Source of the DNA: a virus
Length of the DNA stretch: 52,163 bases
Reading direction: 5' to 3' (one strand)
Virus record (IMG/VR): IMGVR_UViG_3300025888_000001
Part shown: in pieces, positions 1-52,163 of the stretch
How the letters are laid out: every line of letters starts with the position of its first letter
Position numbering within the stretch: the first letter of the stretch is position 1
Notes under the pieces: model-generated
Database searches by the model: none
The model's input: only the letters and a program-made list of their open reading frames with translations
What the model was told of the DNA's origin: nothing
Translations under genes and position numbers: made by a program

Positions 1-127
1 AAATACTCAATTTCAAGCATCTATAAGGGTAAATAAAAAGAATATAAGTCTAGGTTATTATAAAACTCCTGAAGATGCTGCTCGTGCCAGAGATAGGGCA
101 TCTATAAAATACTTTGGTGAATTTGCA
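1..127. repeat. 127-bp terminal direct repeat, identical to 52037..52163. Most likely the assembly overlap of a circular or circularly permuted genome.
   Basis: Read directly: bases 1-127 equal 52037-52163. The HNH-AP2 ORF stays in frame across the junction. Confidence 0.9.
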
Positions 128-145
128 AACTTAAATTTTAAATAG
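1..145 (+). CDS. 3' end of an HNH-AP2 homing endonuclease (same gene as 51708..52163, continued across the contig junction)
   Basis: In-frame continuation ...KTPEDAARARDRASIKYFGEFANLNFK, stop TAG at 143-145. AP2-type C-terminus as in the paralogs at 42418 and 46212. Confidence 0.8.
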   Translation, partial: NTQFQASIRVNKKNISLGYYKTPEDAARARDRASIKYFGEFANLNFK

Positions 146-146
146 A

Positions 147-683
147 ATGATACATCCAAACATTTTTAAACCTAAAAACGACTGGAATGTCAGGAGTCTG
201 TATTGTAAGAAATACAATGCTTATCAAGAAATTAACTTGATTACAATTCTTGCAAGGGTATCTGAATTATCTGGGATACCGGTCGAGGTATTAAAATTGA
301 ATACCAGGAAGCGGGATGTTGTCGAGGCCCGGCATATATTTTTCAAAAGGGCCTGCGAGGGAACAAGGGAAACACTTGAAACCATCGGGAAATATGTAGG
401 CAGAGATCACGCAAGCGTCCTTCACGGAGTTAGTCAGGTAAATAATATTAAATATTTATCAGATAGGTATGATGTCTATTTCAATGGCAAAACCCCGGAG
501 GTGAGGATTGTCTCAAAAATAAAGAAATGGGAACTTCATACAAAAAAATATGATGTCGCCAATTATGATAACCTACCAGAGATTAAATTAAACAAACCTG
601 CCAAGCGACCATATGAATACCCGTCTTTCAGGAGTCAGGTCAACACCGTTAAAGCATATTCTTATTCACCAAGCTATCAATAA
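147..683 (+). CDS. DnaA domain IV-like (Bac_DnaA_C) helix-turn-helix protein
   Basis: RKRDVVEARHIFFKRACEGTRETLETIGKYVGRDHASVLHGVSQV matches the DnaA C-terminal pattern R..v.aR.ia.yl...t..sl..IG...g.rDHttVlh. Confidence 0.6.
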   Translation: MIHPNIFKPKNDWNVRSLYCKKYNAYQEINLITILARVSELSGIPVEVLKLNTRKRDVVEARHIFFKRACEGTRETLETIGKYVGRDHASVLHGVSQVNNIKYLSDRYDVYFNGKTPEVRIVSKIKKWELHTKKYDVANYDNLPEIKLNKPAKRPYEYPSFRSQVNTVKAYSYSPSYQ

Positions 684-684
684 C

Positions 685-1212
685 ATGAAAGAGCATCCTA
701 TTTTATTCAGCACTCCTATGGTTCGGGCAATACTAGACGGGAGAAAAACACAGACCAGAAGGATAATGAAGATACAACCCGATTCAAGGGGAACAAGATG
801 TACTAATGTTCATTTTGAAGATTGGCATGGAAGAGAACTGAAATGTAAATATGGATGGGTTGGTGATGTTCTATGGGTGCGTGAAGCATGGTGCACTTCA
901 ACGAAAGGATGGATTTATAAAGCCGATGGCATTGATATCCCTAAATGGAAACCCTCAATTTTCATGCCTAAACGAGCCTGCCGGATCAAACTTCAAATAA
1001 CTGATATTAGAGTTGAAAAACTTTGCGACATAAGCGAAGATAATGCGGTTGCCGAGGGTATTGAAAAAAAAGAGGGGATTTATGATCATGTCCATGGAGG
1101 CATTAATCAGGAACCATCGGATATTTATGCTGAATTGTGGGATAAAATTAACGGCACAGGCTCATGGATTAAAAATCCATGGGTATGGGTAATAGAATTT
1201 AAAAAACTATAA
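685..1212 (+). CDS. Phage protein with an ASCH-like N-terminal motif
   Basis: The internal ATG at 685 follows the upstream stop (681-683). ILFSTPMVRAILDGRKTQTRR is a motif recurrent in ASCH-like phage proteins. Confidence 0.35.
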   Translation: MKEHPILFSTPMVRAILDGRKTQTRRIMKIQPDSRGTRCTNVHFEDWHGRELKCKYGWVGDVLWVREAWCTSTKGWIYKADGIDIPKWKPSIFMPKRACRIKLQITDIRVEKLCDISEDNAVAEGIEKKEGIYDHVHGGINQEPSDIYAELWDKINGTGSWIKNPWVWVIEFKKL

Positions 1213-1217
1213 ATATC

Positions 1218-1538
1218 ATGAGCCTACTATCATTTTTCATTTGTTTCGGAGGTCTGGCAATGTTTTTAGTTGTTGCCGCCTATGGTCTGTCAAAGATGAA
1301 AGCTGCTCGTTTCAATAACGACTGTATTCTCTTTGAGAATCTCATAAAGAACTCCCCTGTCACTCAGGGGGCTTATGCTGAAATAAGCAACGCATATGAT
1401 GAGATTGATTGCCTGAATGACCATGATAAACGGAGAAAGCGGTCTTTATGGCGAACTTGGCAATATAAGTTCAGGGACTTATCGCCTTATACTGTCAAAG
1501 AGGTCAAAAGGGAACTGGTTACTAAAACTGCAAGCTAA
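1218..1538 (+). CDS. Hypothetical membrane-anchored protein
   Basis: N-terminal hydrophobic helix LLSFFICFGGLAMFLVVAAYGL. Co-directional ORF. Confidence 0.5.
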   Translation: MSLLSFFICFGGLAMFLVVAAYGLSKMKAARFNNDCILFENLIKNSPVTQGAYAEISNAYDEIDCLNDHDKRRKRSLWRTWQYKFRDLSPYTVKEVKRELVTKTAS

Positions 1539-1555
1539 CAAGTAAAAGAGAAAGT

Positions 1556-1660
1556 ATGTCAACGACAAATGAAATTAAAAGTATAAAGATAATTCCAATG
1601 TATGAGGCATCAGGAACAAGCCTTCCTATCGGAGTTATTATAATTAAAACAATTAAATAA
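1556..1660 (+). CDS. Small hypothetical protein (34 aa)
   Basis: ATG..TAA ORF that fills the gap between neighbouring genes. Below the ORF-track cutoff. Confidence 0.25.
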   Translation: MSTTNEIKSIKIIPMYEASGTSLPIGVIIIKTIK

Positions 1661-1667
1661 TCTACAT

Positions 1668-1979
1668 ATGAGCAAACAAGAATATTACATTATTTCTTTA
1701 AAGCATACAGAGAAACGAGACGAATACATTACTCTTTGGCGTCCAAATAATGCAGGGTATTGCTATTCAAAAGAAAGTGCAGGAACATATGAAATACCTG
1801 AAAAGGGGTATCATGATTCTGATGACAATATGCCATTATCAGAAGAAAAGGCAGATAAATTGTTTATTATCGCCAATTATGATGGTACAGAAAAACACAT
1901 GATTCCAAATTGTTCGGCAGTCTGGAAGCAATTAGGGATTAAGATAACTAAAAAGGGCGATTTAATAAGATCAATATGA
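1668..1979 (+). CDS. Hypothetical protein
   Basis: ORF in the co-directional array. Its stop overlaps the next start (ATGA). Confidence 0.55.
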   Translation: MSKQEYYIISLKHTEKRDEYITLWRPNNAGYCYSKESAGTYEIPEKGYHDSDDNMPLSEEKADKLFIIANYDGTEKHMIPNCSAVWKQLGIKITKKGDLIRSI

Positions 1980-2818
1980 GCAACGATAAAGAATTGAAAG
2001 CCATTATTCACGAAGTAATTTGGCAATATTGTTACGGTAAGGGAGAAACAGATGCTTTATTTAATTACAAAGATATTGGCGATGCAGCAAAAGAGATAAC
2101 AGAATTGTATTTCCAATCTGAATCCTTTGAGCAGAAACCGAGCGATGAAGATATTAATAATGCAGCAACGAATTATGTTGATGAATTAACATCACAGAAT
2201 GAGTTTACACGTCAACTTGTTTTTAATGCCTACAAGTCAGGCGCAACCGAAATGCCACAGCCGGAGAAGCCAATAGAGAAAGGGGAAACATTAACCGAAT
2301 CAGAACAAGGTGAACTCGCTTATTTAACTGAGCGATTACAAAACGATTCTGCTCGCATGACACAAGAAGAATGGTCAAATCTGGCTGAGTTACGTGACAA
2401 GGGAGCTATTATACAGGTATATGATGAGAATTATTTGAAAAAATGCAGAGATAAAGCAATACTACATATTGAAGATATTAAAGATGTACTTAAAGACGCT
2501 GCCCAGTCCAAGCAGAAAGAGCAGGAGAAGAAAACGGAAGAAGAAATTCAACATGGTATTCCATTCAAATGTCCTGTATGTGGAGAAGCCATACAATATG
2601 GACTTTCAGAGACAAGTAGAAAGTTATTTGCTACATCAAGACTATTTGCAAATCACTCACAGCCGGAGAAACCAAGAGAACTGACAGATGAAGATATTGA
2701 AAAAATAGCCGATACAATGAATTTTGGATCTGGATATATAGGCACAGCAAACAAATTTAATTGGACATTTGGTGCAAAGTGGTATCGTGATCAGTTATCC
2801 CCCAAAGCAAATAAATAA
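1976..2818 (+). CDS. Hypothetical acidic protein with one CxxC motif
   Basis: 280-aa ORF containing FKCPVCGEAIQYG. No family recognised. Confidence 0.55.
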   Translation: MSNDKELKAIIHEVIWQYCYGKGETDALFNYKDIGDAAKEITELYFQSESFEQKPSDEDINNAATNYVDELTSQNEFTRQLVFNAYKSGATEMPQPEKPIEKGETLTESEQGELAYLTERLQNDSARMTQEEWSNLAELRDKGAIIQVYDENYLKKCRDKAILHIEDIKDVLKDAAQSKQKEQEKKTEEEIQHGIPFKCPVCGEAIQYGLSETSRKLFATSRLFANHSQPEKPRELTDEDIEKIADTMNFGSGYIGTANKFNWTFGAKWYRDQLSPKANK

Positions 2819-2832
2819 CTAAAAATACGGAA

Positions 2833-2955
2833 ATGGGAACAGGAAGTGCAATAATTATTTTGTGTATATGGATAATCATAGCTGCTATATTTATTTCTTC
2901 TGCGTTGCATGATATTGCAAAGGCACTAAATGAGATAGCACGTAAAATGAAATAA
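2833..2955 (+). CDS. Small single-pass membrane protein (40 aa)
   Basis: MGTGSAIIILCIWIIIAAIFISSAL... More plausible than the minus-strand ORF 2757..2972 that shadows it. Confidence 0.35.
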   Translation: MGTGSAIIILCIWIIIAAIFISSALHDIAKALNEIARKMK

Positions 2956-2983
2956 GCAACTTGAATAATCAATAACAGAAGAA

Positions 2984-3190
2984 ATGGAAGAACTAGATCC
3001 TAAAGCAAAAGCCTTTATCTTGTGGTTGGATGATCCTAAAAGTCCCTTTGATACAGTTTTTAATGGGACAGACAAGTCACTGCCGCGAATATATTACCGC
3101 AAAGGAATGTCTGATAAGACGTGGATGCTCGAAGATGTTTGGGATCATTGGATTAAAGAAGTTGATAAATATCAATTGAAAATATATTAA
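2984..3190 (+). CDS. Hypothetical protein
   Basis: 68-aa ORF followed by a hairpin plus T-run. Confidence 0.5.
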   Translation: MEELDPKAKAFILWLDDPKSPFDTVFNGTDKSLPRIYYRKGMSDKTWMLEDVWDHWIKEVDKYQLKIY

Positions 3191-3212
3191 TAATCTTTAC
3201 GAAAAATCTCTC

Positions 3213-3238
3213 AAAGGTCGGTAATCCCGGCCTTTTTT
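3213..3238 (+). terminator. Rho-independent terminator closing the early gene block
   Basis: aaaggtcgg / taatc / ccggccttt stem-loop (one G-U pair) followed by tttttt. Confidence 0.6.
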
Positions 3239-3562
3239 GTTGAAAAATACATCATTCGTGGTAAAAACTTCTTATCTATAATGTTTCTAAATAAGGAAAT
3301 CAATTCTAAATTGCCATCGTTTTTCATAGTACTTAGGTTTTAGGGTTCCCAGGGGAGCGATCCAGAAACAAATGATGGTTAATCCCCCTGGTTTTTTAAA
3401 GACAAATGAAATTAGTGAAAAGGTCAATATGATACGCAAACCAAATAAAAAGGCAAAATTAAAGCCTTTTAAAGAAAAGAGTTTGTTTAAAAGACTTGAA
3501 TCAGAAAAGTACAGGAAGATTAACCGAGAGAAAAAGAGAAATGGCTAAAAATAAGTCTTAAT

Positions 3563-3871
3563 ATGTCAAGAGGCGGAAAAACAAGTGGATCATTTAAGAA
3601 AGGCGAAGCGAAAGGTAAACCAAAAGGTGCTTTAAACAGGACAACTAAGCAGTCAAGGGAGTTTCTTGAGTTTATAATGTTTGGGCAGCTCGATAATATG
3701 AATGCTGCTTTAAATACTCTTTACACTAAAGATCAATCTCGCTATTTAGATGCTTGCTCTAAATTATTTGCTTATGTATTACCGAAGAAAACTGATGTTA
3801 CAAGCGACAATAAGCCAATAATTCCGATACTTCCTGCTGTGACAATTAAAAGGCATTCAAATGTTAACTGA
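3563..3871 (+). CDS. Putative terminase small subunit
   Basis: Basic N-terminus GKPKGALNRTTKQSREFLEF. Lies immediately upstream of, and overlapping, the large terminase. Confidence 0.5.
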   Translation: MSRGGKTSGSFKKGEAKGKPKGALNRTTKQSREFLEFIMFGQLDNMNAALNTLYTKDQSRYLDACSKLFAYVLPKKTDVTSDNKPIIPILPAVTIKRHSNVN

Positions 3872-5336
3872 AATATTAGAACAAGAATTTAGTGATCCTC
3901 AAATGGATGTATTTGAGAGTACGGCATCTATTAATTTATTTATGGCTGGGACTGGATCGGGTAAAACACATTTAGATGGTTTAATATCCAAGCAACTTAT
4001 ATCTGAATTTCCTGAATGCAAAGGTGGAATATTTGCAAATACCTACGATCAATTAAATACGGCAACCCTTCTTCGTATTCGTGAATATTGGTCCAGTACA
4101 GGAATGACTGAATGGACAAAAGAGAATCCTTCAGGGGTTTATGTTTCTGGAAAAGAACCCCCAACGTACTGGGAGAAATGCAAGCGCAATTTTGATCGTT
4201 TTAATAATATTATTTCATTTTGTAATGGGGGGTTAATATTTACGGGTTCATTGGATAATGCCATTATGCATTCTGGAAAAGAAATGGCATGGTGCTTGCT
4301 AGACGAGACAAAGGATTCTAAGGAAGAAGACGTAAAAGAAGTTATACTTACGAGACTTCGTCAACCCGGAATGTACTTGGTAAATGGCGAAATACTTAAT
4401 CGTGGAAATCAGTCACAACAGTGGAATCCTTTATATATCTCAACTTCTCCAGCAAAAACTCCGTGGATTTCGGAATGGTTTGAACTAGAAAAATATATTA
4501 TAGAGATTTCATCATTAATCTTCTCGGATAAGACATATTTTAAAAAACAAATTGGCAATAAATTTGTAACGATATCATCTACTTATCATAATGTTCGTAA
4601 CGTGGGGGAGAATTACATTGATAATATTTTAGCCAATAATACAAAAGAAAAGGGGAAGGCTTTGATATATGGCCATCCTTTCGCGGTAACTGGAGGAGAA
4701 TTTTATTCATCATTTGATCGTTTAAAACATGTAATCAAAGCGAAATACGATCCTGATTTGCCATTGCACTTATCATTTGACCAAAATACTGTTCCTTACA
4801 ATTCATGCGGAATATCTCAGGTTAAAAAGGTTGGCAATGATTGGCATTGCACGTTTATAGATGAAATAGCACTGGAAAACCCCCGTAACTCTACCCAGGA
4901 AGTTTGTGAGGAGTTCAAAATGCGATACCCGAATCATAAATCAGGATTGTTTTATTACGGTGATGCTTCAGGGAAGAACCGGTCAACGATGAATAAAGAC
5001 TTTCAGCATCATTATGCTATTGTAGCTTTTGAACTCAGGAAATATCTTAATAACAATTCAGACAGGACTCTTTTCAGTAATCCTTCACTGGTTAAAAGAC
5101 GAGACTTTATGAATCTGATCTTTGAGGAGAAAAAACCTATTAGGATCTTCTTTGATGAAAGCTGTAAAAAGATGATTGCTGATATGATGTACACTAAACA
5201 GGCTCTGGATGGCGGGAAAGATAAGCACATCGTTACCGATAAAGACTCAGGAGAGAAGTATCAAAAATACGGTCATATGGGAGATTTAATAGAGTATCAA
5301 TGCGTTGAACTATTTAAAAACTATTATGATGGTTAA
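3861..5336 (+). CDS. terL: Terminase large subunit
   Basis: Walker A FMAGTGSGKTH, Walker B-like CLLDETKD, 491 aa. Position upstream of the portal. Confidence 0.85.
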   Translation: MLTEILEQEFSDPQMDVFESTASINLFMAGTGSGKTHLDGLISKQLISEFPECKGGIFANTYDQLNTATLLRIREYWSSTGMTEWTKENPSGVYVSGKEPPTYWEKCKRNFDRFNNIISFCNGGLIFTGSLDNAIMHSGKEMAWCLLDETKDSKEEDVKEVILTRLRQPGMYLVNGEILNRGNQSQQWNPLYISTSPAKTPWISEWFELEKYIIEISSLIFSDKTYFKKQIGNKFVTISSTYHNVRNVGENYIDNILANNTKEKGKALIYGHPFAVTGGEFYSSFDRLKHVIKAKYDPDLPLHLSFDQNTVPYNSCGISQVKKVGNDWHCTFIDEIALENPRNSTQEVCEEFKMRYPNHKSGLFYYGDASGKNRSTMNKDFQHHYAIVAFELRKYLNNNSDRTLFSNPSLVKRRDFMNLIFEEKKPIRIFFDESCKKMIADMMYTKQALDGGKDKHIVTDKDSGEKYQKYGHMGDLIEYQCVELFKNYYDG

Positions 5337-5514
5337 CACTTGTAGTTTAATATTGGGAACTAAATATGATGGTCCTGTAGGTATTTGGTACAGATGTTCA
5401 ACTTGTGAAAAACAATTTCATATACCTGATTTTGATGAAAATAGTATAGAAACTGAGGTATTTAAATTTTGTCCGTATTGTGGGAAGAAAGTTAATAAGG
5501 TAATTAATGGTTAA
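5326..5514 (+). CDS. Small zinc-ribbon protein
   Basis: CSTCEKQ...CPYCGKK (two CxxC pairs). Start is ambiguous (5305, 5326 or 5329). Confidence 0.45.
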   Translation: MMVNTCSLILGTKYDGPVGIWYRCSTCEKQFHIPDFDENSIETEVFKFCPYCGKKVNKVING

Positions 5515-5713
5515 AATTTTAAAGATCATATTCGGAAGCCTGATTGTAGATACGCTCTTCTGGTTTATTACAGTTGGTTTGTTTATAGCATGGATTGTAA
5601 ACGGAAATAACAATTTTACAGGGTTCCTGCTTTTAGTTGCAGGATATGTATTTTTCAATATATACAACAAAACAAGAGTAATTATTAATATTAAATTAAA
5701 AGGAGGAAATTAA
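5507..5713 (+). CDS. Small membrane protein (2 TM)
   Basis: Two hydrophobic stretches: LFWFITVGLFIAWIV and FTGFLLLVAGYVFF. Confidence 0.45.
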   Translation: MVKILKIIFGSLIVDTLFWFITVGLFIAWIVNGNNNFTGFLLLVAGYVFFNIYNKTRVIINIKLKGGN

Positions 5714-5714
5714 G

Positions 5715-5906
5715 ATGGGAGCACCTAGAGGAAATCGGAATGCAGCGGGATCACACGGAAAAGGAGCAGGCAGGACAAGGGGAAAAGGTAAATTACATAG
5801 ATTGAGATTTACTCCAACAGGAGGGGTCGGCACATTTGTCGGATACGTAAAGAACCCTAAAAAAATGCCTAAACAATTTAAAGGCATGAGATTTACCAAA
5901 GCATAA
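5715..5906 (+). CDS. Small basic protein with a GAPRGNRNA motif
   Basis: aaggagg lies upstream of the ATG. The N-terminal GAPxGNxNA motif is seen in various small phage packaging-associated proteins. Confidence 0.4.
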   Translation: MGAPRGNRNAAGSHGKGAGRTRGKGKLHRLRFTPTGGVGTFVGYVKNPKKMPKQFKGMRFTKA

Positions 5907-5911
5907 CTATC

Positions 5912-6121
5912 ATGGATATTTTAGATATTATAAAAAATGCAGATGACGACGAATTAGCTGCAAAAAGAATAATATTTTTTATAAATGAGTTAATAAAAAA
6001 TACATTAACTGATTATACGAAATATTTAGTAAAAAATAGTTATTGTGATAGTGATGTTTATGAGGAGCCTACCGCAATAGACAGATTTTTAATATTAGAT
6101 AAACAAAAAGAAAATGGATAA
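5912..6121 (+). CDS. Hypothetical protein
   Basis: 69-aa ORF that overlaps the portal start. Confidence 0.45.
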   Translation: MDILDIIKNADDDELAAKRIIFFINELIKNTLTDYTKYLVKNSYCDSDVYEEPTAIDRFLILDKQKENG

Positions 6122-7898
6122 AGTTGACGGGTTAGAATTACTGAAAACGGTAATTGATAAAGAATTAAAACATCAGGACTATGAGCGAGTGACTGAACTT
6201 GCTGATAAATACTACAAGATGAAGACCGGTGATGATATTACTGATCTTCTTGTAAAGATTGTAACCAGGGAAACAGAGGAAGAATTTGAACAACGTGAGA
6301 ACATCTCAAAGTCCGTTGTGCCTTCGATACTTAATTCTACACAACTGCCATTTCAGAAAGCAGTCAGGAAACAGCCACTACTGAGGGAAATACTTTACAA
6401 AGGATCAGATAATAAAAAAGAACTTGAGTTGATTCTCGGTAAGTACTGGGGGGAGAAGTCAATTGAGGAGTATCTTGAATACTCAATCATTGACTATAAC
6501 TACATTGATCCTAATGCCTTTCTGATTACTGAGTTTGAGGCTTTTAATTCTGATATTGAGAAAGCCAAACCCTATCCTTTCGTTGCTACATCAGAGGATG
6601 CAATAATGTTTGAATTTAAGAATGAAATACTTCAGTATCTTATTGTCCGACTCCCAATTAAGTTTATGGAGAAAGAAACTGAACGCGATGGCTCTAAATT
6701 TACAATGTATTTAGGTCCAGACACAATTCAGCTAACTCAGGTTGCAACTGATTACACTATTCAGAGTGGCGAAACAGTTATTAAGATCAAGGAAGATTTC
6801 TATTTATATCAGGAGTTTGAGCCTAAGGCATCGAAAGTCCCTGCTCAGAGATTTGGTTATCTTCGTGATCCGGAAACAAAAGGACGGACATTCGTATCTG
6901 TATTTCATTGCATAATTCTACTTCTTGAGAAGTTAATGAAATCTGACTCAGAACTTGATCTTTCAACAGCAATGACTGCTTTCCCTCAGAGGTTTGCTTA
7001 TGTTGATAAATGTTCAAATCCTGATTGTGCCGGTGGTCATCTTCTTGATGGTAAAACAATCTGCGGAACATGTAACGGAACGGGGATGCAACCTTTACAT
7101 AGTGGAGTTAAGGATGTTGTTACGCTTGCACTTCCTCGAAACCCGGCTGAAATGATTGATCTTGAAAAGATGCTCGTTTATAAAGCCCCTCCTGTCGAAC
7201 TCTTGACTTTTAGTAAGGATTACATTGATTATCTTCGGGTATTGGTTCATACAATGATGTTTAATAACGAGATCGCAACACGTTCAGAGACAGCGACAGC
7301 GGTAACAGCAACCGAGATGAACTTCGGAACCGATAATATGAACGATACTCTTTACCCATTCGCACGTAATTATTCAAGTCTTTGGGAGTTTGTTGTTCAG
7401 GATGTTGCAACATTTACGGATTTAGGTGAAGGGTTAACACTTCATCATGAGTTCCCTAATGACTTTAAAATGAAGGGCATTCTTGAACTTGCAACTGAGT
7501 TAAAGGCTTTCAAAGATGCAGGAGCGTCAACTTCAACTATATCAGCCGTTGAAGATGATATAAACGAAATACTCTACTCCGACCGTCCGGGTGATCTTAA
7601 AAAGATTCAGGTCAAGTCTCAAATGAATCCTTTCAGGGGTTACTCTGAAGCAAATGTCAGGCTTTTGATCTCACAAGGCATGACAACTGATTACTATGCT
7701 ACTCTATGGGCAAACCTTGAGGTTGTGTTCAATCAACTTGAAGGTGAGTTTCCTGATATTTATAACATGAATCCTGCGGTGATTAATGAGAAAGTCAAAG
7801 CAAAGACTTTAGAGATCATGGCAGAGATGAAAGCCTCGGCAGATTTAGCAGCAAAACGGGCAGCGTTAAGTAATCCATTTCAACCAGCATTAAACTAA
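6114..7898 (+). CDS. Putative portal protein with an embedded Cys4 zinc-finger-like motif
   Basis: 594 aa, the first large gene after terL. Contains CSNPDC-x12-CGTCNGTG. Confidence 0.6.
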   Translation: MDKVDGLELLKTVIDKELKHQDYERVTELADKYYKMKTGDDITDLLVKIVTRETEEEFEQRENISKSVVPSILNSTQLPFQKAVRKQPLLREILYKGSDNKKELELILGKYWGEKSIEEYLEYSIIDYNYIDPNAFLITEFEAFNSDIEKAKPYPFVATSEDAIMFEFKNEILQYLIVRLPIKFMEKETERDGSKFTMYLGPDTIQLTQVATDYTIQSGETVIKIKEDFYLYQEFEPKASKVPAQRFGYLRDPETKGRTFVSVFHCIILLLEKLMKSDSELDLSTAMTAFPQRFAYVDKCSNPDCAGGHLLDGKTICGTCNGTGMQPLHSGVKDVVTLALPRNPAEMIDLEKMLVYKAPPVELLTFSKDYIDYLRVLVHTMMFNNEIATRSETATAVTATEMNFGTDNMNDTLYPFARNYSSLWEFVVQDVATFTDLGEGLTLHHEFPNDFKMKGILELATELKAFKDAGASTSTISAVEDDINEILYSDRPGDLKKIQVKSQMNPFRGYSEANVRLLISQGMTTDYYATLWANLEVVFNQLEGEFPDIYNMNPAVINEKVKAKTLEIMAEMKASADLAAKRAALSNPFQPALN

Positions 7899-8488
7899 TG
7901 CGCTTTAGTGTCATAATGCCCTCGCGACTCATTCCATACAAAGGAAGTTGTCAATTTCCTGAAAAGAAAATCATCAGGGCAATTCAATCTGTACTAAATC
8001 AATCGTTTAGAGATTTTGAGTTGATTGTTATTGCTGATGATTGTCTTAAAACAAAGAACATAGTTACAAAACTATTTCCAGAGGTTATATTATTAGAATG
8101 CAAACACAAAGCATTATTTGACAACCTTCCCCGGAATACAGGTATTGAGAATGCGAAAGGCGATTACATTATTTACATTGATGTTGATGATTATTGGGGT
8201 CCAGATCATTTGGCAATTATCGAAAAGAATTTGAATGATCATGACTGGGTCTGGTATAATGACATTATTTTCAATGGCGAATGGATTGAACGTGCCTGTA
8301 ATATCAAAGCTATGGGAGGATGTGGAACATCAAATGTCTGCTATAAACGAAGCCTGAACCTTAAATGGGACAGACCGGGATATGCTCATGACTTCTATTT
8401 CAATCAGAAGTTACTCAGATTTAAAGGTGCAAAGATTGAAACACCTGAATACTTTGTTTGTCACATACCATCTGTATATGACTGTTAG
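7898..8488 (+). CDS. Glycosyltransferase family 2
   Basis: FSVIMPSR..., NQSFRDFELIVIADDC, RNTGIENAKGDYIIYIDVDDYW (DxD). TAATG overlap with the portal stop. Confidence 0.7.
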   Translation: MRFSVIMPSRLIPYKGSCQFPEKKIIRAIQSVLNQSFRDFELIVIADDCLKTKNIVTKLFPEVILLECKHKALFDNLPRNTGIENAKGDYIIYIDVDDYWGPDHLAIIEKNLNDHDWVWYNDIIFNGEWIERACNIKAMGGCGTSNVCYKRSLNLKWDRPGYAHDFYFNQKLLRFKGAKIETPEYFVCHIPSVYDC

Positions 8489-9236
8489 TGATACACATAG
8501 AAATAAATATGCCAGAAAGTGGTATGCTGCTAATAAAGAAAGAATATTAGCTAAGAATAGAAAACATATTAAAACTGCCGAACAAAAAGAAGCTCATAAA
8601 ATAGCGTCGCAAAAATATTATAAGAACAATAAAATAAAATGTCGTGAATCATCGAAGAGATGGAAGGAATTATATTTTTTAAGAGAAATTAGACCAGCGA
8701 AAAATTTAACAGATGAAGAGATACTACAAAATAAGAGAAAATCTAATAAATTATGGAGAGATAAAAATAAGCAACTAAACAAAGAGAAGGATAGATTAAA
8801 ATATCTCAGAAGAAAACCAATTATTCAGCAACGAAATAAAGAGAATAGGGAAGTAATAAATAAAAAATATCTTGAGCATACTAATAAACGATTTAAGTCT
8901 GATCCTTTATTTAAATTAAGTAGAAACGTGCCAAAACTTTTAAGAATATCTATTAAAAGAGCTGGGTTCTCGAAGAAATCTAAAACATATCAAATATTGG
9001 GATGTACATTTGAAGAGTTTAAAACACATATTGAGAACAAATTTGAACACTGGATGAATTGGGATAATTATGGCAAATACGACGGATCGATTGGATATGG
9101 ATGGGAGTTCGATCATATCATTCCTGTTTCTTCTGCGACATCCGAAGAGGAAATAATAAAATTAAACCATTATTCAAACTTTCAGCCATTAGATGGATTT
9201 ACAAATCGCTATATAAAACGAAATAAGGTAGCATGA
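8478..9236 (+). CDS. HNH endonuclease with a Lys/Arg-rich repeat N-terminal region
   Basis: C-terminal WEFDHIIPVSS...NFQPL...N..K (HNH). N-terminal repeated K..YY..NK... motif. KSDPLFKLSRN is shared with 13521..13979. Confidence 0.6.
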   Translation: MTVSDTHRNKYARKWYAANKERILAKNRKHIKTAEQKEAHKIASQKYYKNNKIKCRESSKRWKELYFLREIRPAKNLTDEEILQNKRKSNKLWRDKNKQLNKEKDRLKYLRRKPIIQQRNKENREVINKKYLEHTNKRFKSDPLFKLSRNVPKLLRISIKRAGFSKKSKTYQILGCTFEEFKTHIENKFEHWMNWDNYGKYDGSIGYGWEFDHIIPVSSATSEEEIIKLNHYSNFQPLDGFTNRYIKRNKVA

Positions 9237-9880
9237 ATAAAATTTATTGTTTCTGGACCGGTACAAATGAAATTACTCCAGCAAGGGTAAACGGGTTAAA
9301 TGAACTTCAGTTAAAGTCTGGTTGTGATGTGGTTCTTATCACTCCTGAAAATTTACCTGAATACATTACAGAACCCTTGCATCCTGCTTATGAATATCTG
9401 TCATTGGTTCACCGCTCAGACTATCTAAGGGCTTATTTCATGCACTATCATGGAGGTGGCTATTCAGATATTAAACCCGGGGTTCATTCGTGGTTGTCCG
9501 CTTTTAATAAACTTGGTAATTCATGGGTATTAGGTTATAAAGAACTTGGTCCGGGAGTTGTTGCGATCTGTACTCATAAACCAATGATGCAAAGAACACT
9601 ACAGTCTAATTGGCATCAATTAATTGGATGCGGGGCTTTTATTTGCAAACCTCATACATTTTTTACATCTGAATGGTTGAGAGAGGCCGATGACTTATTA
9701 ACTTATAAATATGATCTGTTAAAAAAGTATCCCGGTAATACGCTTGGAAACAATGCCGGTTATCCCTTGTTATGGACAGAGTTACTTGGTGATATATTCC
9801 ATCCTTTAGTATTAAAATACAACGACAAAATAGTTCAGGATAATTCAATAAAACCTGATTTTACAAAAAATTATAGATAA
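9233..9880 (+). CDS. Glycosyltransferase, Caps_synth / DXD-sugar-binding-like
   Basis: IYCFWTG...P...RSDYLRAYFMHYHGGGYSDIK resembles the sD.lR..lL..yGG.y.D. motif of capsular polysaccharide synthesis glycosyltransferases. Confidence 0.5.
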   Translation: MNKIYCFWTGTNEITPARVNGLNELQLKSGCDVVLITPENLPEYITEPLHPAYEYLSLVHRSDYLRAYFMHYHGGGYSDIKPGVHSWLSAFNKLGNSWVLGYKELGPGVVAICTHKPMMQRTLQSNWHQLIGCGAFICKPHTFFTSEWLREADDLLTYKYDLLKKYPGNTLGNNAGYPLLWTELLGDIFHPLVLKYNDKIVQDNSIKPDFTKNYR

Positions 9881-10356
9881 TGGATCCATTTGCAACACAT
9901 CAACCAGTATTAGAATATGCAGTAAAAAATTCAATAGGCCCGGTTTTAGAGATAGGCTGTGGATATGGATCAACTGAATTATTACACAATCTTTGTAAAG
10001 ACAGAACACTTGTAACAATTGAGACAAATAAAGAATGGTATGAATTATTCAAACATTTTGCATCATCAAATCATATCATACTTTGTGCTGATAGTTATGA
10101 TGCCTTTGATTCATTAGTAAGATATTCCGACTGGGCAGTTGTATTTGTGGATCATGCACCAGGCGAAAGGCGAAATATTGAAATTGAGAAGGCCGTCAAT
10201 GCTCAGTTTGTAGTTATTCACGACACGCACGACCCGGCTTATGAATATGGGAAAACCTTGCCTTTATATAAATTTCAATACAAGTATGAGAAACTGATTC
10301 CTTATACATCGGTTGTTTCAAATATTAATGATCTGGAAATATTTAAAGAGTTATGA
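9880..10356 (+). CDS. Class I SAM-dependent methyltransferase
   Basis: Motif I VLEIGCGYGST, then VVFVDHAP. TAATG overlap with the upstream gene. Confidence 0.6.
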   Translation: MDPFATHQPVLEYAVKNSIGPVLEIGCGYGSTELLHNLCKDRTLVTIETNKEWYELFKHFASSNHIILCADSYDAFDSLVRYSDWAVVFVDHAPGERRNIEIEKAVNAQFVVIHDTHDPAYEYGKTLPLYKFQYKYEKLIPYTSVVSNINDLEIFKEL

Positions 10357-10440
10357 CAAATAATTATATACTATGATCGGGGTATTGGTTTTAATCATTT
10401 TGATTTTGTTATGTTTTGATATAAAAATTAAGTGGAAAAA

Positions 10441-10620
10441 ATGACATTGAGCGAATTTATTAATATAAGTACGGCAGAATTTAATGGAAAAGAATGGGTA
10501 GTTACTATTCCTTTATTTGATGGTACAACTGGAAAATTATTTGCGAGTAAAGCTGGTAACGAATATGAGGCAAAAGAACAGGCGTTCCTTTATTTAACGA
10601 ATTATTTTGAAAATAAATGA
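10441..10620 (+). CDS. Hypothetical protein
   Basis: Short ORF. The ATG at 10441 is preferred over the GTG at 10432. Confidence 0.4.
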   Translation: MTLSEFINISTAEFNGKEWVVTIPLFDGTTGKLFASKAGNEYEAKEQAFLYLTNYFENK

Positions 10621-11252
10621 CTTATGATCTTATCATAGTATCAAAGAGTTCAGAGTTATCTCTAATAATGATGACACAAAATTGCATTAAGTCAGCCAGA
10701 AAAGATAATGCTGAATTAAATATCATTGTCGTGGAAACAGGAGTTAAACATAATTATGATGCAGAGAATATTGTCATGTATGAAGGAGCATTTAATTATA
10801 ATAGGGCTTTAAATCTTGGTTTGAAATATGCTAAATCAGATATTCAGATCCTTGCTAATAATGATATTATATTTCATAAAGGATGGTCAACGATTGGCGA
10901 GATAATGCAGGTTAATGAATATTTATCGGCATCAGCAATGAGTAATGCAACTCAATACAGAAGATTCAAGAAAGGTATGCTTGCTTACGAGGGCTATGGC
11001 ATTGGTCTTGAAATGGCCGGCTGGTGTATCTTCACTCAGAAAAAACTCTGGAATAAAATTAAGAAGCTGGACGAAAGACATACATTCTGGTTCTCTGATA
11101 ATGCTTATGCCGATCAGTTGAAACAGAAAGGGATTAAGCACGCTCTAATTTGTTCAGTTCAGGTTGATCATTTAGAGTCAAGAACATTTAAAAGAATGGA
11201 TAGGGCAACTCAAAGCAAATTTACACATCCTGAAGGATCGCCATGGGTTTAA
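10617..11252 (+). CDS. Glycosyltransferase family 2-like
   Basis: LIIVSKSS..., IIVVETG, NYNRALNLGLKYAKSDIQILANNDIIFHKGW (GT-A pattern). Confidence 0.55.
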   Translation: MTYDLIIVSKSSELSLIMMTQNCIKSARKDNAELNIIVVETGVKHNYDAENIVMYEGAFNYNRALNLGLKYAKSDIQILANNDIIFHKGWSTIGEIMQVNEYLSASAMSNATQYRRFKKGMLAYEGYGIGLEMAGWCIFTQKKLWNKIKKLDERHTFWFSDNAYADQLKQKGIKHALICSVQVDHLESRTFKRMDRATQSKFTHPEGSPWV

Positions 11253-11262
11253 TAAAAAATAT

Positions 11263-11499
11263 ATGAGCCAGATAAAGACATCGGAGAAACTTATTCATAA
11301 AATCTATCGCAGGAACTTCACTGACTTAGGTATGTTTTTCTACGTCATGGGTCAAAGGGATATTGTACCGGCCATGAGTGTTGAGAAAGCTATGTATAAT
11401 TATTTCAAATCAATTGGGGAAGAAGATTTTAATATCGAAAGTTCAATGACGACATTTTGCAGGTTACAGAAAGAGTTTTATCAAACAAAGAAATCATGA
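11263..11499 (+). CDS. Hypothetical protein
   Basis: 78-aa ORF in the array. Confidence 0.45.
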   Translation: MSQIKTSEKLIHKIYRRNFTDLGMFFYVMGQRDIVPAMSVEKAMYNYFKSIGEEDFNIESSMTTFCRLQKEFYQTKKS

Positions 11500-11553
11500 A
11501 ACTACCTCATAGGATTGATGGCATAAATTTAATTTAATGATTATCTTTATATT

Positions 11554-12333
11554 ATGAAAACATCCGGCATATATAAAATACAATCTTTAATAAAGCCAGA
11601 ACGCTGTTATGTTGGTAGTGCTGTTGATATAAAGAAAAGATGGAATGGTCATTTACATGATTTAAGGAATTATAAACACCACTCGATTAAACTCCAAAAT
11701 CATTACAACAAATATGGAGAAAAGGATTTAATATTTTCTATTTTAGAACTACATGATTCTGTAAATTTATTAATAAGAGAACAGTATTTCATAGACACTT
11801 GTAATCCGTTTTTTAATATACTACCAACAGCGGGCAATCATTTAGGCGCAAAGAGATCTATTGAGTCATGTAAAAAAATAAGTGAAGCAAAAAAAGGTAA
11901 TAAAAATTACATGTTTGGAAGAACACAATCTAAAGAAATGCGTGATAAAGTATCATTATCTTTAAAAGGCAATAAGCACGCTTTAGGTCATAATCATTCA
12001 GAAGAAACAAAAAGAAAAATATCAATTGCCAGCACAGGAAGATCGCATATTGTTATAGAAATCACAAAAAATAAAATATCAACAGCAAATACCGGTAAGC
12101 CATCTTCTATGAAGGGTAAACACCATACTGAAGAGACAAAGAGAAGATTAAGTGAATTAAATATCGGACGTAAGCACACGATAGAAACTAAAATTAAGAT
12201 ATCTCAAGGATTAATCGGGATAAAAAGATCCCCACATTCAGAAATATCTAAACAAAAGCATAGTTTATGTATAAGAGAAGCATGGAAGTCAGGTAAATAC
12301 AGTTTAAGACAGACGGCAAATGAAAATACCTAA
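11554..12333 (+). CDS. GIY-YIG homing endonuclease with NUMOD3-like repeats (I-TevI-like)
   Basis: GIYKIQS...YVGSAVDIKKRW..H, REQYFID, and repeated G.KHS.ETK.KIS units. Confidence 0.8.
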   Translation: MKTSGIYKIQSLIKPERCYVGSAVDIKKRWNGHLHDLRNYKHHSIKLQNHYNKYGEKDLIFSILELHDSVNLLIREQYFIDTCNPFFNILPTAGNHLGAKRSIESCKKISEAKKGNKNYMFGRTQSKEMRDKVSLSLKGNKHALGHNHSEETKRKISIASTGRSHIVIEITKNKISTANTGKPSSMKGKHHTEETKRRLSELNIGRKHTIETKIKISQGLIGIKRSPHSEISKQKHSLCIREAWKSGKYSLRQTANENT

Positions 12334-13306
12334 AAGGATATCAGAACTCCTCTTAAAGAAACAGGCATTCATTGATTTTCATAGAGGAAGATTAGAAAAA
12401 ACTGTTCTGAAATTACAAACTGATTTGACGGATAAAATTATTCTTGAAATAATACCTTTATTAGAAATAACAAAAGAGGGAAGAATAGCAGATACGGTAA
12501 GTAACTATCAGTTATTAGGTCAGATGGATAAGGTCTATAAAGGCCTTACGAATATGTCATCTTCATTGATCTCCAATCAGATGTCAGGAGTAATAACCGG
12601 AATAATAAACTTAGGAAAGAGTTATTTTACTATTGCAATGGCTGATAATTTGGCCTTTAGGTTTGATAAGGTAGTCGATGCGACTGCAAAGAAAATGAAT
12701 ATCCGTATCGGTTTGGACGGTGGTCAGATGGTACATGGTGGTTATCTTGAATCGTTTCTTAAAGATCAGACATTAGGCACTCAGATTAAAAACTACATTG
12801 CTAAGTCTGTCACAGGTCAGATTGATACAAAGGATTTTATTAGTGGATTAACTGATCTTGTTAAAGGTGTTCCGCACATTGATAAAAACGGTTTCACAAT
12901 TCAAACAGGCGCACTTGAGAAACAGTTCGAGAGATATGGTTATGATTTGTACCAGCAATTTGATGCCGCTTATAATTCCACTTTAGCTCAGGAGTTTGAA
13001 ATGAACTATTTCATTTATCAGGGTGGGTTAATAAAGGATTCCAGAGATTTCTGTGCAGCTCATAATAATAAAGTATTTTCAAGAGAAGAAGCTGTTGAAT
13101 GGGTTAATTGGACTCCTTCGATGGGTGATTATCCCGCTGGATATGTGGTTAAGCAAAAAGACATGGGTGATCATCCTTCATATATGAGCTATCCTGGTTA
13201 CACTCCGTTAGTTGATCGCGGGGGTTATAATTGTAGGCATATGTTGGGATGGATTTCAGACGAATTAGCTATATCTTTACGTCCTGACTTAAAACCTACA
13301 ATATGA
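12320..13306 (+). CDS. Head morphogenesis protein, Mu F / SPP1 gp7-like
   Basis: C-terminal RDFCAAHNNKVFSREE...GGYNCRHML resembles the Phage_Mu_F motif. Located in the head module. Confidence 0.55.
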   Translation: MKIPKRISELLLKKQAFIDFHRGRLEKTVLKLQTDLTDKIILEIIPLLEITKEGRIADTVSNYQLLGQMDKVYKGLTNMSSSLISNQMSGVITGIINLGKSYFTIAMADNLAFRFDKVVDATAKKMNIRIGLDGGQMVHGGYLESFLKDQTLGTQIKNYIAKSVTGQIDTKDFISGLTDLVKGVPHIDKNGFTIQTGALEKQFERYGYDLYQQFDAAYNSTLAQEFEMNYFIYQGGLIKDSRDFCAAHNNKVFSREEAVEWVNWTPSMGDYPAGYVVKQKDMGDHPSYMSYPGYTPLVDRGGYNCRHMLGWISDELAISLRPDLKPTI

Positions 13307-13520
13307 AAAAGTTAATTTTTGCATTATTAAAACAATGATATTGTTAATAACTCAGGCACTTACGGTAAAAACTGTCGTACGGAAATCCGTATTAATAGAT
13401 TAAATAAGAATTAATTTGCTGTTGTATTCCGCGAGGTACAAATAAGATATTAGGTTGCGAAACCATAAATCCCTCTCTTGTTTCTCGCGGAACTTGAGGG
13501 GGATTTTAAACTAATACGAT

Positions 13521-13979
13521 ATGGAACGGACTTGCAAGAAATGCGGAGAAACAAAGCCGATTGAGGAGTTTGTAAAAAGGGCAAATAGTAAATATGTTCG
13601 TTATTCATGTAAATTATGTGCGAACAAGAACGGAAAACTCGCAAATAAGAAATTCTATAAAAATCATAAGAATCAGATAAATGAAGGGTGTCGTAATTAT
13701 TATAACGAACATAAAAAAAGGATAAATCAAAGAAGTTTGCAGTATATTAGTAATAAAATGAAAAGTGATCCTATTTTTAGAGCAAAACGCAATGCTCTTC
13801 ATAGAAAAATAGATAATAAATGCACGGCTTTACTTTCTGATAGATATGTGGCAAATAACATTAGGTTACTTACAGGGATCTCTGTAAGAGTAATTCAACA
13901 ACATCCCGAATTAATAGAATGTAAACGATTAATAATTAAAATTAAAAGACTAGCAAATGAAAACAGTAACAGAACTTAG
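13521..13979 (+). CDS. Zinc-ribbon / basic-repeat protein, a paralog of the N-terminal part of 8478..9236 that lacks the HNH domain
   Basis: CKKCGETK...CKLCANK. KSDPIFRAKRN aligns with KSDPLFKLSRN. No H-N-H motif is present. Confidence 0.5.
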   Translation: MERTCKKCGETKPIEEFVKRANSKYVRYSCKLCANKNGKLANKKFYKNHKNQINEGCRNYYNEHKKRINQRSLQYISNKMKSDPIFRAKRNALHRKIDNKCTALLSDRYVANNIRLLTGISVRVIQQHPELIECKRLIIKIKRLANENSNRT

Positions 13980-14211
13980 AGATAAACTTCTCGATAACAT
14001 TAAAAAAATGGAATCAGGTGAACTTGACAAAACACTGGCATCCGAAATAGCGAATCATGCTGGTAAAATTATTAAGACTGCGGCCGTTGAATTACTTTAT
14101 AATATATCAACAGGACAAAAAGAAAAACTCATTGACTTTCTTCAAGGCAAGAAAGTAATTGAGTCAAAATCCCCCTACAAAATTATTGATGAGATTAATG
14201 AGGGAAAATGA
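13957..14211 (+). CDS. Hypothetical protein
   Basis: 84-aa ORF overlapping the upstream stop. Confidence 0.45.
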   Translation: MKTVTELRDKLLDNIKKMESGELDKTLASEIANHAGKIIKTAAVELLYNISTGQKEKLIDFLQGKKVIESKSPYKIIDEINEGK

Positions 14212-14284
14212 ATTATTCCCTATAACTTATCAGGGGCTTTTTATTCAAAATTATTTCTTAACTTTACCAATAAATAATACAACT

Positions 14285-14560
14285 ATGAAAAAACTTCTAT
14301 TTTTACTCGCTATTGTGTTCCTATTGAGTTGTCAAAAGGAATCCTGTTATACCTGTACATTGACTTATCGCACTTCAACATCCGGCGGCGGTTATGCTTC
14401 TAATTCTAATGCAGGAACAACAACTACAACGGTAAATAAATGTAATGTAACAGATAAAGAGATTGCTAGTTTTATCAAAGAGTCCAGCGTATCAGCAACG
14501 GTAAACTCCGGGGGCATATCGGCTACAACAACGTCAACGTGTGGTTGTGTTAAGGAATAA
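14285..14560 (+). CDS. Small Cys-rich lipoprotein (moron copy 1)
   Basis: MKKLLFLLAIVFLLSC lipobox, then CYTC...C...CGCVKE. Start taken at the internal MKK. Confidence 0.65.
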   Translation: MKKLLFLLAIVFLLSCQKESCYTCTLTYRTSTSGGGYASNSNAGTTTTTVNKCNVTDKEIASFIKESSVSATVNSGGISATTTSTCGCVKE

Positions 14561-14589
14561 TTGAGTTGTCCATATTTTGTGTACAACTT

Positions 14590-14620
14590 AGCCCCTGATT
14601 AATTTCAGGGGCTTTTATTC
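14590..14620 (+). terminator. Hairpin terminator between the two lipoprotein genes
   Basis: agcccctga / ttaatt / tcaggggct, a perfect 9-bp stem followed by tttatt. Confidence 0.6.
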
Positions 14621-14656
14621 AAAAACATTTTGTAACTTAGTAGTAAATAATACATC

Positions 14657-14941
14657 ATGAAAAAATTAGCATTTATTTTGTTTATTGTATTAGCATTTTC
14701 CTGTAAAAAGGATGATCCTAATTGTTATGTCTGTAAGATTGACTCTGTCAGTTATGCTGGTTCCGGAACTACTATCATCAGACAGTCGCATATTAACGCG
14801 ACACCTTGCGACTTATCTGCTGCTGATGTTCTGACTTATGAATCATCCAGAACAGGAACAGTGATAACACATGAACAAAATGGGATATTTGGGACATTGA
14901 CAGTAACAACGGTTGGTTCTTGCCGGTGTGTAAAACAATAA
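14657..14941 (+). CDS. Small Cys-rich lipoprotein (moron copy 2)
   Basis: MKKLAFILFIVLAFSC lipobox followed by KKDD, then CYVC...C...CRCVKQ. Same Cys pattern as copy 1. Confidence 0.65.
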   Translation: MKKLAFILFIVLAFSCKKDDPNCYVCKIDSVSYAGSGTTIIRQSHINATPCDLSAADVLTYESSRTGTVITHEQNGIFGTLTVTTVGSCRCVKQ

Positions 14942-14960
14942 TATTCTTGCGATTAAACGT

Positions 14961-15003
14961 GGGGGTCGTTAACTTTAACCAGAAGTTCAACCCCCTTTTT
15001 TTG
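14961..15003 (+). terminator. Terminator after the lipoprotein pair
   Basis: An imperfect gggggt...accccc stem followed by a run of 8 T. Confidence 0.55.
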
Positions 15004-15014
15004 TGTCAAAATAA

Positions 15015-15075
15015 TTTACACTTTTTCACGTACTGTTAAAAACTTTTACACTTATGGTAAAAACTTTTTACACTT
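15015..15075 (+). promoter_or_regulatory. Three direct copies of TTTACACTT upstream of the capsid operon
   Basis: Copies at 15015, 15045 and 15067. The last two lie within the longer repeat taaaaactttt(t)acactt. Confidence 0.45.
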
Positions 15076-15101
15076 TATGATTAGATTATCGTCAGTACCT
15101 G

Positions 15102-15109
15102 TATTTTTG
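15102..15109 (+). promoter_or_regulatory. Bacteroidota-type -7 promoter box TAttTTTG
   Basis: Exact match to TAnnTTTG, 17 nt upstream of the ATG at 15126. No exact TTTG -33 box (TTTA at 15074). Confidence 0.4.
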
Positions 15110-15125
15110 GGTAAAATTTATATTC

Positions 15126-15437
15126 ATGAAAATTGTAAAAGGTAATGAAGTAAAGACAGTTACCGAGAAACTCGGTAAGATTGCCGTTCGTAATATGGGA
15201 TGGGCAGAAGTTACTGAAGCCAAAAGGCCAACAGAGATTGGTACAAGAACTAAAAAGATTGAACCTCCTATAATCACTGATGGAGCGATTATACTCAAAG
15301 ATCCTGAGAAAATAGAATATCCTGGTGATGAAGTAAATAAACCAGCGGACTTAGTACCATCTTTGATGGATTCAGTTAAAAAATTATCTGAAAAGAAAAC
15401 CCGGAAGCCCGCTGTCAGATCAAAATCAAAGAAATGA
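15126..15437 (+). CDS. Hypothetical head-module protein
   Basis: 103-aa ORF after the promoter box. The overlapping minus-strand ORF 15092..15490 is judged spurious. Confidence 0.5.
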   Translation: MKIVKGNEVKTVTEKLGKIAVRNMGWAEVTEAKRPTEIGTRTKKIEPPIITDGAIILKDPEKIEYPGDEVNKPADLVPSLMDSVKKLSEKKTRKPAVRSKSKK

Positions 15438-15619
15438 AAGAGATCATTTCCAAGAAGACAGGACATAGTGAGGTTATCTCTGATGAACAATGGGAGAAGA
15501 TAATCGAACAGGGTTTTGAAAAACGCTTTACAGTCTCAGAAATAAAGGAACTCAAACTTAAAAATATTCCTTTAATACCACCGGAAGTAAAAACAAAAAC
15601 TAAAAAAGTAAATGGATAA
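15434..15619 (+). CDS. Hypothetical protein
   Basis: ATGA overlap with the upstream gene. Confidence 0.45.
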   Translation: MKEIISKKTGHSEVISDEQWEKIIEQGFEKRFTVSEIKELKLKNIPLIPPEVKTKTKKVNG

Positions 15620-16493
15620 AAATATTAATGCGCAAGCATTCGAGGCATTTGTAGCCAAAACCTTTAAAATGACTACTGAGGAGATAGCTGGCCTTTACAA
15701 CGAAGCTGGAGAATTAACCGATTTTTCATTAATTGATCAGAAAGATACCGCAAGGATCTCTAAACTGACAACGGACAAAACCAACCAGTATAATCGAGGA
15801 CTCAAAGAAGGAGCTGAGAAACTGGAAAAAGCAATTAAAGAAAAGTATGAAGTTGAATCTGATTTAATCGGAGTTGAATTGTTTGATCACGTTGTAGAGA
15901 CTAAGATCGCTGATGTAAAAGGAGATGGAACTGAGGATATTTTAAAGAATCCGGAAGTGATAAAGCTCATTAATGCTCATTCAAAGGAGAAGAAGGCGCT
16001 TGCAAAAGAATGGGAAGACAAACTTCATGCAAAAGAGGACGAAATAAATCAGAACAATCTCTTTAAAGAGGTTGAATCTGCTGCACTTGCTGAGTTTGAT
16101 AACCTTAATCCTATTCTCCCTGAAGATGCAAAAAAGGCCAAGGCTTTAAAAGATGTTTTTATTGCAGAAGTTAAAAAACAAAAATATCAAAAAGGAAATG
16201 ACGGTTATTCCGTCCTGAAAGATGACGGTACGTTATCGATGGACGAAAAAGGATATCCGGTTACATTTGCTTCTCACATTAAAAACATTGCCGATACGTA
16301 TTTTGACTTTAAAAAAGCTGAAGATAGAAGTTCCGCCGGTTTAACCGAGGAACAGAAAAAAACTCAGCTTGGACCAAAAGTCAGACAGCCTAAAAGCAAA
16401 GACGATTATATCGCTATGAGTGGAGACCAGACTTTAACTTCAAAAGAAAGAATTGAAATTAAAAATCTGGCTGTTAAAGCGGGTTTTGCTTAA
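15612..16493 (+). CDS. Putative scaffolding protein
   Basis: 293 aa, highly charged and Lys/Glu-rich (helical-looking). Immediately upstream of the putative major capsid gene. Confidence 0.4.
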   Translation: MDKNINAQAFEAFVAKTFKMTTEEIAGLYNEAGELTDFSLIDQKDTARISKLTTDKTNQYNRGLKEGAEKLEKAIKEKYEVESDLIGVELFDHVVETKIADVKGDGTEDILKNPEVIKLINAHSKEKKALAKEWEDKLHAKEDEINQNNLFKEVESAALAEFDNLNPILPEDAKKAKALKDVFIAEVKKQKYQKGNDGYSVLKDDGTLSMDEKGYPVTFASHIKNIADTYFDFKKAEDRSSAGLTEEQKKTQLGPKVRQPKSKDDYIAMSGDQTLTSKERIEIKNLAVKAGFA

Positions 16494-16512
16494 TGGCCGC
16501 AAAACTATTATT

Positions 16513-17526
16513 ATGAGTGAAATTGCACATATTGACTGTGGATACCTTGCAACCGTTCAGGCTATGCTTGCCGAGTTGTGGACAGATCCTATAACAAATA
16601 TTGATCTTGTTGCCCATGCAGAAACAGCGAGGGCAGTTCTTGAAAACCAAAGCGTAAATCTTGGTGAATTACAATCTAAAGATAAAAAGCGCGTCGTGTC
16701 TCTCGAATGGCTGACTGATTGTGACGCGGATACTGACGAATGTTCTGACGATTGTACTATTGATGGTAGCGATTCAACCCCTGTATGTAAGGAGTATGAA
16801 GTTGTCTGTTTGCAGGAATCATCTTTTAAGGTAGGTGATCGGGCTTACAGGGAGAGAACAATTAGTTCTGAAAAATCCATTGCATTTCTTTTGGGAAAAA
16901 GAATGAAACTTCTTGATGAATGGATCGCTCAGTATATTCTTACCTTCATTGCTCTTAATGCTGGGACGAACGTTAATACTGGCGGACCGGGAACCGTCGC
17001 AGGAGGATTAACAACTATTCCAGTTCTTGGTTGGAATGATAACATCTGGGGATATATGGCGCTTACCTCAATGTTGAACCAGTTCTCAAATCCCTATGCA
17101 ATTTCTGGCGTTAACCTCTTTCAACTTGTCTATAACAGGCTTGCAGAATTTCAAAATGCTGATGGCAAAGGTAATGTGAATAAAATGGGTGACCTTAGAA
17201 GCCGTCTTTACTTTGACGTTCAGAATGTTGAATCAATTGCTCCAGGGGCCACTTTTCTTCTTCATAAATCGGCTGTTGCATTCATAGGTAAAGCATGGTA
17301 CCCACTTGGAGGGGCTAATGCTGTTGAACTTATTCCTGGAGAAATGGCATACAGCCTTAATTCAAACAACCTCCCTGGTATAAGTTATGATATATTCACT
17401 CAGAGGACTTGCGTCGCTAATGAGTATTATACTGCTTTTAAAGTTCAGCTTCATGGAGTTGCAGCACTTAATCCATCACCATGTTCTGATACTAACACCG
17501 GAATTTTAGCATTTCAGTGTAGCTAA
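16513..17526 (+). CDS. Putative major capsid protein
   Basis: 337 aa, position after the scaffold-like gene, followed by a strong terminator. Start taken at MSEIAH. Confidence 0.55.
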   Translation: MSEIAHIDCGYLATVQAMLAELWTDPITNIDLVAHAETARAVLENQSVNLGELQSKDKKRVVSLEWLTDCDADTDECSDDCTIDGSDSTPVCKEYEVVCLQESSFKVGDRAYRERTISSEKSIAFLLGKRMKLLDEWIAQYILTFIALNAGTNVNTGGPGTVAGGLTTIPVLGWNDNIWGYMALTSMLNQFSNPYAISGVNLFQLVYNRLAEFQNADGKGNVNKMGDLRSRLYFDVQNVESIAPGATFLLHKSAVAFIGKAWYPLGGANAVELIPGEMAYSLNSNNLPGISYDIFTQRTCVANEYYTAFKVQLHGVAALNPSPCSDTNTGILAFQCS

Positions 17527-17527
17527 T

Positions 17528-17577
17528 CTTACTAACATAAAATTTATTAATAAAAGGGCATGGATGATTAAATTTGT
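17528..17577 (+). repeat. Conserved intergenic element, copy A (23-mer + 16 nt + 11-mer)
   Basis: cttactaacataaaatttattaa-N16-attaaatttgt. Identical blocks with identical spacing occur at 30448..30497. Confidence 0.8.
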
Positions 17578-17594
17578 CTATGCCCTTATTTTTT
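17554..17594 (+). terminator. Terminator after the capsid gene
   Basis: aagggcat...atgccctt stem followed by attttttg. Confidence 0.6.
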
Positions 17595-17622
17595 GACACA
17601 ATGGTATTAAAAATATCTTAAT

Positions 17623-18711
17623 ATGTCGCAAAATACTTGTTACGATCATATTTTTGGATTTTCACGCAGCTCTGATGTTTGCGTGGATGATTGGGATCCT
17701 GACTATGCTATTTCAGATTCAGGTAATTATATGGATGAGTTACCAGGAATGTCTCTGAGGATTCTTGATAATGTCGGAGGTAAGGACAATATCTGGAGCA
17801 TGATGGAACGTGCCAGACAGAATGGAATTAATGCTTTTAAGACAGACATCTTTGCAGAACTCCTGAAGTATAATGAATACCGAAGGGAGAAGTTTGCCGG
17901 GGATATAGGTCACAGAAAGTTCAATCAGATTTTACCGCATCATAATTATCATGGGATGCGGATATATTCAAATATACAGGGTGGTGTTTTTACATTAAGG
18001 GGCATTACATTAAATCTTAATTCAACTGAAAACGTTAATCTTCTGATATACGATGAATTTGAACTATTACATACCATCCCGATCAGTTCAACAGCAGGTA
18101 AGCCACATCTTAATTCAATAACTCCTATCAACCTGGATTTGAATGGGGATTATTATTTTATCTACTCTCCTATCGGCAGTCCTTATAACAATAAAATGAC
18201 CTGTGGATGTGGTGGTTATCATTGGTGTTTTAATACTGATAAACCTTGTTACAAAACTTCACGCGATAACTGGACCCTTTGGTGCATGGCCGGAGGCATT
18301 CATGGAAATGCAATAACTCCTGATTCTGATGACATTTTAGGCTTAGAAGATTGGGCCGTTACACAATATACTGAAGGATTACGACTTCATGGGGAGTTTA
18401 AATGTGATGCAATGCAGATGCTTTGTTCTGATTCTTCGGACTTTGAGAATAACGAGATTGATTCAGCTATTGCATGGGCAATACTTTATAAATCTGCTGA
18501 GTTTCTTACTTATGAGATTCGTAATTCAGGTGAGGTCAATCGATATGTCTTAATTGGCAATGATGAAGTTTTGGGAGCAAACATGCAATTCTATAATGAT
18601 CACTATGTTGCTTTAATAAATTTCATTGCAAATAATATTGAACCATCACGGAATGAATGTCTTAAATGTCGTGCAAGTTTAGGGGTTGGGAAAATATCAC
18701 AACGATTATAA
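17623..18711 (+). CDS. Hypothetical virion-module protein (362 aa)
   Basis: Large ORF between the capsid and head-tail genes. Contains a Cys cluster, MTCGCGGYHWC. Confidence 0.5.
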   Translation: MSQNTCYDHIFGFSRSSDVCVDDWDPDYAISDSGNYMDELPGMSLRILDNVGGKDNIWSMMERARQNGINAFKTDIFAELLKYNEYRREKFAGDIGHRKFNQILPHHNYHGMRIYSNIQGGVFTLRGITLNLNSTENVNLLIYDEFELLHTIPISSTAGKPHLNSITPINLDLNGDYYFIYSPIGSPYNNKMTCGCGGYHWCFNTDKPCYKTSRDNWTLWCMAGGIHGNAITPDSDDILGLEDWAVTQYTEGLRLHGEFKCDAMQMLCSDSSDFENNEIDSAIAWAILYKSAEFLTYEIRNSGEVNRYVLIGNDEVLGANMQFYNDHYVALINFIANNIEPSRNECLKCRASLGVGKISQRL

Positions 18712-19310
18712 TGGCAATAACATTTCTTGAACTAGCCAAAGAGTTACAGGGTTTCGCTAATGACATGGCAGGCGAAGAACGTGGAAATATCATGGTTAAA
18801 CTTGCCAGTGATGCTATTGCTTTAAACAGACAGAGAGTTCAGGAAGAAGGGAAAAACGCACAGGGTGAAAACTTTAAACCATACTCCACAAAAGACACAT
18901 TAATAGGCAGGAAGTCATTTGTTCAACAGGCCGCAGCAAATAGTCTATTAGGAAGTAAAGAGAAAAGGAAACAACTCGAATGGGTAACTATCGGAGGTCA
19001 TAAACTTGCTGTTCTTCCCGGAGGTTATAAGAAGATTCGTGAAGTTCAGGGCCGTCAAACTGGGTTTGTTGATTTCACATTAACCGGTCGTATGTGGGGA
19101 AATATTAAGTTAGTTTCTGACCGTTCAGAACTTAATAACGGGGTTGCAGTGATTAAAGCAACTGAAGATATTCAAAAAAAGAAACTTGCCGGTAATACGG
19201 AAAGAAGAGGTGAGATACTTGGATTGTCAAAGAAAGAAGAATCCAGACTTGCAGAACTTTATGAAGTATGGCTCAGTAATCTTTTAAGGAGAAGGGGTTT
19301 AATAGTATGA
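18711..19310 (+). CDS. Putative head-tail joining / virion morphogenesis protein
   Basis: TAATG overlap with the upstream gene. Assigned by position only. Confidence 0.3.
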   Translation: MAITFLELAKELQGFANDMAGEERGNIMVKLASDAIALNRQRVQEEGKNAQGENFKPYSTKDTLIGRKSFVQQAAANSLLGSKEKRKQLEWVTIGGHKLAVLPGGYKKIREVQGRQTGFVDFTLTGRMWGNIKLVSDRSELNNGVAVIKATEDIQKKKLAGNTERRGEILGLSKKEESRLAELYEVWLSNLLRRRGLIV

Positions 19311-19960
19311 ACAACAAAATCGCCAATATCATTAAAGGGTACGTTGAAGATTTAACCTGGATCGATAAGATTTCAGGATTAGTCCAAACGGTTGTCGTAA
19401 TGGTTCCGAGTGGAAAAGACACAGCGGTTCAAAAAAGCTATCCTGTTTCATGTAACATAACTGCCGATGCGTGTAAAAAAGGCGGGTATCAGGATCTTTG
19501 TCCTGACTCAAAAAAGAAGTCGGTTGTTTATTTTGAGGATCGCGGAATACAAGAAGTTAGCCGTTATGGCAATAGAATAACGTTTAAATCTAATTTACGT
19601 TTAGTTGCATGGTTGAATTTATGCCTAATTTCTGATTCTTGTGGCACCTCAGGCGATTATGTTATTGATGTGATAAGATCATTACCAAATAGGCCATTTA
19701 GCGTACCGGGCTTTGTAAACATATCTATTGCATTAATAACACAGGCTGAAAGAGATGTTTCGATATTCTCAAAATACACTTACTCAGAAACTATGGTTCA
19801 GTATTTACTTTATCCATTTGATTTTTTTGCGTTAGATATTTCTATTGACTTTACGATACCGTGTGTTGATGCCGGAAGTTTATTACATCCTACCGGAAGT
19901 GTAGATGTTGACAGCACAACGGTATCTGTTGATGATCCTTTAGTTGCAGTTGATGATTAA
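19307..19960 (+). CDS. Hypothetical tail-module protein (possible tail tube or tail completion protein)
   Basis: 217 aa. Assigned by position only. Confidence 0.3.
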   Translation: MNNKIANIIKGYVEDLTWIDKISGLVQTVVVMVPSGKDTAVQKSYPVSCNITADACKKGGYQDLCPDSKKKSVVYFEDRGIQEVSRYGNRITFKSNLRLVAWLNLCLISDSCGTSGDYVIDVIRSLPNRPFSVPGFVNISIALITQAERDVSIFSKYTYSETMVQYLLYPFDFFALDISIDFTIPCVDAGSLLHPTGSVDVDSTTVSVDDPLVAVDD

Positions 19961-19970
19961 AATAAATGAT

Positions 19971-22900
19971 ATGAAAAAGATTTTAATATTTGGGTTTTTA
20001 ATTTGCTTTTTAATATCCTGTGCTACAGTAGATTCTGGAAAGTCTATAAAAGATAATAAGCACCCGATTAAAACAAGAACTATTGGCGATGTCGGGACTG
20101 TTCCCATGAACGTGGGTACTAAACTTAATGTAGCATTTCCAATTATTAATACTGCTATTGACAGGGTAAATCTTAATACTGCTAATATTTTATTAAGAGC
20201 ACCAATTAATAATGCCTCTCTAACAGGATTAACAACTCTTGAACAACTAAAACTATCTGCCGGAGGCGTTACGATTACGGCCATCACTTCTGATGGGACA
20301 TATATTCATTTCTGGTCAGGATTAACAGAACTTGCAACCATCCCTGGCAGTAGTGGTTCAACATGGGGAACAATCACAGGGACACTATCAAGTCAAAATG
20401 ATTTAACAAGCGCCTTAAATGCGAAAGCTCCTGTTTCGACTACAATGACCACTTCTCACGCTGCCAATGCAATTACATCAACAGATATAACACATTGGGG
20501 TTTAGCTTACGGTTGGGGCAATCATGCTTCTGCGGGGTACATTGCAGGAACACGGACAGTAAATGGTCATCCACTTTCAAGCAATGTTACAGTTACTGCA
20601 GCAGACCTAAATCTGGGTTATGTAACAAATGAGAGCAAGGCTACAATGTTTACCAATTCCTCTTTTACTGGGACATTTACTCTAGGGGGGACTGTCTTAG
20701 CTTCAACAGCAGCTAACTTGAATGTTTTATATAATACTTCGGTTACTCCTACAATACTTAGTTATCTTGATGCTACAAGTCCTATACAAGCTCAATTTGG
20801 TGGTAAAGAGCCATTATTAGGCAATCCACTTGTTACGGGATATGTATTATCTTCTACAACCGGTGGAGTTAGATCATGGGTTGCTCCCGGAGGAGACCTT
20901 AGTATTTACAGACGATTAAATAATCATGATTCTTTAAGTACCTTACAAGAAAAAGCATATAGTTCATTGAGTAGCAAACCTACTCTCGGAACAGCTTCAG
21001 CTCAGGATGTAGGATATTTTGCCACCGCTGCACAGGGAACTGATGCACGTACTCCCGTTTCTCACGCACATGGGAATATAACTAATGTCGGAGCAATAGG
21101 ATCGACTGCTGCTTTACCTGTGATAACTACAACTTCGGGTGTTCTGACGGTCAGCTCTTTTGGTATATCAGCTGGTACCTTTACTCAGGGTAATGATTCA
21201 AGATTAACTTATTCTGATGCTACTTCATCTATACAGGGACAGTTAGATGCAAAGATCAATGCTGATTATGTCATTGAGAAAATTGCAAGTACTTATTATG
21301 CCCGTCCATCGGGAAGTCTTACCGCTTATTCAAATGCGAGTGCTTCTTCAGTTATTAATTCGGCACTTGGTCAACTTACTTCAGGGGGTAAAATATATTT
21401 GAATTTTAAGGGTGTTGTTTGGGATAACTGTGATTCAATAAGAATCAGTTACAATAACATAACAATCGAAGGGTCTGATAAATACAGTGGTGGCTTAAAA
21501 ATAAAGGCGAATAAGGATATAGGAAGAACTAGCACTATGTCAATGTTTTGGATTGCCTATGGCGTGAATAATGCAACATTTCGTAATCTTCAGATAGACG
21601 GTAATAAGTCCAATCAATCTAAGGCGTGGGAGGTTACTAATGTTAATGCGAGAATTTGTGGTATTACTGGTTTTGGAGATGGTACGGATAAGGTATTGAT
21701 TGAAAATTGTTATGTGCATGATTTTACACAGTATGGAATTTATCTTACCAATTTATTTGGGTCTATAATTAGAGATAACGAGGTTAAAGATAATGATGAA
21801 AACAATATTACAAACTTTGCGTTTAGCAGCGTGATTGAAAGAAATAAATTTAGTGGAAGTAATTCTGTCAGTGTTAGTTGTTATGAAGATGATAATATTG
21901 TTAGAGACAACGAATTTGGTAACATGACAGGTCATCTTCGTGATAACTTTGCACTTGCATTTGAAGTCGATGAAGGAGATGCTACTAATGTAGCTACAAG
22001 ATGTAAGGCAATACATAATACAATAACCGGGACTAATATAACTACCGGGATTGGATTGGCGGCAGGTTCATTAAACTGTGAAATATCAGATAATACAATT
22101 GATAATATAACAGGAGGAACTTGGTGTAGTGGCATATCTATGCACTCAGACTCAGGAACTGTAGTTCATAATAATAAGATAACAAGGATTAGTCCGGGAG
22201 TTGCAATAGAATTATCTGGGAGTCAGTCAGATGTTATTTCAGAAAATAATATTTCTTTTTCAACAATGGATTACGGTATACACCTGCAAGATTTGGGAGC
22301 AGTATATGCCACAAATAATATAATTAGAAGCAATACTATACAAACACATAACTTCGCTTTATGGCTAGCAGGGCACTCTACTGATAATATAATAATAAAT
22401 AATATTATAAATATTCCTACGATTTATGCTGGTACAAAGGAATTATTGGAAGCTGCAACTGCTATAAATAATATATATATGAATAATTACGCACCCGGAA
22501 CGAGTGGTTCTGGTTGGAAAATTGGTTGGTTAAATAATACCGGATTATGGCAGACTCATGCAACAGCAACGTCAGATGGTTTAACAACAGGATTAATAAC
22601 CCCCGGTTCCCAAAACATAACAGTAACATCAGCAAGTGCATACGATATAATTACATTACCCACTGCAAGTGCAACAACGATAGGAACAAAAATAACTGGA
22701 ATAGTGACAGCTAATGGTTGCGAATTAAGGGTTCCAGATACACAAGCAATCACTGTTTATATTAACGGAGTAACTACCAATGTGGAGTCGGATATTCCTG
22801 CCAATAGTTCTTTTGAGGTTACTTGTATTGATGCTACACATTGGATATTGAAAGCATGGACGAACTTAGGAGCACCAATTACGGCAATAGTACCAAATTC

Positions 22901-23933
22901 AGTATCATTCATAACAACATGGAATACTGAAAATGCCGGATCAGCAACTAAGGTTATTGTAATACCCACTACCGGGGCAGGTTATGACTTTTATGCGGAT
23001 TGGGGAGATGGTAGTGCAGAGGCACATATAACAGGAACAGCACCAAGTACAACACATACCTATGCAACAACTGGTGTAAAAACAATTAGTATAAGGGGTG
23101 CATTCCCAAGAATATATTTTAATAATGGTGGAGATAAGTTAAAACTTCTTTCTGTTGCTCATTGGGGAACGGGTGTTTGGAGTTCAATGCAGAATGCTTT
23201 TTATGGATGTGCAAACCTGACTGGCACTTATACTGATTATCCAAATACTGCATCAGCAACTTCTATGGCCCAAATGTTTCGTGGATGTACTGCATTTAAT
23301 AGTGCTGTTAATTTCAATACTGAAAATGTAACAGATATGTCTTTAATGTTTACTGCCTGTACGGTATTTAATCAATCTGTTGCAACATTCAATACTGTAA
23401 AAGTAGTAAATACAAATAGTATGTTTAACGGATGTGCTGCATTCAACCAATCTGTTGCTAGTTTTAATACTGCAAGTATAGAAGATTTATCCAGTATGTT
23501 TAATGGATGTACGGTATTCAATCAATCTGTTGCTAATTTCAATACTGCAAATGCGACTACCATTGCTAGTATGTTTGTCAATTGTGCTGCATTTAACCAA
23601 TCAGTTGCAGGATTCAATACTACAAAAGTAACTTCTATGTCTAGTATGTTTAACGGGTGTACACATTTTAACCAATCAGTTGCAGGATTTGATGTAACAT
23701 CCGTAACTACTATGACTAATATGTTTAATAGTTGTACAGCATTTTCAACAGCTAATTACGATGCTTTATTAATATCATTTGGGGCACAGGCAGTACAAAA
23801 TACTGTAACTCTAAATGTTCCGGTTACTAAATATACTGGTGGCGGGGGTGCGGCAACAGCAAGGGCACATTTAGTATTAGCAACAGGTAGTGGCGGACAT
23901 GGGTGGACAATAACAGATGCAGGAACGGTTTAG
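19971..23933 (+). CDS. Giant fibre-like protein: lipobox N-terminus + tail-fibre-like region + right-handed beta-helix + C-terminal 26-residue surface-protein repeats (DUF285/TIGR02167-like)
   Basis: MKKILIFGFLICFLISC; WGTITGTLSSQNDLTSALNAKA and SHAHGNITNVG fibre-type motifs; beta-helix turns such as NITIEGS, FRNLQIDGN, IENCYVHDF, IRDNEV; about 7 repeats of MFxGCxxFNQSVAxFNTxxVTx. Confidence 0.65.
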   Translation: MKKILIFGFLICFLISCATVDSGKSIKDNKHPIKTRTIGDVGTVPMNVGTKLNVAFPIINTAIDRVNLNTANILLRAPINNASLTGLTTLEQLKLSAGGVTITAITSDGTYIHFWSGLTELATIPGSSGSTWGTITGTLSSQNDLTSALNAKAPVSTTMTTSHAANAITSTDITHWGLAYGWGNHASAGYIAGTRTVNGHPLSSNVTVTAADLNLGYVTNESKATMFTNSSFTGTFTLGGTVLASTAANLNVLYNTSVTPTILSYLDATSPIQAQFGGKEPLLGNPLVTGYVLSSTTGGVRSWVAPGGDLSIYRRLNNHDSLSTLQEKAYSSLSSKPTLGTASAQDVGYFATAAQGTDARTPVSHAHGNITNVGAIGSTAALPVITTTSGVLTVSSFGISAGTFTQGNDSRLTYSDATSSIQGQLDAKINADYVIEKIASTYYARPSGSLTAYSNASASSVINSALGQLTSGGKIYLNFKGVVWDNCDSIRISYNNITIEGSDKYSGGLKIKANKDIGRTSTMSMFWIAYGVNNATFRNLQIDGNKSNQSKAWEVTNVNARICGITGFGDGTDKVLIENCYVHDFTQYGIYLTNLFGSIIRDNEVKDNDENNITNFAFSSVIERNKFSGSNSVSVSCYEDDNIVRDNEFGNMTGHLRDNFALAFEVDEGDATNVATRCKAIHNTITGTNITTGIGLAAGSLNCEISDNTIDNITGGTWCSGISMHSDSGTVVHNNKITRISPGVAIELSGSQSDVISENNISFSTMDYGIHLQDLGAVYATNNIIRSNTIQTHNFALWLAGHSTDNIIINNIINIPTIYAGTKELLEAATAINNIYMNNYAPGTSGSGWKIGWLNNTGLWQTHATATSDGLTTGLITPGSQNITVTSASAYDIITLPTASATTIGTKITGIVTANGCELRVPDTQAITVYINGVTTNVESDIPANSSFEVTCIDATHWILKAWTNLGAPITAIVPNSVSFITTWNTENAGSATKVIVIPTTGAGYDFYADWGDGSAEAHITGTAPSTTHTYATTGVKTISIRGAFPRIYFNNGGDKLKLLSVAHWGTGVWSSMQNAFYGCANLTGTYTDYPNTASATSMAQMFRGCTAFNSAVNFNTENVTDMSLMFTACTVFNQSVATFNTVKVVNTNSMFNGCAAFNQSVASFNTASIEDLSSMFNGCTVFNQSVANFNTANATTIASMFVNCAAFNQSVAGFNTTKVTSMSSMFNGCTHFNQSVAGFDVTSVTTMTNMFNSCTAFSTANYDALLISFGAQAVQNTVTLNVPVTKYTGGGGAATARAHLVLATGSGGHGWTITDAGTV
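23187..23760 (+). repeat. In-frame tandem repeats of about 78 bp (26 aa), about 7 units
   Basis: Recurrent ttyaaycaatcWgttgc...atgtttaayggRtgtrc blocks with a 78-nt period. Confidence 0.8.
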
Positions 23934-23952
23934 ACAATAAAACAGTATAACA

Positions 23953-24243
23953 ATGATATATGACTTACTTAAAATATCGCTTATTGCATTCATGTTTTAC
24001 GCACTTGGCGAGCCGGGAATGATCTTTGGTTGGTACCAGAGACTCATATCAAACCTGCCCGAAGTTGTTTGGAAACCTCTTGGTGGCTGTGTGAGGTGTT
24101 GGAGTGGGCAGGTTTGTTTTTGGTTTTATCTGATTAAATATTTTCATTCTTATAATTTGATCGATCATTTATTTTTCGCTTCAGCAGGAATATTTTTAGC
24201 CACCATTTATAATTATATATATGAACACGTTAAGGAAACTTGA
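23953..24243 (+). CDS. Membrane protein with a CxxC motif
   Basis: Three hydrophobic segments and GGCVRCWSG. Confidence 0.45.
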   Translation: MIYDLLKISLIAFMFYALGEPGMIFGWYQRLISNLPEVVWKPLGGCVRCWSGQVCFWFYLIKYFHSYNLIDHLFFASAGIFLATIYNYIYEHVKET

Positions 24244-24706
24244 TTTTAATATTGATAAGAACTTTGAATGTGACGGCAGGAAGTTTGAAGTTACAGACTC
24301 TTTGTCATTTACTCGTTATAAGGAACTACAAAAAATAAGTCTGGAGTTCGGATTCTCAGCAACTTTTGAGGACATATTTAACAAGTTAAAATTGGCAGTT
24401 GATTTTTACAATCAGCATAAATATTTCGATATGTCAATTGTCATTTATAAGATTCAGGAGGGGATTAAAACGATTGAAGATAAGGACGACCCTTCCCTGA
24501 GACTTTGCGCACTATTTATTAATGAGACAGACGAAGACCCGACAAAATACAATGAGGCAATGATGAAATCTAAAATTGATTGCTGGGGAAAGGAGTTGGA
24601 TATAACAAGTTTTTTTTATTTGGCGGCGTCTTTGGTTCCCGGCTGGATGCCCGCCTACAGATTGCTTATCCAAGATGGTTTAAGTCCGGAGTTAAAGGGA
24701 AGTTAA
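24221..24706 (+). CDS. Tail assembly chaperone (G-like, 0-frame product)
   Basis: 161 aa directly upstream of the tape measure. Contains a slippery T-run and has a -1-frame ORF downstream. Confidence 0.6.
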   Translation: MNTLRKLDFNIDKNFECDGRKFEVTDSLSFTRYKELQKISLEFGFSATFEDIFNKLKLAVDFYNQHKYFDMSIVIYKIQEGIKTIEDKDDPSLRLCALFINETDEDPTKYNEAMMKSKIDCWGKELDITSFFYLAASLVPGWMPAYRLLIQDGLSPELKGS

Positions 24707-24858
24707 AAGCTATCGCAGAGGAAGTGAAAGAGATTGATAAATATTGGAACGATATGGTTTTTACGATTTGCAAAGGTGATCCCGGACAAATGAGAGAGGT
24801 TGTTAAGTTTGATATATTCGATTTTTTTGCGTTTGTTGAAAATAAGACTAGGAAATGA
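24221..24858 (+). CDS. Tail assembly chaperone frameshift product (GT-like, about 212 aa; joins 24221..24616 to 24616..24858)
   Basis: The -1 frame stays open from the slip site to an ATGA overlap with the tape measure start. Confidence 0.55.
24610..24616 (+). other. Slippery heptamer T TTT TTT for programmed -1 ribosomal frameshifting
   Basis: 0-frame codons are AGT TTT TTT TAT. The ORF 24580..24858 is in the -1 frame relative to 24221. Confidence 0.6.
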
Positions 24859-26966
24859 AAGAAGTTGAGCTGAAAATTATTACAAATCAGTCAAGTGCTG
24901 TTAATTCTGTTCGTGAACTTGCAACAGAATCTAAAAAACTATATGATAATAATGAAGTGGCGCAAAAAAGGCAAGTGGGTTTAATTGCTGATATCGAGAA
25001 GGAACTTGGCAGGTTACAGACAGCTCAGAAAAACGCAATGACGGTTGAGAATATAACAAAATATAATCAAAAGATTGCGGAAGCAAAACAATCATTAGAC
25101 GAATATAATAAGGCAGGGGTAGCAGTTCAGAAGCAAGGAGATTCAATGATGCAGTCTATTGGGAAATGGGCATTAGGATTTGCATCTGTTGCTACGGCTG
25201 TCAGGCTTTTAAAGGAAGGATTTCAAGCAACAGAAGATGGATTAAGAACATTCAATGTTGTAGGTGCCATTACTAAACAATTAATATATGATTTGGTTTC
25301 AGGTAATGCGGCAAATGTTAGATCAATAGCATTATCTCTTACTGCTAATAAAATGGCCGAGGAAGAAAGAATAAGGCATAGGACTGAAATTGTTGAAATT
25401 GCAAAGGCACAAACTGTTTATAATAAACTTTATTTTGAAGCATCAAACCATCTTTTAACCGACAAGCAGAGAATACAAGTACTCGATCAGGCTATGCTTG
25501 CTCATAATGTATTAGTTGCAAAACAAATAGCACTTGCGCAGGATGAATTGACTGTAATCCAATTTGGGTTAATAGCAAGACCAAAAGAAACAAAATTACT
25601 TGATGCGGAGGCAGCAAAACTAGCAGAATTAGAATCTCTGAGGGGAGAGGAATTTTCTCAGACAAAAAGACTTGAGATGACTAGAACCTCTTTACAGGAA
25701 CAAGAAATTAATAAACGTAAAGAAATACTTAAAAAAGGGTTGGATGAACAGAAAAAACTGCAAGAAGATTATCAGAAAGCGGTAAATGCTTTAATTGATA
25801 AATATAATTCTTTGGGTATTGAATCTTTATCGGGAGTTGATAAGTTAAAGGCTCAGAGAGATTTTGCGATTAATGAAATAGATATATTAAAAACTCATTT
25901 AACCAGCTTTGGACCTATTACAGAAGGTCAACAGAATATGATCCTTAAAATGGTTGATGATGTTCAGGCGGTTTTCATTCGGGGGATGGAGAAAGAGGCA
26001 AAACTCAGTCCTCAGGATAAAGATGCTATTTCAAAGGCTTTACTTTCGAGTGTTCCAACATTAGCAGATCTGAATAAAAAGGGACTTGCGCCGACAAATA
26101 CAGTCATACCATCAAAACCATTATCATCTATCTGGCAGTTAATAGGCATTGATCCTGAAACGGATGATGGGAAAAAAGAGATCGAAGCAATTAAGAAAGT
26201 TTATGATACTACAATTCAGACACTAGATAGTATCTATAAAGCAAAGGTTGAAGATGCAACCAGATTAAGGGAGCTTGCTGATACAAAAGTCTCGGATGCA
26301 GAATCGGCATTAAATACTGAAGTAGAACTTTACAAAGCTGGTTATGCTTCAAATGTTGCAGCAAAGCAAAAAGAATTGGATGATCTCAAAGCTCAAAGAG
26401 ATGTTGCTCAAAGGAATGAAGCAGATGCAGTAAAGAAGCAAAGAGCATTAGATACTGTCACTCAGGTAAGTAGCTTGCTTACCGCTACTGCAAACATTTT
26501 CAAGGGCTTTTCAACTATGCCTATCATAGGACAAATACTTTCTATTGCCGCCATTGCTGCTATGTTCGGAGCGTTTGCAATAGCAAAAACACAGGCGGCT
26601 AATGCAACTAGGTTAGCATCTGGTGGACATGGCGAGGTTGATGGCAGATTACATTCACAAGGCGGAGAAAGATTTCTGGATCATGTTGAAGTTGAGCAGG
26701 GTGAAAAATGGGGTGTGCTTTCACGGGGAGCTTCACGCAAATACGGAAGTACATTTTATAGAATGGTAGACTCATTTAACAGAGATTCTTTGACTATTCC
26801 AAAGCAGGGAGTTATAAATAATATTTTACTCGACACTTCGATGACAAACGAGAGGCTCGATGAACTTATTCAGCTTAATAAAAAGGAAAGGAAAGAAGAA
26901 ATTATAATTATGAACGGGATGACAATTTATAAAAAAGGTTCAACAATAAGAACTATTAAAAGATGA
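24855..26966 (+). CDS. Tape measure protein
   Basis: 703 aa, coiled-coil-like composition, internal hydrophobic segment MPIIGQILSIAAIAAMFGAFAIA. Position after the chaperones. Confidence 0.75.
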   Translation: MKEVELKIITNQSSAVNSVRELATESKKLYDNNEVAQKRQVGLIADIEKELGRLQTAQKNAMTVENITKYNQKIAEAKQSLDEYNKAGVAVQKQGDSMMQSIGKWALGFASVATAVRLLKEGFQATEDGLRTFNVVGAITKQLIYDLVSGNAANVRSIALSLTANKMAEEERIRHRTEIVEIAKAQTVYNKLYFEASNHLLTDKQRIQVLDQAMLAHNVLVAKQIALAQDELTVIQFGLIARPKETKLLDAEAAKLAELESLRGEEFSQTKRLEMTRTSLQEQEINKRKEILKKGLDEQKKLQEDYQKAVNALIDKYNSLGIESLSGVDKLKAQRDFAINEIDILKTHLTSFGPITEGQQNMILKMVDDVQAVFIRGMEKEAKLSPQDKDAISKALLSSVPTLADLNKKGLAPTNTVIPSKPLSSIWQLIGIDPETDDGKKEIEAIKKVYDTTIQTLDSIYKAKVEDATRLRELADTKVSDAESALNTEVELYKAGYASNVAAKQKELDDLKAQRDVAQRNEADAVKKQRALDTVTQVSSLLTATANIFKGFSTMPIIGQILSIAAIAAMFGAFAIAKTQAANATRLASGGHGEVDGRLHSQGGERFLDHVEVEQGEKWGVLSRGASRKYGSTFYRMVDSFNRDSLTIPKQGVINNILLDTSMTNERLDELIQLNKKERKEEIIIMNGMTIYKKGSTIRTIKR

Positions 26967-29200
26967 GTGTAATATTATTTAGCGATTATTTTCTACCATC
27001 AAAGAATGAGTTAAATGCAATATATGTTGAACTTGCAGCTCACAGTGTTGGATCGTTTACTACTGGCATTTATTGGAGTTCAAGTGAAGATGTTGTACTG
27101 TCATCTACTTTTGCGCAGGAACAGGATTTTAGTGATGGATCGCAGGATAATGGCTTAAAAACAAATTTTAATTGTGTTCGTGCTTGCCGTGCATTTACTT
27201 CAATATCTCCATCATATGCAGTAAGGGATGTCGGTCCGGCTGGAGGGCTGATCTTCTATAAGAGTGGTGATAATTACTTAGAGGCAGCCCCAATAGACCA
27301 ATCTATAAGTCAAACATGGAGTAATATAACCGGAGTTCCTGTTACAGGTACAAACTCTACAATAGGTACCGGACAATTAAATACAACACTTATAATAAGT
27401 CAGGCAGGGCATACAGATAGTGCTGCAAAACTTTGTGATGATTTAATTATAACAGTTGGACCCTCAGTTTCTAATTCGTCTTGTCTAACATCAGGTAACG
27501 CATCGACCTTTAGATTTTATTTAACAATAGGTTCATCAGTGGTTGAATGTTATCCTTTGAATTTTCTTGAGACAACACTTAATGATTCATATGACGGTGA
27601 TAATGTTTTTTATAGAAGAGAATTTTCAGGACTTTTAACATTTACAAATCTAAGAGGAGATTATGACCTTATTAAAACTATTCACGAGATTGACCCCGCT
27701 ACTGAAATATTACTTTCTATAAGACGCAATAATATTAATTACTGGAACGGTCAATTTTCTACATCCGATGGTAAGTGGGATTATGATAGATGTATCTTTG
27801 AAGTAACTCCGTTAGTTAACGACGGATATACTGATATTTTAGATAAGGCTGATGACGAATACAATATAATCCCTGCACTCGTTCCGATAACAACGAGAGC
27901 GGTTCAGGGTGTAATAGATCAGGTTTATGAAAGAAATTACTGGTTAATAGATATAATTAATTATTTGGCTAGTCAAATCAAACCTGGGGTCACTGTTTCT
28001 TCTCATTTCTTTACCAATATTACTAACTATGTAACACAAAACACGAACCATCTTACCCTACTAACTTTAGCGCAAAAGTCTGACATAATAAGACCAAACA
28101 GTACAGAACCTTCACGATACGCGATGTTAAGTTGGAATAAGTTAATGGATATTCTTTGGGGAATATTCGAGGTCCAGTGGAGGTATAATTCTGATGATAC
28201 AATTGATATAGAACATAAAAGCTGGTTTAGTTCATCCGCGGGGATGGATCTCCGGATTCAGGTAATTTGCAAGGCTACAAATAAATTTTCCTATGTAAAA
28301 GAAATGATGCCTAAGTATGAAAGCTCTCATTTCATGGAGGCTTTTAATGATAATTTCTTTGGTTTGCCTATTTGGTATGATTCGAAAATTGTCAACCAGG
28401 ACCCCAAGGCTAACAAAAAAGAAACCAGTATTAGTGTAACAACAGACTTGGAATATATTATAAATCATCCTGAAAAAATATCTGATGAAGGTTTCGTGAT
28501 GCTTTGTAATTACGAATACTCGCCGGCAGTTTACAGGGTAAGACTTGAGCTTGGTGCCTTGCATCCTGATGTAAGACTTAATATGAATCTGTCATGGGCT
28601 AATCTTTACCGAAGTTATTTTATGTTCGGAAGGATTCTTCTCGAAGGCTATATGAACGGGGCACTTACTACATTCTGGTCGGCATTAAAAACTATAAAAC
28701 AAGAATGCTTTGCTATAATTTGCGCAGCGGATAATTACGATCCAAGTAATTATATAACTACGGAACTAGGTGAAACATATTTTTCAGGAGCAAAGGCAAA
28801 GGTTGAGCAATCATCCTTAAAACCTAGTGGAGAAATCAAGTTATCACTTCTTTATGGTCCGCCAGATAACGTGCCTTCTCAAATAACAGATGAAAAATGG
28901 ATACTTATCTTTGAAGATGGATGTGGTCAATTCTCTGCTATCCTTAGTGAGGGTGCTGATGCTGAATTAACCATTAATATTAAGCATGTAATTTTTGAGA
29001 CCGGTGGACTTGTTACACATTGTGCTGACTCAATTGGACAGGACTGGGTTATTCATTTAGGAGAGACAACCAGTACGTTTAACCTGGATCTTTGTGATGC
29101 TATTCCTGCAGGAGGATGTATATATTATAATTCCACTACATATGATTTTATCAACTGGCCAGTTAGTTGGATACTGGATAATACCTGTAAATGCCCATGA
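26963..29200 (+). CDS. Distal tail / baseplate protein with an N-terminal DUF1566 (Lcl C-terminal)-like module
   Basis: FLPSKNELNAIY...IYWSSSE and GPAGGLIFY...GTGQLNTTLI...AAKLCDDL are typical DUF1566 signatures. Confidence 0.5.
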   Translation: MSVILFSDYFLPSKNELNAIYVELAAHSVGSFTTGIYWSSSEDVVLSSTFAQEQDFSDGSQDNGLKTNFNCVRACRAFTSISPSYAVRDVGPAGGLIFYKSGDNYLEAAPIDQSISQTWSNITGVPVTGTNSTIGTGQLNTTLIISQAGHTDSAAKLCDDLIITVGPSVSNSSCLTSGNASTFRFYLTIGSSVVECYPLNFLETTLNDSYDGDNVFYRREFSGLLTFTNLRGDYDLIKTIHEIDPATEILLSIRRNNINYWNGQFSTSDGKWDYDRCIFEVTPLVNDGYTDILDKADDEYNIIPALVPITTRAVQGVIDQVYERNYWLIDIINYLASQIKPGVTVSSHFFTNITNYVTQNTNHLTLLTLAQKSDIIRPNSTEPSRYAMLSWNKLMDILWGIFEVQWRYNSDDTIDIEHKSWFSSSAGMDLRIQVICKATNKFSYVKEMMPKYESSHFMEAFNDNFFGLPIWYDSKIVNQDPKANKKETSISVTTDLEYIINHPEKISDEGFVMLCNYEYSPAVYRVRLELGALHPDVRLNMNLSWANLYRSYFMFGRILLEGYMNGALTTFWSALKTIKQECFAIICAADNYDPSNYITTELGETYFSGAKAKVEQSSLKPSGEIKLSLLYGPPDNVPSQITDEKWILIFEDGCGQFSAILSEGADAELTINIKHVIFETGGLVTHCADSIGQDWVIHLGETTSTFNLDLCDAIPAGGCIYYNSTTYDFINWPVSWILDNTCKCP

Positions 29201-30447
29201 AAACAATAGTTACTACACTTCCAATATATGACAGGTTTGCAAAACAGTGTTATGAAAGAGCAAAACATTCCGGTAATGGTATAATACCAATTATTTGTCC
29301 GCGCCATAGACTCCCTTCATTTCAATGGAAAGACGACGGTGATGGTGCTACGTCGGTTGTTTCTGTTGAATTAATGAATAGCATTGCCGGCGCTCCTGAA
29401 ACGTTATTTTCGTCCTGGGCAACTCACTTATTTGATACAAGTTATCTTAGCAATGGTATATTCTTTCATGGTGTTAATGTTGGAATCGGTACATGGGGGG
29501 TTGTAAGTACACCGTTTTATGTCAATGCAGGTGATGAAATAAGGATCTATGGCTTTCAAGCAGGCGCCGTTAGTGGTTATCCTTATGCTTATTTGGATAG
29601 TGATCCTCATGATCTTGCTGCGAAAACAGGGGGCGTTTCAATACCTAATGGTATTATCGATGTAGTTTTATCAGCTATTAACAGCGGAACGACTCAATTA
29701 ACAATAGCAGGAATTGGCCCAATAGATACTACACTTACAACAGTAACAATTACAAAGATACAGGGTGCGCAAAACATAACAACATATTTTAATATTTTAC
29801 CAGTAATTTCAAATGGTTATTTTCAATATAACGGGGAGACATTAAATACACTTCTTACTGATGGTGTTTATTACTTGAGAATCATAACAGATAATGGCAA
29901 GGTATATTACTCAGAATATTTCCAGGTAACTTGTGTATTTGGATTTGATACCGGACTACCGCCACGTTTAGACTATTCACAAAAGTATTTGATATTTGAT
30001 TTTTTTAATTCCTGTAATCTGGGAGATATAAACTATATCGATAGTTTTCTTCAAACTCTTTATTTAGAGTCAGAGACAATGGAATCTACGTTCACAACCG
30101 AAGAAGAAGGTCAGAAAAACGGAGAAGGTCAATTTGTAAGAACATTTGCCAGGCAGACAAAAAAATACTCTATACGAACAATGGCACTACCGGATTATAT
30201 GGTTGATGTTTTTAATCGCATGAAACTACACGATAATGTTCAATTAACAGATTTAGTTGGTGATGTTCATAACGTTTATAATCTTGAAGTTGATCATGAG
30301 TGGCTCTTTGATGATAAGCATTATGCTAAAATTGATTTGACATTTGATTATGACGAAACTGTGATTATTGCTGCATGTTGTGAGAATGTGATCCAGCCCT
30401 CATCAACAACAATTGATAGTGGCAATGTGACAATAGATCAAAAATAA
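29191..30447 (+). CDS. Hypothetical tail/baseplate protein (418 aa)
   Basis: Assigned by position in the tail module. Confidence 0.4.
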   Translation: MPMKTIVTTLPIYDRFAKQCYERAKHSGNGIIPIICPRHRLPSFQWKDDGDGATSVVSVELMNSIAGAPETLFSSWATHLFDTSYLSNGIFFHGVNVGIGTWGVVSTPFYVNAGDEIRIYGFQAGAVSGYPYAYLDSDPHDLAAKTGGVSIPNGIIDVVLSAINSGTTQLTIAGIGPIDTTLTTVTITKIQGAQNITTYFNILPVISNGYFQYNGETLNTLLTDGVYYLRIITDNGKVYYSEYFQVTCVFGFDTGLPPRLDYSQKYLIFDFFNSCNLGDINYIDSFLQTLYLESETMESTFTTEEEGQKNGEGQFVRTFARQTKKYSIRTMALPDYMVDVFNRMKLHDNVQLTDLVGDVHNVYNLEVDHEWLFDDKHYAKIDLTFDYDETVIIAACCENVIQPSSTTIDSGNVTIDQK

Positions 30448-30497
30448 CTTACTAACATAAAATTTATTAAACAGAGATATAGAGTAATTAAATTTGT
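30448..30497 (+). repeat. Conserved intergenic element, copy B
   Basis: Same 23-mer, 16-nt spacer length and 11-mer as 17528..17577. Also begins right after a stop codon. Confidence 0.8.
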
Positions 30498-30519
30498 ATT
30501 AACTTAAAAAAGAGAAAAA

Positions 30520-31077
30520 ATGTCGGTATTAATTTTAAATCCATGCCCTACAGATTGTAATGGGTCATTAGGAGAAGTAAGTTTCAGTGATTGCGCCGGT
30601 GAATTTCACTATGGTGAAATCTCTAAACTTTATGTAGCGAAGGCAACGGCTGCGGATTTTACAAATCCCGATCTTATTGCAGAGTGGACTACGAGGTTAT
30701 CAGATACCACCAATGGAGCTGATGATATTCGTACTTTGATAGGTATTGGCGAGGTAACTGCACCTGACATGCCAGAGATCGCTGTTTCAGGTGACAGGAC
30801 AATAACCGGTCCAAAGACTTATACAATGAATTTCGAAGTTGATGAAACAAACGACATTAACTATGCTCTGATGCTCGAAACTCAATGTAATCTTAAATAT
30901 AAGGTATGGGCCGAGATGTCAGACGGGATGCTTTACGGCGGAAAGACAGGTATTGAGCTTACCTTAAAAGGCAATCAACCGCTTTTAAAAGGGCGTACTG
31001 ATGTACTGAAGATCAATTTCACTGGAAAGTGGAAATCACAGAATGATCCTTTAAGGAATTTATCACCAATGTTTTAA
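30520..31077 (+). CDS. Hypothetical structural protein (185 aa)
   Basis: ORF following repeat copy B. Cys-rich N-terminus NPCPTDCNGS...SDC. Confidence 0.4.
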   Translation: MSVLILNPCPTDCNGSLGEVSFSDCAGEFHYGEISKLYVAKATAADFTNPDLIAEWTTRLSDTTNGADDIRTLIGIGEVTAPDMPEIAVSGDRTITGPKTYTMNFEVDETNDINYALMLETQCNLKYKVWAEMSDGMLYGGKTGIELTLKGNQPLLKGRTDVLKINFTGKWKSQNDPLRNLSPMF

Positions 31078-31095
31078 ATTTAAAATTATAATAAA

Positions 31096-31326
31096 ATGGC
31101 AGATTGTGGAGTAATGCCTGCAACCCTCTTAGAGGCTCTTTTAAGTGCAGGACGAGTAAATGTCGCTGGGGTAAAATATCTTAACCTCATAGCTGTTGTT
31201 GGTGGAGACGATGATCCATCTGTTGTATGTGGAGATAATGTCTCTGATCCTGAGGCATCAATAGTGGCTGATTTTTTTGATGTTGACGCTAACGGTCATC
31301 TTGGTTTAAAAGTTAAAACTATCTAA
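31096..31326 (+). CDS. Hypothetical protein
   Basis: 76-aa acidic ORF. Confidence 0.4.
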   Translation: MADCGVMPATLLEALLSAGRVNVAGVKYLNLIAVVGGDDDPSVVCGDNVSDPEASIVADFFDVDANGHLGLKVKTI

Positions 31327-31670
31327 TGTCTTACGGATGTGGTGATATGGTTCCTACTCCGCTCAGCTTGGTAGGACCAGGAGGCGGGTCACTCCCCTTT
31401 TTTATAGAGGGGTCTGATCCTGTTTTAGGAGGGACAGGTAATCAGGTTATTAACATGACTACCCATGTGGGGGATTATGTATTTCCAACTGGTGGAATCT
31501 TTTTGATTTGCATTGAGACTGATGCGCCTATTAAAGTTCAGCTTGCCGATGGTACAAATTTTACTATCACTCAGGCACAAGCAACTGCTAATTTAGGTTT
31601 CTTCCTACCATATAAGTTGCTAAAAATTTATAAAACCGGGACAACAGGAACTTTTTCAGTTGGTGTATAG
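31326..31670 (+). CDS. Hypothetical protein
   Basis: 114-aa ORF with a TAATG overlap. Confidence 0.4.
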   Translation: MSYGCGDMVPTPLSLVGPGGGSLPFFIEGSDPVLGGTGNQVINMTTHVGDYVFPTGGIFLICIETDAPIKVQLADGTNFTITQAQATANLGFFLPYKLLKIYKTGTTGTFSVGV

Positions 31671-31704
31671 GGTGTGAAAGCACCCTTTAATTTTTATACT
31701 TAAT

Positions 31705-32109
31705 ATGAAAAAACTAATCTTCTTACTTTTAATAATTGGACTTTCGGCCTGTTCAACTCAGAAACAGTTGACCCGAAGTCTTCCGCATCCCTATACAGGG
31801 ACTAGTGTCAATTCCGGAACGGGTGACCCTCTCAGAACCGCATTCGAGAAGGTCAATGTTTACCTATCATTATTAGATAATCTTCCATTGGAAAACTTAT
31901 TAGCGACTGCAATTGAGTTGAATCTACTTCACGGTGTGGCAAATCAGAAAGACATCAGGACAATTGTAACAATGACCTACACTGCTGCAGGAGATACTTC
32001 TAATTACCCTGCTCCTGCCAAGTTTGGAGATTTCTATTTCGATAGTTCGGCTAATAAACTCTATTTCGCTAAAACTGCCGTCCGTGGTGGATGGATAAAA
32101 CTCAACTAA
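31705..32109 (+). CDS. Lipobox-bearing protein with a tail-fibre N-terminal motif
   Basis: MKKLIFLLLIIGLSAC, then GTGDPLRTAFEKVNVYLSLL, which resembles the GD.LR.AF.KiN.N...L motif common at fibre/baseplate N-termini. Confidence 0.5.
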   Translation: MKKLIFLLLIIGLSACSTQKQLTRSLPHPYTGTSVNSGTGDPLRTAFEKVNVYLSLLDNLPLENLLATAIELNLLHGVANQKDIRTIVTMTYTAAGDTSNYPAPAKFGDFYFDSSANKLYFAKTAVRGGWIKLN

Positions 32110-32110
32110 A

Positions 32111-34339
32111 ATGAAAAAACTACTCATTTTTCTATTTCTTATAATAAGTCTAACAGCTCAGGCGACAAATTACTATATTGCCACAGCAGCAAATGGAGGA
32201 AGTAATAGTAATTCGGGAATACTATCAGCCCCGTGGCTCACATTAAGCTATGCATGCGCTCATACTTCCTCTAGTGACATAATTCACGTTGGTGTGGGTA
32301 CGTTTACAGAAACATCACAATGCATCCTTCCCTTGGGTGTTTCCATTGAAGGAGCAGGTATCACTTCGATTATCAGTACAACTTATGTCTCTGGCAGTAA
32401 TTTTGCTATTGAGATGTACAGTGCATCCGAAGGAACAAATGGCAATCAACATATCTCTAATATTAAAATGGATGGTAATAGTTATACTGCCTATGGTGCT
32501 ATTGCTGTACAATGTCGTAAAAATGTTGAGATATATAACTGCACATTTATTAATTTCAGCCATTACGGCGTGAGATTTAATGGTTCTTATTCTGAGCCTC
32601 CTGCGACAACCTTCGCAACTGGGAATAAATTCCATGATAATACAGTTACTAACTGCGGATTCTGTACAGGCGGCGCCGGCGGTACGAGTTATTATTCTTT
32701 ATTTCTAAATGGTCAGGATGGTATCTTAATCTATAACAACACGATAACAATTGCGCGCTCGGATGATGCTAATGGGGTTTGTATCGGTGGGATTGAAGGC
32801 TATAATAAGAATATGAAAATCCACGACAATACACTTCATAAGACTTACGTATTAGGCACTACAGCTTGGGATTTTGCTATTGAGCATTGGGATTATATTG
32901 GTGGAAACGAAATCTACAATAATGATATTTGGGGATCGGTTGATGTTGGTGGTTATGCAAATACTAAAGGATCATCTACTTACTCAGTTTGGATTCATGA
33001 TAATACTATTGGCAGGCCTGCGATAACTGATGATGAAAATTCTTATGGCATTTTAATTGAAGAAACAACTGAAGATGTTATCATTGAAAGAAATCACATA
33101 ACTAATTGTGCCATCCCTATTTATTTCACACAATATTGCTCACCTACAGAATACGCTGCGGGACATACCCATAATGTTGAAAATATCTTTATCAGGTATA
33201 ACATAATTGATAACGTAGGTATTGGATCAGGCGGTTCAAATAAAGGGTGGGGTATGTTTTGGGAGGGGACATCGTACAATGTGAACACTATCAGTAATAT
33301 TTTTATTGATAATAATGTTTTTTCAGGTTACGTCGGGGGCGCGCCAACCTGCTGGGGAATAAGTATGCCTAATATTGGAAGCGCCTCGAGTATCTATGTG
33401 CGAAATAATATTATCATTGGCTTTGGCCTTGCACCGATGTGGACCTATCAAAACGATACTCCGGGAGCCTCAATAACAACCGCATTTGTACAGAACAATA
33501 TATTTTATGGTAATGGTAATAGCAATGCACCGGTTTATTCAAGTTTAACGCCTTCCAGTTTAACAACTGCAAGTAGTTTAACATCTAATCCTTTATTTGT
33601 TTCTACCTCTGATTATCATTTACAGGCTGGAAGTCCTGCTATTAATGCGGGTATTTACGCAGGATATACAACCGATTATGCAAGGGCAGTTGTAAACAAC
33701 CCCCCTGAGAGAGGAGTTTACGAATATGGTTCTACCGGTACGGTACCAATGACTGCTTTTACTTTAAGTAGTGCTGGCAGTGCTACAATAATTTCAACGT
33801 ATCACGGGACACTTCAGTTTTACACATCCGCAATAACACCTTCAAATACTACTGATCAGACATTTACATGGTCCGTTACCAATGGTACAGGATCAGGAAC
33901 CATAACATCAGGGGGTCTATTATCAGCTGTAACGAATGGAACGGTAACAGTACGTGCGGTTGCACACGATGGATCGGGTATTTATAGAGATTTAATCATA
34001 ACACTATCTAATCAAGCTGTCTCCGGCTATCCGGTAGTTATTACAACAATTCTGGCAGATGTAACACCCATATCAGCGACCCTGGGAGGTAATGTAACGT
34101 TAGATGGAGGTCTGACAGTGACTAATAGGGGACTCTGTTACGGTGCTTCTGCTAACCCCACAACGTCAAATAGTGTTATCCAGGTCGGAACAGGCACGGG
34201 AGTTTTTGTTGCAACGATAACCGGATTAACAAAAGACACTCCTTATCATGTTCGTGCTTTTGCAACAAATAGCACAGGTACGAGTTACGGAGCGGATATT
34301 GTTGTTACCACGCGTGCGAAATATATAGTAACTTATTAA
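32111..34339 (+). CDS. Signal-peptide-bearing right-handed beta-helix protein (pectate-lyase fold, putative depolymerase) with Big_2-like and Fn3-like C-terminal domains
   Basis: MKKLLIFLFLIISLTAQA; YYIATAANGG..N.G....PW.TL..A; repeated N.I..N/HDNT turns; FTWSVTNGTGSGTITSGGLLSAVTNGTVTVRA; ...NRGLCYG...NPT...YHVRAFATNSTGTSYG. Confidence 0.6.
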   Translation: MKKLLIFLFLIISLTAQATNYYIATAANGGSNSNSGILSAPWLTLSYACAHTSSSDIIHVGVGTFTETSQCILPLGVSIEGAGITSIISTTYVSGSNFAIEMYSASEGTNGNQHISNIKMDGNSYTAYGAIAVQCRKNVEIYNCTFINFSHYGVRFNGSYSEPPATTFATGNKFHDNTVTNCGFCTGGAGGTSYYSLFLNGQDGILIYNNTITIARSDDANGVCIGGIEGYNKNMKIHDNTLHKTYVLGTTAWDFAIEHWDYIGGNEIYNNDIWGSVDVGGYANTKGSSTYSVWIHDNTIGRPAITDDENSYGILIEETTEDVIIERNHITNCAIPIYFTQYCSPTEYAAGHTHNVENIFIRYNIIDNVGIGSGGSNKGWGMFWEGTSYNVNTISNIFIDNNVFSGYVGGAPTCWGISMPNIGSASSIYVRNNIIIGFGLAPMWTYQNDTPGASITTAFVQNNIFYGNGNSNAPVYSSLTPSSLTTASSLTSNPLFVSTSDYHLQAGSPAINAGIYAGYTTDYARAVVNNPPERGVYEYGSTGTVPMTAFTLSSAGSATIISTYHGTLQFYTSAITPSNTTDQTFTWSVTNGTGSGTITSGGLLSAVTNGTVTVRAVAHDGSGIYRDLIITLSNQAVSGYPVVITTILADVTPISATLGGNVTLDGGLTVTNRGLCYGASANPTTSNSVIQVGTGTGVFVATITGLTKDTPYHVRAFATNSTGTSYGADIVVTTRAKYIVTY

Positions 34340-34349
34340 AATTAAGGAT

Positions 34350-35942
34350 ATGCCGGGAATAGGAATAGGACTTTGGGTTGGTAAAAAAAGGGGAGGTGTT
34401 ACATGGACTCCACAATGGAATCCTGCAAATCCTCTATTAAGGGATAGTGAGGGTACTGTTCAAAATTTAAGATGTGTTCTTTTAATTTTGGGGGTTTACT
34501 ATTGTTATGAAGAGGACTTTTCAACAGTTTGGGAAATAAGGGTAAGGACTTCGGCAGACGGCATTACATGGTCGGCAGCATCTGGACCGCTATTTGCAAG
34601 AGGAAATGTAGGAACTTTTGATAGAGGAGGGCAGGCTGATCCGACAGTTATTTACGATGGGCCGGGTGATTGGAAGATGTGGTATGATGCCACTCCCGGA
34701 TCTGACGCTAACTGGACAGTCGGATATGCAACTTCAACAGATGGAATAACTTGGACTCAAGTCGGAAAAGTCATAGATAAAGGTGTTTCAGGTCAATGGG
34801 ATGATAATTCTATTCATCATTCTGTATGTATAAAAAACGGAACAACATATTATTTATATTATAGTGGGGCTAATACAACAGATTCAACTTTATTCGTCAA
34901 ACATATAGGATTAGCTACCTCATTAGACGGGATTAATTTCACAAAATTAGGAATTGTAATTCCTTCTGGAAGTGGGTCTGATTGGGATAAAAATTATGTT
35001 CGTCCTTCTAATCCGGTAAAAATGTATAATGCTTGGTATATGTGGTATTGGGGAAATGACATCACAAATCATGCAATGGGATTAGCTGTTTCCAAAGATC
35101 TTATTACATGGACAAAAAAAGGCAATGTAATTGCAAATCATTCAACAGCATCAACTGCCTTATTAAGAACAGGGACTGATGTAAAAGATAAGGTAATTAA
35201 GTTATGGGTTTGTGATTATGAAAATCAATCAACTAAAAAAAGATATATGATTCCAGAAGTAAGCATCGGGACTCCTATATCTCCTTTTGTTTATAATCAG
35301 GGGTTTGGAATATTGCCAACAACTGCTGGTGCTCCAGTTACAAAGGCTGCTAATTATATATATTTATATAGAGTGACGCTTGCAGCAATATCAACTCCTA
35401 CTACTATAAGACTATTTGTTAAATGGTATAGTGTAATTGGGAATATAAAAGCAGCTCTTTATCAAAATAATGTCAATACACCTACATCTTTATTGAAACT
35501 GACAGATGAAAAAGCATGGTCAACAATACCCGCAAATTCGTGGGTTGTTTTTAATATAATCAGTCCGACACAATTAAATGCAGGTGATTATTGGATTGCG
35601 TTTTTTTCATCAATAAATTACGATACACAAAGAGGTGCAGGAGGGGCAAATAATCATGGGAATCTTTCATTGGCTTATGGTGCATTTCCTGATCCAATTT
35701 CAGCGCCAACAAACCAAGCATTTAATATAGGTGATTTCGCTCTTACAGGTGATATGGAATTTGGTTATGGTGTTGCACTTGCAAGCGAACCAGCAAATGT
35801 ATATTTCAATGGAGTAAAAGGGGTTAAAAAAGCGACAGGAGCAGAAGTTGTTGCTCTATATGATTGGTTTTGGATAGGAGGTTATCTATATGTAAAAACT
35901 AATGAAGATACAGATATTAATTATCTTATAACTTATGATTAG
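34350..35942 (+). CDS. Glycoside-hydrolase-like five-bladed beta-propeller protein (GH43/32/130 superfamily-like) with a C-terminal beta-sandwich
   Basis: Blade-like repeats: GQADPTVIYDG..WKMWYDA, WDDNSIHHSVCIKNGTTYYLYYSG, WDKNYVRPSNPVKMYNAWYMWYWG, GLAVSKDLITWTK. Confidence 0.5.
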   Translation: MPGIGIGLWVGKKRGGVTWTPQWNPANPLLRDSEGTVQNLRCVLLILGVYYCYEEDFSTVWEIRVRTSADGITWSAASGPLFARGNVGTFDRGGQADPTVIYDGPGDWKMWYDATPGSDANWTVGYATSTDGITWTQVGKVIDKGVSGQWDDNSIHHSVCIKNGTTYYLYYSGANTTDSTLFVKHIGLATSLDGINFTKLGIVIPSGSGSDWDKNYVRPSNPVKMYNAWYMWYWGNDITNHAMGLAVSKDLITWTKKGNVIANHSTASTALLRTGTDVKDKVIKLWVCDYENQSTKKRYMIPEVSIGTPISPFVYNQGFGILPTTAGAPVTKAANYIYLYRVTLAAISTPTTIRLFVKWYSVIGNIKAALYQNNVNTPTSLLKLTDEKAWSTIPANSWVVFNIISPTQLNAGDYWIAFFSSINYDTQRGAGGANNHGNLSLAYGAFPDPISAPTNQAFNIGDFALTGDMEFGYGVALASEPANVYFNGVKGVKKATGAEVVALYDWFWIGGYLYVKTNEDTDINYLITYD

Positions 35943-35947
35943 GGGAG

Positions 35948-36397
35948 ATGGCAGAAACAAATCACATAACAGGAAAAAGCCTTTGGGTACTGATAAAATC
36001 AAATATCGGCACTCTGATTATCATTGTTGGTCTTGTAACAAACGGCTTATTGATTAACGGCAAGAAAGCTGTTGATAAATACAAATCAGGCATTAGTCAG
36101 GATTCTCTTTTTACAAACCAAGTCGATATGAAGAAAGACATTAAAAGTATTCAAACGGCTCAGTCATTACAAAATCAGGATTGGACCAGGTTTATGGCAA
36201 AAGACTCTATTTTTAAAATACAAGTATCACATGGGATAATTGTTCTTGATACCGCTGTGAATAGACATTTTAGACTGACAAACAGGACTGAGGAGAGGTA
36301 TAAGTTTTTGGAAGATCAGTTAAAAAAAAACAGCGAATTTTTCAACCAGATAATCCCGACACAACAAAGCATAAACATAGTTTCAAGTATGAATTAG
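35948..36397 (+). CDS. N-terminally anchored membrane protein (lysis-region candidate)
   Basis: TM segment NIGTLIIIVGLVTNGLLI followed by a polar domain. Confidence 0.4.
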   Translation: MAETNHITGKSLWVLIKSNIGTLIIIVGLVTNGLLINGKKAVDKYKSGISQDSLFTNQVDMKKDIKSIQTAQSLQNQDWTRFMAKDSIFKIQVSHGIIVLDTAVNRHFRLTNRTEERYKFLEDQLKKNSEFFNQIIPTQQSINIVSSMN

Positions 36398-36410
36398 CAC
36401 CAAAAAAGAA

Positions 36411-36530
36411 ATGATACTACTAAAAGATAGTTTGGTTTTTGAAGGATACATAGGAATAGCGATTGTCATCGGTTGCGGGATTGCTATATTATTTGCAGTT
36501 AAGAAACTTTTTAAGGATTTGAAGAAGTGA
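36411..36530 (+). CDS. Small single-pass membrane protein (39 aa)
   Basis: YIGIAIVIGCGIAILFAV. Its stop overlaps the GTG start of the next gene (GTGA). Confidence 0.3.
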   Translation: MILLKDSLVFEGYIGIAIVIGCGIAILFAVKKLFKDLKK

Positions 36531-37294
36531 GCGAAAATAAAAAACTTACGTTAGTCGATAGGGCTTTTGCTTTACCGGATTCGGAAAAAGAGTTTGGAAT
36601 GAAGATTGCCGATCATAAACTGATCTGTAATGTTCTTGATGACCATATGGATTCCATAATGGATAATGTGGATGAAAAGATACTTAAGACTTTACAGAGC
36701 GATACCCTCACTGATACAATTGCCGATAAGGTCTATGAGAAACTTGCTGAGTTCAATGCCCCTGTATTGTTAAAACTTGAAACGTTAATAAATGGTCAGA
36801 CTGAAATTGCTGAAGATATTTTTGAAATCAAAGAAAGGCTTTCTGCAACAGAAGAGAAAGTAGGGATAGAAGAAAAGCGGATTGAAGGTATTGATAAGCG
36901 GCTCGATGCAAAGAAAAAAAGAATCGAACGTCTCGAATCAGAAATGAGAATGTTGCAGCCGGAATCAATAGAAGAATATTCAATTGAGATACATAAGGTT
37001 AAACCAATTTTAGATAAAATTGTTAAAATGTTTTCATGGTGGCGAATAGCTATTTATATTCTGATAGTGGCCATACTTGCCGCTTTAGTGGTATTGACTT
37101 TACATAAAAATGGGTATCTCGGACAGTTAAGAAATGATAAACAATCTTATAAGGAATGGGCTAAAGAACTTGAAACACAACAGATAAAGGGTTATTCAAC
37201 AATCACAAGAGGAAGCACAGCTTATAAAATGACCGATGCAGAGATTGACACCCTTGAAAATCAAACATTAAGAACTATAAAGGCAAGGAAATGA
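36527..37294 (+). CDS. Coiled-coil protein with a C-proximal TM helix
   Basis: GTG start. EEKRIEGIDKRLDAKKKRIERLESEM, and TM segment WWRIAIYILIVAILAALVVLTL. Confidence 0.45.
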   Translation: MSENKKLTLVDRAFALPDSEKEFGMKIADHKLICNVLDDHMDSIMDNVDEKILKTLQSDTLTDTIADKVYEKLAEFNAPVLLKLETLINGQTEIAEDIFEIKERLSATEEKVGIEEKRIEGIDKRLDAKKKRIERLESEMRMLQPESIEEYSIEIHKVKPILDKIVKMFSWWRIAIYILIVAILAALVVLTLHKNGYLGQLRNDKQSYKEWAKELETQQIKGYSTITRGSTAYKMTDAEIDTLENQTLRTIKARK

Positions 37295-37737
37295 TCCAGG
37301 ATTATTTTTCCCTAAACGAAATATTCTGCCCTGAAGTTGTAAAACATTACGGTGAGTTTGCATGGAACTTCTTAGATGTGCGACTCTCGATAACTCTCGA
37401 GGCTATCCGGATGCGACTAAATAAAGTTATTTATGTGAATGACTATGCCGTTCATGGGAAGATGACCCAAAGGGGTTTCCGTTGTGTGCAATGTCAGTTA
37501 ATGAAAGATGTTTATAAAAGTGGAGAATTATTTACCGATCCGCACGCTTTAGGGAAGGCAATGGATTTTTCTGTAGAGGGATTAGTTGCTGAAGAGGTCA
37601 GGCAGTATATAATTAAAAATAGAAACTTGTGGCCATATCCAATCAGACTCGAAAATTCAGTGAATTGGGTTCACCTGGATCTTTACAACAATAATTATAA
37701 TGATAAAGTAATATTTTTTGAGAAACCTAATAAATAA
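37291..37737 (+). CDS. Peptidase M15-family endolysin (D-Ala-D-Ala carboxypeptidase / L-Ala-D-Glu peptidase-like)
   Basis: DPHALGKAMDF (H..G.A.D) and NWVHLD metal-ligand motifs. About 148 aa. Confidence 0.65.
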   Translation: MIQDYFSLNEIFCPEVVKHYGEFAWNFLDVRLSITLEAIRMRLNKVIYVNDYAVHGKMTQRGFRCVQCQLMKDVYKSGELFTDPHALGKAMDFSVEGLVAEEVRQYIIKNRNLWPYPIRLENSVNWVHLDLYNNNYNDKVIFFEKPNK

Positions 37738-37741
37738 TAAA

Positions 37742-37942
37742 ATGGACATATTAACAATTCTTATTGTAATCGTAATTGTCGGAGTTTTACTCTGGTTGGT
37801 CAATTCGTATATCCCAATGCAGGCAGGAGTAAAAAAGATTCTTAATGTAGTGGTTATCATACTACTTATTATTTGGCTATTATCGGCCTTCGGAGTATTT
37901 CACTATTTAAGTGGAATCAATACACCTAAATTCAGAAGCTAA
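37742..37942 (+). CDS. Two-TM small membrane protein (holin candidate)
   Basis: MDILTILIVIVIVGVLLWLVNSYIP...VVVIILLIIWLL. Directly downstream of the endolysin. Confidence 0.4.
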   Translation: MDILTILIVIVIVGVLLWLVNSYIPMQAGVKKILNVVVIILLIIWLLSAFGVFHYLSGINTPKFRS

Positions 37943-38733
37943 TGTGCTTTAAGAAAAAACCGCCGGTTATAGTGGCACCGACAAAAAGAAGATTGTTAAC
38001 CTTTGGACGTAATAAGTACGGAGGCGGAAATGATCTTAATGGATGCGTGAATGACTCTTTAAATTTGTCCGATAAAGCGAAGGGGATGTATTCTGATTTT
38101 GATATTAGGAAACTTCAGGATTATGACGTTACCGCTAACAGGTATTTAGAAGATGCAAAAAACGCTATTCAGTTACTTAGTCCCGGTGCAACTGTTTTAT
38201 TTCTGGCTGACTCTTGTTTCTCAGGTACGGTCACACGCGCGGGAACATGTATGGGATTAATCGATATTAAGCACCCGACAAAGAATCGATTCTATAATCC
38301 TGGATTACCACCGCGGACAATTAAAAACAAAGTGCTTTCAAATGAGAACATGAACCACATTCTTATAAGCGGATGCACTGATCATGAATATTCAAATGAT
38401 GCTTATATCAATTCAAAATATGCAGGTGCATTCACGTTTTTTGCGGTTATGGCACTCGAAATGGGAATGACATATAAACAATGGTTTGACGAAATAAGAA
38501 AGTACCTTCCTTCAAAAGACTTCAATCAATCGCCTCAACTCGAAGGACCGGAATATCTGATCAATAGAAAAGTCTTTGAAGATGAAACTTTAGTTATTCA
38601 TAATTCGAGTCATGGATCTTACACGTATGATAAGTCAGGTGATGAAGAAGACGGGCAAGATGAGGGACTATATTTTGACCGGCTTTTAATTGATGACGAA
38701 ATTGCGGAAATATTAACTCAGATTCCAAAATAA
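37942..38733 (+). CDS. Caspase/metacaspase-like (peptidase C14) protein with non-canonical segment order
   Basis: Cys motif LADSCFSGT at residues 88-96 precedes the His motif LVIHNSSHG...SGDEEDGQDE at residues 217-241. GRNKY...LNGCVNDS and ISGCTDHEYSNDA...GAFTFF are also C14-like. Confidence 0.6.
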   Translation: MCFKKKPPVIVAPTKRRLLTFGRNKYGGGNDLNGCVNDSLNLSDKAKGMYSDFDIRKLQDYDVTANRYLEDAKNAIQLLSPGATVLFLADSCFSGTVTRAGTCMGLIDIKHPTKNRFYNPGLPPRTIKNKVLSNENMNHILISGCTDHEYSNDAYINSKYAGAFTFFAVMALEMGMTYKQWFDEIRKYLPSKDFNQSPQLEGPEYLINRKVFEDETLVIHNSSHGSYTYDKSGDEEDGQDEGLYFDRLLIDDEIAEILTQIPK

Positions 38734-38749
38734 CTTGTACATTTGATAC

Positions 38750-39598
38750 ATGAAGATTATTGGCATATACCAGATCCAAAGTAAAATAAAACCAACTCGA
38801 ATTTATATAGGGTCTTCTAGGGATATTACAAAAAGGTGGAATGATCATTTAAGATTATTAGGAAAAAATAAACATCACTCTAGTAAACTTCAGAGTCATT
38901 TTAATAAGTACGGTAAAGACGATTTTCAGTTTTCTATTTTAACAGGATGCGATAAAGAAAATCTCATTCCTAATGAGCAGTTTTTTATTGATTTCTATAA
39001 GCCATATTTCAACAGTGTTTTAAAAGTATCATACATTCCTGATTATATAGGTAGGGTATCTGGAAATAAAGGTAAAAGAGGAATGTTTCATCATACTGAA
39101 GAACATAAAAGCAAAATGAGTCAATTAAAACTCGGCGTTTCTAGGTCTGAAGAAACTAAACAAAAAATAAGTAACACACTAAAGGGTAAGCTAATCGGTG
39201 ATAAAAATCCTTTTTTTGGGCAACATCATACAAAAGAAAGTATGCAGAGGGCAAGTGAAAAAAAGAAAGGTATTCCATCTCCAAATAAGGGCAAGAAAGG
39301 TTTGCTTGTCCATACAGAAGAATGGAAGAGAGAACATAGTGAAAAGGTGAAAGGGAATAAAAATTATATGTTTGGGAAACACCATACTGAAGAAACTTTG
39401 CAAAAACTAAGAGGGGTAAAATCAGAAGAACACAAAAGGCATTTAAGCGAAGCTCATAAAGGCAAAGGGATTGGCGTTAATAATCCGTTTTTTGGTAAAA
39501 CCCATACCGAAGAATGCAAACAAAGAATGAGTCTGGCACAAAAAGAAAGATTCAAGAGAGAAAAACTTAATAAACTTAATTTATTAACTAATAATTAA
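38750..39598 (+). CDS. GIY-YIG homing endonuclease with NUMOD3-like repeats (second copy)
   Basis: GIYQIQS...YIGSSRDITKRW..H, NEQFFID, and repeated G.HHTEE.K.K.S units. Confidence 0.8.
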   Translation: MKIIGIYQIQSKIKPTRIYIGSSRDITKRWNDHLRLLGKNKHHSSKLQSHFNKYGKDDFQFSILTGCDKENLIPNEQFFIDFYKPYFNSVLKVSYIPDYIGRVSGNKGKRGMFHHTEEHKSKMSQLKLGVSRSEETKQKISNTLKGKLIGDKNPFFGQHHTKESMQRASEKKKGIPSPNKGKKGLLVHTEEWKREHSEKVKGNKNYMFGKHHTEETLQKLRGVKSEEHKRHLSEAHKGKGIGVNNPFFGKTHTEECKQRMSLAQKERFKREKLNKLNLLTNN

Positions 39599-39601
39599 AA
39601 C

Positions 39602-39868
39602 ATGAAAGCGAATTTTTTAAACTTGAATTGGAAAGACTTTGGGAAAGGTGCAATTGTGGCTGTTTTGACGGCTGTGCTTGCAACCTTAACGACATTATTA
39701 CAGACCGGAGTATTATTTGATAAAGCTAGCCTGCCGGTAATTGGAACAGCTGCTATGAGTGCCTTTATAGCATACATTGCTAAGAACCTTTTTACAAATT
39801 CACAAAATCAGTTCTTAGTTACTGAGAAAAACGCAACTCCAGAACAAGTAAAACCAGTACAGAAATGA
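39602..39868 (+). CDS. Two-TM membrane protein (second holin-like candidate)
   Basis: GAIVAVLTAVLATLTTLL and VIGTAAMSAFIAYIA. Confidence 0.4.
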   Translation: MKANFLNLNWKDFGKGAIVAVLTAVLATLTTLLQTGVLFDKASLPVIGTAAMSAFIAYIAKNLFTNSQNQFLVTEKNATPEQVKPVQK

Positions 39869-40338
39869 AAAAACTAATCACACTCATTCTTTTTGCTTGT
39901 GGCTTATTTGCCGCCACAAATGCACAGATCAATTTTAAAGGGTTCTGGCACGTGAATGTAAGCAAAGACTTCTTAACACAACAGGAGGGCTTAAAAGCTA
40001 TCGCAGCACCCGTTGTTCTTGTCCGTCCTGCCTTTACCATGAATGCTCTTAAAGTTATGAAATCAGACATTCCCGGTCAATCTCTGGATGTTTCTTCTTT
40101 ACAATCCGGGGGCATAGGGGTAAGTTTTGTGTTTTACAACGGGACGGTGACTAACTTTTCTATTGATGCACTCGCATTAACTCCCTTGGATATGAGTGGC
40201 GCAACTCCTTTTAGTATTTCGCCAGCTCTGGCACTTAAGGGATGGAATATTATAAGTGCAGGCATTGGAAGAGATACCGGGATTAAGAAGTGGTTTGGAT
40301 TGATTAACGTAACGTATAGTTTCACGACAGTAAAATAG
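39865..40338 (+). CDS. Secreted protein (type I signal peptide)
   Basis: MKKLITLILFACGLFAATNAQ, then a beta-rich sequence. ATGA overlap with the upstream gene. Confidence 0.45.
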   Translation: MKKLITLILFACGLFAATNAQINFKGFWHVNVSKDFLTQQEGLKAIAAPVVLVRPAFTMNALKVMKSDIPGQSLDVSSLQSGGIGVSFVFYNGTVTNFSIDALALTPLDMSGATPFSISPALALKGWNIISAGIGRDTGIKKWFGLINVTYSFTTVK

Positions 40339-40400
40339 TGCAGCCTGTCAGGTTTGCATTTACACGGGTCTTCACCCAATCACAGAGGTTTAAATTCGAG

Positions 40401-40432
40401 AAGCGGTCAGTGTCAGGTCTGGCCGCTTTTTT
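40401..40432 (+). terminator. Terminator ending the structural/lysis transcription unit
   Basis: aagcggtcag...ctggccgctt stem (one G-U pair) followed by tttttc. Confidence 0.65.
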
Positions 40433-40593
40433 CTTAAAGTATTGATAATAAAGAAATAATATTTAGAATCAATATAAATTGTGTTTTGGCGTAATTATTC
40501 CAATATTTTATACATTCAGTTTCGAAAGGATAATTTAAATTTGTTCAGGTTTGTTTTTCCTATAATTAATATTTATTGTCAAATAGAGTAGGG

Positions 40594-40625
40594 GAGCAAA
40601 CTTTAATAGGTTTGCTCTTTTTATT
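40594..40625 (+). terminator. Second hairpin plus T-run in the 290-bp intergenic gap
   Basis: gagcaaac / tttaatag / gtttgctc followed by tttttattt. Confidence 0.5.
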
Positions 40626-40628
40626 TAT

Positions 40629-40865
40629 ATGAATATTCACTTAAAACCGACTAAGATGAAAACAACAAACTACAAAGGATTCAAAATTGAGACATTTAAT
40701 GGAACATCTTATATCTTTTTAAATGATAGTTTAAAGGGGTGTACTTCAACAGACTACATTACTGATGAACCGGGAGGAATTGAGATTGGAATAAATAACT
40801 CCGAAGAAAAAGCTAGAAAAAGAATTGACTCTGGCAAGGTAAATTTTATTCAATCAAAGTCATGA
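40629..40865 (+). CDS. Hypothetical protein
   Basis: ORF with an alternative start at 40656. Confidence 0.45.
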   Translation: MNIHLKPTKMKTTNYKGFKIETFNGTSYIFLNDSLKGCTSTDYITDEPGGIEIGINNSEEKARKRIDSGKVNFIQSKS

Positions 40866-41485
40866 AAGTCTTAATTGCCTGTGAAGAAAGCCAAGCGGTA
40901 TGTATTGCTTTCAGGGAAAGAGGTCATGAGGCTTATTCCTGTGATTTACAAGAGTGTTCGGGCGGTCATCCTGAATGGCATCTACAAGGAGATGCCATTA
41001 ATGAGGCTTATTCCGGAAAATATGACTTAATGATTGGTCATCCGCCATGTACTTATATAAGTTACGCAGGGACTTCATCGTGGAACAATCCGGGAAGAAT
41101 ACGATTAAGACTAGCTGCGCTTGAATTTTTCAGACTATTATGGGAGGCTCCGATTGAAAGGATATGTCTAGAAAACCCTAAAAGTTGCGCCAGTCCGGTT
41201 ATTGCGAAATATTCGCAAGAAATACAACCTTATTATTTTGGCAATAGTGATTTGAAAACTACATGGCTCTGGCTTAAAAACCTGCCATTACTTATTCATG
41301 TAAATGGCAATAATTTATTTTATCAAAATACTCATATGCCAAAACCCGAACCGATTTCTATTGATAATACCGAGCGTCAGAAAAAACGGTATTTCACAGA
41401 CGGTGCATTTAGGGATTCATTTAACAGAAGTAAAACTTTCCCAGGAATTGCCAGAGCAATGGCAGAACAATGGAATTTCAATTAA
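40862..41485 (+). CDS. C5-cytosine DNA methyltransferase-like protein (short phage form)
   Basis: VLIACEESQ...GH.AYSCD...IGHPPCTYIS (PC motif), ...ENP..., KTTWLWLKNLPLL. This pattern recurs in phage proteins annotated as cytosine methyltransferases. Confidence 0.5.
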   Translation: MKVLIACEESQAVCIAFRERGHEAYSCDLQECSGGHPEWHLQGDAINEAYSGKYDLMIGHPPCTYISYAGTSSWNNPGRIRLRLAALEFFRLLWEAPIERICLENPKSCASPVIAKYSQEIQPYYFGNSDLKTTWLWLKNLPLLIHVNGNNLFYQNTHMPKPEPISIDNTERQKKRYFTDGAFRDSFNRSKTFPGIARAMAEQWNFN

Positions 41486-41542
41486 GAAACCTTAGTCGGT
41501 CGGGGGCGATAACTTCAAACCCGTTACCGCTAATTAAAAATT

Positions 41543-41716
41543 ATGAAGGCAACTATAAAAATCTGCACAGCAGAAAAAGAATTTAGTCAAAACCAGAAGG
41601 CAATCATGAAACGCGTTACTATGGTTTTGATAGAGCATAACCTATCAGCGGCAATATTTATGAAAGAGAGTAAACATATTGCAATACCGATTAATCCAAA
41701 ACTAAGAATAATATGA
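41543..41716 (+). CDS. Small hypothetical protein (57 aa)
   Basis: ATG..TGA ORF with an ATGA overlap to the next gene. Preferred over the minus-strand ORF 41587..41787. Confidence 0.35.
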   Translation: MKATIKICTAEKEFSQNQKAIMKRVTMVLIEHNLSAAIFMKESKHIAIPINPKLRII

Positions 41717-41934
41717 TATATAAAAAAATTGTAAAACCAGGAGGATTTAAAAACGCCTTTGATAGCCTTCCACATAACAAACGGCAAGAATCAATGGAGG
41801 AGATTTGTAACCTATGTTTTTGGAATGAATGTGTTTTCAAAAGTAGAAGAATAGGTAAAACGCCATTTAGGAGTTATGAGATTGAGAGAATTGAAGAATA
41901 TTTTAAGTCAAAACAATTGGATGCCTGGATCTAA
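41713..41934 (+). CDS. Hypothetical protein
   Basis: 73-aa ORF. Confidence 0.45.
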   Translation: MIYKKIVKPGGFKNAFDSLPHNKRQESMEEICNLCFWNECVFKSRRIGKTPFRSYEIERIEEYFKSKQLDAWI

Positions 41935-41946
41935 AAGAACATAATC

Positions 41947-42306
41947 ATGAAACGAGAAATTAAATTCAGAGCATGGGAGCCGTATCATAAAAAAATGATT
42001 ATTGATATTTATTTAGGTACTACAAGATGGATGCAACACTGCCATAATACAACAAGCAATCCTGATCTTAGTTTTATGCAGTTCACCGGACTCAAAGATA
42101 AGAACGGAAAGGAAATTTATGAAGGGGATATAATTAGATGGGAAGACGATTCTAATGAACCAATAACCGGAGAAATTGATACGCCTCACCAAGTTGTCAC
42201 AATGGGAGCAACTGAAGATGAATTAAACTTCTTGTCATTCTTAACATGGAATGAATTTGAGGTTATTGGTAACATTTACGAAAATCCAGAACTCCTAAAG
42301 TCATGA
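41947..42306 (+). CDS. YopX family protein (copy 1)
   Basis: MKREIKFRAW...QFTGLKDKNGKEIYEGDII...IGNIYENPELLK. Confidence 0.8.
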   Translation: MKREIKFRAWEPYHKKMIIDIYLGTTRWMQHCHNTTSNPDLSFMQFTGLKDKNGKEIYEGDIIRWEDDSNEPITGEIDTPHQVVTMGATEDELNFLSFLTWNEFEVIGNIYENPELLKS

Positions 42307-42404
42307 AAACAAAAGAAGTGTACTATTTAAGTAAACCGGACTTTGATAAATGGCTCGTTGGATCTGAAACTATTGAACTTATAATGAAATATTGTAACAA
42401 CTGA
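42303..42404 (+). CDS. Small hypothetical protein (33 aa)
   Basis: ATGA overlap with the YopX stop. The same arrangement follows YopX copy 2. Confidence 0.3.
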   Translation: MKTKEVYYLSKPDFDKWLVGSETIELIMKYCNN

Positions 42405-42417
42405 TAAAATCACAAAA

Positions 42418-42930
42418 ATGAAAGAAATAAAATTAAACCAAAAGGGAAAGTATAAAGATAAGTTTGTCGCATTGGTCGATGATGAAGATTATGAATACTT
42501 AAATCAGTTTAATTGGCATGCATTCAAAAATTGTAATACTTATTATGTAATAAGAAACGTCTCTCTTAAATTAGTTTCTACCCATACATCAATTTCTATG
42601 CATAGAACAATTATGAATACCCCAAAAGGGATGGAAGTTGACCACATTGATCATAATGGGCTGAATAACCAAAAGTCTAATCTTAGAAACTGTACAATGC
42701 AACAAAACCAAACAAACAGAAGATCGTATGGGGAATCTAAATATTTGGGTGTTTCTTTTATTCATGGTAAATATAAAAATAAAAAACTCAAATATATTCA
42801 AGCAGCTATTCAGTCAAATAAGAAATTAATTTATTTAGGTTGTTTTAAGACGGAAGAAGAGGCAGCTCGTGCTTATGATACAAAAGCTAAAGAACTTCAT
42901 GGTGAATTTGCAAACCTTAATTTTAAATAA
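42418..42930 (+). CDS. HNH-AP2 homing endonuclease (copy 1)
   Basis: VDHIDHNGLNNQKSNLR (HNH_3-like) plus YLGVS...YLGCFKTEEEAARAYDTKAKELHGEFANLNF (AP2). Confidence 0.8.
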   Translation: MKEIKLNQKGKYKDKFVALVDDEDYEYLNQFNWHAFKNCNTYYVIRNVSLKLVSTHTSISMHRTIMNTPKGMEVDHIDHNGLNNQKSNLRNCTMQQNQTNRRSYGESKYLGVSFIHGKYKNKKLKYIQAAIQSNKKLIYLGCFKTEEEAARAYDTKAKELHGEFANLNFK

Positions 42931-42931
42931 T

Positions 42932-43213
42932 ATGAATATAGAATTTAAAGATATTGGAAATATCGAATCTAACTACTCTGGATTTCAATGTCCTGATTAC
43001 TTAGATGACAGCGAAGCCCCACGAAGATTGAATTACGAAAAGATTGGCAATATCGAGTTTGACGGTATAGACTATGAAGACTGGCCAGACTTCTCAAATA
43101 GCTATATCGTTTCAGCTGACATGGGAGGTATTCCAATGACAGAAGAGGAATTAAACGAGTTGAACGAAAACAAAGGATTCGTATACATGAAACTTATAGA
43201 CCGTTTATTTTAA
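42932..43213 (+). CDS. Hypothetical acidic protein
   Basis: Start taken at the internal ATG right after the upstream stop. Confidence 0.45.
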   Translation: MNIEFKDIGNIESNYSGFQCPDYLDDSEAPRRLNYEKIGNIEFDGIDYEDWPDFSNSYIVSADMGGIPMTEEELNELNENKGFVYMKLIDRLF

Positions 43214-43223
43214 AACTAAACAG

Positions 43224-43568
43224 ATGAAACGAGAAATAAAATTCAGGTTTTGGATTGAAAAAATTAGTCGTATGGCTAATTGGGAAACAGCAAAAAAGGA
43301 ATGTGATAGACTTTCATTATTAACAATGGATGGATGGATTCCATTGCAATTTACTGGCAAAGTTGATTGTAATGGAGATGATATTTATGATGGGGACATA
43401 ATCCGTTTCGATCCGAGAGAGTGGGGAGATAATGAAACAAACATTCATAAGGTTTATTGGGATGATATTAGTGCAGAATGGAGTTTTGGAGGTGGTTCAA
43501 CTTCAGATATGGAATGGAGAACCATTATTGGTAATATTTACGAAAACCCTGAACTTATAAAATCATGA
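43224..43568 (+). CDS. YopX family protein (copy 2)
   Basis: MKREIKFRFW...QFTGKVDCNGDDIYDGDII...IGNIYENPELIK. Confidence 0.8.
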   Translation: MKREIKFRFWIEKISRMANWETAKKECDRLSLLTMDGWIPLQFTGKVDCNGDDIYDGDIIRFDPREWGDNETNIHKVYWDDISAEWSFGGGSTSDMEWRTIIGNIYENPELIKS

Positions 43569-43741
43569 AAGCAATTCAAGTCCTGACACAAGAATCAATC
43601 TATACGATTGAACGTGCAATAATGCACTTGGAAACCTATTATAATGTACTTCCATACGAGAAAACACCGGAAGTCATTGCAGACCTGAAAGCGGTTATCA
43701 AAGATGTTAAAGATGATTGCTATAAAGAATCAACTTGTTAA
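43565..43741 (+). CDS. Small hypothetical protein (58 aa)
   Basis: ATGA overlap with the YopX stop. Confidence 0.35.
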   Translation: MKAIQVLTQESIYTIERAIMHLETYYNVLPYEKTPEVIADLKAVIKDVKDDCYKESTC

Positions 43742-43751
43742 AACCTGAAAA

Positions 43752-44150
43752 ATGAAAGCATTAATTCAAGATGTGAAATTCTTAAAAGAGTTTGAATCGA
43801 AGTTCGGAACACTTTACTCATTCAAAGTTCAGTATGACGGAAGAACAGGATTCTATAATTCAAAATCAAAAGACCAAACAAAGTTTGTAATTGGCAAAGA
43901 GTCTGAGTTTACTGAAGAAACGAAAACCGGAACAAAGGGTGACTATATTGTTATCAAGCCTCCAATGCAGAACCGACAGTCAAACTTCGGGAAGGCTCTG
44001 AATAAAGAGAAATCCAGGTATTCAGGATTTGCTGTCAGTTATGCCAAAGATTTAGTCGTTGGTGGTCGGGTGCAATTATCAGAACTTTCTGACTATGCAT
44101 GGATCTTATTTGATCTTATGGTTGAAATGGATAAAACATTAGAGCAATGA
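43752..44150 (+). CDS. Hypothetical protein adjacent to the exonuclease
   Basis: 132-aa ORF with an ATGA overlap to the next gene. No motif recognised. Confidence 0.45.
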   Translation: MKALIQDVKFLKEFESKFGTLYSFKVQYDGRTGFYNSKSKDQTKFVIGKESEFTEETKTGTKGDYIVIKPPMQNRQSNFGKALNKEKSRYSGFAVSYAKDLVVGGRVQLSELSDYAWILFDLMVEMDKTLEQ

Positions 44151-44764
44151 TTATACATAATATTGATCAGCACTCAGAGGCATGGCACGAGGTACGTTGT
44201 GGACGTATCACAGGAACACGTTTTAAATCGCTTGTAGCCAAGGAAACTACCGATACATATAAAGACTTACTTACCAATATAGCGTGTGAGATAATCACTC
44301 AAAGAGCAGAAGAAACATATTCTAATGCTAATATGGAGAAAGGATTAGAAATGGAACCTATTGCCCGTATTTTTTATGAAGAAATTACCGGCAATAAAGT
44401 TAAAACAGTCGGGTTTATTTCACCTGATGAAGATACTGAATTTGAAGATTGGATCGGAATTAGTCCCGACGGATTAATAGAAGATGGCATGATTGAGATT
44501 AAATGTCCTTTGATGAAAACTCATATGGGGTATATAATGTGGAACCAATTACCTTCTGAATATCGTTATCAGGTGCAAGGTCAATTGTTTGTAACTGGAT
44601 TAAAGTTTTGTGACTTTATGTCATTTGTTGAAGACATGAAACCCTTTATCATCAGGGTTTATCCTGAACCAGAACTCTTTACGTTTTTTGAACAAAGATT
44701 AAGAATTGCAATTCCGCAGGTAAAAGAATTATTAAACCAATATCACAAATACGATTATGAGTAA
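44147..44764 (+). CDS. YqaJ-like / lambda-exonuclease-type PD-(D/E)xK recombination exonuclease
   Basis: SEAWHEVRCGRITGTRFKSL, ISPDGLI, MIEIKCP. Confidence 0.7.
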   Translation: MIIHNIDQHSEAWHEVRCGRITGTRFKSLVAKETTDTYKDLLTNIACEIITQRAEETYSNANMEKGLEMEPIARIFYEEITGNKVKTVGFISPDEDTEFEDWIGISPDGLIEDGMIEIKCPLMKTHMGYIMWNQLPSEYRYQVQGQLFVTGLKFCDFMSFVEDMKPFIIRVYPEPELFTFFEQRLRIAIPQVKELLNQYHKYDYE

Positions 44765-45020
44765 ATTAATCACAGCATCAATCAACTTAAAGAAAGTTGA
44801 TCAATCACTTCTGATACCTGGCGAAAAAGGAAAATATCTGAATCTCACTATCTGGGTCAATGACGAACCCGATAAATATGGTAATGATGTCACTGTTGAG
44901 CAGAGAGTCGAAAAGGGCAGAGACAAAATCTATCTGGGTAATGGTCGGCAGTTCAAACAGAGTGAACAACCAGTTCCAAATGCAGTCATTCCAGAAAACG
45001 AAGATGATATGTTCAAATGA
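44757..45020 (+). CDS. Hypothetical protein (possible ssDNA-binding partner of the exonuclease)
   Basis: Assigned by position only. KGKYLNLTIWVNDEPDKYGND looks OB-like but is unverified. Confidence 0.3.
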   Translation: MSKLITASINLKKVDQSLLIPGEKGKYLNLTIWVNDEPDKYGNDVTVEQRVEKGRDKIYLGNGRQFKQSEQPVPNAVIPENEDDMFK

Positions 45021-45379
45021 AAACCGAGGCTCAGGAAATACAGAACTATTTGGATATAACAGTTTCAAGCGATCCGGCTGAATTGGTTAGTCGGATCTCT
45101 ATACTGATGACTTATATGTCACGTTCAGGCGAAATGCTTGCAAAAGCTAAAAGAGAATTAAGAAATAAAAAAACTACCGAGATCAGTAAAACAATACTAA
45201 AAATCGCTAAAGAGAATTGTCTGTCTGCTACGGTTCAGAATGCACTATTAGATTCTATTTGTGAGGAAGAGGCTTTTATGGTTGATTGGCTTGAACGGAT
45301 TAACCGGACTTGTACTCATCAGATTGATGGTTTACGAAGTCTACTATCCTATGAAAAAGAACAAATGAGATTACAATAA
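45017..45379 (+). CDS. Hypothetical protein
   Basis: 120-aa ORF with an ATGA overlap. Confidence 0.45.
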   Translation: MKTEAQEIQNYLDITVSSDPAELVSRISILMTYMSRSGEMLAKAKRELRNKKTTEISKTILKIAKENCLSATVQNALLDSICEEEAFMVDWLERINRTCTHQIDGLRSLLSYEKEQMRLQ

Positions 45380-45478
45380 AACTATTATGATTCGCAAACT
45401 GAAAAAATCAATCCGGAGAATTGCAAAGAGAATTTGCCCGATGATAACAGCAATTTATTACGCTTCAAAATCACTATA

Positions 45479-45799
45479 ATGAGTACAAAAAACGATCCTA
45501 GACATATTCCATCTCCATTTAAAGTGAATGATAGAGTAAAAGTATTTGATGGCGATGAGTGGCTTCATTGTGGTGACATTGGAGATAATTCTTGTTATTA
45601 TAAGCCAGCAACTATCACGAAAGTCAGAAAAGAGAAAGAATCGCCCCATGAATGGCTTGCAGATGTATTGTTTGATTATGGACAACAGAGTAACGGACAT
45701 TTTCAATCCGGTATAAAATTACTTATGGAAGATCCCGACAATGAATTTTCCCCGGAGAACATTGAGGAAATCAGAGTAATAACGAATACAATATTTTGA
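45479..45799 (+). CDS. Hypothetical protein
   Basis: The ATG at 45479 is preferred over the TTG at 45434. Confidence 0.45.
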   Translation: MSTKNDPRHIPSPFKVNDRVKVFDGDEWLHCGDIGDNSCYYKPATITKVRKEKESPHEWLADVLFDYGQQSNGHFQSGIKLLMEDPDNEFSPENIEEIRVITNTIF

Positions 45800-45800
45800 G

Positions 45801-46079
45801 ATGAGTAATAAAAGCAATATCCTGGCATTAATGGCAGCAACTTCACTAATGATAGGCTCAATGAGTGATGACGATGTTCGTTTAATGAGAGAAAAAGAAG
45901 AGAATAAACGACCGCTAGAACCTCATCAAAAGCCAATACCGAAAGGAATGAAACTTTATTTCTTCAATATAGAAGGTGAATATTCAACAGATCACATGCT
46001 TAAAACTGATGTGGTATTTGAGTGTTTTGCAATTAACGATAAAAATGCTATTAAGAAATTTAATAAAAAGAAACGGTAA
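45801..46079 (+). CDS. Hypothetical protein
   Basis: 92-aa ORF. Confidence 0.45.
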   Translation: MSNKSNILALMAATSLMIGSMSDDDVRLMREKEENKRPLEPHQKPIPKGMKLYFFNIEGEYSTDHMLKTDVVFECFAINDKNAIKKFNKKKR

Positions 46080-46211
46080 TGAGAAACAACCGGGAATATC
46101 AAATTTATTATTATCTTTGGAGGGAGATAGTCAGGGGTCATGTCCTGATGAAAGGGTAACCAGAACGCCTTTCTCCTTCCATTTGTTCTGGTAAATTAAA
46201 ATAAACTGGTT

Positions 46212-46679
46212 ATGAAACTTATTAAACTTACGCAAGGTAAATTCGCTCGGGTAGATAATTCTGATTTTAACAGGGTGAATCAATTCAAATGGTGTGCTAA
46301 TAAATATAAAAATACTTATTATGCCGTTAGGGTAGTTGGAAAACAAACAATATATATGCATCGTTTTATTATGGAAACGCCTGATGATAAAGAGGTAAAT
46401 CATTGGGATTTTAATGGATTAAATTGTCAGAGAAGCAATATGATGAATTGCACTCATCAACAAAATTTATGGAACCAACCACCAAGAGGAAAATCAAAAT
46501 ATCTAGGTGTTTCCTGGTTTGAAAGAGATAAGAAATGGACGGGTAGAATAAGAATAAATGGGATAGCGAAAAATTTAGGTTATTTTAATACAGAAATTGA
46601 AGCTGCTATTGCAAGAGATAAGGCGGCAATATTATATCATAAAGAATTTGCAAAACTTAATTTTATAAAAAATGCGTAA
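46212..46679 (+). CDS. HNH-AP2 homing endonuclease (copy 2)
   Basis: VNHWDFNGLNCQRSNM... plus YLGVSW...NLGYFNTEIEAAIARDKAAILYHKEFAKLNF. The first ~40 nt are nearly identical to the copy at 51708. Confidence 0.8.
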   Translation: MKLIKLTQGKFARVDNSDFNRVNQFKWCANKYKNTYYAVRVVGKQTIYMHRFIMETPDDKEVNHWDFNGLNCQRSNMMNCTHQQNLWNQPPRGKSKYLGVSWFERDKKWTGRIRINGIAKNLGYFNTEIEAAIARDKAAILYHKEFAKLNFIKNA

Positions 46680-47076
46680 TAATCGAGAGTATGTTATCTG
46701 TAAAGACATTGCTATTTACATGCGGCTGCAATACCCGAAAGTTCTATTTCATTTTGATTTGGCAGGACTTAATCTTTCGCGTGCTCAGGCTGGCATGATG
46801 AAAGCAATCCAGGGAAGCAGGGGTTGGCCGGACTTGTTCATTGCTAAATTAAAATATGAAGACTTAGGTAATAACGAAGCTGTTGTCTGGCAGGGATTGT
46901 TTATTGAACTTAAAAAAGAAGGTGAAAAAATATATAGAAAAAATGGTATTCATTTTACACCGCATATTAAAGAACAATCTGAAATGCTATTCAAATTAAG
47001 GGAGTCTGGATATAAAGCAGACTTTGGGATTGGATTTGACGCCTGTAAAAGATTAATCGACGAATACTTAAAATAG
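46672..47076 (+). CDS. VRR-NUC-like PD-(D/E)xK nuclease
   Basis: GWPDLFI ... GLFIELKKEG (D...E.K arrangement). Confidence 0.45.
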   Translation: MRNNREYVICKDIAIYMRLQYPKVLFHFDLAGLNLSRAQAGMMKAIQGSRGWPDLFIAKLKYEDLGNNEAVVWQGLFIELKKEGEKIYRKNGIHFTPHIKEQSEMLFKLRESGYKADFGIGFDACKRLIDEYLK

Positions 47077-47103
47077 TTCTTTTAAGCAGTAAAATATTGT
47101 AGT

Positions 47104-47625
47104 ATGTCATTTGAAAAAGGAAACGGCAAAGACGGTAATCATTACTGGTTAACTCCTCCTGATTTATTTGAACAGTTAAATCTTGAATTTGATTTTGACT
47201 TCGATCCATGTCCATTTCCTAAACCTGAATATTTTGATGGATTGAAATGCGATTGGGGTGAATCTAATTATGTCAATCCTCCCTTTGGTTCATATACCGA
47301 CGAAACAGACAATAAAAAGAAAGGTCCAACGGCATGGGCAAATAAGGCAATAAAGGAATTTGAGAAAGGGAAAAGGGTTGTTTTTGTTTACCCTATTGAT
47401 AAATGGGTTTTAAAGATGTTAGAGGCCGGGGCCAAAGTCAGAAATTTAAAAGATGTTCATTGGTATTCTACTGAGGACGGAATAAGAGGGCCTGGAACAG
47501 GACGACATGTAGCTTGCTTTATTTTGAATCCAAAAAACTTTCAAAAAACAACTGATAAAAGAATCAATAATCTCACTGATATTCAGGAACTACAAAACAA
47601 TAATGAACAGAAAAAATTATTTTAA
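47104..47625 (+). CDS. Phage-type DNA N6-adenine methyltransferase (Dam, PF05869-like)
   Basis: YWLTPPDLFEQLNLEFDFDFDPC ... NYVNPPFG ... WANKA. Confidence 0.6.
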   Translation: MSFEKGNGKDGNHYWLTPPDLFEQLNLEFDFDFDPCPFPKPEYFDGLKCDWGESNYVNPPFGSYTDETDNKKKGPTAWANKAIKEFEKGKRVVFVYPIDKWVLKMLEAGAKVRNLKDVHWYSTEDGIRGPGTGRHVACFILNPKNFQKTTDKRINNLTDIQELQNNNEQKKLF

Positions 47626-47637
47626 ATAATTTACTAA

Positions 47638-47820
47638 AGGCGCGCTCTAGGTATTAATAATCAGCCTAAAAGCAGCATTCAACGTGCTATGACGGATTTA
47701 ACGACGATGGATTACTTGGAGAAACTTGACGGTAAAGAGCGGATTGATGGTAGTAAAAAGCCATTTGTTCAAAGACCTGGCGAATGGAAGGAAAATTGCT
47801 TCGCCTGGATTTTGAAATAA
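47638..47820 (+). pseudogene. Possible 5'-truncated remnant of a winged-helix DNA-binding gene
   Basis: Frame is open from 47638 with no ATG until 47689. ALGINNQPKSSIQRAMTDLTTMDYLEK looks like an HTH recognition helix plus wing. Confidence 0.25.
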
Positions 47821-47843
47821 TTACACTTTTTAATATTTGAAAT

Positions 47844-48245
47844 ATGGAAACACAAGAGAAATCAAATGAACTTTATTGTGAAGGGGGGAAATTATCTCCT
47901 GATTGGAATGGTATTATTGATGAACTTAAAGCCGAGGTAACAACAATAGAAATCCTTTTGAAAAGAAAAATAATTATTCAAGATGGGGAATTTGAAGGAA
48001 ATCCAATTTACTTATTTACTGAGGATTTTTGTCTTTCTGATTTAATTCAAGCAATAGAAGAATTTCATCATGAAAAGATGAAAGAATGGGATAAATTAAG
48101 TCCTTCCGATAGAATAAGCGATTATTTTAAAAGAAATAAAAGCGTAGCACATACAGAAATGAATATAGACGATGTTCATGATTTAGAAGATCATGAAATA
48201 CATGATGCTATTAATGAAGATAGAAGAAATGGCGAAATTGAATAA
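47844..48245 (+). CDS. Hypothetical acidic protein
   Basis: 133-aa ORF abutting the next start. Confidence 0.5.
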   Translation: METQEKSNELYCEGGKLSPDWNGIIDELKAEVTTIEILLKRKIIIQDGEFEGNPIYLFTEDFCLSDLIQAIEEFHHEKMKEWDKLSPSDRISDYFKRNKSVAHTEMNIDDVHDLEDHEIHDAINEDRRNGEIE

Positions 48246-48917
48246 ATGATAAAGTTGCTTAACATTGATTGCATGGATTATATGTCAGAAATATCTGATA
48301 AATATTTTGATTTGGCAATAGTCGACCCGCCATATGGAATAGGAGAGGGGAATAAGAAAAACAAAACACGAAGTTCTTATACTGGGTTTGGTGATAATAA
48401 AAAATGGGTAAAAGCAAAAGATTACGGAGGTGGAGAATTTGATAATAATATTCCTAATGGAAATTACTTTTCAGAATTGTTTAGAATTTCAAAAAATCAG
48501 ATTATATGGGGTGCTAATTATATGGTAAATTATTTACCTCCTTCAATGGCATGGATTGTATGGGATAAAGATAATGGTGACTCAGATCAGAGTGATTGTG
48601 AACTTGCATATACTTCGTTTAAAACAGGATTAAGGAAATTTACTTTTAGATGGCAGGGATTACTCCAGCAAAACATGAAGGATAAAGAAACCCGCATTCA
48701 TCCCACTCAGAAGCCCGTACAACTTTATAAATGGCTTTTAAAGAACTATGCAAAGGAAGGTGATACAATATTCGATTCTCATTTAGGTTCTGGCTCTAGT
48801 CGAATAGCATGTTATGAGGGGGGCTTCGATTTTGTCGGGACTGAACTTGATAAAGAGTATTTTGATGCTTCAGTAAAACGGTTTGAGAATTATAAACTAC
48901 AATTAAAATTATTTTAA
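48246..48917 (+). CDS. DNA methyltransferase, N6_N4_Mtase family (beta class)
   Basis: FDLAIVDPPYGIG ... HPTQKPVQLYKWLL ... GDTIFDSHLGSGSS. Confidence 0.8.
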   Translation: MIKLLNIDCMDYMSEISDKYFDLAIVDPPYGIGEGNKKNKTRSSYTGFGDNKKWVKAKDYGGGEFDNNIPNGNYFSELFRISKNQIIWGANYMVNYLPPSMAWIVWDKDNGDSDQSDCELAYTSFKTGLRKFTFRWQGLLQQNMKDKETRIHPTQKPVQLYKWLLKNYAKEGDTIFDSHLGSGSSRIACYEGGFDFVGTELDKEYFDASVKRFENYKLQLKLF

Positions 48918-48960
48918 TTTCCCCCTCCTATTGCATTTGTGGTTTGGAATGAATAATAAA

Positions 48961-48992
48961 TTTGCAGGTTAAATAAATAGTTTTTATATTTG
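48961..48992 (+). promoter_or_regulatory. Bacteroidota-type promoter (TTTG -33 box, 20-nt spacer, TAtaTTTG -7 box)
   Basis: TTTG at 48961-48964 and TATATTTG at 48985-48992. Matches the TTTG-N19-21-TAnnTTTG consensus. Confidence 0.55.
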
Positions 48993-48999
48993 TGTCGTA

Positions 49000-49108
49000 A
49001 TACGTGTGATATGAAAATTAATTTTGACATTAATTTAAGATACTGCCTCCGGGTAGAAGATTTGCAGGTAAGGTTTCGGTCACACGTTCCTTCCTGCATT
49101 TTCTTTTT
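49000..49108 (+). ncRNA. Candidate small RNA of about 105 nt (from promoter to intrinsic terminator)
   Basis: Bounded by the promoter above and the terminator at 49063-49108. The only ORF (49011..49130, 39 aa) runs through the terminator. Confidence 0.35.
49063..49108 (+). terminator. Intrinsic terminator
   Basis: tgcaggtaagg / 15-nt loop / ccttcctgca (one bulge) followed by ttttcttttt. Confidence 0.55.
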
Positions 49109-49224
49109 CCGGGGGCTTCATATTTACTGACAGTCTTAATTTACTTCAGTAAGTCAAAGCTGAATATCAAACGACATTACCATTAAAACGGACGCTTTTA
49201 AGCAGATGTGAATGTTACTACGAG

Positions 49225-49250
49225 ACGACGACTAACGACGACCGACGACG
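49225..49250. repeat. Three tandem CGACGAC units (GC-rich island in AT-rich DNA)
   Basis: acgacgac ta acgacgac cgacgacg, read directly. Confidence 0.8.
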
Positions 49251-49353
49251 GAATGACAGAGAATAATTAAACTCAAAAAATCTTTTTACTCTTTTTTCTA
49301 TTTAATTATTAATACTTTATGGGGGAAAGGGGGTTCTTTTACTCTGTCATTCC
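49250..49353. repeat. Perfect 12-bp inverted repeat flanking an 80-nt AT-rich spacer
   Basis: ggaatgacagag (49250-49261) and ctctgtcattcc (49342-49353). Confidence 0.85.
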
Positions 49354-49354
49354 A

Positions 49355-49381
49355 GAGTTGAGAGTTGAAGATCTGAGTTAA
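49355..49381. repeat. GAGTTGA GAGTTGA ... GAGTTAA short direct repeats
   Basis: Copies at 49355, 49362 and 49375. Confidence 0.7.
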
Positions 49382-49422
49382 GTTTACTGGTTTACGGAAA
49401 TTGTGCCTTAAAATGTAGAAAA

Positions 49423-49725
49423 ATGGCTAAAAATGATGAAAATTCCCGAAGTGAAGATTCTGAATATTTTCACCAAATGAGAGAACGTCAACAGAAAGTT
49501 AACAAACAAATGAGAGAAGATCGAGTTAAGTCAATATTTGCTCACATAGTTGATTTAAAAGAGTCCGGTATTGAATCTTTCAAGTTAAATGACTATCAGT
49601 ATCGGTTTGTTAAAGAAGGGCACAAAATTGACTATTACCCCACCTCTGGCAAATATCATGATATTACTCTAAATAAAAGAGGTATGATTCCGGCATTCAA
49701 ACTGATTACGCTATTTAAAGAATAG
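49423..49725 (+). CDS. Hypothetical protein
   Basis: 100-aa ORF, the first gene after the 505-bp non-coding region. Confidence 0.5.
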   Translation: MAKNDENSRSEDSEYFHQMRERQQKVNKQMREDRVKSIFAHIVDLKESGIESFKLNDYQYRFVKEGHKIDYYPTSGKYHDITLNKRGMIPAFKLITLFKE

Positions 49726-49767
49726 TCTTCACGGGTTAAAAGGGTTACTATCTAATAATGTGAAAAT

Positions 49768-49953
49768 ATGAAAACACAAAAGCTGGTTATCGAAAAATTG
49801 AAAGAAATATTAAAATACGAAAGGGATTGTAAAGTTGGACTTCGGACATACTATCCCGCAACGATGAAGAAACTTGAATCTGAACTCACCGCTCTTGAAT
49901 CCTCAATTGAGCAGGATAAGAAAACGGAAGCGCAAATTAAGAAAGAAGATTAA
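49768..49953 (+). CDS. Hypothetical protein
   Basis: 61-aa ORF with a TAATG overlap. Confidence 0.4.
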
Positions 49954-50783
49954 TGGATAAATTATTAATTAGTTTTTCAGGAGGCAGAACATCAGCATAT
50001 ATGATGAAATGGTGTTTAGAAAACTTATCTGATCAATACCAGATGATTGTTGTTTTTGCGAATACAGGAAAGGAAGTCGAAGGGACATTGAAGTTTGTTT
50101 TGGATTGTAGTATCAAATGGGATATAAATATTAGAACAGTTGAAGCAATCCCAATATCAGAAAAAGGTTGGCAAGTGGGTTTTAAGGAGGTTGATTTTAA
50201 TACGGAATCACGCAACGGCGAACCATTTGAGGCAATGATTTCCAAATTAGGCATTCCGACTACAAACGCTCCATTTTGTTCTGACCAGTTAAAAAGAAAA
50301 GCTATTGAAGCGTTTATGAAAAGTATTGGATGGGAAAAATATCATAAAGCAATAGGTATCAGAGTTGATGAAATAGATAGAGTAAACCCAAAATATAAAG
50401 AGAAACGAATTATATATCCGTTAGTTTCAAATATTCCAACAATCAAAAAAACGATAACTGAATGGTGGAAAAATCAATCTTTTGATTTAGAAATAGACCC
50501 CGACTTGGGTAATTGCGATAACTGTTGGAAAAAAGATTTAAAAAGACTTGTACGAAACGCAAAGAATTATCCCGATACTTTTAACTGGTGGCAGGAAATG
50601 ACAAATAAATACGGAACATTAAATCCCAGAAATTCAAAACTCAAACCACCATTTAACTTTTATCGAGGCAATAAATCACCAAAAGACATATTTAAACTCG
50701 CTGAATTATCGGAATTAGATTTGAGTTTATTTACTCGAAAAGATAGATTAAATGGATGTTCTGAAAGTTGCGAAGTATTTTAG
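49953..50783 (+). CDS. PP-loop ATP-pyrophosphatase superfamily protein (PAPS reductase-like)
   Basis: [13 protein letters not shown] (SGGxxS PP-loop), [18 protein letters not shown]-terminal GNCDNCWKK and GCSESC. Confidence 0.55.
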
Positions 50784-50785
50784 TT

Positions 50786-51415
50786 ATGAAAAAATCTTTT
50801 GCCTTTGAATTTGAAGCCTATTTAGCCGGAACCGCTTTTTTAAACAAAAGGGAAAAGGGTTGTTATGTTGAATTACTTTGTTATCAGGCCAGCAAAGGAC
50901 ATTTATCAATGGAGATGATTAAAGACATATTAAATGGAGATTTTGAAGAATGCTGGCCAAGAATAAAGAGCAAATTCACTGAGGAAAATGAATTGTGGTA
51001 TAACAAGAAACTCGAATCTGTTAAATCTGGAAAGCATAAAAAAACCTGTGAGGAAATTGCAATTGATAAAGCAAAACTTGATCAATTATTAAAGGATAAG
51101 AAACAGAAGTTTTATGATGACTGCAAACCGTGGCTTGCGAAATACCCAAAAGACATGCTCAGACGTTTTTATAACTATTGGACCGAGATGAATAAATCCG
51201 GAACTAAATTAAGATTTGAACTCCAGCAGACATTTGAAATAGGCAAGCGACTTGCAACGTGGGCATCAAAAGACAAAGATTTTAAAGATTCCAGACCAAA
51301 GACCTATGAAGAAATGTTAAAACTTGCTCAGAAGAATCCCGATATCTGGAAATCTTATAAAGCCATTAAACGAGAAGGTGAACGTAAAGCAGTATTTGAA
51401 TTAATTAATCAATAA
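50786..51415 (+). CDS. DUF1376 (YdaU-like) replication-associated protein
   Basis: FEFEAYLAGTAFLNKREKGCYVELLCYQASKGHLS resembles the DUF1376 N-terminal pattern. Start taken at the ATG at 50786. Confidence 0.45.
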   Translation: MKKSFAFEFEAYLAGTAFLNKREKGCYVELLCYQASKGHLSMEMIKDILNGDFEECWPRIKSKFTEENELWYNKKLESVKSGKHKKTCEEIAIDKAKLDQLLKDKKQKFYDDCKPWLAKYPKDMLRRFYNYWTEMNKSGTKLRFELQQTFEIGKRLATWASKDKDFKDSRPKTYEEMLKLAQKNPDIWKSYKAIKREGERKAVFELINQ

Positions 51416-51426
51416 AACCTAATAAT

Positions 51427-51549
51427 ATGACACTCACACCAGAACTAATAATTCGCACAGTTTCCGACTATTTTGGTCAATCTATTGAAATGGTTGTATC
51501 AGGATGTCAGAAAAAAGAATATGTTAAATGCAGAATTTATTTTAATTGA
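51427..51549 (+). pseudogene. Truncated DnaA domain IV-like fragment (40 codons), a paralog of the N-terminal half of the domain in 147..683
   Basis: PELIIRTVSDYFGQSIEMVVSGCQKKEYVKCRIYF parallels INLITILARVSELSGIPVEVLKLNTRKRDVVEARHIFF and stops before the HTH. Confidence 0.4.
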
Positions 51550-51606
51550 ACATTAGTTTGTTTATTCAAAATATTTCATATCTTTGTTACAGCTATTAAC
51601 TACATC

Positions 51607-51711
51607 ATGAATCAATCAGAAATTATAACGGCTCCAAAAGCAAATGCAATTATCCCTTCGGGTGTAGTTGATAGCTCATTTGCTTGCGGAGCTTTATATA
51701 TTTTATCATGA
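51607..51711 (+). CDS. Small hypothetical ORF (34 aa) overlapping the HNH-AP2 start
   Basis: ATGA overlap with the ATG at 51708. Coding status is uncertain. Confidence 0.2.
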   Translation: MNQSEIITAPKANAIIPSGVVDSSFACGALYILS

Positions 51712-52163
51712 AACTTATTAAACTCACACAGGGTAAATTTACACAGGTTGATGATTCTGATTACGAATGGTTAAATCAGTGGAAATGGCAGGCACACAAA
51801 GATAGGAATACATATTATGCTGTACGCGCATCTTATAAGCCGAAAAGGAAAACAATTTTAATGCACAGGTTAATTCTCAATACTCCAATTGGACTCAAGT
51901 CAGATCATGGAGATCGTAATGGATTAAATAATCAGAGATTTAATTTAAGACCAGCAACCGGTAGTCAAAATGCAATGAATCAAAAACCTCATAGCTCTAC
52001 TGGTTACATTGGAGTTTATGTTCAAAACAAAAGGGTAAATACTCAATTTCAAGCATCTATAAGGGTAAATAAAAAGAATATAAGTCTAGGTTATTATAAA
52101 ACTCCTGAAGATGCTGCTCGTGCCAGAGATAGGGCATCTATAAAATACTTTGGTGAATTTGCA
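51708..52163 (+). CDS. HNH-AP2 homing endonuclease (copy 3). Runs off the window end and continues at 1..145.
   Basis: MKLIKLTQGKF..., SDHGDRNGLNNQRFNLR, YIGVY...SLGYYKTPEDAARARDRASIKYFGEFA. Confidence 0.8.
   Translation, partial: MKLIKLTQGKFTQVDDSDYEWLNQWKWQAHKDRNTYYAVRASYKPKRKTILMHRLILNTPIGLKSDHGDRNGLNNQRFNLRPATGSQNAMNQKPHSSTGYIGVYVQNKRVNTQFQASIRVNKKNISLGYYKTPEDAARARDRASIKYFGEFA
52037..52163. repeat. Terminal direct repeat, second copy
   Basis: Identical to 1..127. Confidence 0.9.

Follow-up and report, generated by a model that had tools for sequence, protein, structure and literature searches.

Organisation of the locus

Why does a tailed phage carry glycosyltransferases and a methyltransferase between its portal gene and a MuF-like head gene, and what do these enzymes modify? 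We explored this question in the window, that is, the whole 52,163-nucleotide stretch of viral DNA under analysis, from a phage whose host probably belongs to the Bacteroidota. The genes concerned are the following:

6114-7898, + strand: portal, the upstream anchor (PHROG 7376 portal, 2e-11)
7898-8488, + strand: GT2a, family-2 (GT-A, DxD) glycosyltransferase, core enzyme (Pfam, invariant DxDD)
8478-9236 (longest ORF from 8382), + strand: HNH-like homing endonuclease, window-specific insertion (DNA similarity, absence in the nearest relative, L008)
9233-9880, + strand: GT32/Caps_synth-like retaining GT-A glycosyltransferase, rare "middle" module (homology, AF2 model)
9880-10356, + strand: class I SAM-dependent methyltransferase, COMT/CCoAOMT-like, rare middle module (motif I, AF2 model)
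10441-10620 (alternative start 10432), + strand: orf59/62, small window-specific ORF (overlaps the GT3 start by 4 nt)
10617-11252, + strand: GT3, GT2-like (GT-A) glycosyltransferase, core enzyme (PHROG 22332)
11263-11499, + strand: orf78, small conserved protein between GT3 and the MuF-like gene (linkage)
11554-12333, + strand: GIY-YIG/NUMOD3 homing endonuclease, window-specific insertion (Pfam, PHROG)
12320-13306, + strand: MuF-like head morphogenesis gene, putative downstream anchor (position, C-terminal motif)

The coordinates and + strand of all ORFs in the initial annotation were verified, as were its motifs YIDVDDYWG in GT2a and VLEIGCGYGST in the methyltransferase, although by ending the interval at 11252 it left out two genes before the MuF-like gene, orf78 and the GIY-YIG/NUMOD3 gene. 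The overlaps of 1-11 nt that it described hold for the majority of junctions: portal/GT2a (TAATG, -1), GT2a/HNH-like (-11), HNH-like/GT32-like (ATGA, -4), GT32-like/methyltransferase (TAATG, -1) and orf59/GT3 (-4), with GIY-YIG/MuF-like at -14; however, gaps separate the methyltransferase from orf59 (84 nt), GT3 from orf78 (+10) and orf78 from the GIY-YIG gene (+54). No terminator-like hairpin was found on the + strand from 5644 to 12640. The location of the cassette in a late head operon with overlapping stop and start codons is upheld, and its genes would be co-expressed with the head genes late in infection.

The two anchors differ in the firmness of their assignment. The portal is 52-84% identical across more than 46 related contigs and lies consistently upstream of GT2a. 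The MuF-like gene, which follows orf78 in 37 loci with 41-82% identity, carries the invariant C-terminal motifs GGYNCRH and DSRDFC; a scaffold-like gene (15612) and a capsid-like gene (16453) come after it. Its label is weaker than first claimed: position and the NCRH-type C-terminal motif, which we take to be MuF-like, speak for it, but searches of Pfam, PHROG, PDB and phage sequences (tblastn) gave no match.

The same applies to the HNH label, which is backed by a DHIIP...N...N pattern recognised by eye, by a Flavobacterium phage gene that is similar at the DNA level and annotated as "putative HNH endonuclease", and by its absence from the closest relative, where GT2a and the GT32-like gene are 14 bp apart, but not by any match in Pfam, PHROG or PDB. 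Gene callers place its start at 8478. The GIY-YIG/NUMOD3 gene is clear (Pfam NUMOD3 3.7e-25, GIY-YIG 3.2e-7; PHROG 314 9e-28) and is missing at the same spot in relatives, in which orf78 and the MuF-like gene abut or overlap; a paralogue is encoded at 38750-39598. The small orf59/62, without matches in Pfam or PHROG, is missing in the nearest relative too, in which GT3 starts directly at the stop of the methyltransferase gene.

Conservation of the cassette in related phages

The enzymes had been regarded as an island inserted between a portal and a MuF gene that are normally adjacent, and a comparison with relatives lacking the island had been suggested. A comparison of 50 non-redundant related viral contigs with portals 52-84% identical overturned the proposal: GT2a is present in 50/50 loci, GT3 in every one and orf78 in 43/50, the remaining loci being truncated contigs. 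The gene order is constant, running from the portal through a variable slot, GT2a, a middle enzyme, GT3 and orf78 to the MuF-like gene. Since the stretch between the portal and the MuF-like gene contains GT2a, GT3 and orf78 lineage-wide, the cassette formed by these three genes is an ancestral core feature of the lineage, a widespread group of uncultured tailed phages, probably of Bacteroidota, with the cassette as a core part of their head-morphogenesis operon.

What varies within the lineage is the middle enzyme or enzymes, the two homing endonucleases and orf59. A third GT2, named GT2b1, occupies the middle position in 45 of the 50 loci, GT2b2 in two and no gene in another two; the pair of GT32-like transferase and methyltransferase is found in a single locus, and in the window. 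This pair is therefore a rare swapped-in variant of the middle step, and the recombination boundaries of the module lie precisely where GT2a ends and GT3 begins. Gene insertion has its real hot spot in the slot between the portal and GT2a, whose length ranges from 8 to 3038 bp.

Enzymes of the cassette

Each cassette gene has homologues of 45-85% identity, with catalytic motifs kept, and because these motif-conserving homologues occur in dozens of independent metagenomic contigs, the genes are real and not chance ORFs. Families, motifs and models bear out the original assignment of three glycosyltransferase-type genes and one class I SAM methyltransferase. The statement that the enzymes have no signal peptide is correct as well, and transmembrane segments are likewise absent (maximal 19-residue hydropathy <1.0), GT2a included.

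GT2a matches Pfam PF00535 above the gathering score (1.3e-13) and, partially, the NCBIfam models WcaA, TuaG and PglI; residues D95, D97 and D98 of its D95-V-D97-D98 motif are invariant in 9 relatives. GT3 matches the glycosyltransferase PHROG 22332 (1.3e-24), and 14 of 16 members of its family match Pfam GT2 models (best Glyco_tranf_2_3, 7e-6); an invariant ANND(I/L)xF motif aligns with the DxD of GT2b. The companion orf78 has no match in the family libraries.

The 9233 gene shows ~50% full-length identity to bacterial Caps_synth/GT32 proteins, even though the protein itself remains below the Pfam threshold (20.4 vs 24.5 bits). Its AF2 model (pLDDT 96) is confidently a retaining GT-A enzyme, with YeGT, PaToxG, Och1, LgtC and SetA as best Foldseek matches, followed by giant-virus and phage DXD glycosyltransferases. 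The earlier description as a DXD-like glycosyltransferase is right as to the enzyme class, but the family has an invariant D79-I-K81 where a DXD is expected. The phage proteins lack the 35-80 aa basic N-terminal extension of their bacterial homologues, one of which belongs to a glycosyltransferase-rich locus (L018).

The methyltransferase conserves FIDHAPxERR and IHDT in addition to motif I, and its model (pLDDT 96) is confidently that of a COMT/CCoAOMT-like O-methyltransferase. The best Foldseek matches are cation-dependent O-methyltransferases, TrmR and WbdD (TMq 0.55-0.70), while the methyltransferase matches in sequence libraries are all sub-threshold. Homologues adjoin glycosyltransferases in a bacterial GT25/GT92 locus (L104) and, in a further phage (L105), next to the terminase.

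Proposed function and alternatives

We tentatively propose, at somewhat short of an even chance, that virion proteins are glycosylated by a soluble pathway expressed late, and that swapping the middle module alters the glycan and gives it a methyl cap. Virion glycosylation of the kind reported for actinobacteriophages had already been put forward for this locus, and it is a reasonable leading candidate. Accessory host-conversion genes tend to be patchily distributed, whereas GT2a, GT3 and orf78 are found throughout the lineage and behave like genes of the structural module; furthermore, the swap of middle enzymes between a fixed GT2a and GT3 is the pattern expected for surface-glycan diversification. 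The codons overlapping with the portal and among the enzymes, the strand free of terminator-like hairpins, the lack of transmembrane segments, the missing basic extension of the GT32-like protein, the methyltransferase homologues beside glycosyltransferases and the precedents in Corndog and cluster J phages are also in favour of this reading.

In this mechanism the modification would take place in the cytoplasm, before or during assembly. The constant enzymes GT2a (GT-A with DxDD) and GT3 (GT2-like with NND) would draw sugars from host nucleotide-sugar pools, one of them presumably initiating glycan synthesis on the acceptor, the other adding a fixed sugar. The step between them would be modular and performed in most relatives by a third GT2, whereas the window phage and one relative may have captured a retaining GT32/Caps_synth-like transferase from bacterial polysaccharide loci. 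Together with the COMT-like O-methyltransferase, the latter enzyme would yield a different, O-methyl-capped glycan, likely a short chain. We infer the order of the steps, the O-methylation of a sugar, the late co-expression and, most of all, the virion protein as acceptor.

Several observations were counted against virion glycosylation. Lipid-linked polysaccharide intermediates are the substrates of the closest cellular relatives of GT2a and of the GT32-like enzyme, and a distant GT3 homologue adjoins TAGT genes. The capsid, tail-tube and MuF genes are putative assignments, a position in the late operon is no proof of a structural role, and the acceptor is a candidate only. Glycosylated mycobacteriophage proteins carry Ser/Thr-rich C-terminal extensions; the putative capsid protein, which ends in a conserved NPxPC(S/D)xTNTG motif and short variable tails, has no obvious extension of this type. 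The likeness to the Corndog enzymes discussed below is positional and compositional only.

The alternative that survives best, although we consider it unlikely, is a late remodelling of host envelope glycans, in which undecaprenyl-linked capsule, O-antigen or other precursors would be modified at the cytoplasmic membrane face; superinfection would then be blocked, or progeny kept off debris and sister cells. The best curated matches of GT2a are indeed Und-PP-oligosaccharide transferases (WcaA, TuaG, PglI), residues 23-99 match the PHROG "GtrB-like O-antigen conversion" (2.6e-8), and peripheral GT2 enzymes do not need a transmembrane segment. The GT32-like enzyme is related to capsule-locus proteins, and glycosyltransferases between portal and capsid genes have been read in this way in "Gratiaviridae" and Cellulophaga phi18:1 (PMC8008677, PMC11946311). 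The phage itself engages host surface glycans, since its genome encodes exported lipoproteins and a GH130/43-like enzyme. However, conversion genes typically belong to the accessory genome, have a patchy distribution and are often linked to lysogeny, while GT2a and GT3 are universal in the lineage and locked in the head operon, and remodelling that starts only at head assembly would have little time left. A scan of the 52-kb genome with Pfam and/or PHROG, covering nearly all ORFs of at least 90 aa in the + strand gene array, detected no flippase, GtrA/GtrC-type membrane protein, polymerase or integrase, and the loss of the basic extension from the phage GT32-like proteins points in the same direction.

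We regard as improbable a different target altogether, such as a small molecule, a non-structural protein of the phage like orf78, or a host protein involved, for example, in defence or translation, the kind of target that glycosylating toxins modify; the operon position would then be accidental. A GT-A fold gives no reading of function, orf78 is strictly linked to GT3, and the solved structures closest to the GT32-like model are protein-glycosylating toxins (YeGT, PaToxG, SetA, TcdB). Nevertheless, these matches are weak (TM ~0.5) and reflect the common retaining GT-A fold, the sequence relatives being polysaccharide enzymes; with three transferases in sequence and a methyltransferase, the product is more likely an oligosaccharide than a single inactivating sugar, and the Ser/Thr content of orf78 does not go beyond 15%.

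The least probable of the readings is DNA glycosylation, in which GT2a or GT3 would place a sugar on a modified base just before packaging and the other enzymes would extend and methylate the glycan, shielding the DNA from host nucleases: all known DNA glycosylation requires a hydroxylated base, with pathways usually clustered, and the genome scan revealed no thymidylate-synthase homologue (ThyS), TET/5mYOX dioxygenase or C5-cytosine methyltransferase, an N6/N4 methylase being the sole DNA-modifying enzyme. Phage DNA polymerase and nucleotide-metabolism genes were not seen either, and the window glycosyltransferases have no TAGT match in Pfam. What speaks for it is the site beside the packaging genes, which suits a pre-packaging modification, and the GT3 homologue (33% identity) of an unrelated phage (L094), encoded directly after two Pfam TAGT genes and before terminase and portal. 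According to a preprint by Pyle et al. (10.1101/2023.12.21.572611), tandem phage GT-A enzymes build di- and trisaccharides on 5hmC, with secondary transferases similar to LPS GT8 enzymes and to the capsid glycosyltransferase of PBCV-1, and the gene neighbourhoods contain terminase as well as structural genes.

Comparison with known systems

The closest parallel to the proposed virion glycosylation is Corndog, a cluster O mycobacteriophage in which the portal gp34 is followed by the methyltransferase gp35, the glycosyltransferases gp36-38 and then the capsid gene. Both systems comprise one methyltransferase and three glycosyltransferases, all soluble, directly after the portal, before the capsid genes and within the late structural operon. 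According to Freeman et al. 2023, as cited in PMC11600133 and PMC12363180, gp35-gp38 are an O-methyltransferase and glycosyltransferases for which glycosylation of capsid and tail tube was shown experimentally. Apart from SAM motif I, the window enzymes have no detectable homology to gp35-38, and judged by their sequences the two systems appear analogous, not homologous. The methyltransferase comes first in Corndog and third in the window cassette; the Corndog host is a Gram-positive-type actinobacterium instead of a member of the Bacteroidota, and the window cassette is known from its genes alone.

True homology is found with cluster J mycobacteriophages (Omega, LittleE, Lucky2013) and Gordonia phages, as GT3 matches the C-terminal domain of gp17-type proteins and Gordonia phage glycosyltransferases (~30% identity over 190 aa, E 1e-22 to 1e-26). 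Lucky2013 carries four glycosyltransferases between the major capsid and head-tail adaptor genes, the GT3 homologue being one of the four in cluster J phages, and in JonJames glycosyltransferases and an HNH gene immediately precede the terminase. The gp17-type protein is a two-domain fusion of 408-445 aa, labelled "methyltransferase" in some records, and the enzymes encoded with it share no homology with either GT2a or the GT32-like gene. We found no functional characterisation of these clusters.

Bacterial Caps_synth (PF05704)/GT32 capsular-polysaccharide enzymes share every invariant residue with the 9233 protein, including the D-I-K that stands for the "DXD" of the family, as well as the retaining GT-A fold; the phage gene differs in its place in a head operon instead of a polysaccharide locus, and in its shorter N-terminus. 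The best viral structural matches of its model are giant-virus glycosyltransferases. In Chlorella virus PBCV-1, A064R combines two rhamnosyltransferase domains with a sugar O-methyltransferase domain and acts on the capsid glycan, so that there too cytoplasmic virus-encoded GT-A enzymes and a SAM methyltransferase cap a capsid glycan, although in a eukaryotic giant virus, within a single three-domain protein and on an N-linked glycan.

Phage DNA sugar-hypermodification clusters, dependent on TET/5mYOX or ThyS (Pyle et al. preprint 10.1101/2023.12.21.572611; Lee et al. PMC13326640), resemble the cassette in having soluble GT-A enzymes in tandem that descend from cellular polysaccharide enzymes and in some cases lie beside terminase and structural genes, but the scan of the window genome revealed no base-hydroxylating enzyme, and its transferases have no TAGT or JGT-type match.

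The view that no comparable system is characterised for this host group stands, yet structural-module glycosyltransferases had already been noted in Bacteroidota phages: "Gratiaviridae" (PMC8008677), which also carry a HipA-like kinase and an ATPase, and Cellulophaga phi18:1 (gp41; PMC11946311) have conserved glycosyltransferases of putative function between portal and capsid genes. When the window enzymes were compared with the phage collection by tblastn, none of these transferases was among the matches. There, a single glycosyltransferase occupies the position in which the window phage has a modular three-enzyme pathway with a methyltransferase.

Organisation of the head region

Other independent assemblies of the same sequence measure 52.0-52.2 kb, and thus the window probably represents a whole genome. 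Its GC content is ~35%, nearly every gene lies on the + strand and a search for tRNAs gave none. The cassette formed by GT2a, a GT32-like gene, a methyltransferase, GT3 and orf78 is located between the portal and a MuF-like gene, as listed in the table. Assignments of the structural genes downstream, in the head and capsid region, are weak, and PDB sequence-profile searches with the MuF-like gene, the putative capsid protein and the HNH-like protein gave no usable match.

Table. Genes of the cassette region and its surroundings (coordinates, strand, description)
from 3861, +, large terminase, then four small ORFs
6114-7898, +, portal
7898-8488, +, GT2a, family-2 GT-A enzyme
8478-9236, +, HNH-like ORF
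9233-9880, +, GT32/Caps_synth-like gene
9880-10356, +, methyltransferase
10441-10620, +, orf59
10617-11252, +, GT3, GT2-like enzyme
11263-11499, +, orf78
11554-12333, +, GIY-YIG/NUMOD3 homing endonuclease
12320-13306, +, MuF-like gene
further downstream of the MuF-like gene, Glu/Lys-rich scaffold-like gene, then capsid-region genes

The existence of the glycosyltransferase and methyltransferase ORFs proposed by the initial annotation is confirmed and its enzyme calls are largely right, as are the overlapping junctions described there. TAATG occurs at portal/GT2a and at GT32-like gene/methyltransferase, GT2a and the HNH-like ORF overlap by 11 nt, and the HNH-like/GT32-like and orf59/GT3 junctions both read ATGA; elsewhere in the region there are gaps of 84, 10 and 54 nt. 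No terminator-like hairpin was found on the + strand from 5644 to 12640. A sigma-70 promoter scan returned 49 sites against 63 expected and is uninformative, Bacteroidota promoters lying outside the model. None of the cassette proteins contains a transmembrane segment.

Conserved gene order and an exchangeable middle

Neither blastn at the DNA level nor tblastn with the portal found a relative of the window phage among 50,697 deposited phage genomes, and IMG/VR contigs were therefore used for comparison. Scans by portal and by GT3 yielded ~90 related loci, reduced after redundancy removal to 50 loci carrying both GT2a and GT3. The portal, 52-84% identical, lies upstream in all 46 loci that have upstream sequence; downstream, orf78 is present in 43/50 and the MuF-like gene in 37/50, the rest being truncated contigs. 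The order is constant: terL and portal, then a slot that ranges from 8 to 3038 bp, then GT2a, the middle element, GT3, orf78 and the MuF-like gene, with scaffold-like and capsid-like genes last. In 45 loci the middle is occupied by a third GT2, GT2b1 (~203 aa, DND motif, Pfam 1.7e-12); two loci have another GT2 there and two have no gene; the GT32-like gene with the methyltransferase occupies this position only in the window and in its closest relative, contig L008. Alignment of the DNA shows the exchanged segment to be bounded precisely by the end of GT2a (8470) and by the GT3 start (10617), and identifies the HNH gene (~8471-9232), orf59 and the GIY-YIG gene as insertions specific to the window genome.

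Since the order is constant while the middle varies, GT2a, GT3 and orf78 are, as read from synteny, core genes of the head module, with a middle step that is exchanged as a module; the accessory-gene hot spot on this reading is the slot directly after the portal. The earlier view of an island inserted between two normally adjacent genes is thus not borne out, GT2a and GT3 being kept across the 50 relatives, and a recent island is rejected both by this synteny and by the unremarkable GC content across the region. In the relatives (L005/L007, L006, L013/L014 and others) a DUF5131/radical-SAM-like gene often occupies the post-portal slot, whose other contents are a gene of GIY-YIG type, one for a small lipoprotein, and genes for unknown proteins with lengths of 228, 334 and 487 aa.

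GT2a and GT3

Judged by its sequence GT2a is clearly a family-2 glycosyltransferase. It matches Pfam PF00535 at 51.7 bits (cut-off 23.3, E 1.3e-13), its DxD motif D95-V-D97-D98 (DVDD) is invariant across 9 relatives, and partial NCBIfam matches are to WcaA, TuaG and PglI. The sole matches to GT2a in deposited phage genomes, at 36% identity, are at 563944-564552 of LR756501.1 and LR756503.1, which are 735-kb 'huge phage' metagenomic assemblies.

The GT3 of the window scores 14.1 bits against PF00535, under the 23.3 threshold, and 14 of the 16 members of its family match this profile; the best Glyco_tranf_2_3 match is 6.9e-6. It also matches PHROG 22332 'glycosyltransferase' at 1.3e-24, and hhalign aligns it collinearly with GT2b over 161 columns (E 0.007), the invariant ANNDxxF of GT3 falling on the DxD of the relatives' GT2b. 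Over ~190 residues GT3 is 30% identical to the C-terminal domain of cluster J mycobacteriophage gp17-type proteins and, likewise, to Gordonia phage glycosyltransferases. A PDB sequence-profile search with GT3 gave no usable match.

The GT32-like gene and the methyltransferase

The product of the GT32-like gene reaches 20.4 bits against the Caps_synth profile PF05704, under the 24.5 cut-off. Over its whole length it shares ~50% identity with bacterial proteins of 210-310 aa, which number in the hundreds and many of which have precomputed PF05704 and/or PF04488 matches; where a homologue has a name at source, as few do, it reads 'capsular polysaccharide synthesis protein' or 'glycosyltransferase family 32 protein'. 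One bacterial homologue lies within a glycosyltransferase-rich locus. An AF2 model built on an alignment of 30 homologues (pLDDT 96.3) has a GT-A fold of the GT32/GT44/GT8 type: the top solved structures in Foldseek are the retaining GT-A enzymes YeGT, PaToxG, Och1, LgtC and SetA, with E 1e-5 to 3e-4 and TMq ~0.5 for the first four, and among viral proteins the model is closest to 'DXD' glycosyltransferases of giant viruses and uncultured phages. The canonical DXD is replaced by D79-I80-K81. D79 and K81 do not vary among the 30 homologues, and in YeGT the second Asp of the DID is the residue aligned with K81. The bacterial homologues carry a basic N-terminal extension of 35-80 aa, which the phage GT32-like versions lack. 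A tblastn search of deposited phages with this protein found nothing, and neither did one with the methyltransferase.

The methyltransferase belongs to a small family, with 18 matches in an index of 5.8 billion proteins, and conserves the SAM motif I LEIGCGYGST together with FIDHAPxERR and IHDT motifs. Curated profiles are approached only below threshold (Methyltransf_25 at 0.064; Methyltransf_24 at 6e-4 for one homologue) and the best PDB profile match is 0.03. The AF2 model (pLDDT 96.1) has the Rossmann-type fold of a class I, COMT/CCoAOMT-like enzyme, matching cation-dependent O-methyltransferases in Foldseek at TMq 0.63-0.70 and E ~1e-5; the matches, at TMq 0.55-0.70 overall, include TrmR and the methyltransferase domain of the O-antigen-terminating WbdD. 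Homologues have glycosyltransferases as neighbours in a bacterial locus of GT25/GT92 genes and, soon after the terminase, in another phage; a few GT2b1-type relatives carry homologues (28-38% identity) upstream of terL. A relationship with the N-terminal domain of the cluster J gp17 fusion was considered and rejected (E 0.08). Longer homologues of ~230 aa (P0132-P0138) possess an N-terminal hydrophobic, signal-like segment, an odd feature in an enzyme that depends on SAM should the protein really be exported; one of them, at L104 6001-6708, has bacterial GT25 and GT92 genes nearby.

In its ancestry the cassette is a mosaic: its GT2 is specific to the lineage, GT3 is a GT2-like enzyme that cluster J and Gordonia phages also have, the GT32-like enzyme is of capsule type and came from bacteria, and the small O-methyltransferase is rare.

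Host and other genes

The putative assignment to a Bacteroidota host draws on one related contig binned in a Bacteroidales MAG, on signals of lipoprotein type, on the lack of Shine-Dalgarno sequences before the starts and on the taxonomy of a few named GT32-like homologues.

Several further genes were noted on the + strand. A protein of 1329 aa (19944-23933), flanked by the head-completion genes on one side and the tail chaperone/tape-measure genes on the other, combines the lipoprotein-type signal MKKILIFGFLICFLISC with repeats resembling a beta-helix and, C-terminally, an array of ~26-aa 'FNQSVAxFNT' repeats; its PHROG matches are only of unknown function. Two small Cys-rich, Ser/Thr-rich proteins with LLSC and FSC lipoboxes (14159-14560 and 14657-14941), each followed by a terminator-like hairpin (14590-14613 and 14943-14966), are inserted between the MuF-like and scaffold-like genes and may be surface-exposed accessory genes acting, for example, in superinfection exclusion. 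Among the tail genes, a 530-aa protein (34350-35942) weakly matches beta-propellers of GH130/GH43 type (Pfam 4e-6) and could be a glycan-degrading enzyme that is associated with the virion and acts on the host. Just 3' of the endolysin (37291-37737) lies a 263-aa protein (37942-38733) with a caspase-type Peptidase_C14 domain (Pfam 6.6e-9), an unusual protease for a phage lysis region. The only DNA- or nucleotide-modifying candidates found are an N6/N4 DNA methylase (48246-48917, Pfam 9e-18) and a weak PAPS-reductase-like protein (49953-50783, 2.6e-4).

The genome is rich in homing endonucleases (8478-9236, 11554-12333, 38750-39598, 42418-42930 and 46212-46679), comprising two GIY-YIG/NUMOD3 paralogues, two HNH_3 genes and one HNH-like gene. 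The HNH-like protein at 8478 and the ORF at 13521-13979 have a common Lys/Asn-rich repeat region, and the HNH-like region also matches huge-phage records.

Other tandem glycosyltransferase clusters adjoin packaging, structural or replication genes in unrelated phage contigs: two TAGT genes and a GT3-like gene (L094 4401-6648); a Stealth-like gene, two GT2 genes and a GT3-like gene (L101 3802-6654); a GT6 gene, a GT32-like gene and two GT2 genes (L019 7249-10114); and a GT2, two unannotated genes and a methyltransferase homologue, a few genes 3' of the terminase (L105 3758-6522).

Discussion

We propose that the cassette encodes a soluble pathway which would build a short oligosaccharide from host nucleotide sugars by two fixed steps and an exchangeable one. 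In the window phage the variant step would be carried out by a retaining transferase and an O-methyltransferase, the product being for that reason a methylated, probably capped glycan.

Our key claim on the acceptor, which we infer with slightly less than even confidence, is that virion proteins are glycosylated. The cassette genes are found throughout a deep lineage and always at the same place of its head operon, unlike typical host-conversion accessory genes, and this argues for a virion acceptor, as do the exchange of a single step, which fits diversifying selection on an exposed glycan, and the solubility of the enzymes, the captured capsule enzyme being without its N-terminal extension. 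The same parts list occurs in the same place in the mycobacteriophage Corndog, and cluster J phages keep four glycosyltransferases between capsid and adaptor genes, which favours the same acceptor. Against it, Ser/Thr-rich C-terminal acceptor tails were sought in the capsid-region proteins, including the putative capsid, and none was convincing; the lack of homology to the Corndog enzymes and the weak assignments of the downstream structural genes also count against it.

It is unlikely, though deserving of consideration, that host-envelope glycans are modified instead. The closest cellular relatives of the cassette enzymes act on lipid-linked polysaccharide intermediates, and the envelope is the published guess for glycosyltransferases noted earlier in structural modules of other Bacteroidota phages, whose function was never tested (PMC8008677, PMC11946311); however, the cassette genes are core, late-operon genes, and neither a membrane component nor a lysogeny gene was detected. 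In particular, the traits of a Gtr-type seroconversion module (GtrA flippase, membrane-anchored GtrB, GtrC, lysogeny) were not detected: no cassette protein has a transmembrane segment, a GtrB-like PHROG is matched only partially and N-terminally, and Pfam/PHROG scans found no integrase. Some other soluble acceptor seems improbable to us. Glycosylation of phage DNA is least plausible and very doubtful: a distant GT3 homologue (33% identity) does adjoin two TAGT genes in the unrelated phage L094, and Pyle et al. (preprint 10.1101/2023.12.21.572611) report oligosaccharides assembled on 5hmC by GT-A enzymes in tandem, but the known pathways require, and usually cluster with, enzymes making the hydroxylated base, and a Pfam and/or PHROG scan of nearly all ORFs of at least 90 aa in the + strand array detected no ThyS homologue, TET/5mYOX or C5-methyltransferase, only the N6/N4 DNA methylase, while the window glycosyltransferases have no TAGT matches.

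Extending virion glycosylation to the relatives, we suggest more tentatively, as a reading that may well fail, that it is ancestral and obligatory in a large lineage of uncultured Bacteroidota phages, with a 'capsid serotype' switched by exchange of the middle module and methyl-capped in the window phage. To our knowledge, self-glycosylation of phage particles has been demonstrated only in a few actinobacteriophages, whose recognition by antibodies it changes. If the proposal is true, this would be the first virion glycosylation in phages of Gram-negative hosts, with a capsule-derived GT32-like transferase and an O-methyltransferase brought in by exchange; variation of the particle glycan type would be analogous to bacterial O-antigen or capsule switching and could allow evasion of, for example, glycan-binding host defences, grazers, mucus or immune recognition. 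Should the cassette of GT2a, exchangeable middle and GT3 do the same job as in actinobacteriophages, virion glycosylation would extend, through unrelated enzymes, to an abundant environmental/gut-type Bacteroidota lineage, and the natural variants (third GT2, alternative GT2, none, GT32-like plus methyltransferase) would form a comparison set for the role and diversification of the glycan. If the target is the host envelope or DNA, a lineage-wide late-operon glycan pathway of modular architecture would still be at hand, and the cassette supplies enzymology with compact soluble glycosyltransferases and a 158-aa O-methyltransferase from a sparsely populated family.

With regard to known systems, two papers describe Corndog gp35-38 as modifying capsid and tail tube (PMC11600133, PMC12363180). 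In that phage the portal gp34 is followed by the methyltransferase gp35 and then by the glycosyltransferases gp36-38. BLASTP and hhalign of the window enzymes against gp35-38, gp38 included, gave nothing significant, and the only deposited homologues of GT3 are carried by cluster J phages. The cassette shares with the phage virion-glycosylation type (Che8, Corndog, Myrna), whose essential transferases are Corndog gp38 and Che8 gp110, the location of glycosyltransferases in or beside the structural operon. By analogy, its function would most resemble that of the actinobacteriophage virion-glycosylation cassettes, and we presume a functional likeness to PBCV-1 A064R as well.

Follow-up and report, generated by a model that had tools for sequence, protein, structure and literature searches.

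The window, a stretch of 52,163 nucleotides of viral DNA (IMG/VR record IMGVR_UViG_3300025888_000001), contains at positions 37942..38733 (+) a gene for a permuted metacaspase-like cysteine protease in which the conserved blocks do not stand in the order found in standard members of the family. This locus raises the question of whether the unusual order is genuine and compatible with an intact enzyme, and of what role such an enzyme could have next to genes that resemble those for phage lysis. Re-reading of the sequence returned the open reading frame of the first-pass annotation (263 aa plus stop, block order A-C-B), with the codon for the catalytic Cys92 (tgt) at 38215..38217 (+) and that for the catalytic His224 (cat) at 38611..38613 (+). 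The overlap with the stop of the upstream two-transmembrane (2-TM) gene was found as described, the ATG lying over the TAA (TAATG at 37940-37944). The explanation of the whole that we favour, with modest confidence, is an intact permuted C14 protease of phage-lineage origin that serves as a component of a late lysis module.

Homology and block order

The proposal that the product is related to the C14 peptidases was evaluated with the Peptidase_C14 profile (PF00656), which matched in two stretches (E 6.6e-9, 36.2 bits against a cut-off of 21.4); the strongest of these places residues 83-201 on profile positions 120-224 of 233. When the protein is compared with yeast Yca1 (4f6o, E 3.9e-11), query residues 15-55 correspond to 53-95, 212-259 to 126-178, 77-98 to 179-200 and 139-202 to 274-338. 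With a profile of the family, Yca1 (E 1.8e-23), C. glabrata MCA1, GSU0716 and AtMC4 were all aligned in this non-collinear way. All of the blocks named in the earlier reading were found (LNGCVNDS, LADSCFSGT, ISGCTDHEYSNDA, GAFTFF, QSPQL and HNSSHG...GDEEDGQDE...IDDE), and their order is indeed non-collinear, with the N-terminal block A followed by the Cys/p10 block C and then by the His block B, as against A-B-C in standard metacaspases. The collinear C14 order beta1-alpha1-beta2-alpha2-beta3(His)-alpha3-beta4(Cys)-...-beta6 is absent from the window's protein, which, judged by these alignments, is a C14 family homolog with a re-wired chain. Pfam detects the permuted proteins only faintly because of the permutation; block HMMs built in this analysis recover them easily.

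The chain begins with a phage-specific N-terminal extension of residues 1-12, MCFKKKPPVIVA (37942..37977, +), which includes Cys2 and a basic patch. Block A (residues 13-76; 37978..38169, +) matches Yca1 at ~52-95 and contains beta1, alpha1 with the S1 residues C35 and D38, beta2 and alpha2. Block C (residues 77-207; 38170..38562, +) matches Yca1 at ~178-200 and ~270-338 and comprises beta4 with D90 and the catalytic Cys92, a loop of residues 94-138, a p10-like part made up of ISGCTDHEYSNDA (residues 142-154) and GAFTFF, and beta6 (QSPQLEG). Residues 208-211 (38563..38574, +) form a short linker from the end of the ancestral protein ('..NRKVF') to block B in its new place (residues 212-263; 38575..38730, +), which carries beta3, S222, His224, an acidic L3 loop with a three-stranded sheet, and alpha3.

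The exact junctions are set by A-B-C sisters at 36-38% identity. Three standard-order sisters (P0117, P0118 and P0120) read '..LRPGD/ILLVHYSGHG...ENIPDGA/IVVLLFDSC..' and end in '..KVFT' or '..VFI', the slashes marking the junctions; the window's protein reads '..LSPGA/TVLFLADSC..' and then '..KVFEDE/TLVIHNSSHG...IPK'. The sisters stop exactly where the permuted proteins run on into B, and the relocation of a single segment is as clean as had been suggested. Its description as a partial circular permutation applies to the B-C sub-segment and fails for the domain as a whole, A-C-B being no rotation of A-B-C. In sequence terms B and C have been transposed, which amounts to circularly permuting the B-C sub-segment and nothing else; the domain as a whole does not count as circularly permuted, since the cyclic order of its segments is lost.

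Predicted fold, active site and selection

Structure prediction with AlphaFold2 (AF2) gave a confident single domain (pLDDT 86.7, pTM 0.86) containing all of the canonical caspase-fold elements. The C-terminal segment is placed with confidence (pLDDT 91-98), and its pattern is the canonical one, in which a strand that ends at the His is followed by a small sheet of three strands and by a helix. DSSP on this model assigned strands (E) and helices (H) at E16-22, H35-49, E53-59 and H65-77 in block A, at E84-90, E140-143 and E199-201 in block C, and at E216-222, E224-229, E239-244, E248-250 and H251-258 in block B (pLDDT 91-98), with a short helix at 204-207 preceding strand 216-222. The published account of the fold gives this same pattern, down to the three-stranded sheet that lies between beta3 and alpha3. 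The loop of residues 94-138 is flexible, with pLDDT below 50 at residues 94-108, and its near-invariant R116-F117 could be an autoprocessing site. In a Foldseek search the model matched metacaspases, caspases, paracaspases and legumain only (clan CD). The TM scores of ~0.5 against PDB and BFVD are expected because a sequence-order-dependent aligner meets a permuted chain, and they are therefore no evidence against the fold.

In the caspase/haemoglobinase fold the sheet order is 2-1-3-4-5-6 and the catalytic dyad is juxtaposed. We propose that this canonical fold would be kept despite the re-wiring. Block B has been cut from between alpha2 and beta4 and re-attached a few residues past the ancestral C-terminus. 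Past the antiparallel edge strand beta6, the chain would return beneath the sheet and supply beta3 between beta1 and beta4. Based on the confidence of the model together with homology, His224 should adjoin Cys92 and the strand order would be beta1-beta3-beta4.

Moving a central strand places high demands on the topology, the short linker offers about 12 residues and a single helical turn, and caspases are obligate dimers via beta6 (PMC4357240), the element directly after which B is attached. Each of these features would suit a domain-swapped dimer or oligomer, in which the C-terminal B fills the empty beta3 slot of a partner and the active site forms only on oligomerisation. We consider such an arrangement improbable, given that metacaspases are active monomers (PMC4357240) and that the AF2 monomer is confident both overall (pTM 0.86) and in B (pLDDT 91-98), an unusual outcome for a single chain unable to house B. 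In addition, beta6 ends at the bottom sheet edge where beta3 begins, and an intramolecular return would seem feasible.

The C14 dyad pattern is present in the model, with H224-G225 after strand 216-222 and C92 after strand 84-90 (AF2/DSSP); His224 and Cys92 are invariant in 86 homologs and in 53 permuted homologs. The S1 pocket of TbMCA2 is formed by Cys92, Asp95, Ser156 and Asp211 (PMC4357240), to which C35, D38, S222 and D90 correspond by motif register (GCxND, SxHG and DxC). These four pocket residues and the dyad are found together in all 53 of the 53 permuted proteins. On the strength of these motifs, the product is probably a catalytically competent metacaspase-like C14 cysteine protease directed at Arg or Lys. 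The allosteric Ca2+ site of metacaspases consists of four Asp residues (TbMCA2 D173, D189, D190 and D220). Residues D240, D251 and D252 are conserved, in a register to TbMCA2 that is approximate, and the Cys+7 position, which we take to be that of the fourth Ca ligand in canonical metacaspases (TbMCA2 D220), is Arg or Lys in all groups; for this reason calcium dependence is uncertain.

Selection has acted most visibly on the relocated segment. Block B is the most conserved block (mean pairwise identity 0.57) and has the lowest pN (0.14-0.15), with pS saturated; pN and pS are given in place of dN/dS because of the saturation of synonymous sites. The gene is under purifying selection.

Distribution and origin of the permuted form

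The permuted order is conserved among homologs: 115 of the 120 best are A-C-B, three are A-B-C and two are C-B fragments. At 50% identity the A-C-B proteins form about 30 clusters among the best 150 of 1.84 billion representatives. Viral loci contributed 79 classified ORFs, 45 of them A-C-B and 29 A-B-C; genome loci contributed 83, of which three are A-C-B and 76 A-B-C, and these three A-C-B genes all come from short MAG contigs (2.4-4.9 kb). Phages are essentially the only carriers of the permuted form; hardly any deposited phage genome, crAss-like ones included, has the protease gene.

The oddity of the block order is the one feature, with nothing further, that would suggest an artefact (an assembly chimera, a frameshift or a mis-called ORF) or a decaying pseudo-enzyme. 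Against these readings, the same order recurs on more than 100 independent contigs (JGI, ENA, Logan and IMG/VR) at 42-85% identity, the catalytic and pocket residues are invariant, no other block shows purifying selection as strong as that on B, and the structure model is confident. Conservation of the order, the spread over contigs, the invariant residues and the selection on B effectively refute these explanations, to which we attach almost no probability.

Of the 34 non-redundant A-C-B proteins, 32 come together in a single pure clade of the neighbour-joining tree, and the nearest A-B-C neighbours are all viral. The strict split between A-C-B and A-B-C was recovered in 1 of 50 bootstraps, a poor value due to two A-C-B sequences, both on the same contig, that are placed just beyond the main clade. 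We propose that the rearrangement arose once, or very few times, within a phage-borne metacaspase lineage, bootstrap support for a strict single origin being poor. Near-invariant M1 and C2 residues mark the N-terminal extension among homologs, and its M(x)C form is present in 51 of 53 permuted proteins, 22 of 33 viral standard-order proteins and 1 of 76 cellular relatives. This M-C-basic extension, which may act as a membrane tether or as a pseudo-substrate gatekeeper, would already have been gained in the phage-borne lineage before the rearrangement. The likely route would be that the B-C part was duplicated and that the first B was then lost in frame between flanking PGD/PDGA repeats. Among 268 proteins no A-B-C-B or A-C-A-B intermediates were found, the only forms of this kind being tandem ABCABC and ABCBC arrangements in large proteins.

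The movement of a central beta-strand bearing a catalytic residue to the end of the chain provides a rare, clean natural experiment on the re-wiring of an alpha/beta fold. Permuted and standard forms both persist in the same slot at about 26-38% identity, and the exact junctions allow the path to be reconstructed; the closest documented case, that of the type III metacaspases, is a simpler subunit swap.

The surrounding module, its possible role and known systems

In the window the protease belongs to a tightly packed, late module of endolysin, 2-TM protein, protease, homing endonuclease, 2-TM protein and secreted beta-rich protein. The first of these genes, upstream of the protease (37291..37737, +), encodes an endolysin-like protein of 148 aa (phrog_894 endolysin, E 3.5e-18). 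It had been called an M15 endolysin; the PHROG match upholds the endolysin part of this name, and the M15 part lacks a Pfam match and goes back to an H-x6-D...H motif recognised by eye only. Neither the window's endolysin nor DUF5675 had a match in PDB. The small 2-TM holin-like protein that follows (37742..37942, +; 66 aa from ATG 37742 or 74 aa from TTG 37718) overlaps the protease start with its stop, and has the two hydrophobic segments described for it and no match to an annotated holin family in Pfam or PHROG. Both labels, "M15" and "holin", are tentative but plausible.

Between the protease and the downstream module genes lies a GIY-YIG/NUMOD3 homing endonuclease (38750..39598, +; PF01541, PF07460 and phrog_314), with homologs in the same module at loci L002, L004, L009 and L170. 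A second small 2-TM holin-like protein of 88 aa (39602..39868, +), again with two hydrophobic segments and without a match among annotated holin families, occupies the position that the conserved TM75 family has in other loci. It is followed by SP150 (39865..40338, +), a secreted beta-rich protein with a C-terminal aromatic residue that is homologous across loci and is a conserved partner in the module. SP150 had no match in Pfam, NCBIfam or PDB, and its AF2 model (nine close homologs; pLDDT 57.7) has long beta-hairpins and is too weak for a fold search. The alignments of SP150 and TM75 are too variable for pattern scans of further loci. A terminator-like hairpin with a 14-pair stem plus T-run (40590..40621, +) may end the module transcript; the number of terminator-like sites in the region is not above chance, and only the stem length of this hairpin is notable. 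A promoter scan of the region gave nothing above chance, and no spanin was recognised in the window's module.

Across loci the upstream slot contains cell-wall hydrolases of at least five unrelated families, with the place of the endolysin taken by DUF5675, Amidase_2, GH108, M15 or other endolysin PHROGs; recognisable cell-wall hydrolases account for only about 20 of 48 non-redundant upstream genes. Among loci whose downstream sequence reaches 1.2 kb or more, SP150 comes after the protease in 26 of 45 permuted, 10 of 28 viral standard and 0 of 68 cellular loci, and TM75 in 17 of 45, 12 of 28 and 0 of 68, respectively. At loci L170 and L171, SP150 is 65-81% identical to that of the window and the adjoining standard-order proteases are only 26-30% identical. 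Standard and permuted forms occupy the same slot in related modules. The link to lysis made in the first-pass annotation gains support from this context, which is conserved across dozens of loci; synteny among related phages can also mirror shared ancestry rather than shared function. These loci define a late module of three to four genes, conserved and so far unstudied, that comprises cell-wall hydrolase, metacaspase-like protease, small multi-TM protein and secreted beta-rich protein. It is carried by uncultured phages, some on crAss-like contigs, in which lysis mechanisms are largely unknown.

We suggest that the cell-wall hydrolase, the protease, the small multi-TM holin-like protein and the secreted beta-rich SP150 would function together as a late lysis module. 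The protease would most likely build up in the cytoplasm late in infection and do its work when lysis occurs, by cutting a protein of the membrane or envelope on the C-terminal side of a basic residue. Leading candidates for the substrate would be the neighbouring holin-like protein, at its basic N-terminal tail, and envelope proteins exposed once the holin opens the membrane, and permuted and standard forms would be functionally interchangeable. It is conceivable, with a rather low probability, that lysis is gated by the protease, the metacaspase cutting either SP150 or the adjacent holin-like protein behind a conserved basic residue; the cut would trigger the rupture of the envelope or bring it to completion. 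Regulation would then operate via the relocated His segment and the M-C-basic N-terminus. If true, this would be the viral counterpart of "caspase activates a pore-former", and lysis with a proteolytic step would itself be a novel principle.

An active permuted protease might instead serve host takeover or counter-defence, for example by cutting a host immune or stress protein, the neighbourhood of lysis genes being simply a usual place for late accessory genes. Caspase-like proteases are prominent in bacterial immunity, the gene is accessory and missing from almost all deposited phage genomes, mobile homing endonucleases surround it, and fewer than half of the upstream genes can be recognised as hydrolases. 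Yet the protease and five neighbouring proteins gave no match to PADLOC defence models, and the slot between hydrolase and small multi-TM protein, with SP150 after it, is kept across divergent phages while the hydrolase family changes. The stop/start overlap with the 2-TM gene and the reported fusions of metacaspase and Amidase_2 in bacteria (PMC3501461) also argue against this alternative, which we regard as unlikely.

The neighbourhood in other phages bears on a further possibility, that of a morphogenetic protease with no part in lysis, its substrates being secreted proteins of the phage or parts of the virion (head, portal or tail fibre). The "MTCFGK" clade has two secreted proteins and a 3-TM protein as neighbours, then portal and head genes, an arrangement that fits a lambda-like lysis-cassette position and also an association with the head module. 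The gene adjoins portal and head-morphogenesis genes in this clade and at loci L062 and L065, lies between tail-fibre-like and crAss ring genes at L002, and in the window comes after tail-fibre and glycosidase genes. The window's gene is nevertheless about 30 kb from portal and terminase, its constant neighbours are small membrane proteins and hydrolases rather than capsid genes, and the MTCFGK arrangement comes after a late sigma factor, as the lambda lysis genes come after Q. Absence from nearly all deposited phages, crAss-like ones too, is also unlike a core morphogenetic enzyme, and we give this explanation little weight.

The canonical phage lysis cassettes of holin, endolysin and spanin are a close parallel to the proposed late lysis module. 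The likeness lies in the late-operon position, the adjacent endolysin, the small multi-TM proteins and the secreted partner; we know of no caspase-fold protease in a canonical phage lysis cassette. Surveys of viromes have already recorded metacaspase genes of phages and viruses (bioRxiv 10.64898/2026.01.21.700432), and it is therefore no novelty that such an enzyme is phage-encoded; what seems to be new is the permutation, and likewise the module. Within an incomplete coverage of the literature, no description was found of the permutation or of a metacaspase in a phage lysis cassette.

Type I metacaspases (Yca1, 4f6o; TbMCA2, 4afr) and the bacterial GSU0716 (3bij) belong to the same PF00656 family and are the best structural matches. 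They share with the window's protein the His/Cys dyad, the S1 residues C, D, S and D, the acidic loop after the His and the p10-like SGCxDxxxSxDA block. In contrast to both, the window's His segment comes after the p10 part and not before the Cys strand. Unlike them, the window's protein is without a long prodomain, has a phage-specific extension of about 20 aa that starts with M-C, and carries Arg or Lys at Cys+7, and its loop from Cys to beta5 is much shorter than that of Yca1. The metacaspase p10 consensus is of the SGCxDxQTSADV type (PMC3734836), and the presence of a p10-like block ruled out an assignment to the orthocaspases or metacaspase-like proteases, which are p10-less.

Type III metacaspases of algae, in which p10 precedes an intact p20 as a whole-subunit swap (Choi & Berges 2013, PMC3734836), are likewise a natural rearrangement of sequence order with the catalytic residues kept. 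They are true circular permutations in eukaryotes, whereas the phage form is non-cyclic, with p20 split, the His half behind p10 and A remaining N-terminal. Assignment to type III was ruled out, block A of p20 being N-terminal and p10 lying between the Cys and His parts. Reverse caspase-3 and -6 and a circularly permuted caspase-2 have been engineered (PMC7760212), and in these forms the caspase fold tolerates chain re-ordering with activity kept; they are man-made p20/p10 swaps at the natural cleavage site and do not relocate beta3 and the His. The standard-order phage proteins (P0117, P0118, P0120, L170 and L171) share with the permuted ones the M-C extension, the motif DSCFSGTxT[RK], the slot and the TM75 and SP150 partners, and differ in being collinear A-B-C proteins that end where the permuted proteins enter B.

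Block order and predicted fold of the protease

The protease gene occupies 37942-38733 on the + strand and encodes a 263-aa product, with the codons for the catalytic Cys92 (tgt) at 38215-38217 and the catalytic His224 (cat) at 38611-38613, and its ATG has one A in common with the TAA of the preceding two-TM gene (TAATG, 37940-37944). These positions reproduce those of the first-pass annotation, which had also proposed that the Peptidase C14 blocks are non-collinear, with the His segment at the C-terminus. Pfam Peptidase_C14 matched the product in two stretches at 36.2 bits (threshold 21.4; E 6.6e-9), the best of which, residues 83-201, corresponds to the profile's C-terminal half. Block order was read out directly by phmmer against PDB sequences, where the alignment with yeast Yca1 (E 3.9e-11) pairs residues 15-55 with 53-95, 212-259 with 126-178, 77-98 with 179-200 and 139-202 with 274-338. 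A profile of 86 homologs maps in the identical non-collinear way onto four solved metacaspases (Yca1 E 1.8e-23), which bears out the proposed displacement. We designate as block A residues 13-76 (beta1, alpha1, beta2, alpha2), as block B residues 212-263 (beta3, His, L3 loop, alpha3) and as block C residues 77-207 (beta4, Cys, p10-like part, beta6); the order is A-C-B versus the canonical A-B-C. This is a transposition of two neighbouring segments, and the earlier description as a partial circular permutation holds for the B-C part but not for the whole domain.

An AlphaFold2 model from an 86-sequence alignment (mean pLDDT 86.7, pTM 0.86) falls below a pLDDT of 50 in loop 94-108 only, and the C-terminal segment is modelled confidently rather than as disordered (residues 211-263, pLDDT 91-98). 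DSSP assigns beta1 (16-22), alpha1 (35-49), beta2 (53-59) and alpha2 (65-77), a strand (84-90) running up to Cys92, beta5 plus a hairpin, two helices and beta6 (199-201), past which come a helical turn, a strand (216-222) leading to His224, a small three-stranded sheet (224-229, 239-244, 248-250) and a helix (251-258), a pattern that agrees with the published caspase-fold description. Foldseek against PDB returned solely metacaspases, GSU0716, caspases, paracaspase and legumain (best E 2.6e-6), with TM ~0.5 as expected because a sequential aligner superposes A and C only. The protein may, less probably, be a domain-swapped oligomer; an intramolecular return of the chain from beta6 to beta3 seems geometrically reasonable, since the antiparallel beta6 exits at the sheet edge where beta3 must begin. 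With such a return, the His224-Cys92 distance and strand neighbours would be as in the canonical fold.

Conservation, active site and origin of the permuted lineage

A search of 5.8 billion proteins with the protease gave 931 matches, and block-wise BLAST of the best 120 identified A-C-B in 115, A-B-C in three and C-B fragments in two, so the permuted order is conserved among homologs. The three standard-order proteins (P0117, P0118 and P0120; 36-38% identity) read ...LRPGD/ILLVHYSGHG...ENIPDGA/IVVLLFDSCFSGT... and end in ...NRKVFT, and the window protease reads ...LSPGA/TVLFLADSCFSGT... and onward ...NRKVFEDE/TLVIHNSSHG...TQIPK. Comparison of these sequences suggests that B was excised from between PGD and PDGA, short motifs that resemble each other, and rejoined ~3 residues beyond the ancestral C-terminus with the rest of the protein kept entire, in agreement with the clean translocation first suggested. 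HMMER, run over the full set of 1.84 billion representatives, yielded 15,670 C14-type matches (367 at E<=1e-30), with ~30 A-C-B clusters at 50% identity in the top 150. Internal duplications occur in the wider C14 family, as tandem ABCABC is found in nine large proteins; P0199, P0203, P0208, P0212, P0215, P0225, P0234 and P0261 (637-1303 aa) carry two such tandem metacaspase-like domains, and P0223 has the order ABCBC. No A-B-C-B intermediate was seen among the 268 proteins of the scan sorted by block order.

His224, Gly225, Cys92 and Ser94 are present in 53/53 A-C-B proteins, as are C35, D38, S222 and D90, the counterparts of TbMCA2 Cys92, Asp95, Ser156 and Asp211, which form the proposed S1 pocket (PMC4357240). 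Conservation of these counterparts predicts the Arg/Lys specificity of metacaspases. The acidic loop C-terminal to the His is kept (D240, E241, D251). Calcium dependence is uncertain because Cys+7, which we take to be the position of the fourth Ca ligand in canonical metacaspases, is Arg or Lys in the whole subfamily. Block B does not appear to behave as a detached or useless tail, since it is the most conserved block (mean pairwise identity 0.57 in A-C-B, 0.58 in viral A-B-C) and has the lowest non-synonymous divergence (pN 0.14-0.15) in codon comparisons where synonymous sites are saturated (pS 0.74-0.89). The product is very probably a folded, active permuted C14 protease.

The permuted lineage is also marked by a ~20-residue N-terminal extension, M(x)C and then basic residues, found in 51/53 A-C-B, 22/33 viral A-B-C and 1/76 cellular proteins; cellular proteins begin at beta1 itself (MKKA...). 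At window 37942-37977 and in homologous phage proteins of both architectures, a near-invariant M-C (or M-T/A-C) precedes aromatic/basic residues. This terminus could serve as a membrane tether or, alternatively, as a pseudo-substrate gatekeeper comparable to the TbMCA2 N-terminal region.

Block HMMs run on loci from IMG/VR and GTDB species genomes assigned 45 viral loci to A-C-B and 29 to A-B-C, and 76 genome loci to A-B-C with only three to A-C-B; all three are MAG contigs of 2.4-4.9 kb, most simply phage fragments. In a neighbour-joining tree of re-ordered A+B+C blocks (131 non-redundant sequences), 32 of 34 A-C-B proteins form one pure clade whose nearest A-B-C neighbours are all viral, and the other two, from one shared contig, lie beside it; a strict A-C-B/A-B-C split has weak support (1/50 bootstraps). 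Distribution and tree together suggest that the rearrangement arose once or a very few times inside a phage-borne lineage. By tblastn, 50,697 deposited phage genomes contained no A-C-B gene and one A-B-C relative, from an uncultured 485-kb phage, and the caspase-fold proteins in BFVD are giant-virus caspases and metacaspases only. Two loci, L041 and L047, are the ends of one 44.9-kb contig (IMGVR_UViG_3300029288_000312) and carry different permuted paralogs, each with TM75- and SP150-like genes 3'; the pair may reflect duplication of the module, a terminal repeat that has diverged or an assembly of mixed origin.

The gene module in the window and in related loci

The ~52-kb window is a tailed phage (terminase, portal, tape-measure-like protein) with ~35% GC and no compositional break at the protease gene, which lies 3' of tail-fibre and glycosidase genes within a tightly packed run. 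This run comprises an endolysin-like gene (37291-37737), a 2-TM protein gene (37742-37942), the protease, a GIY-YIG/NUMOD3 homing endonuclease gene (38750-39598), a second 2-TM protein gene (39602-39868) and the SP150 gene for a secreted beta-rich protein (39865-40338), with a strong hairpin and T-run at 40590-40621. The endonuclease gene starts 17 nt past the protease stop, beside the relocated and most conserved B block, and breaks made by such endonucleases might conceivably have aided the rearrangement; free-standing relatives at L002 4947-5576, L004 7051-7689, L009 6855-7388 and L170 4339-4995 are likewise intergenic, at positions in the module that differ among these loci and the window. 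Directly 5' of the endolysin, 36527-37294 encodes a coiled-coil protein of 255 aa that has one TM segment at about residue 170 and weakly matches an Rz-like spanin (E 0.048); it may be an i-spanin-like component. Just 5' of the module, the 530-aa product of 34350-35942 has weak GH130/GH43-like five-bladed propeller similarity and may be a tail-associated glycosidase, and the 1329-aa product of 19944-23933, with a right-handed beta-helix (NosD/Beta_helix) and C-terminal DUF285 repeats, is a probable tail-fibre protein or depolymerase.

In related loci the gene directly 5' of the protease is a cell-wall hydrolase, recognisable in ~20/48 non-redundant cases, whose family changes by locus (DUF5675/phrog_1501, Amidase_2, GH108, M15, several endolysin/amidase PHROGs). 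A published account of bacterial metacaspase-Amidase_2 fusions and of metacaspase operons related to phages (PMC3501461) independently supports a link between metacaspases and cell-wall hydrolases. Where a locus has 1.2 kb or more of sequence 3' of the protease, SP150 lies in that flank in 26/45 A-C-B, 10/28 viral A-B-C and 0/68 cellular loci, and the 2-TM TM75 family, with its conserved basic N-terminal tail, in 17/45, 12/28 and 0/68, respectively. The SP150 family (A3, A5) is conserved, phage-only, secreted, ~150 aa and beta-rich, ends in an aromatic residue (...YTF, ...NFN) and matched no known protein family; a lysis partner similar to an outer-membrane beta-barrel is possible, the AF2 pLDDT of 57.7 being too low to decide. 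The module is also present in loci found independently via SP150, and in two of these (L170, L171) the SP150 is 65-81% identical to that of the window and the neighbouring proteases are of standard order with only 26-30% identity. That modules so closely related have one architecture or the other in this slot argues for functional equivalence of the two. In L170, a BubE-family gene (2429-2797) and an RF-1 domain (peptidyl-tRNA-hydrolase-like) gene (3644-4012) are insertions in the hydrolase/protease/SP150 module. Some carriers are crAss-like (CrAss_Ring_1, CrAss_Ring_2 and crAss_MUZ close by), one locus has an integrase nearby, and PADLOC found no defence-system match for the protease or for five of its neighbours.

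Proposed function and comparison with known systems

The permuted metacaspase homolog is conserved, selected and phage-restricted, and lies in a late module with a hydrolase and membrane proteins. In the proposed mechanism, the canonical domain would fold with B entering from the C-terminus, and the protease would cut after Arg or Lys, its target during lysis being a protein of the membrane or envelope. The leading candidate substrates would be the basic cytoplasmic tail of the adjacent holin-like protein and envelope proteins reached once the membrane is permeabilised. We consider the case for a role in lysis to be evenly balanced, and any one particular substrate improbable. The main caveat is the divergent MTCFGK clade, in which a sigma factor and two secreted proteins precede the protease and a 3-TM protein follows it, ahead of portal and head genes; the protease may have a morphogenetic role in this clade, although the arrangement matches the lambda-like position of lysis cassettes. 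At L030 2676-3248, a phage sigma-70 family (ECF-like) factor immediately 5' of the variant protease module and head genes appears to stand where a late-gene regulator would.

Viral 'metacaspase-1' genes have been listed without analysis in virome surveys (bioRxiv 10.64898/2026.01.21.700432), and the literature searched, with incomplete coverage, described neither an A-C-B metacaspase permutation nor a phage lysis module with a caspase-fold protease as a regular member. Among documented natural rearrangements, the algal type III metacaspase comes closest, with all of p10 placed ahead of an unbroken p20 (PMC3734836), and engineered reverse or circularly permuted caspases likewise place p10 before p20 (PMC7760212), whereas in the window protease the p20 itself is split.
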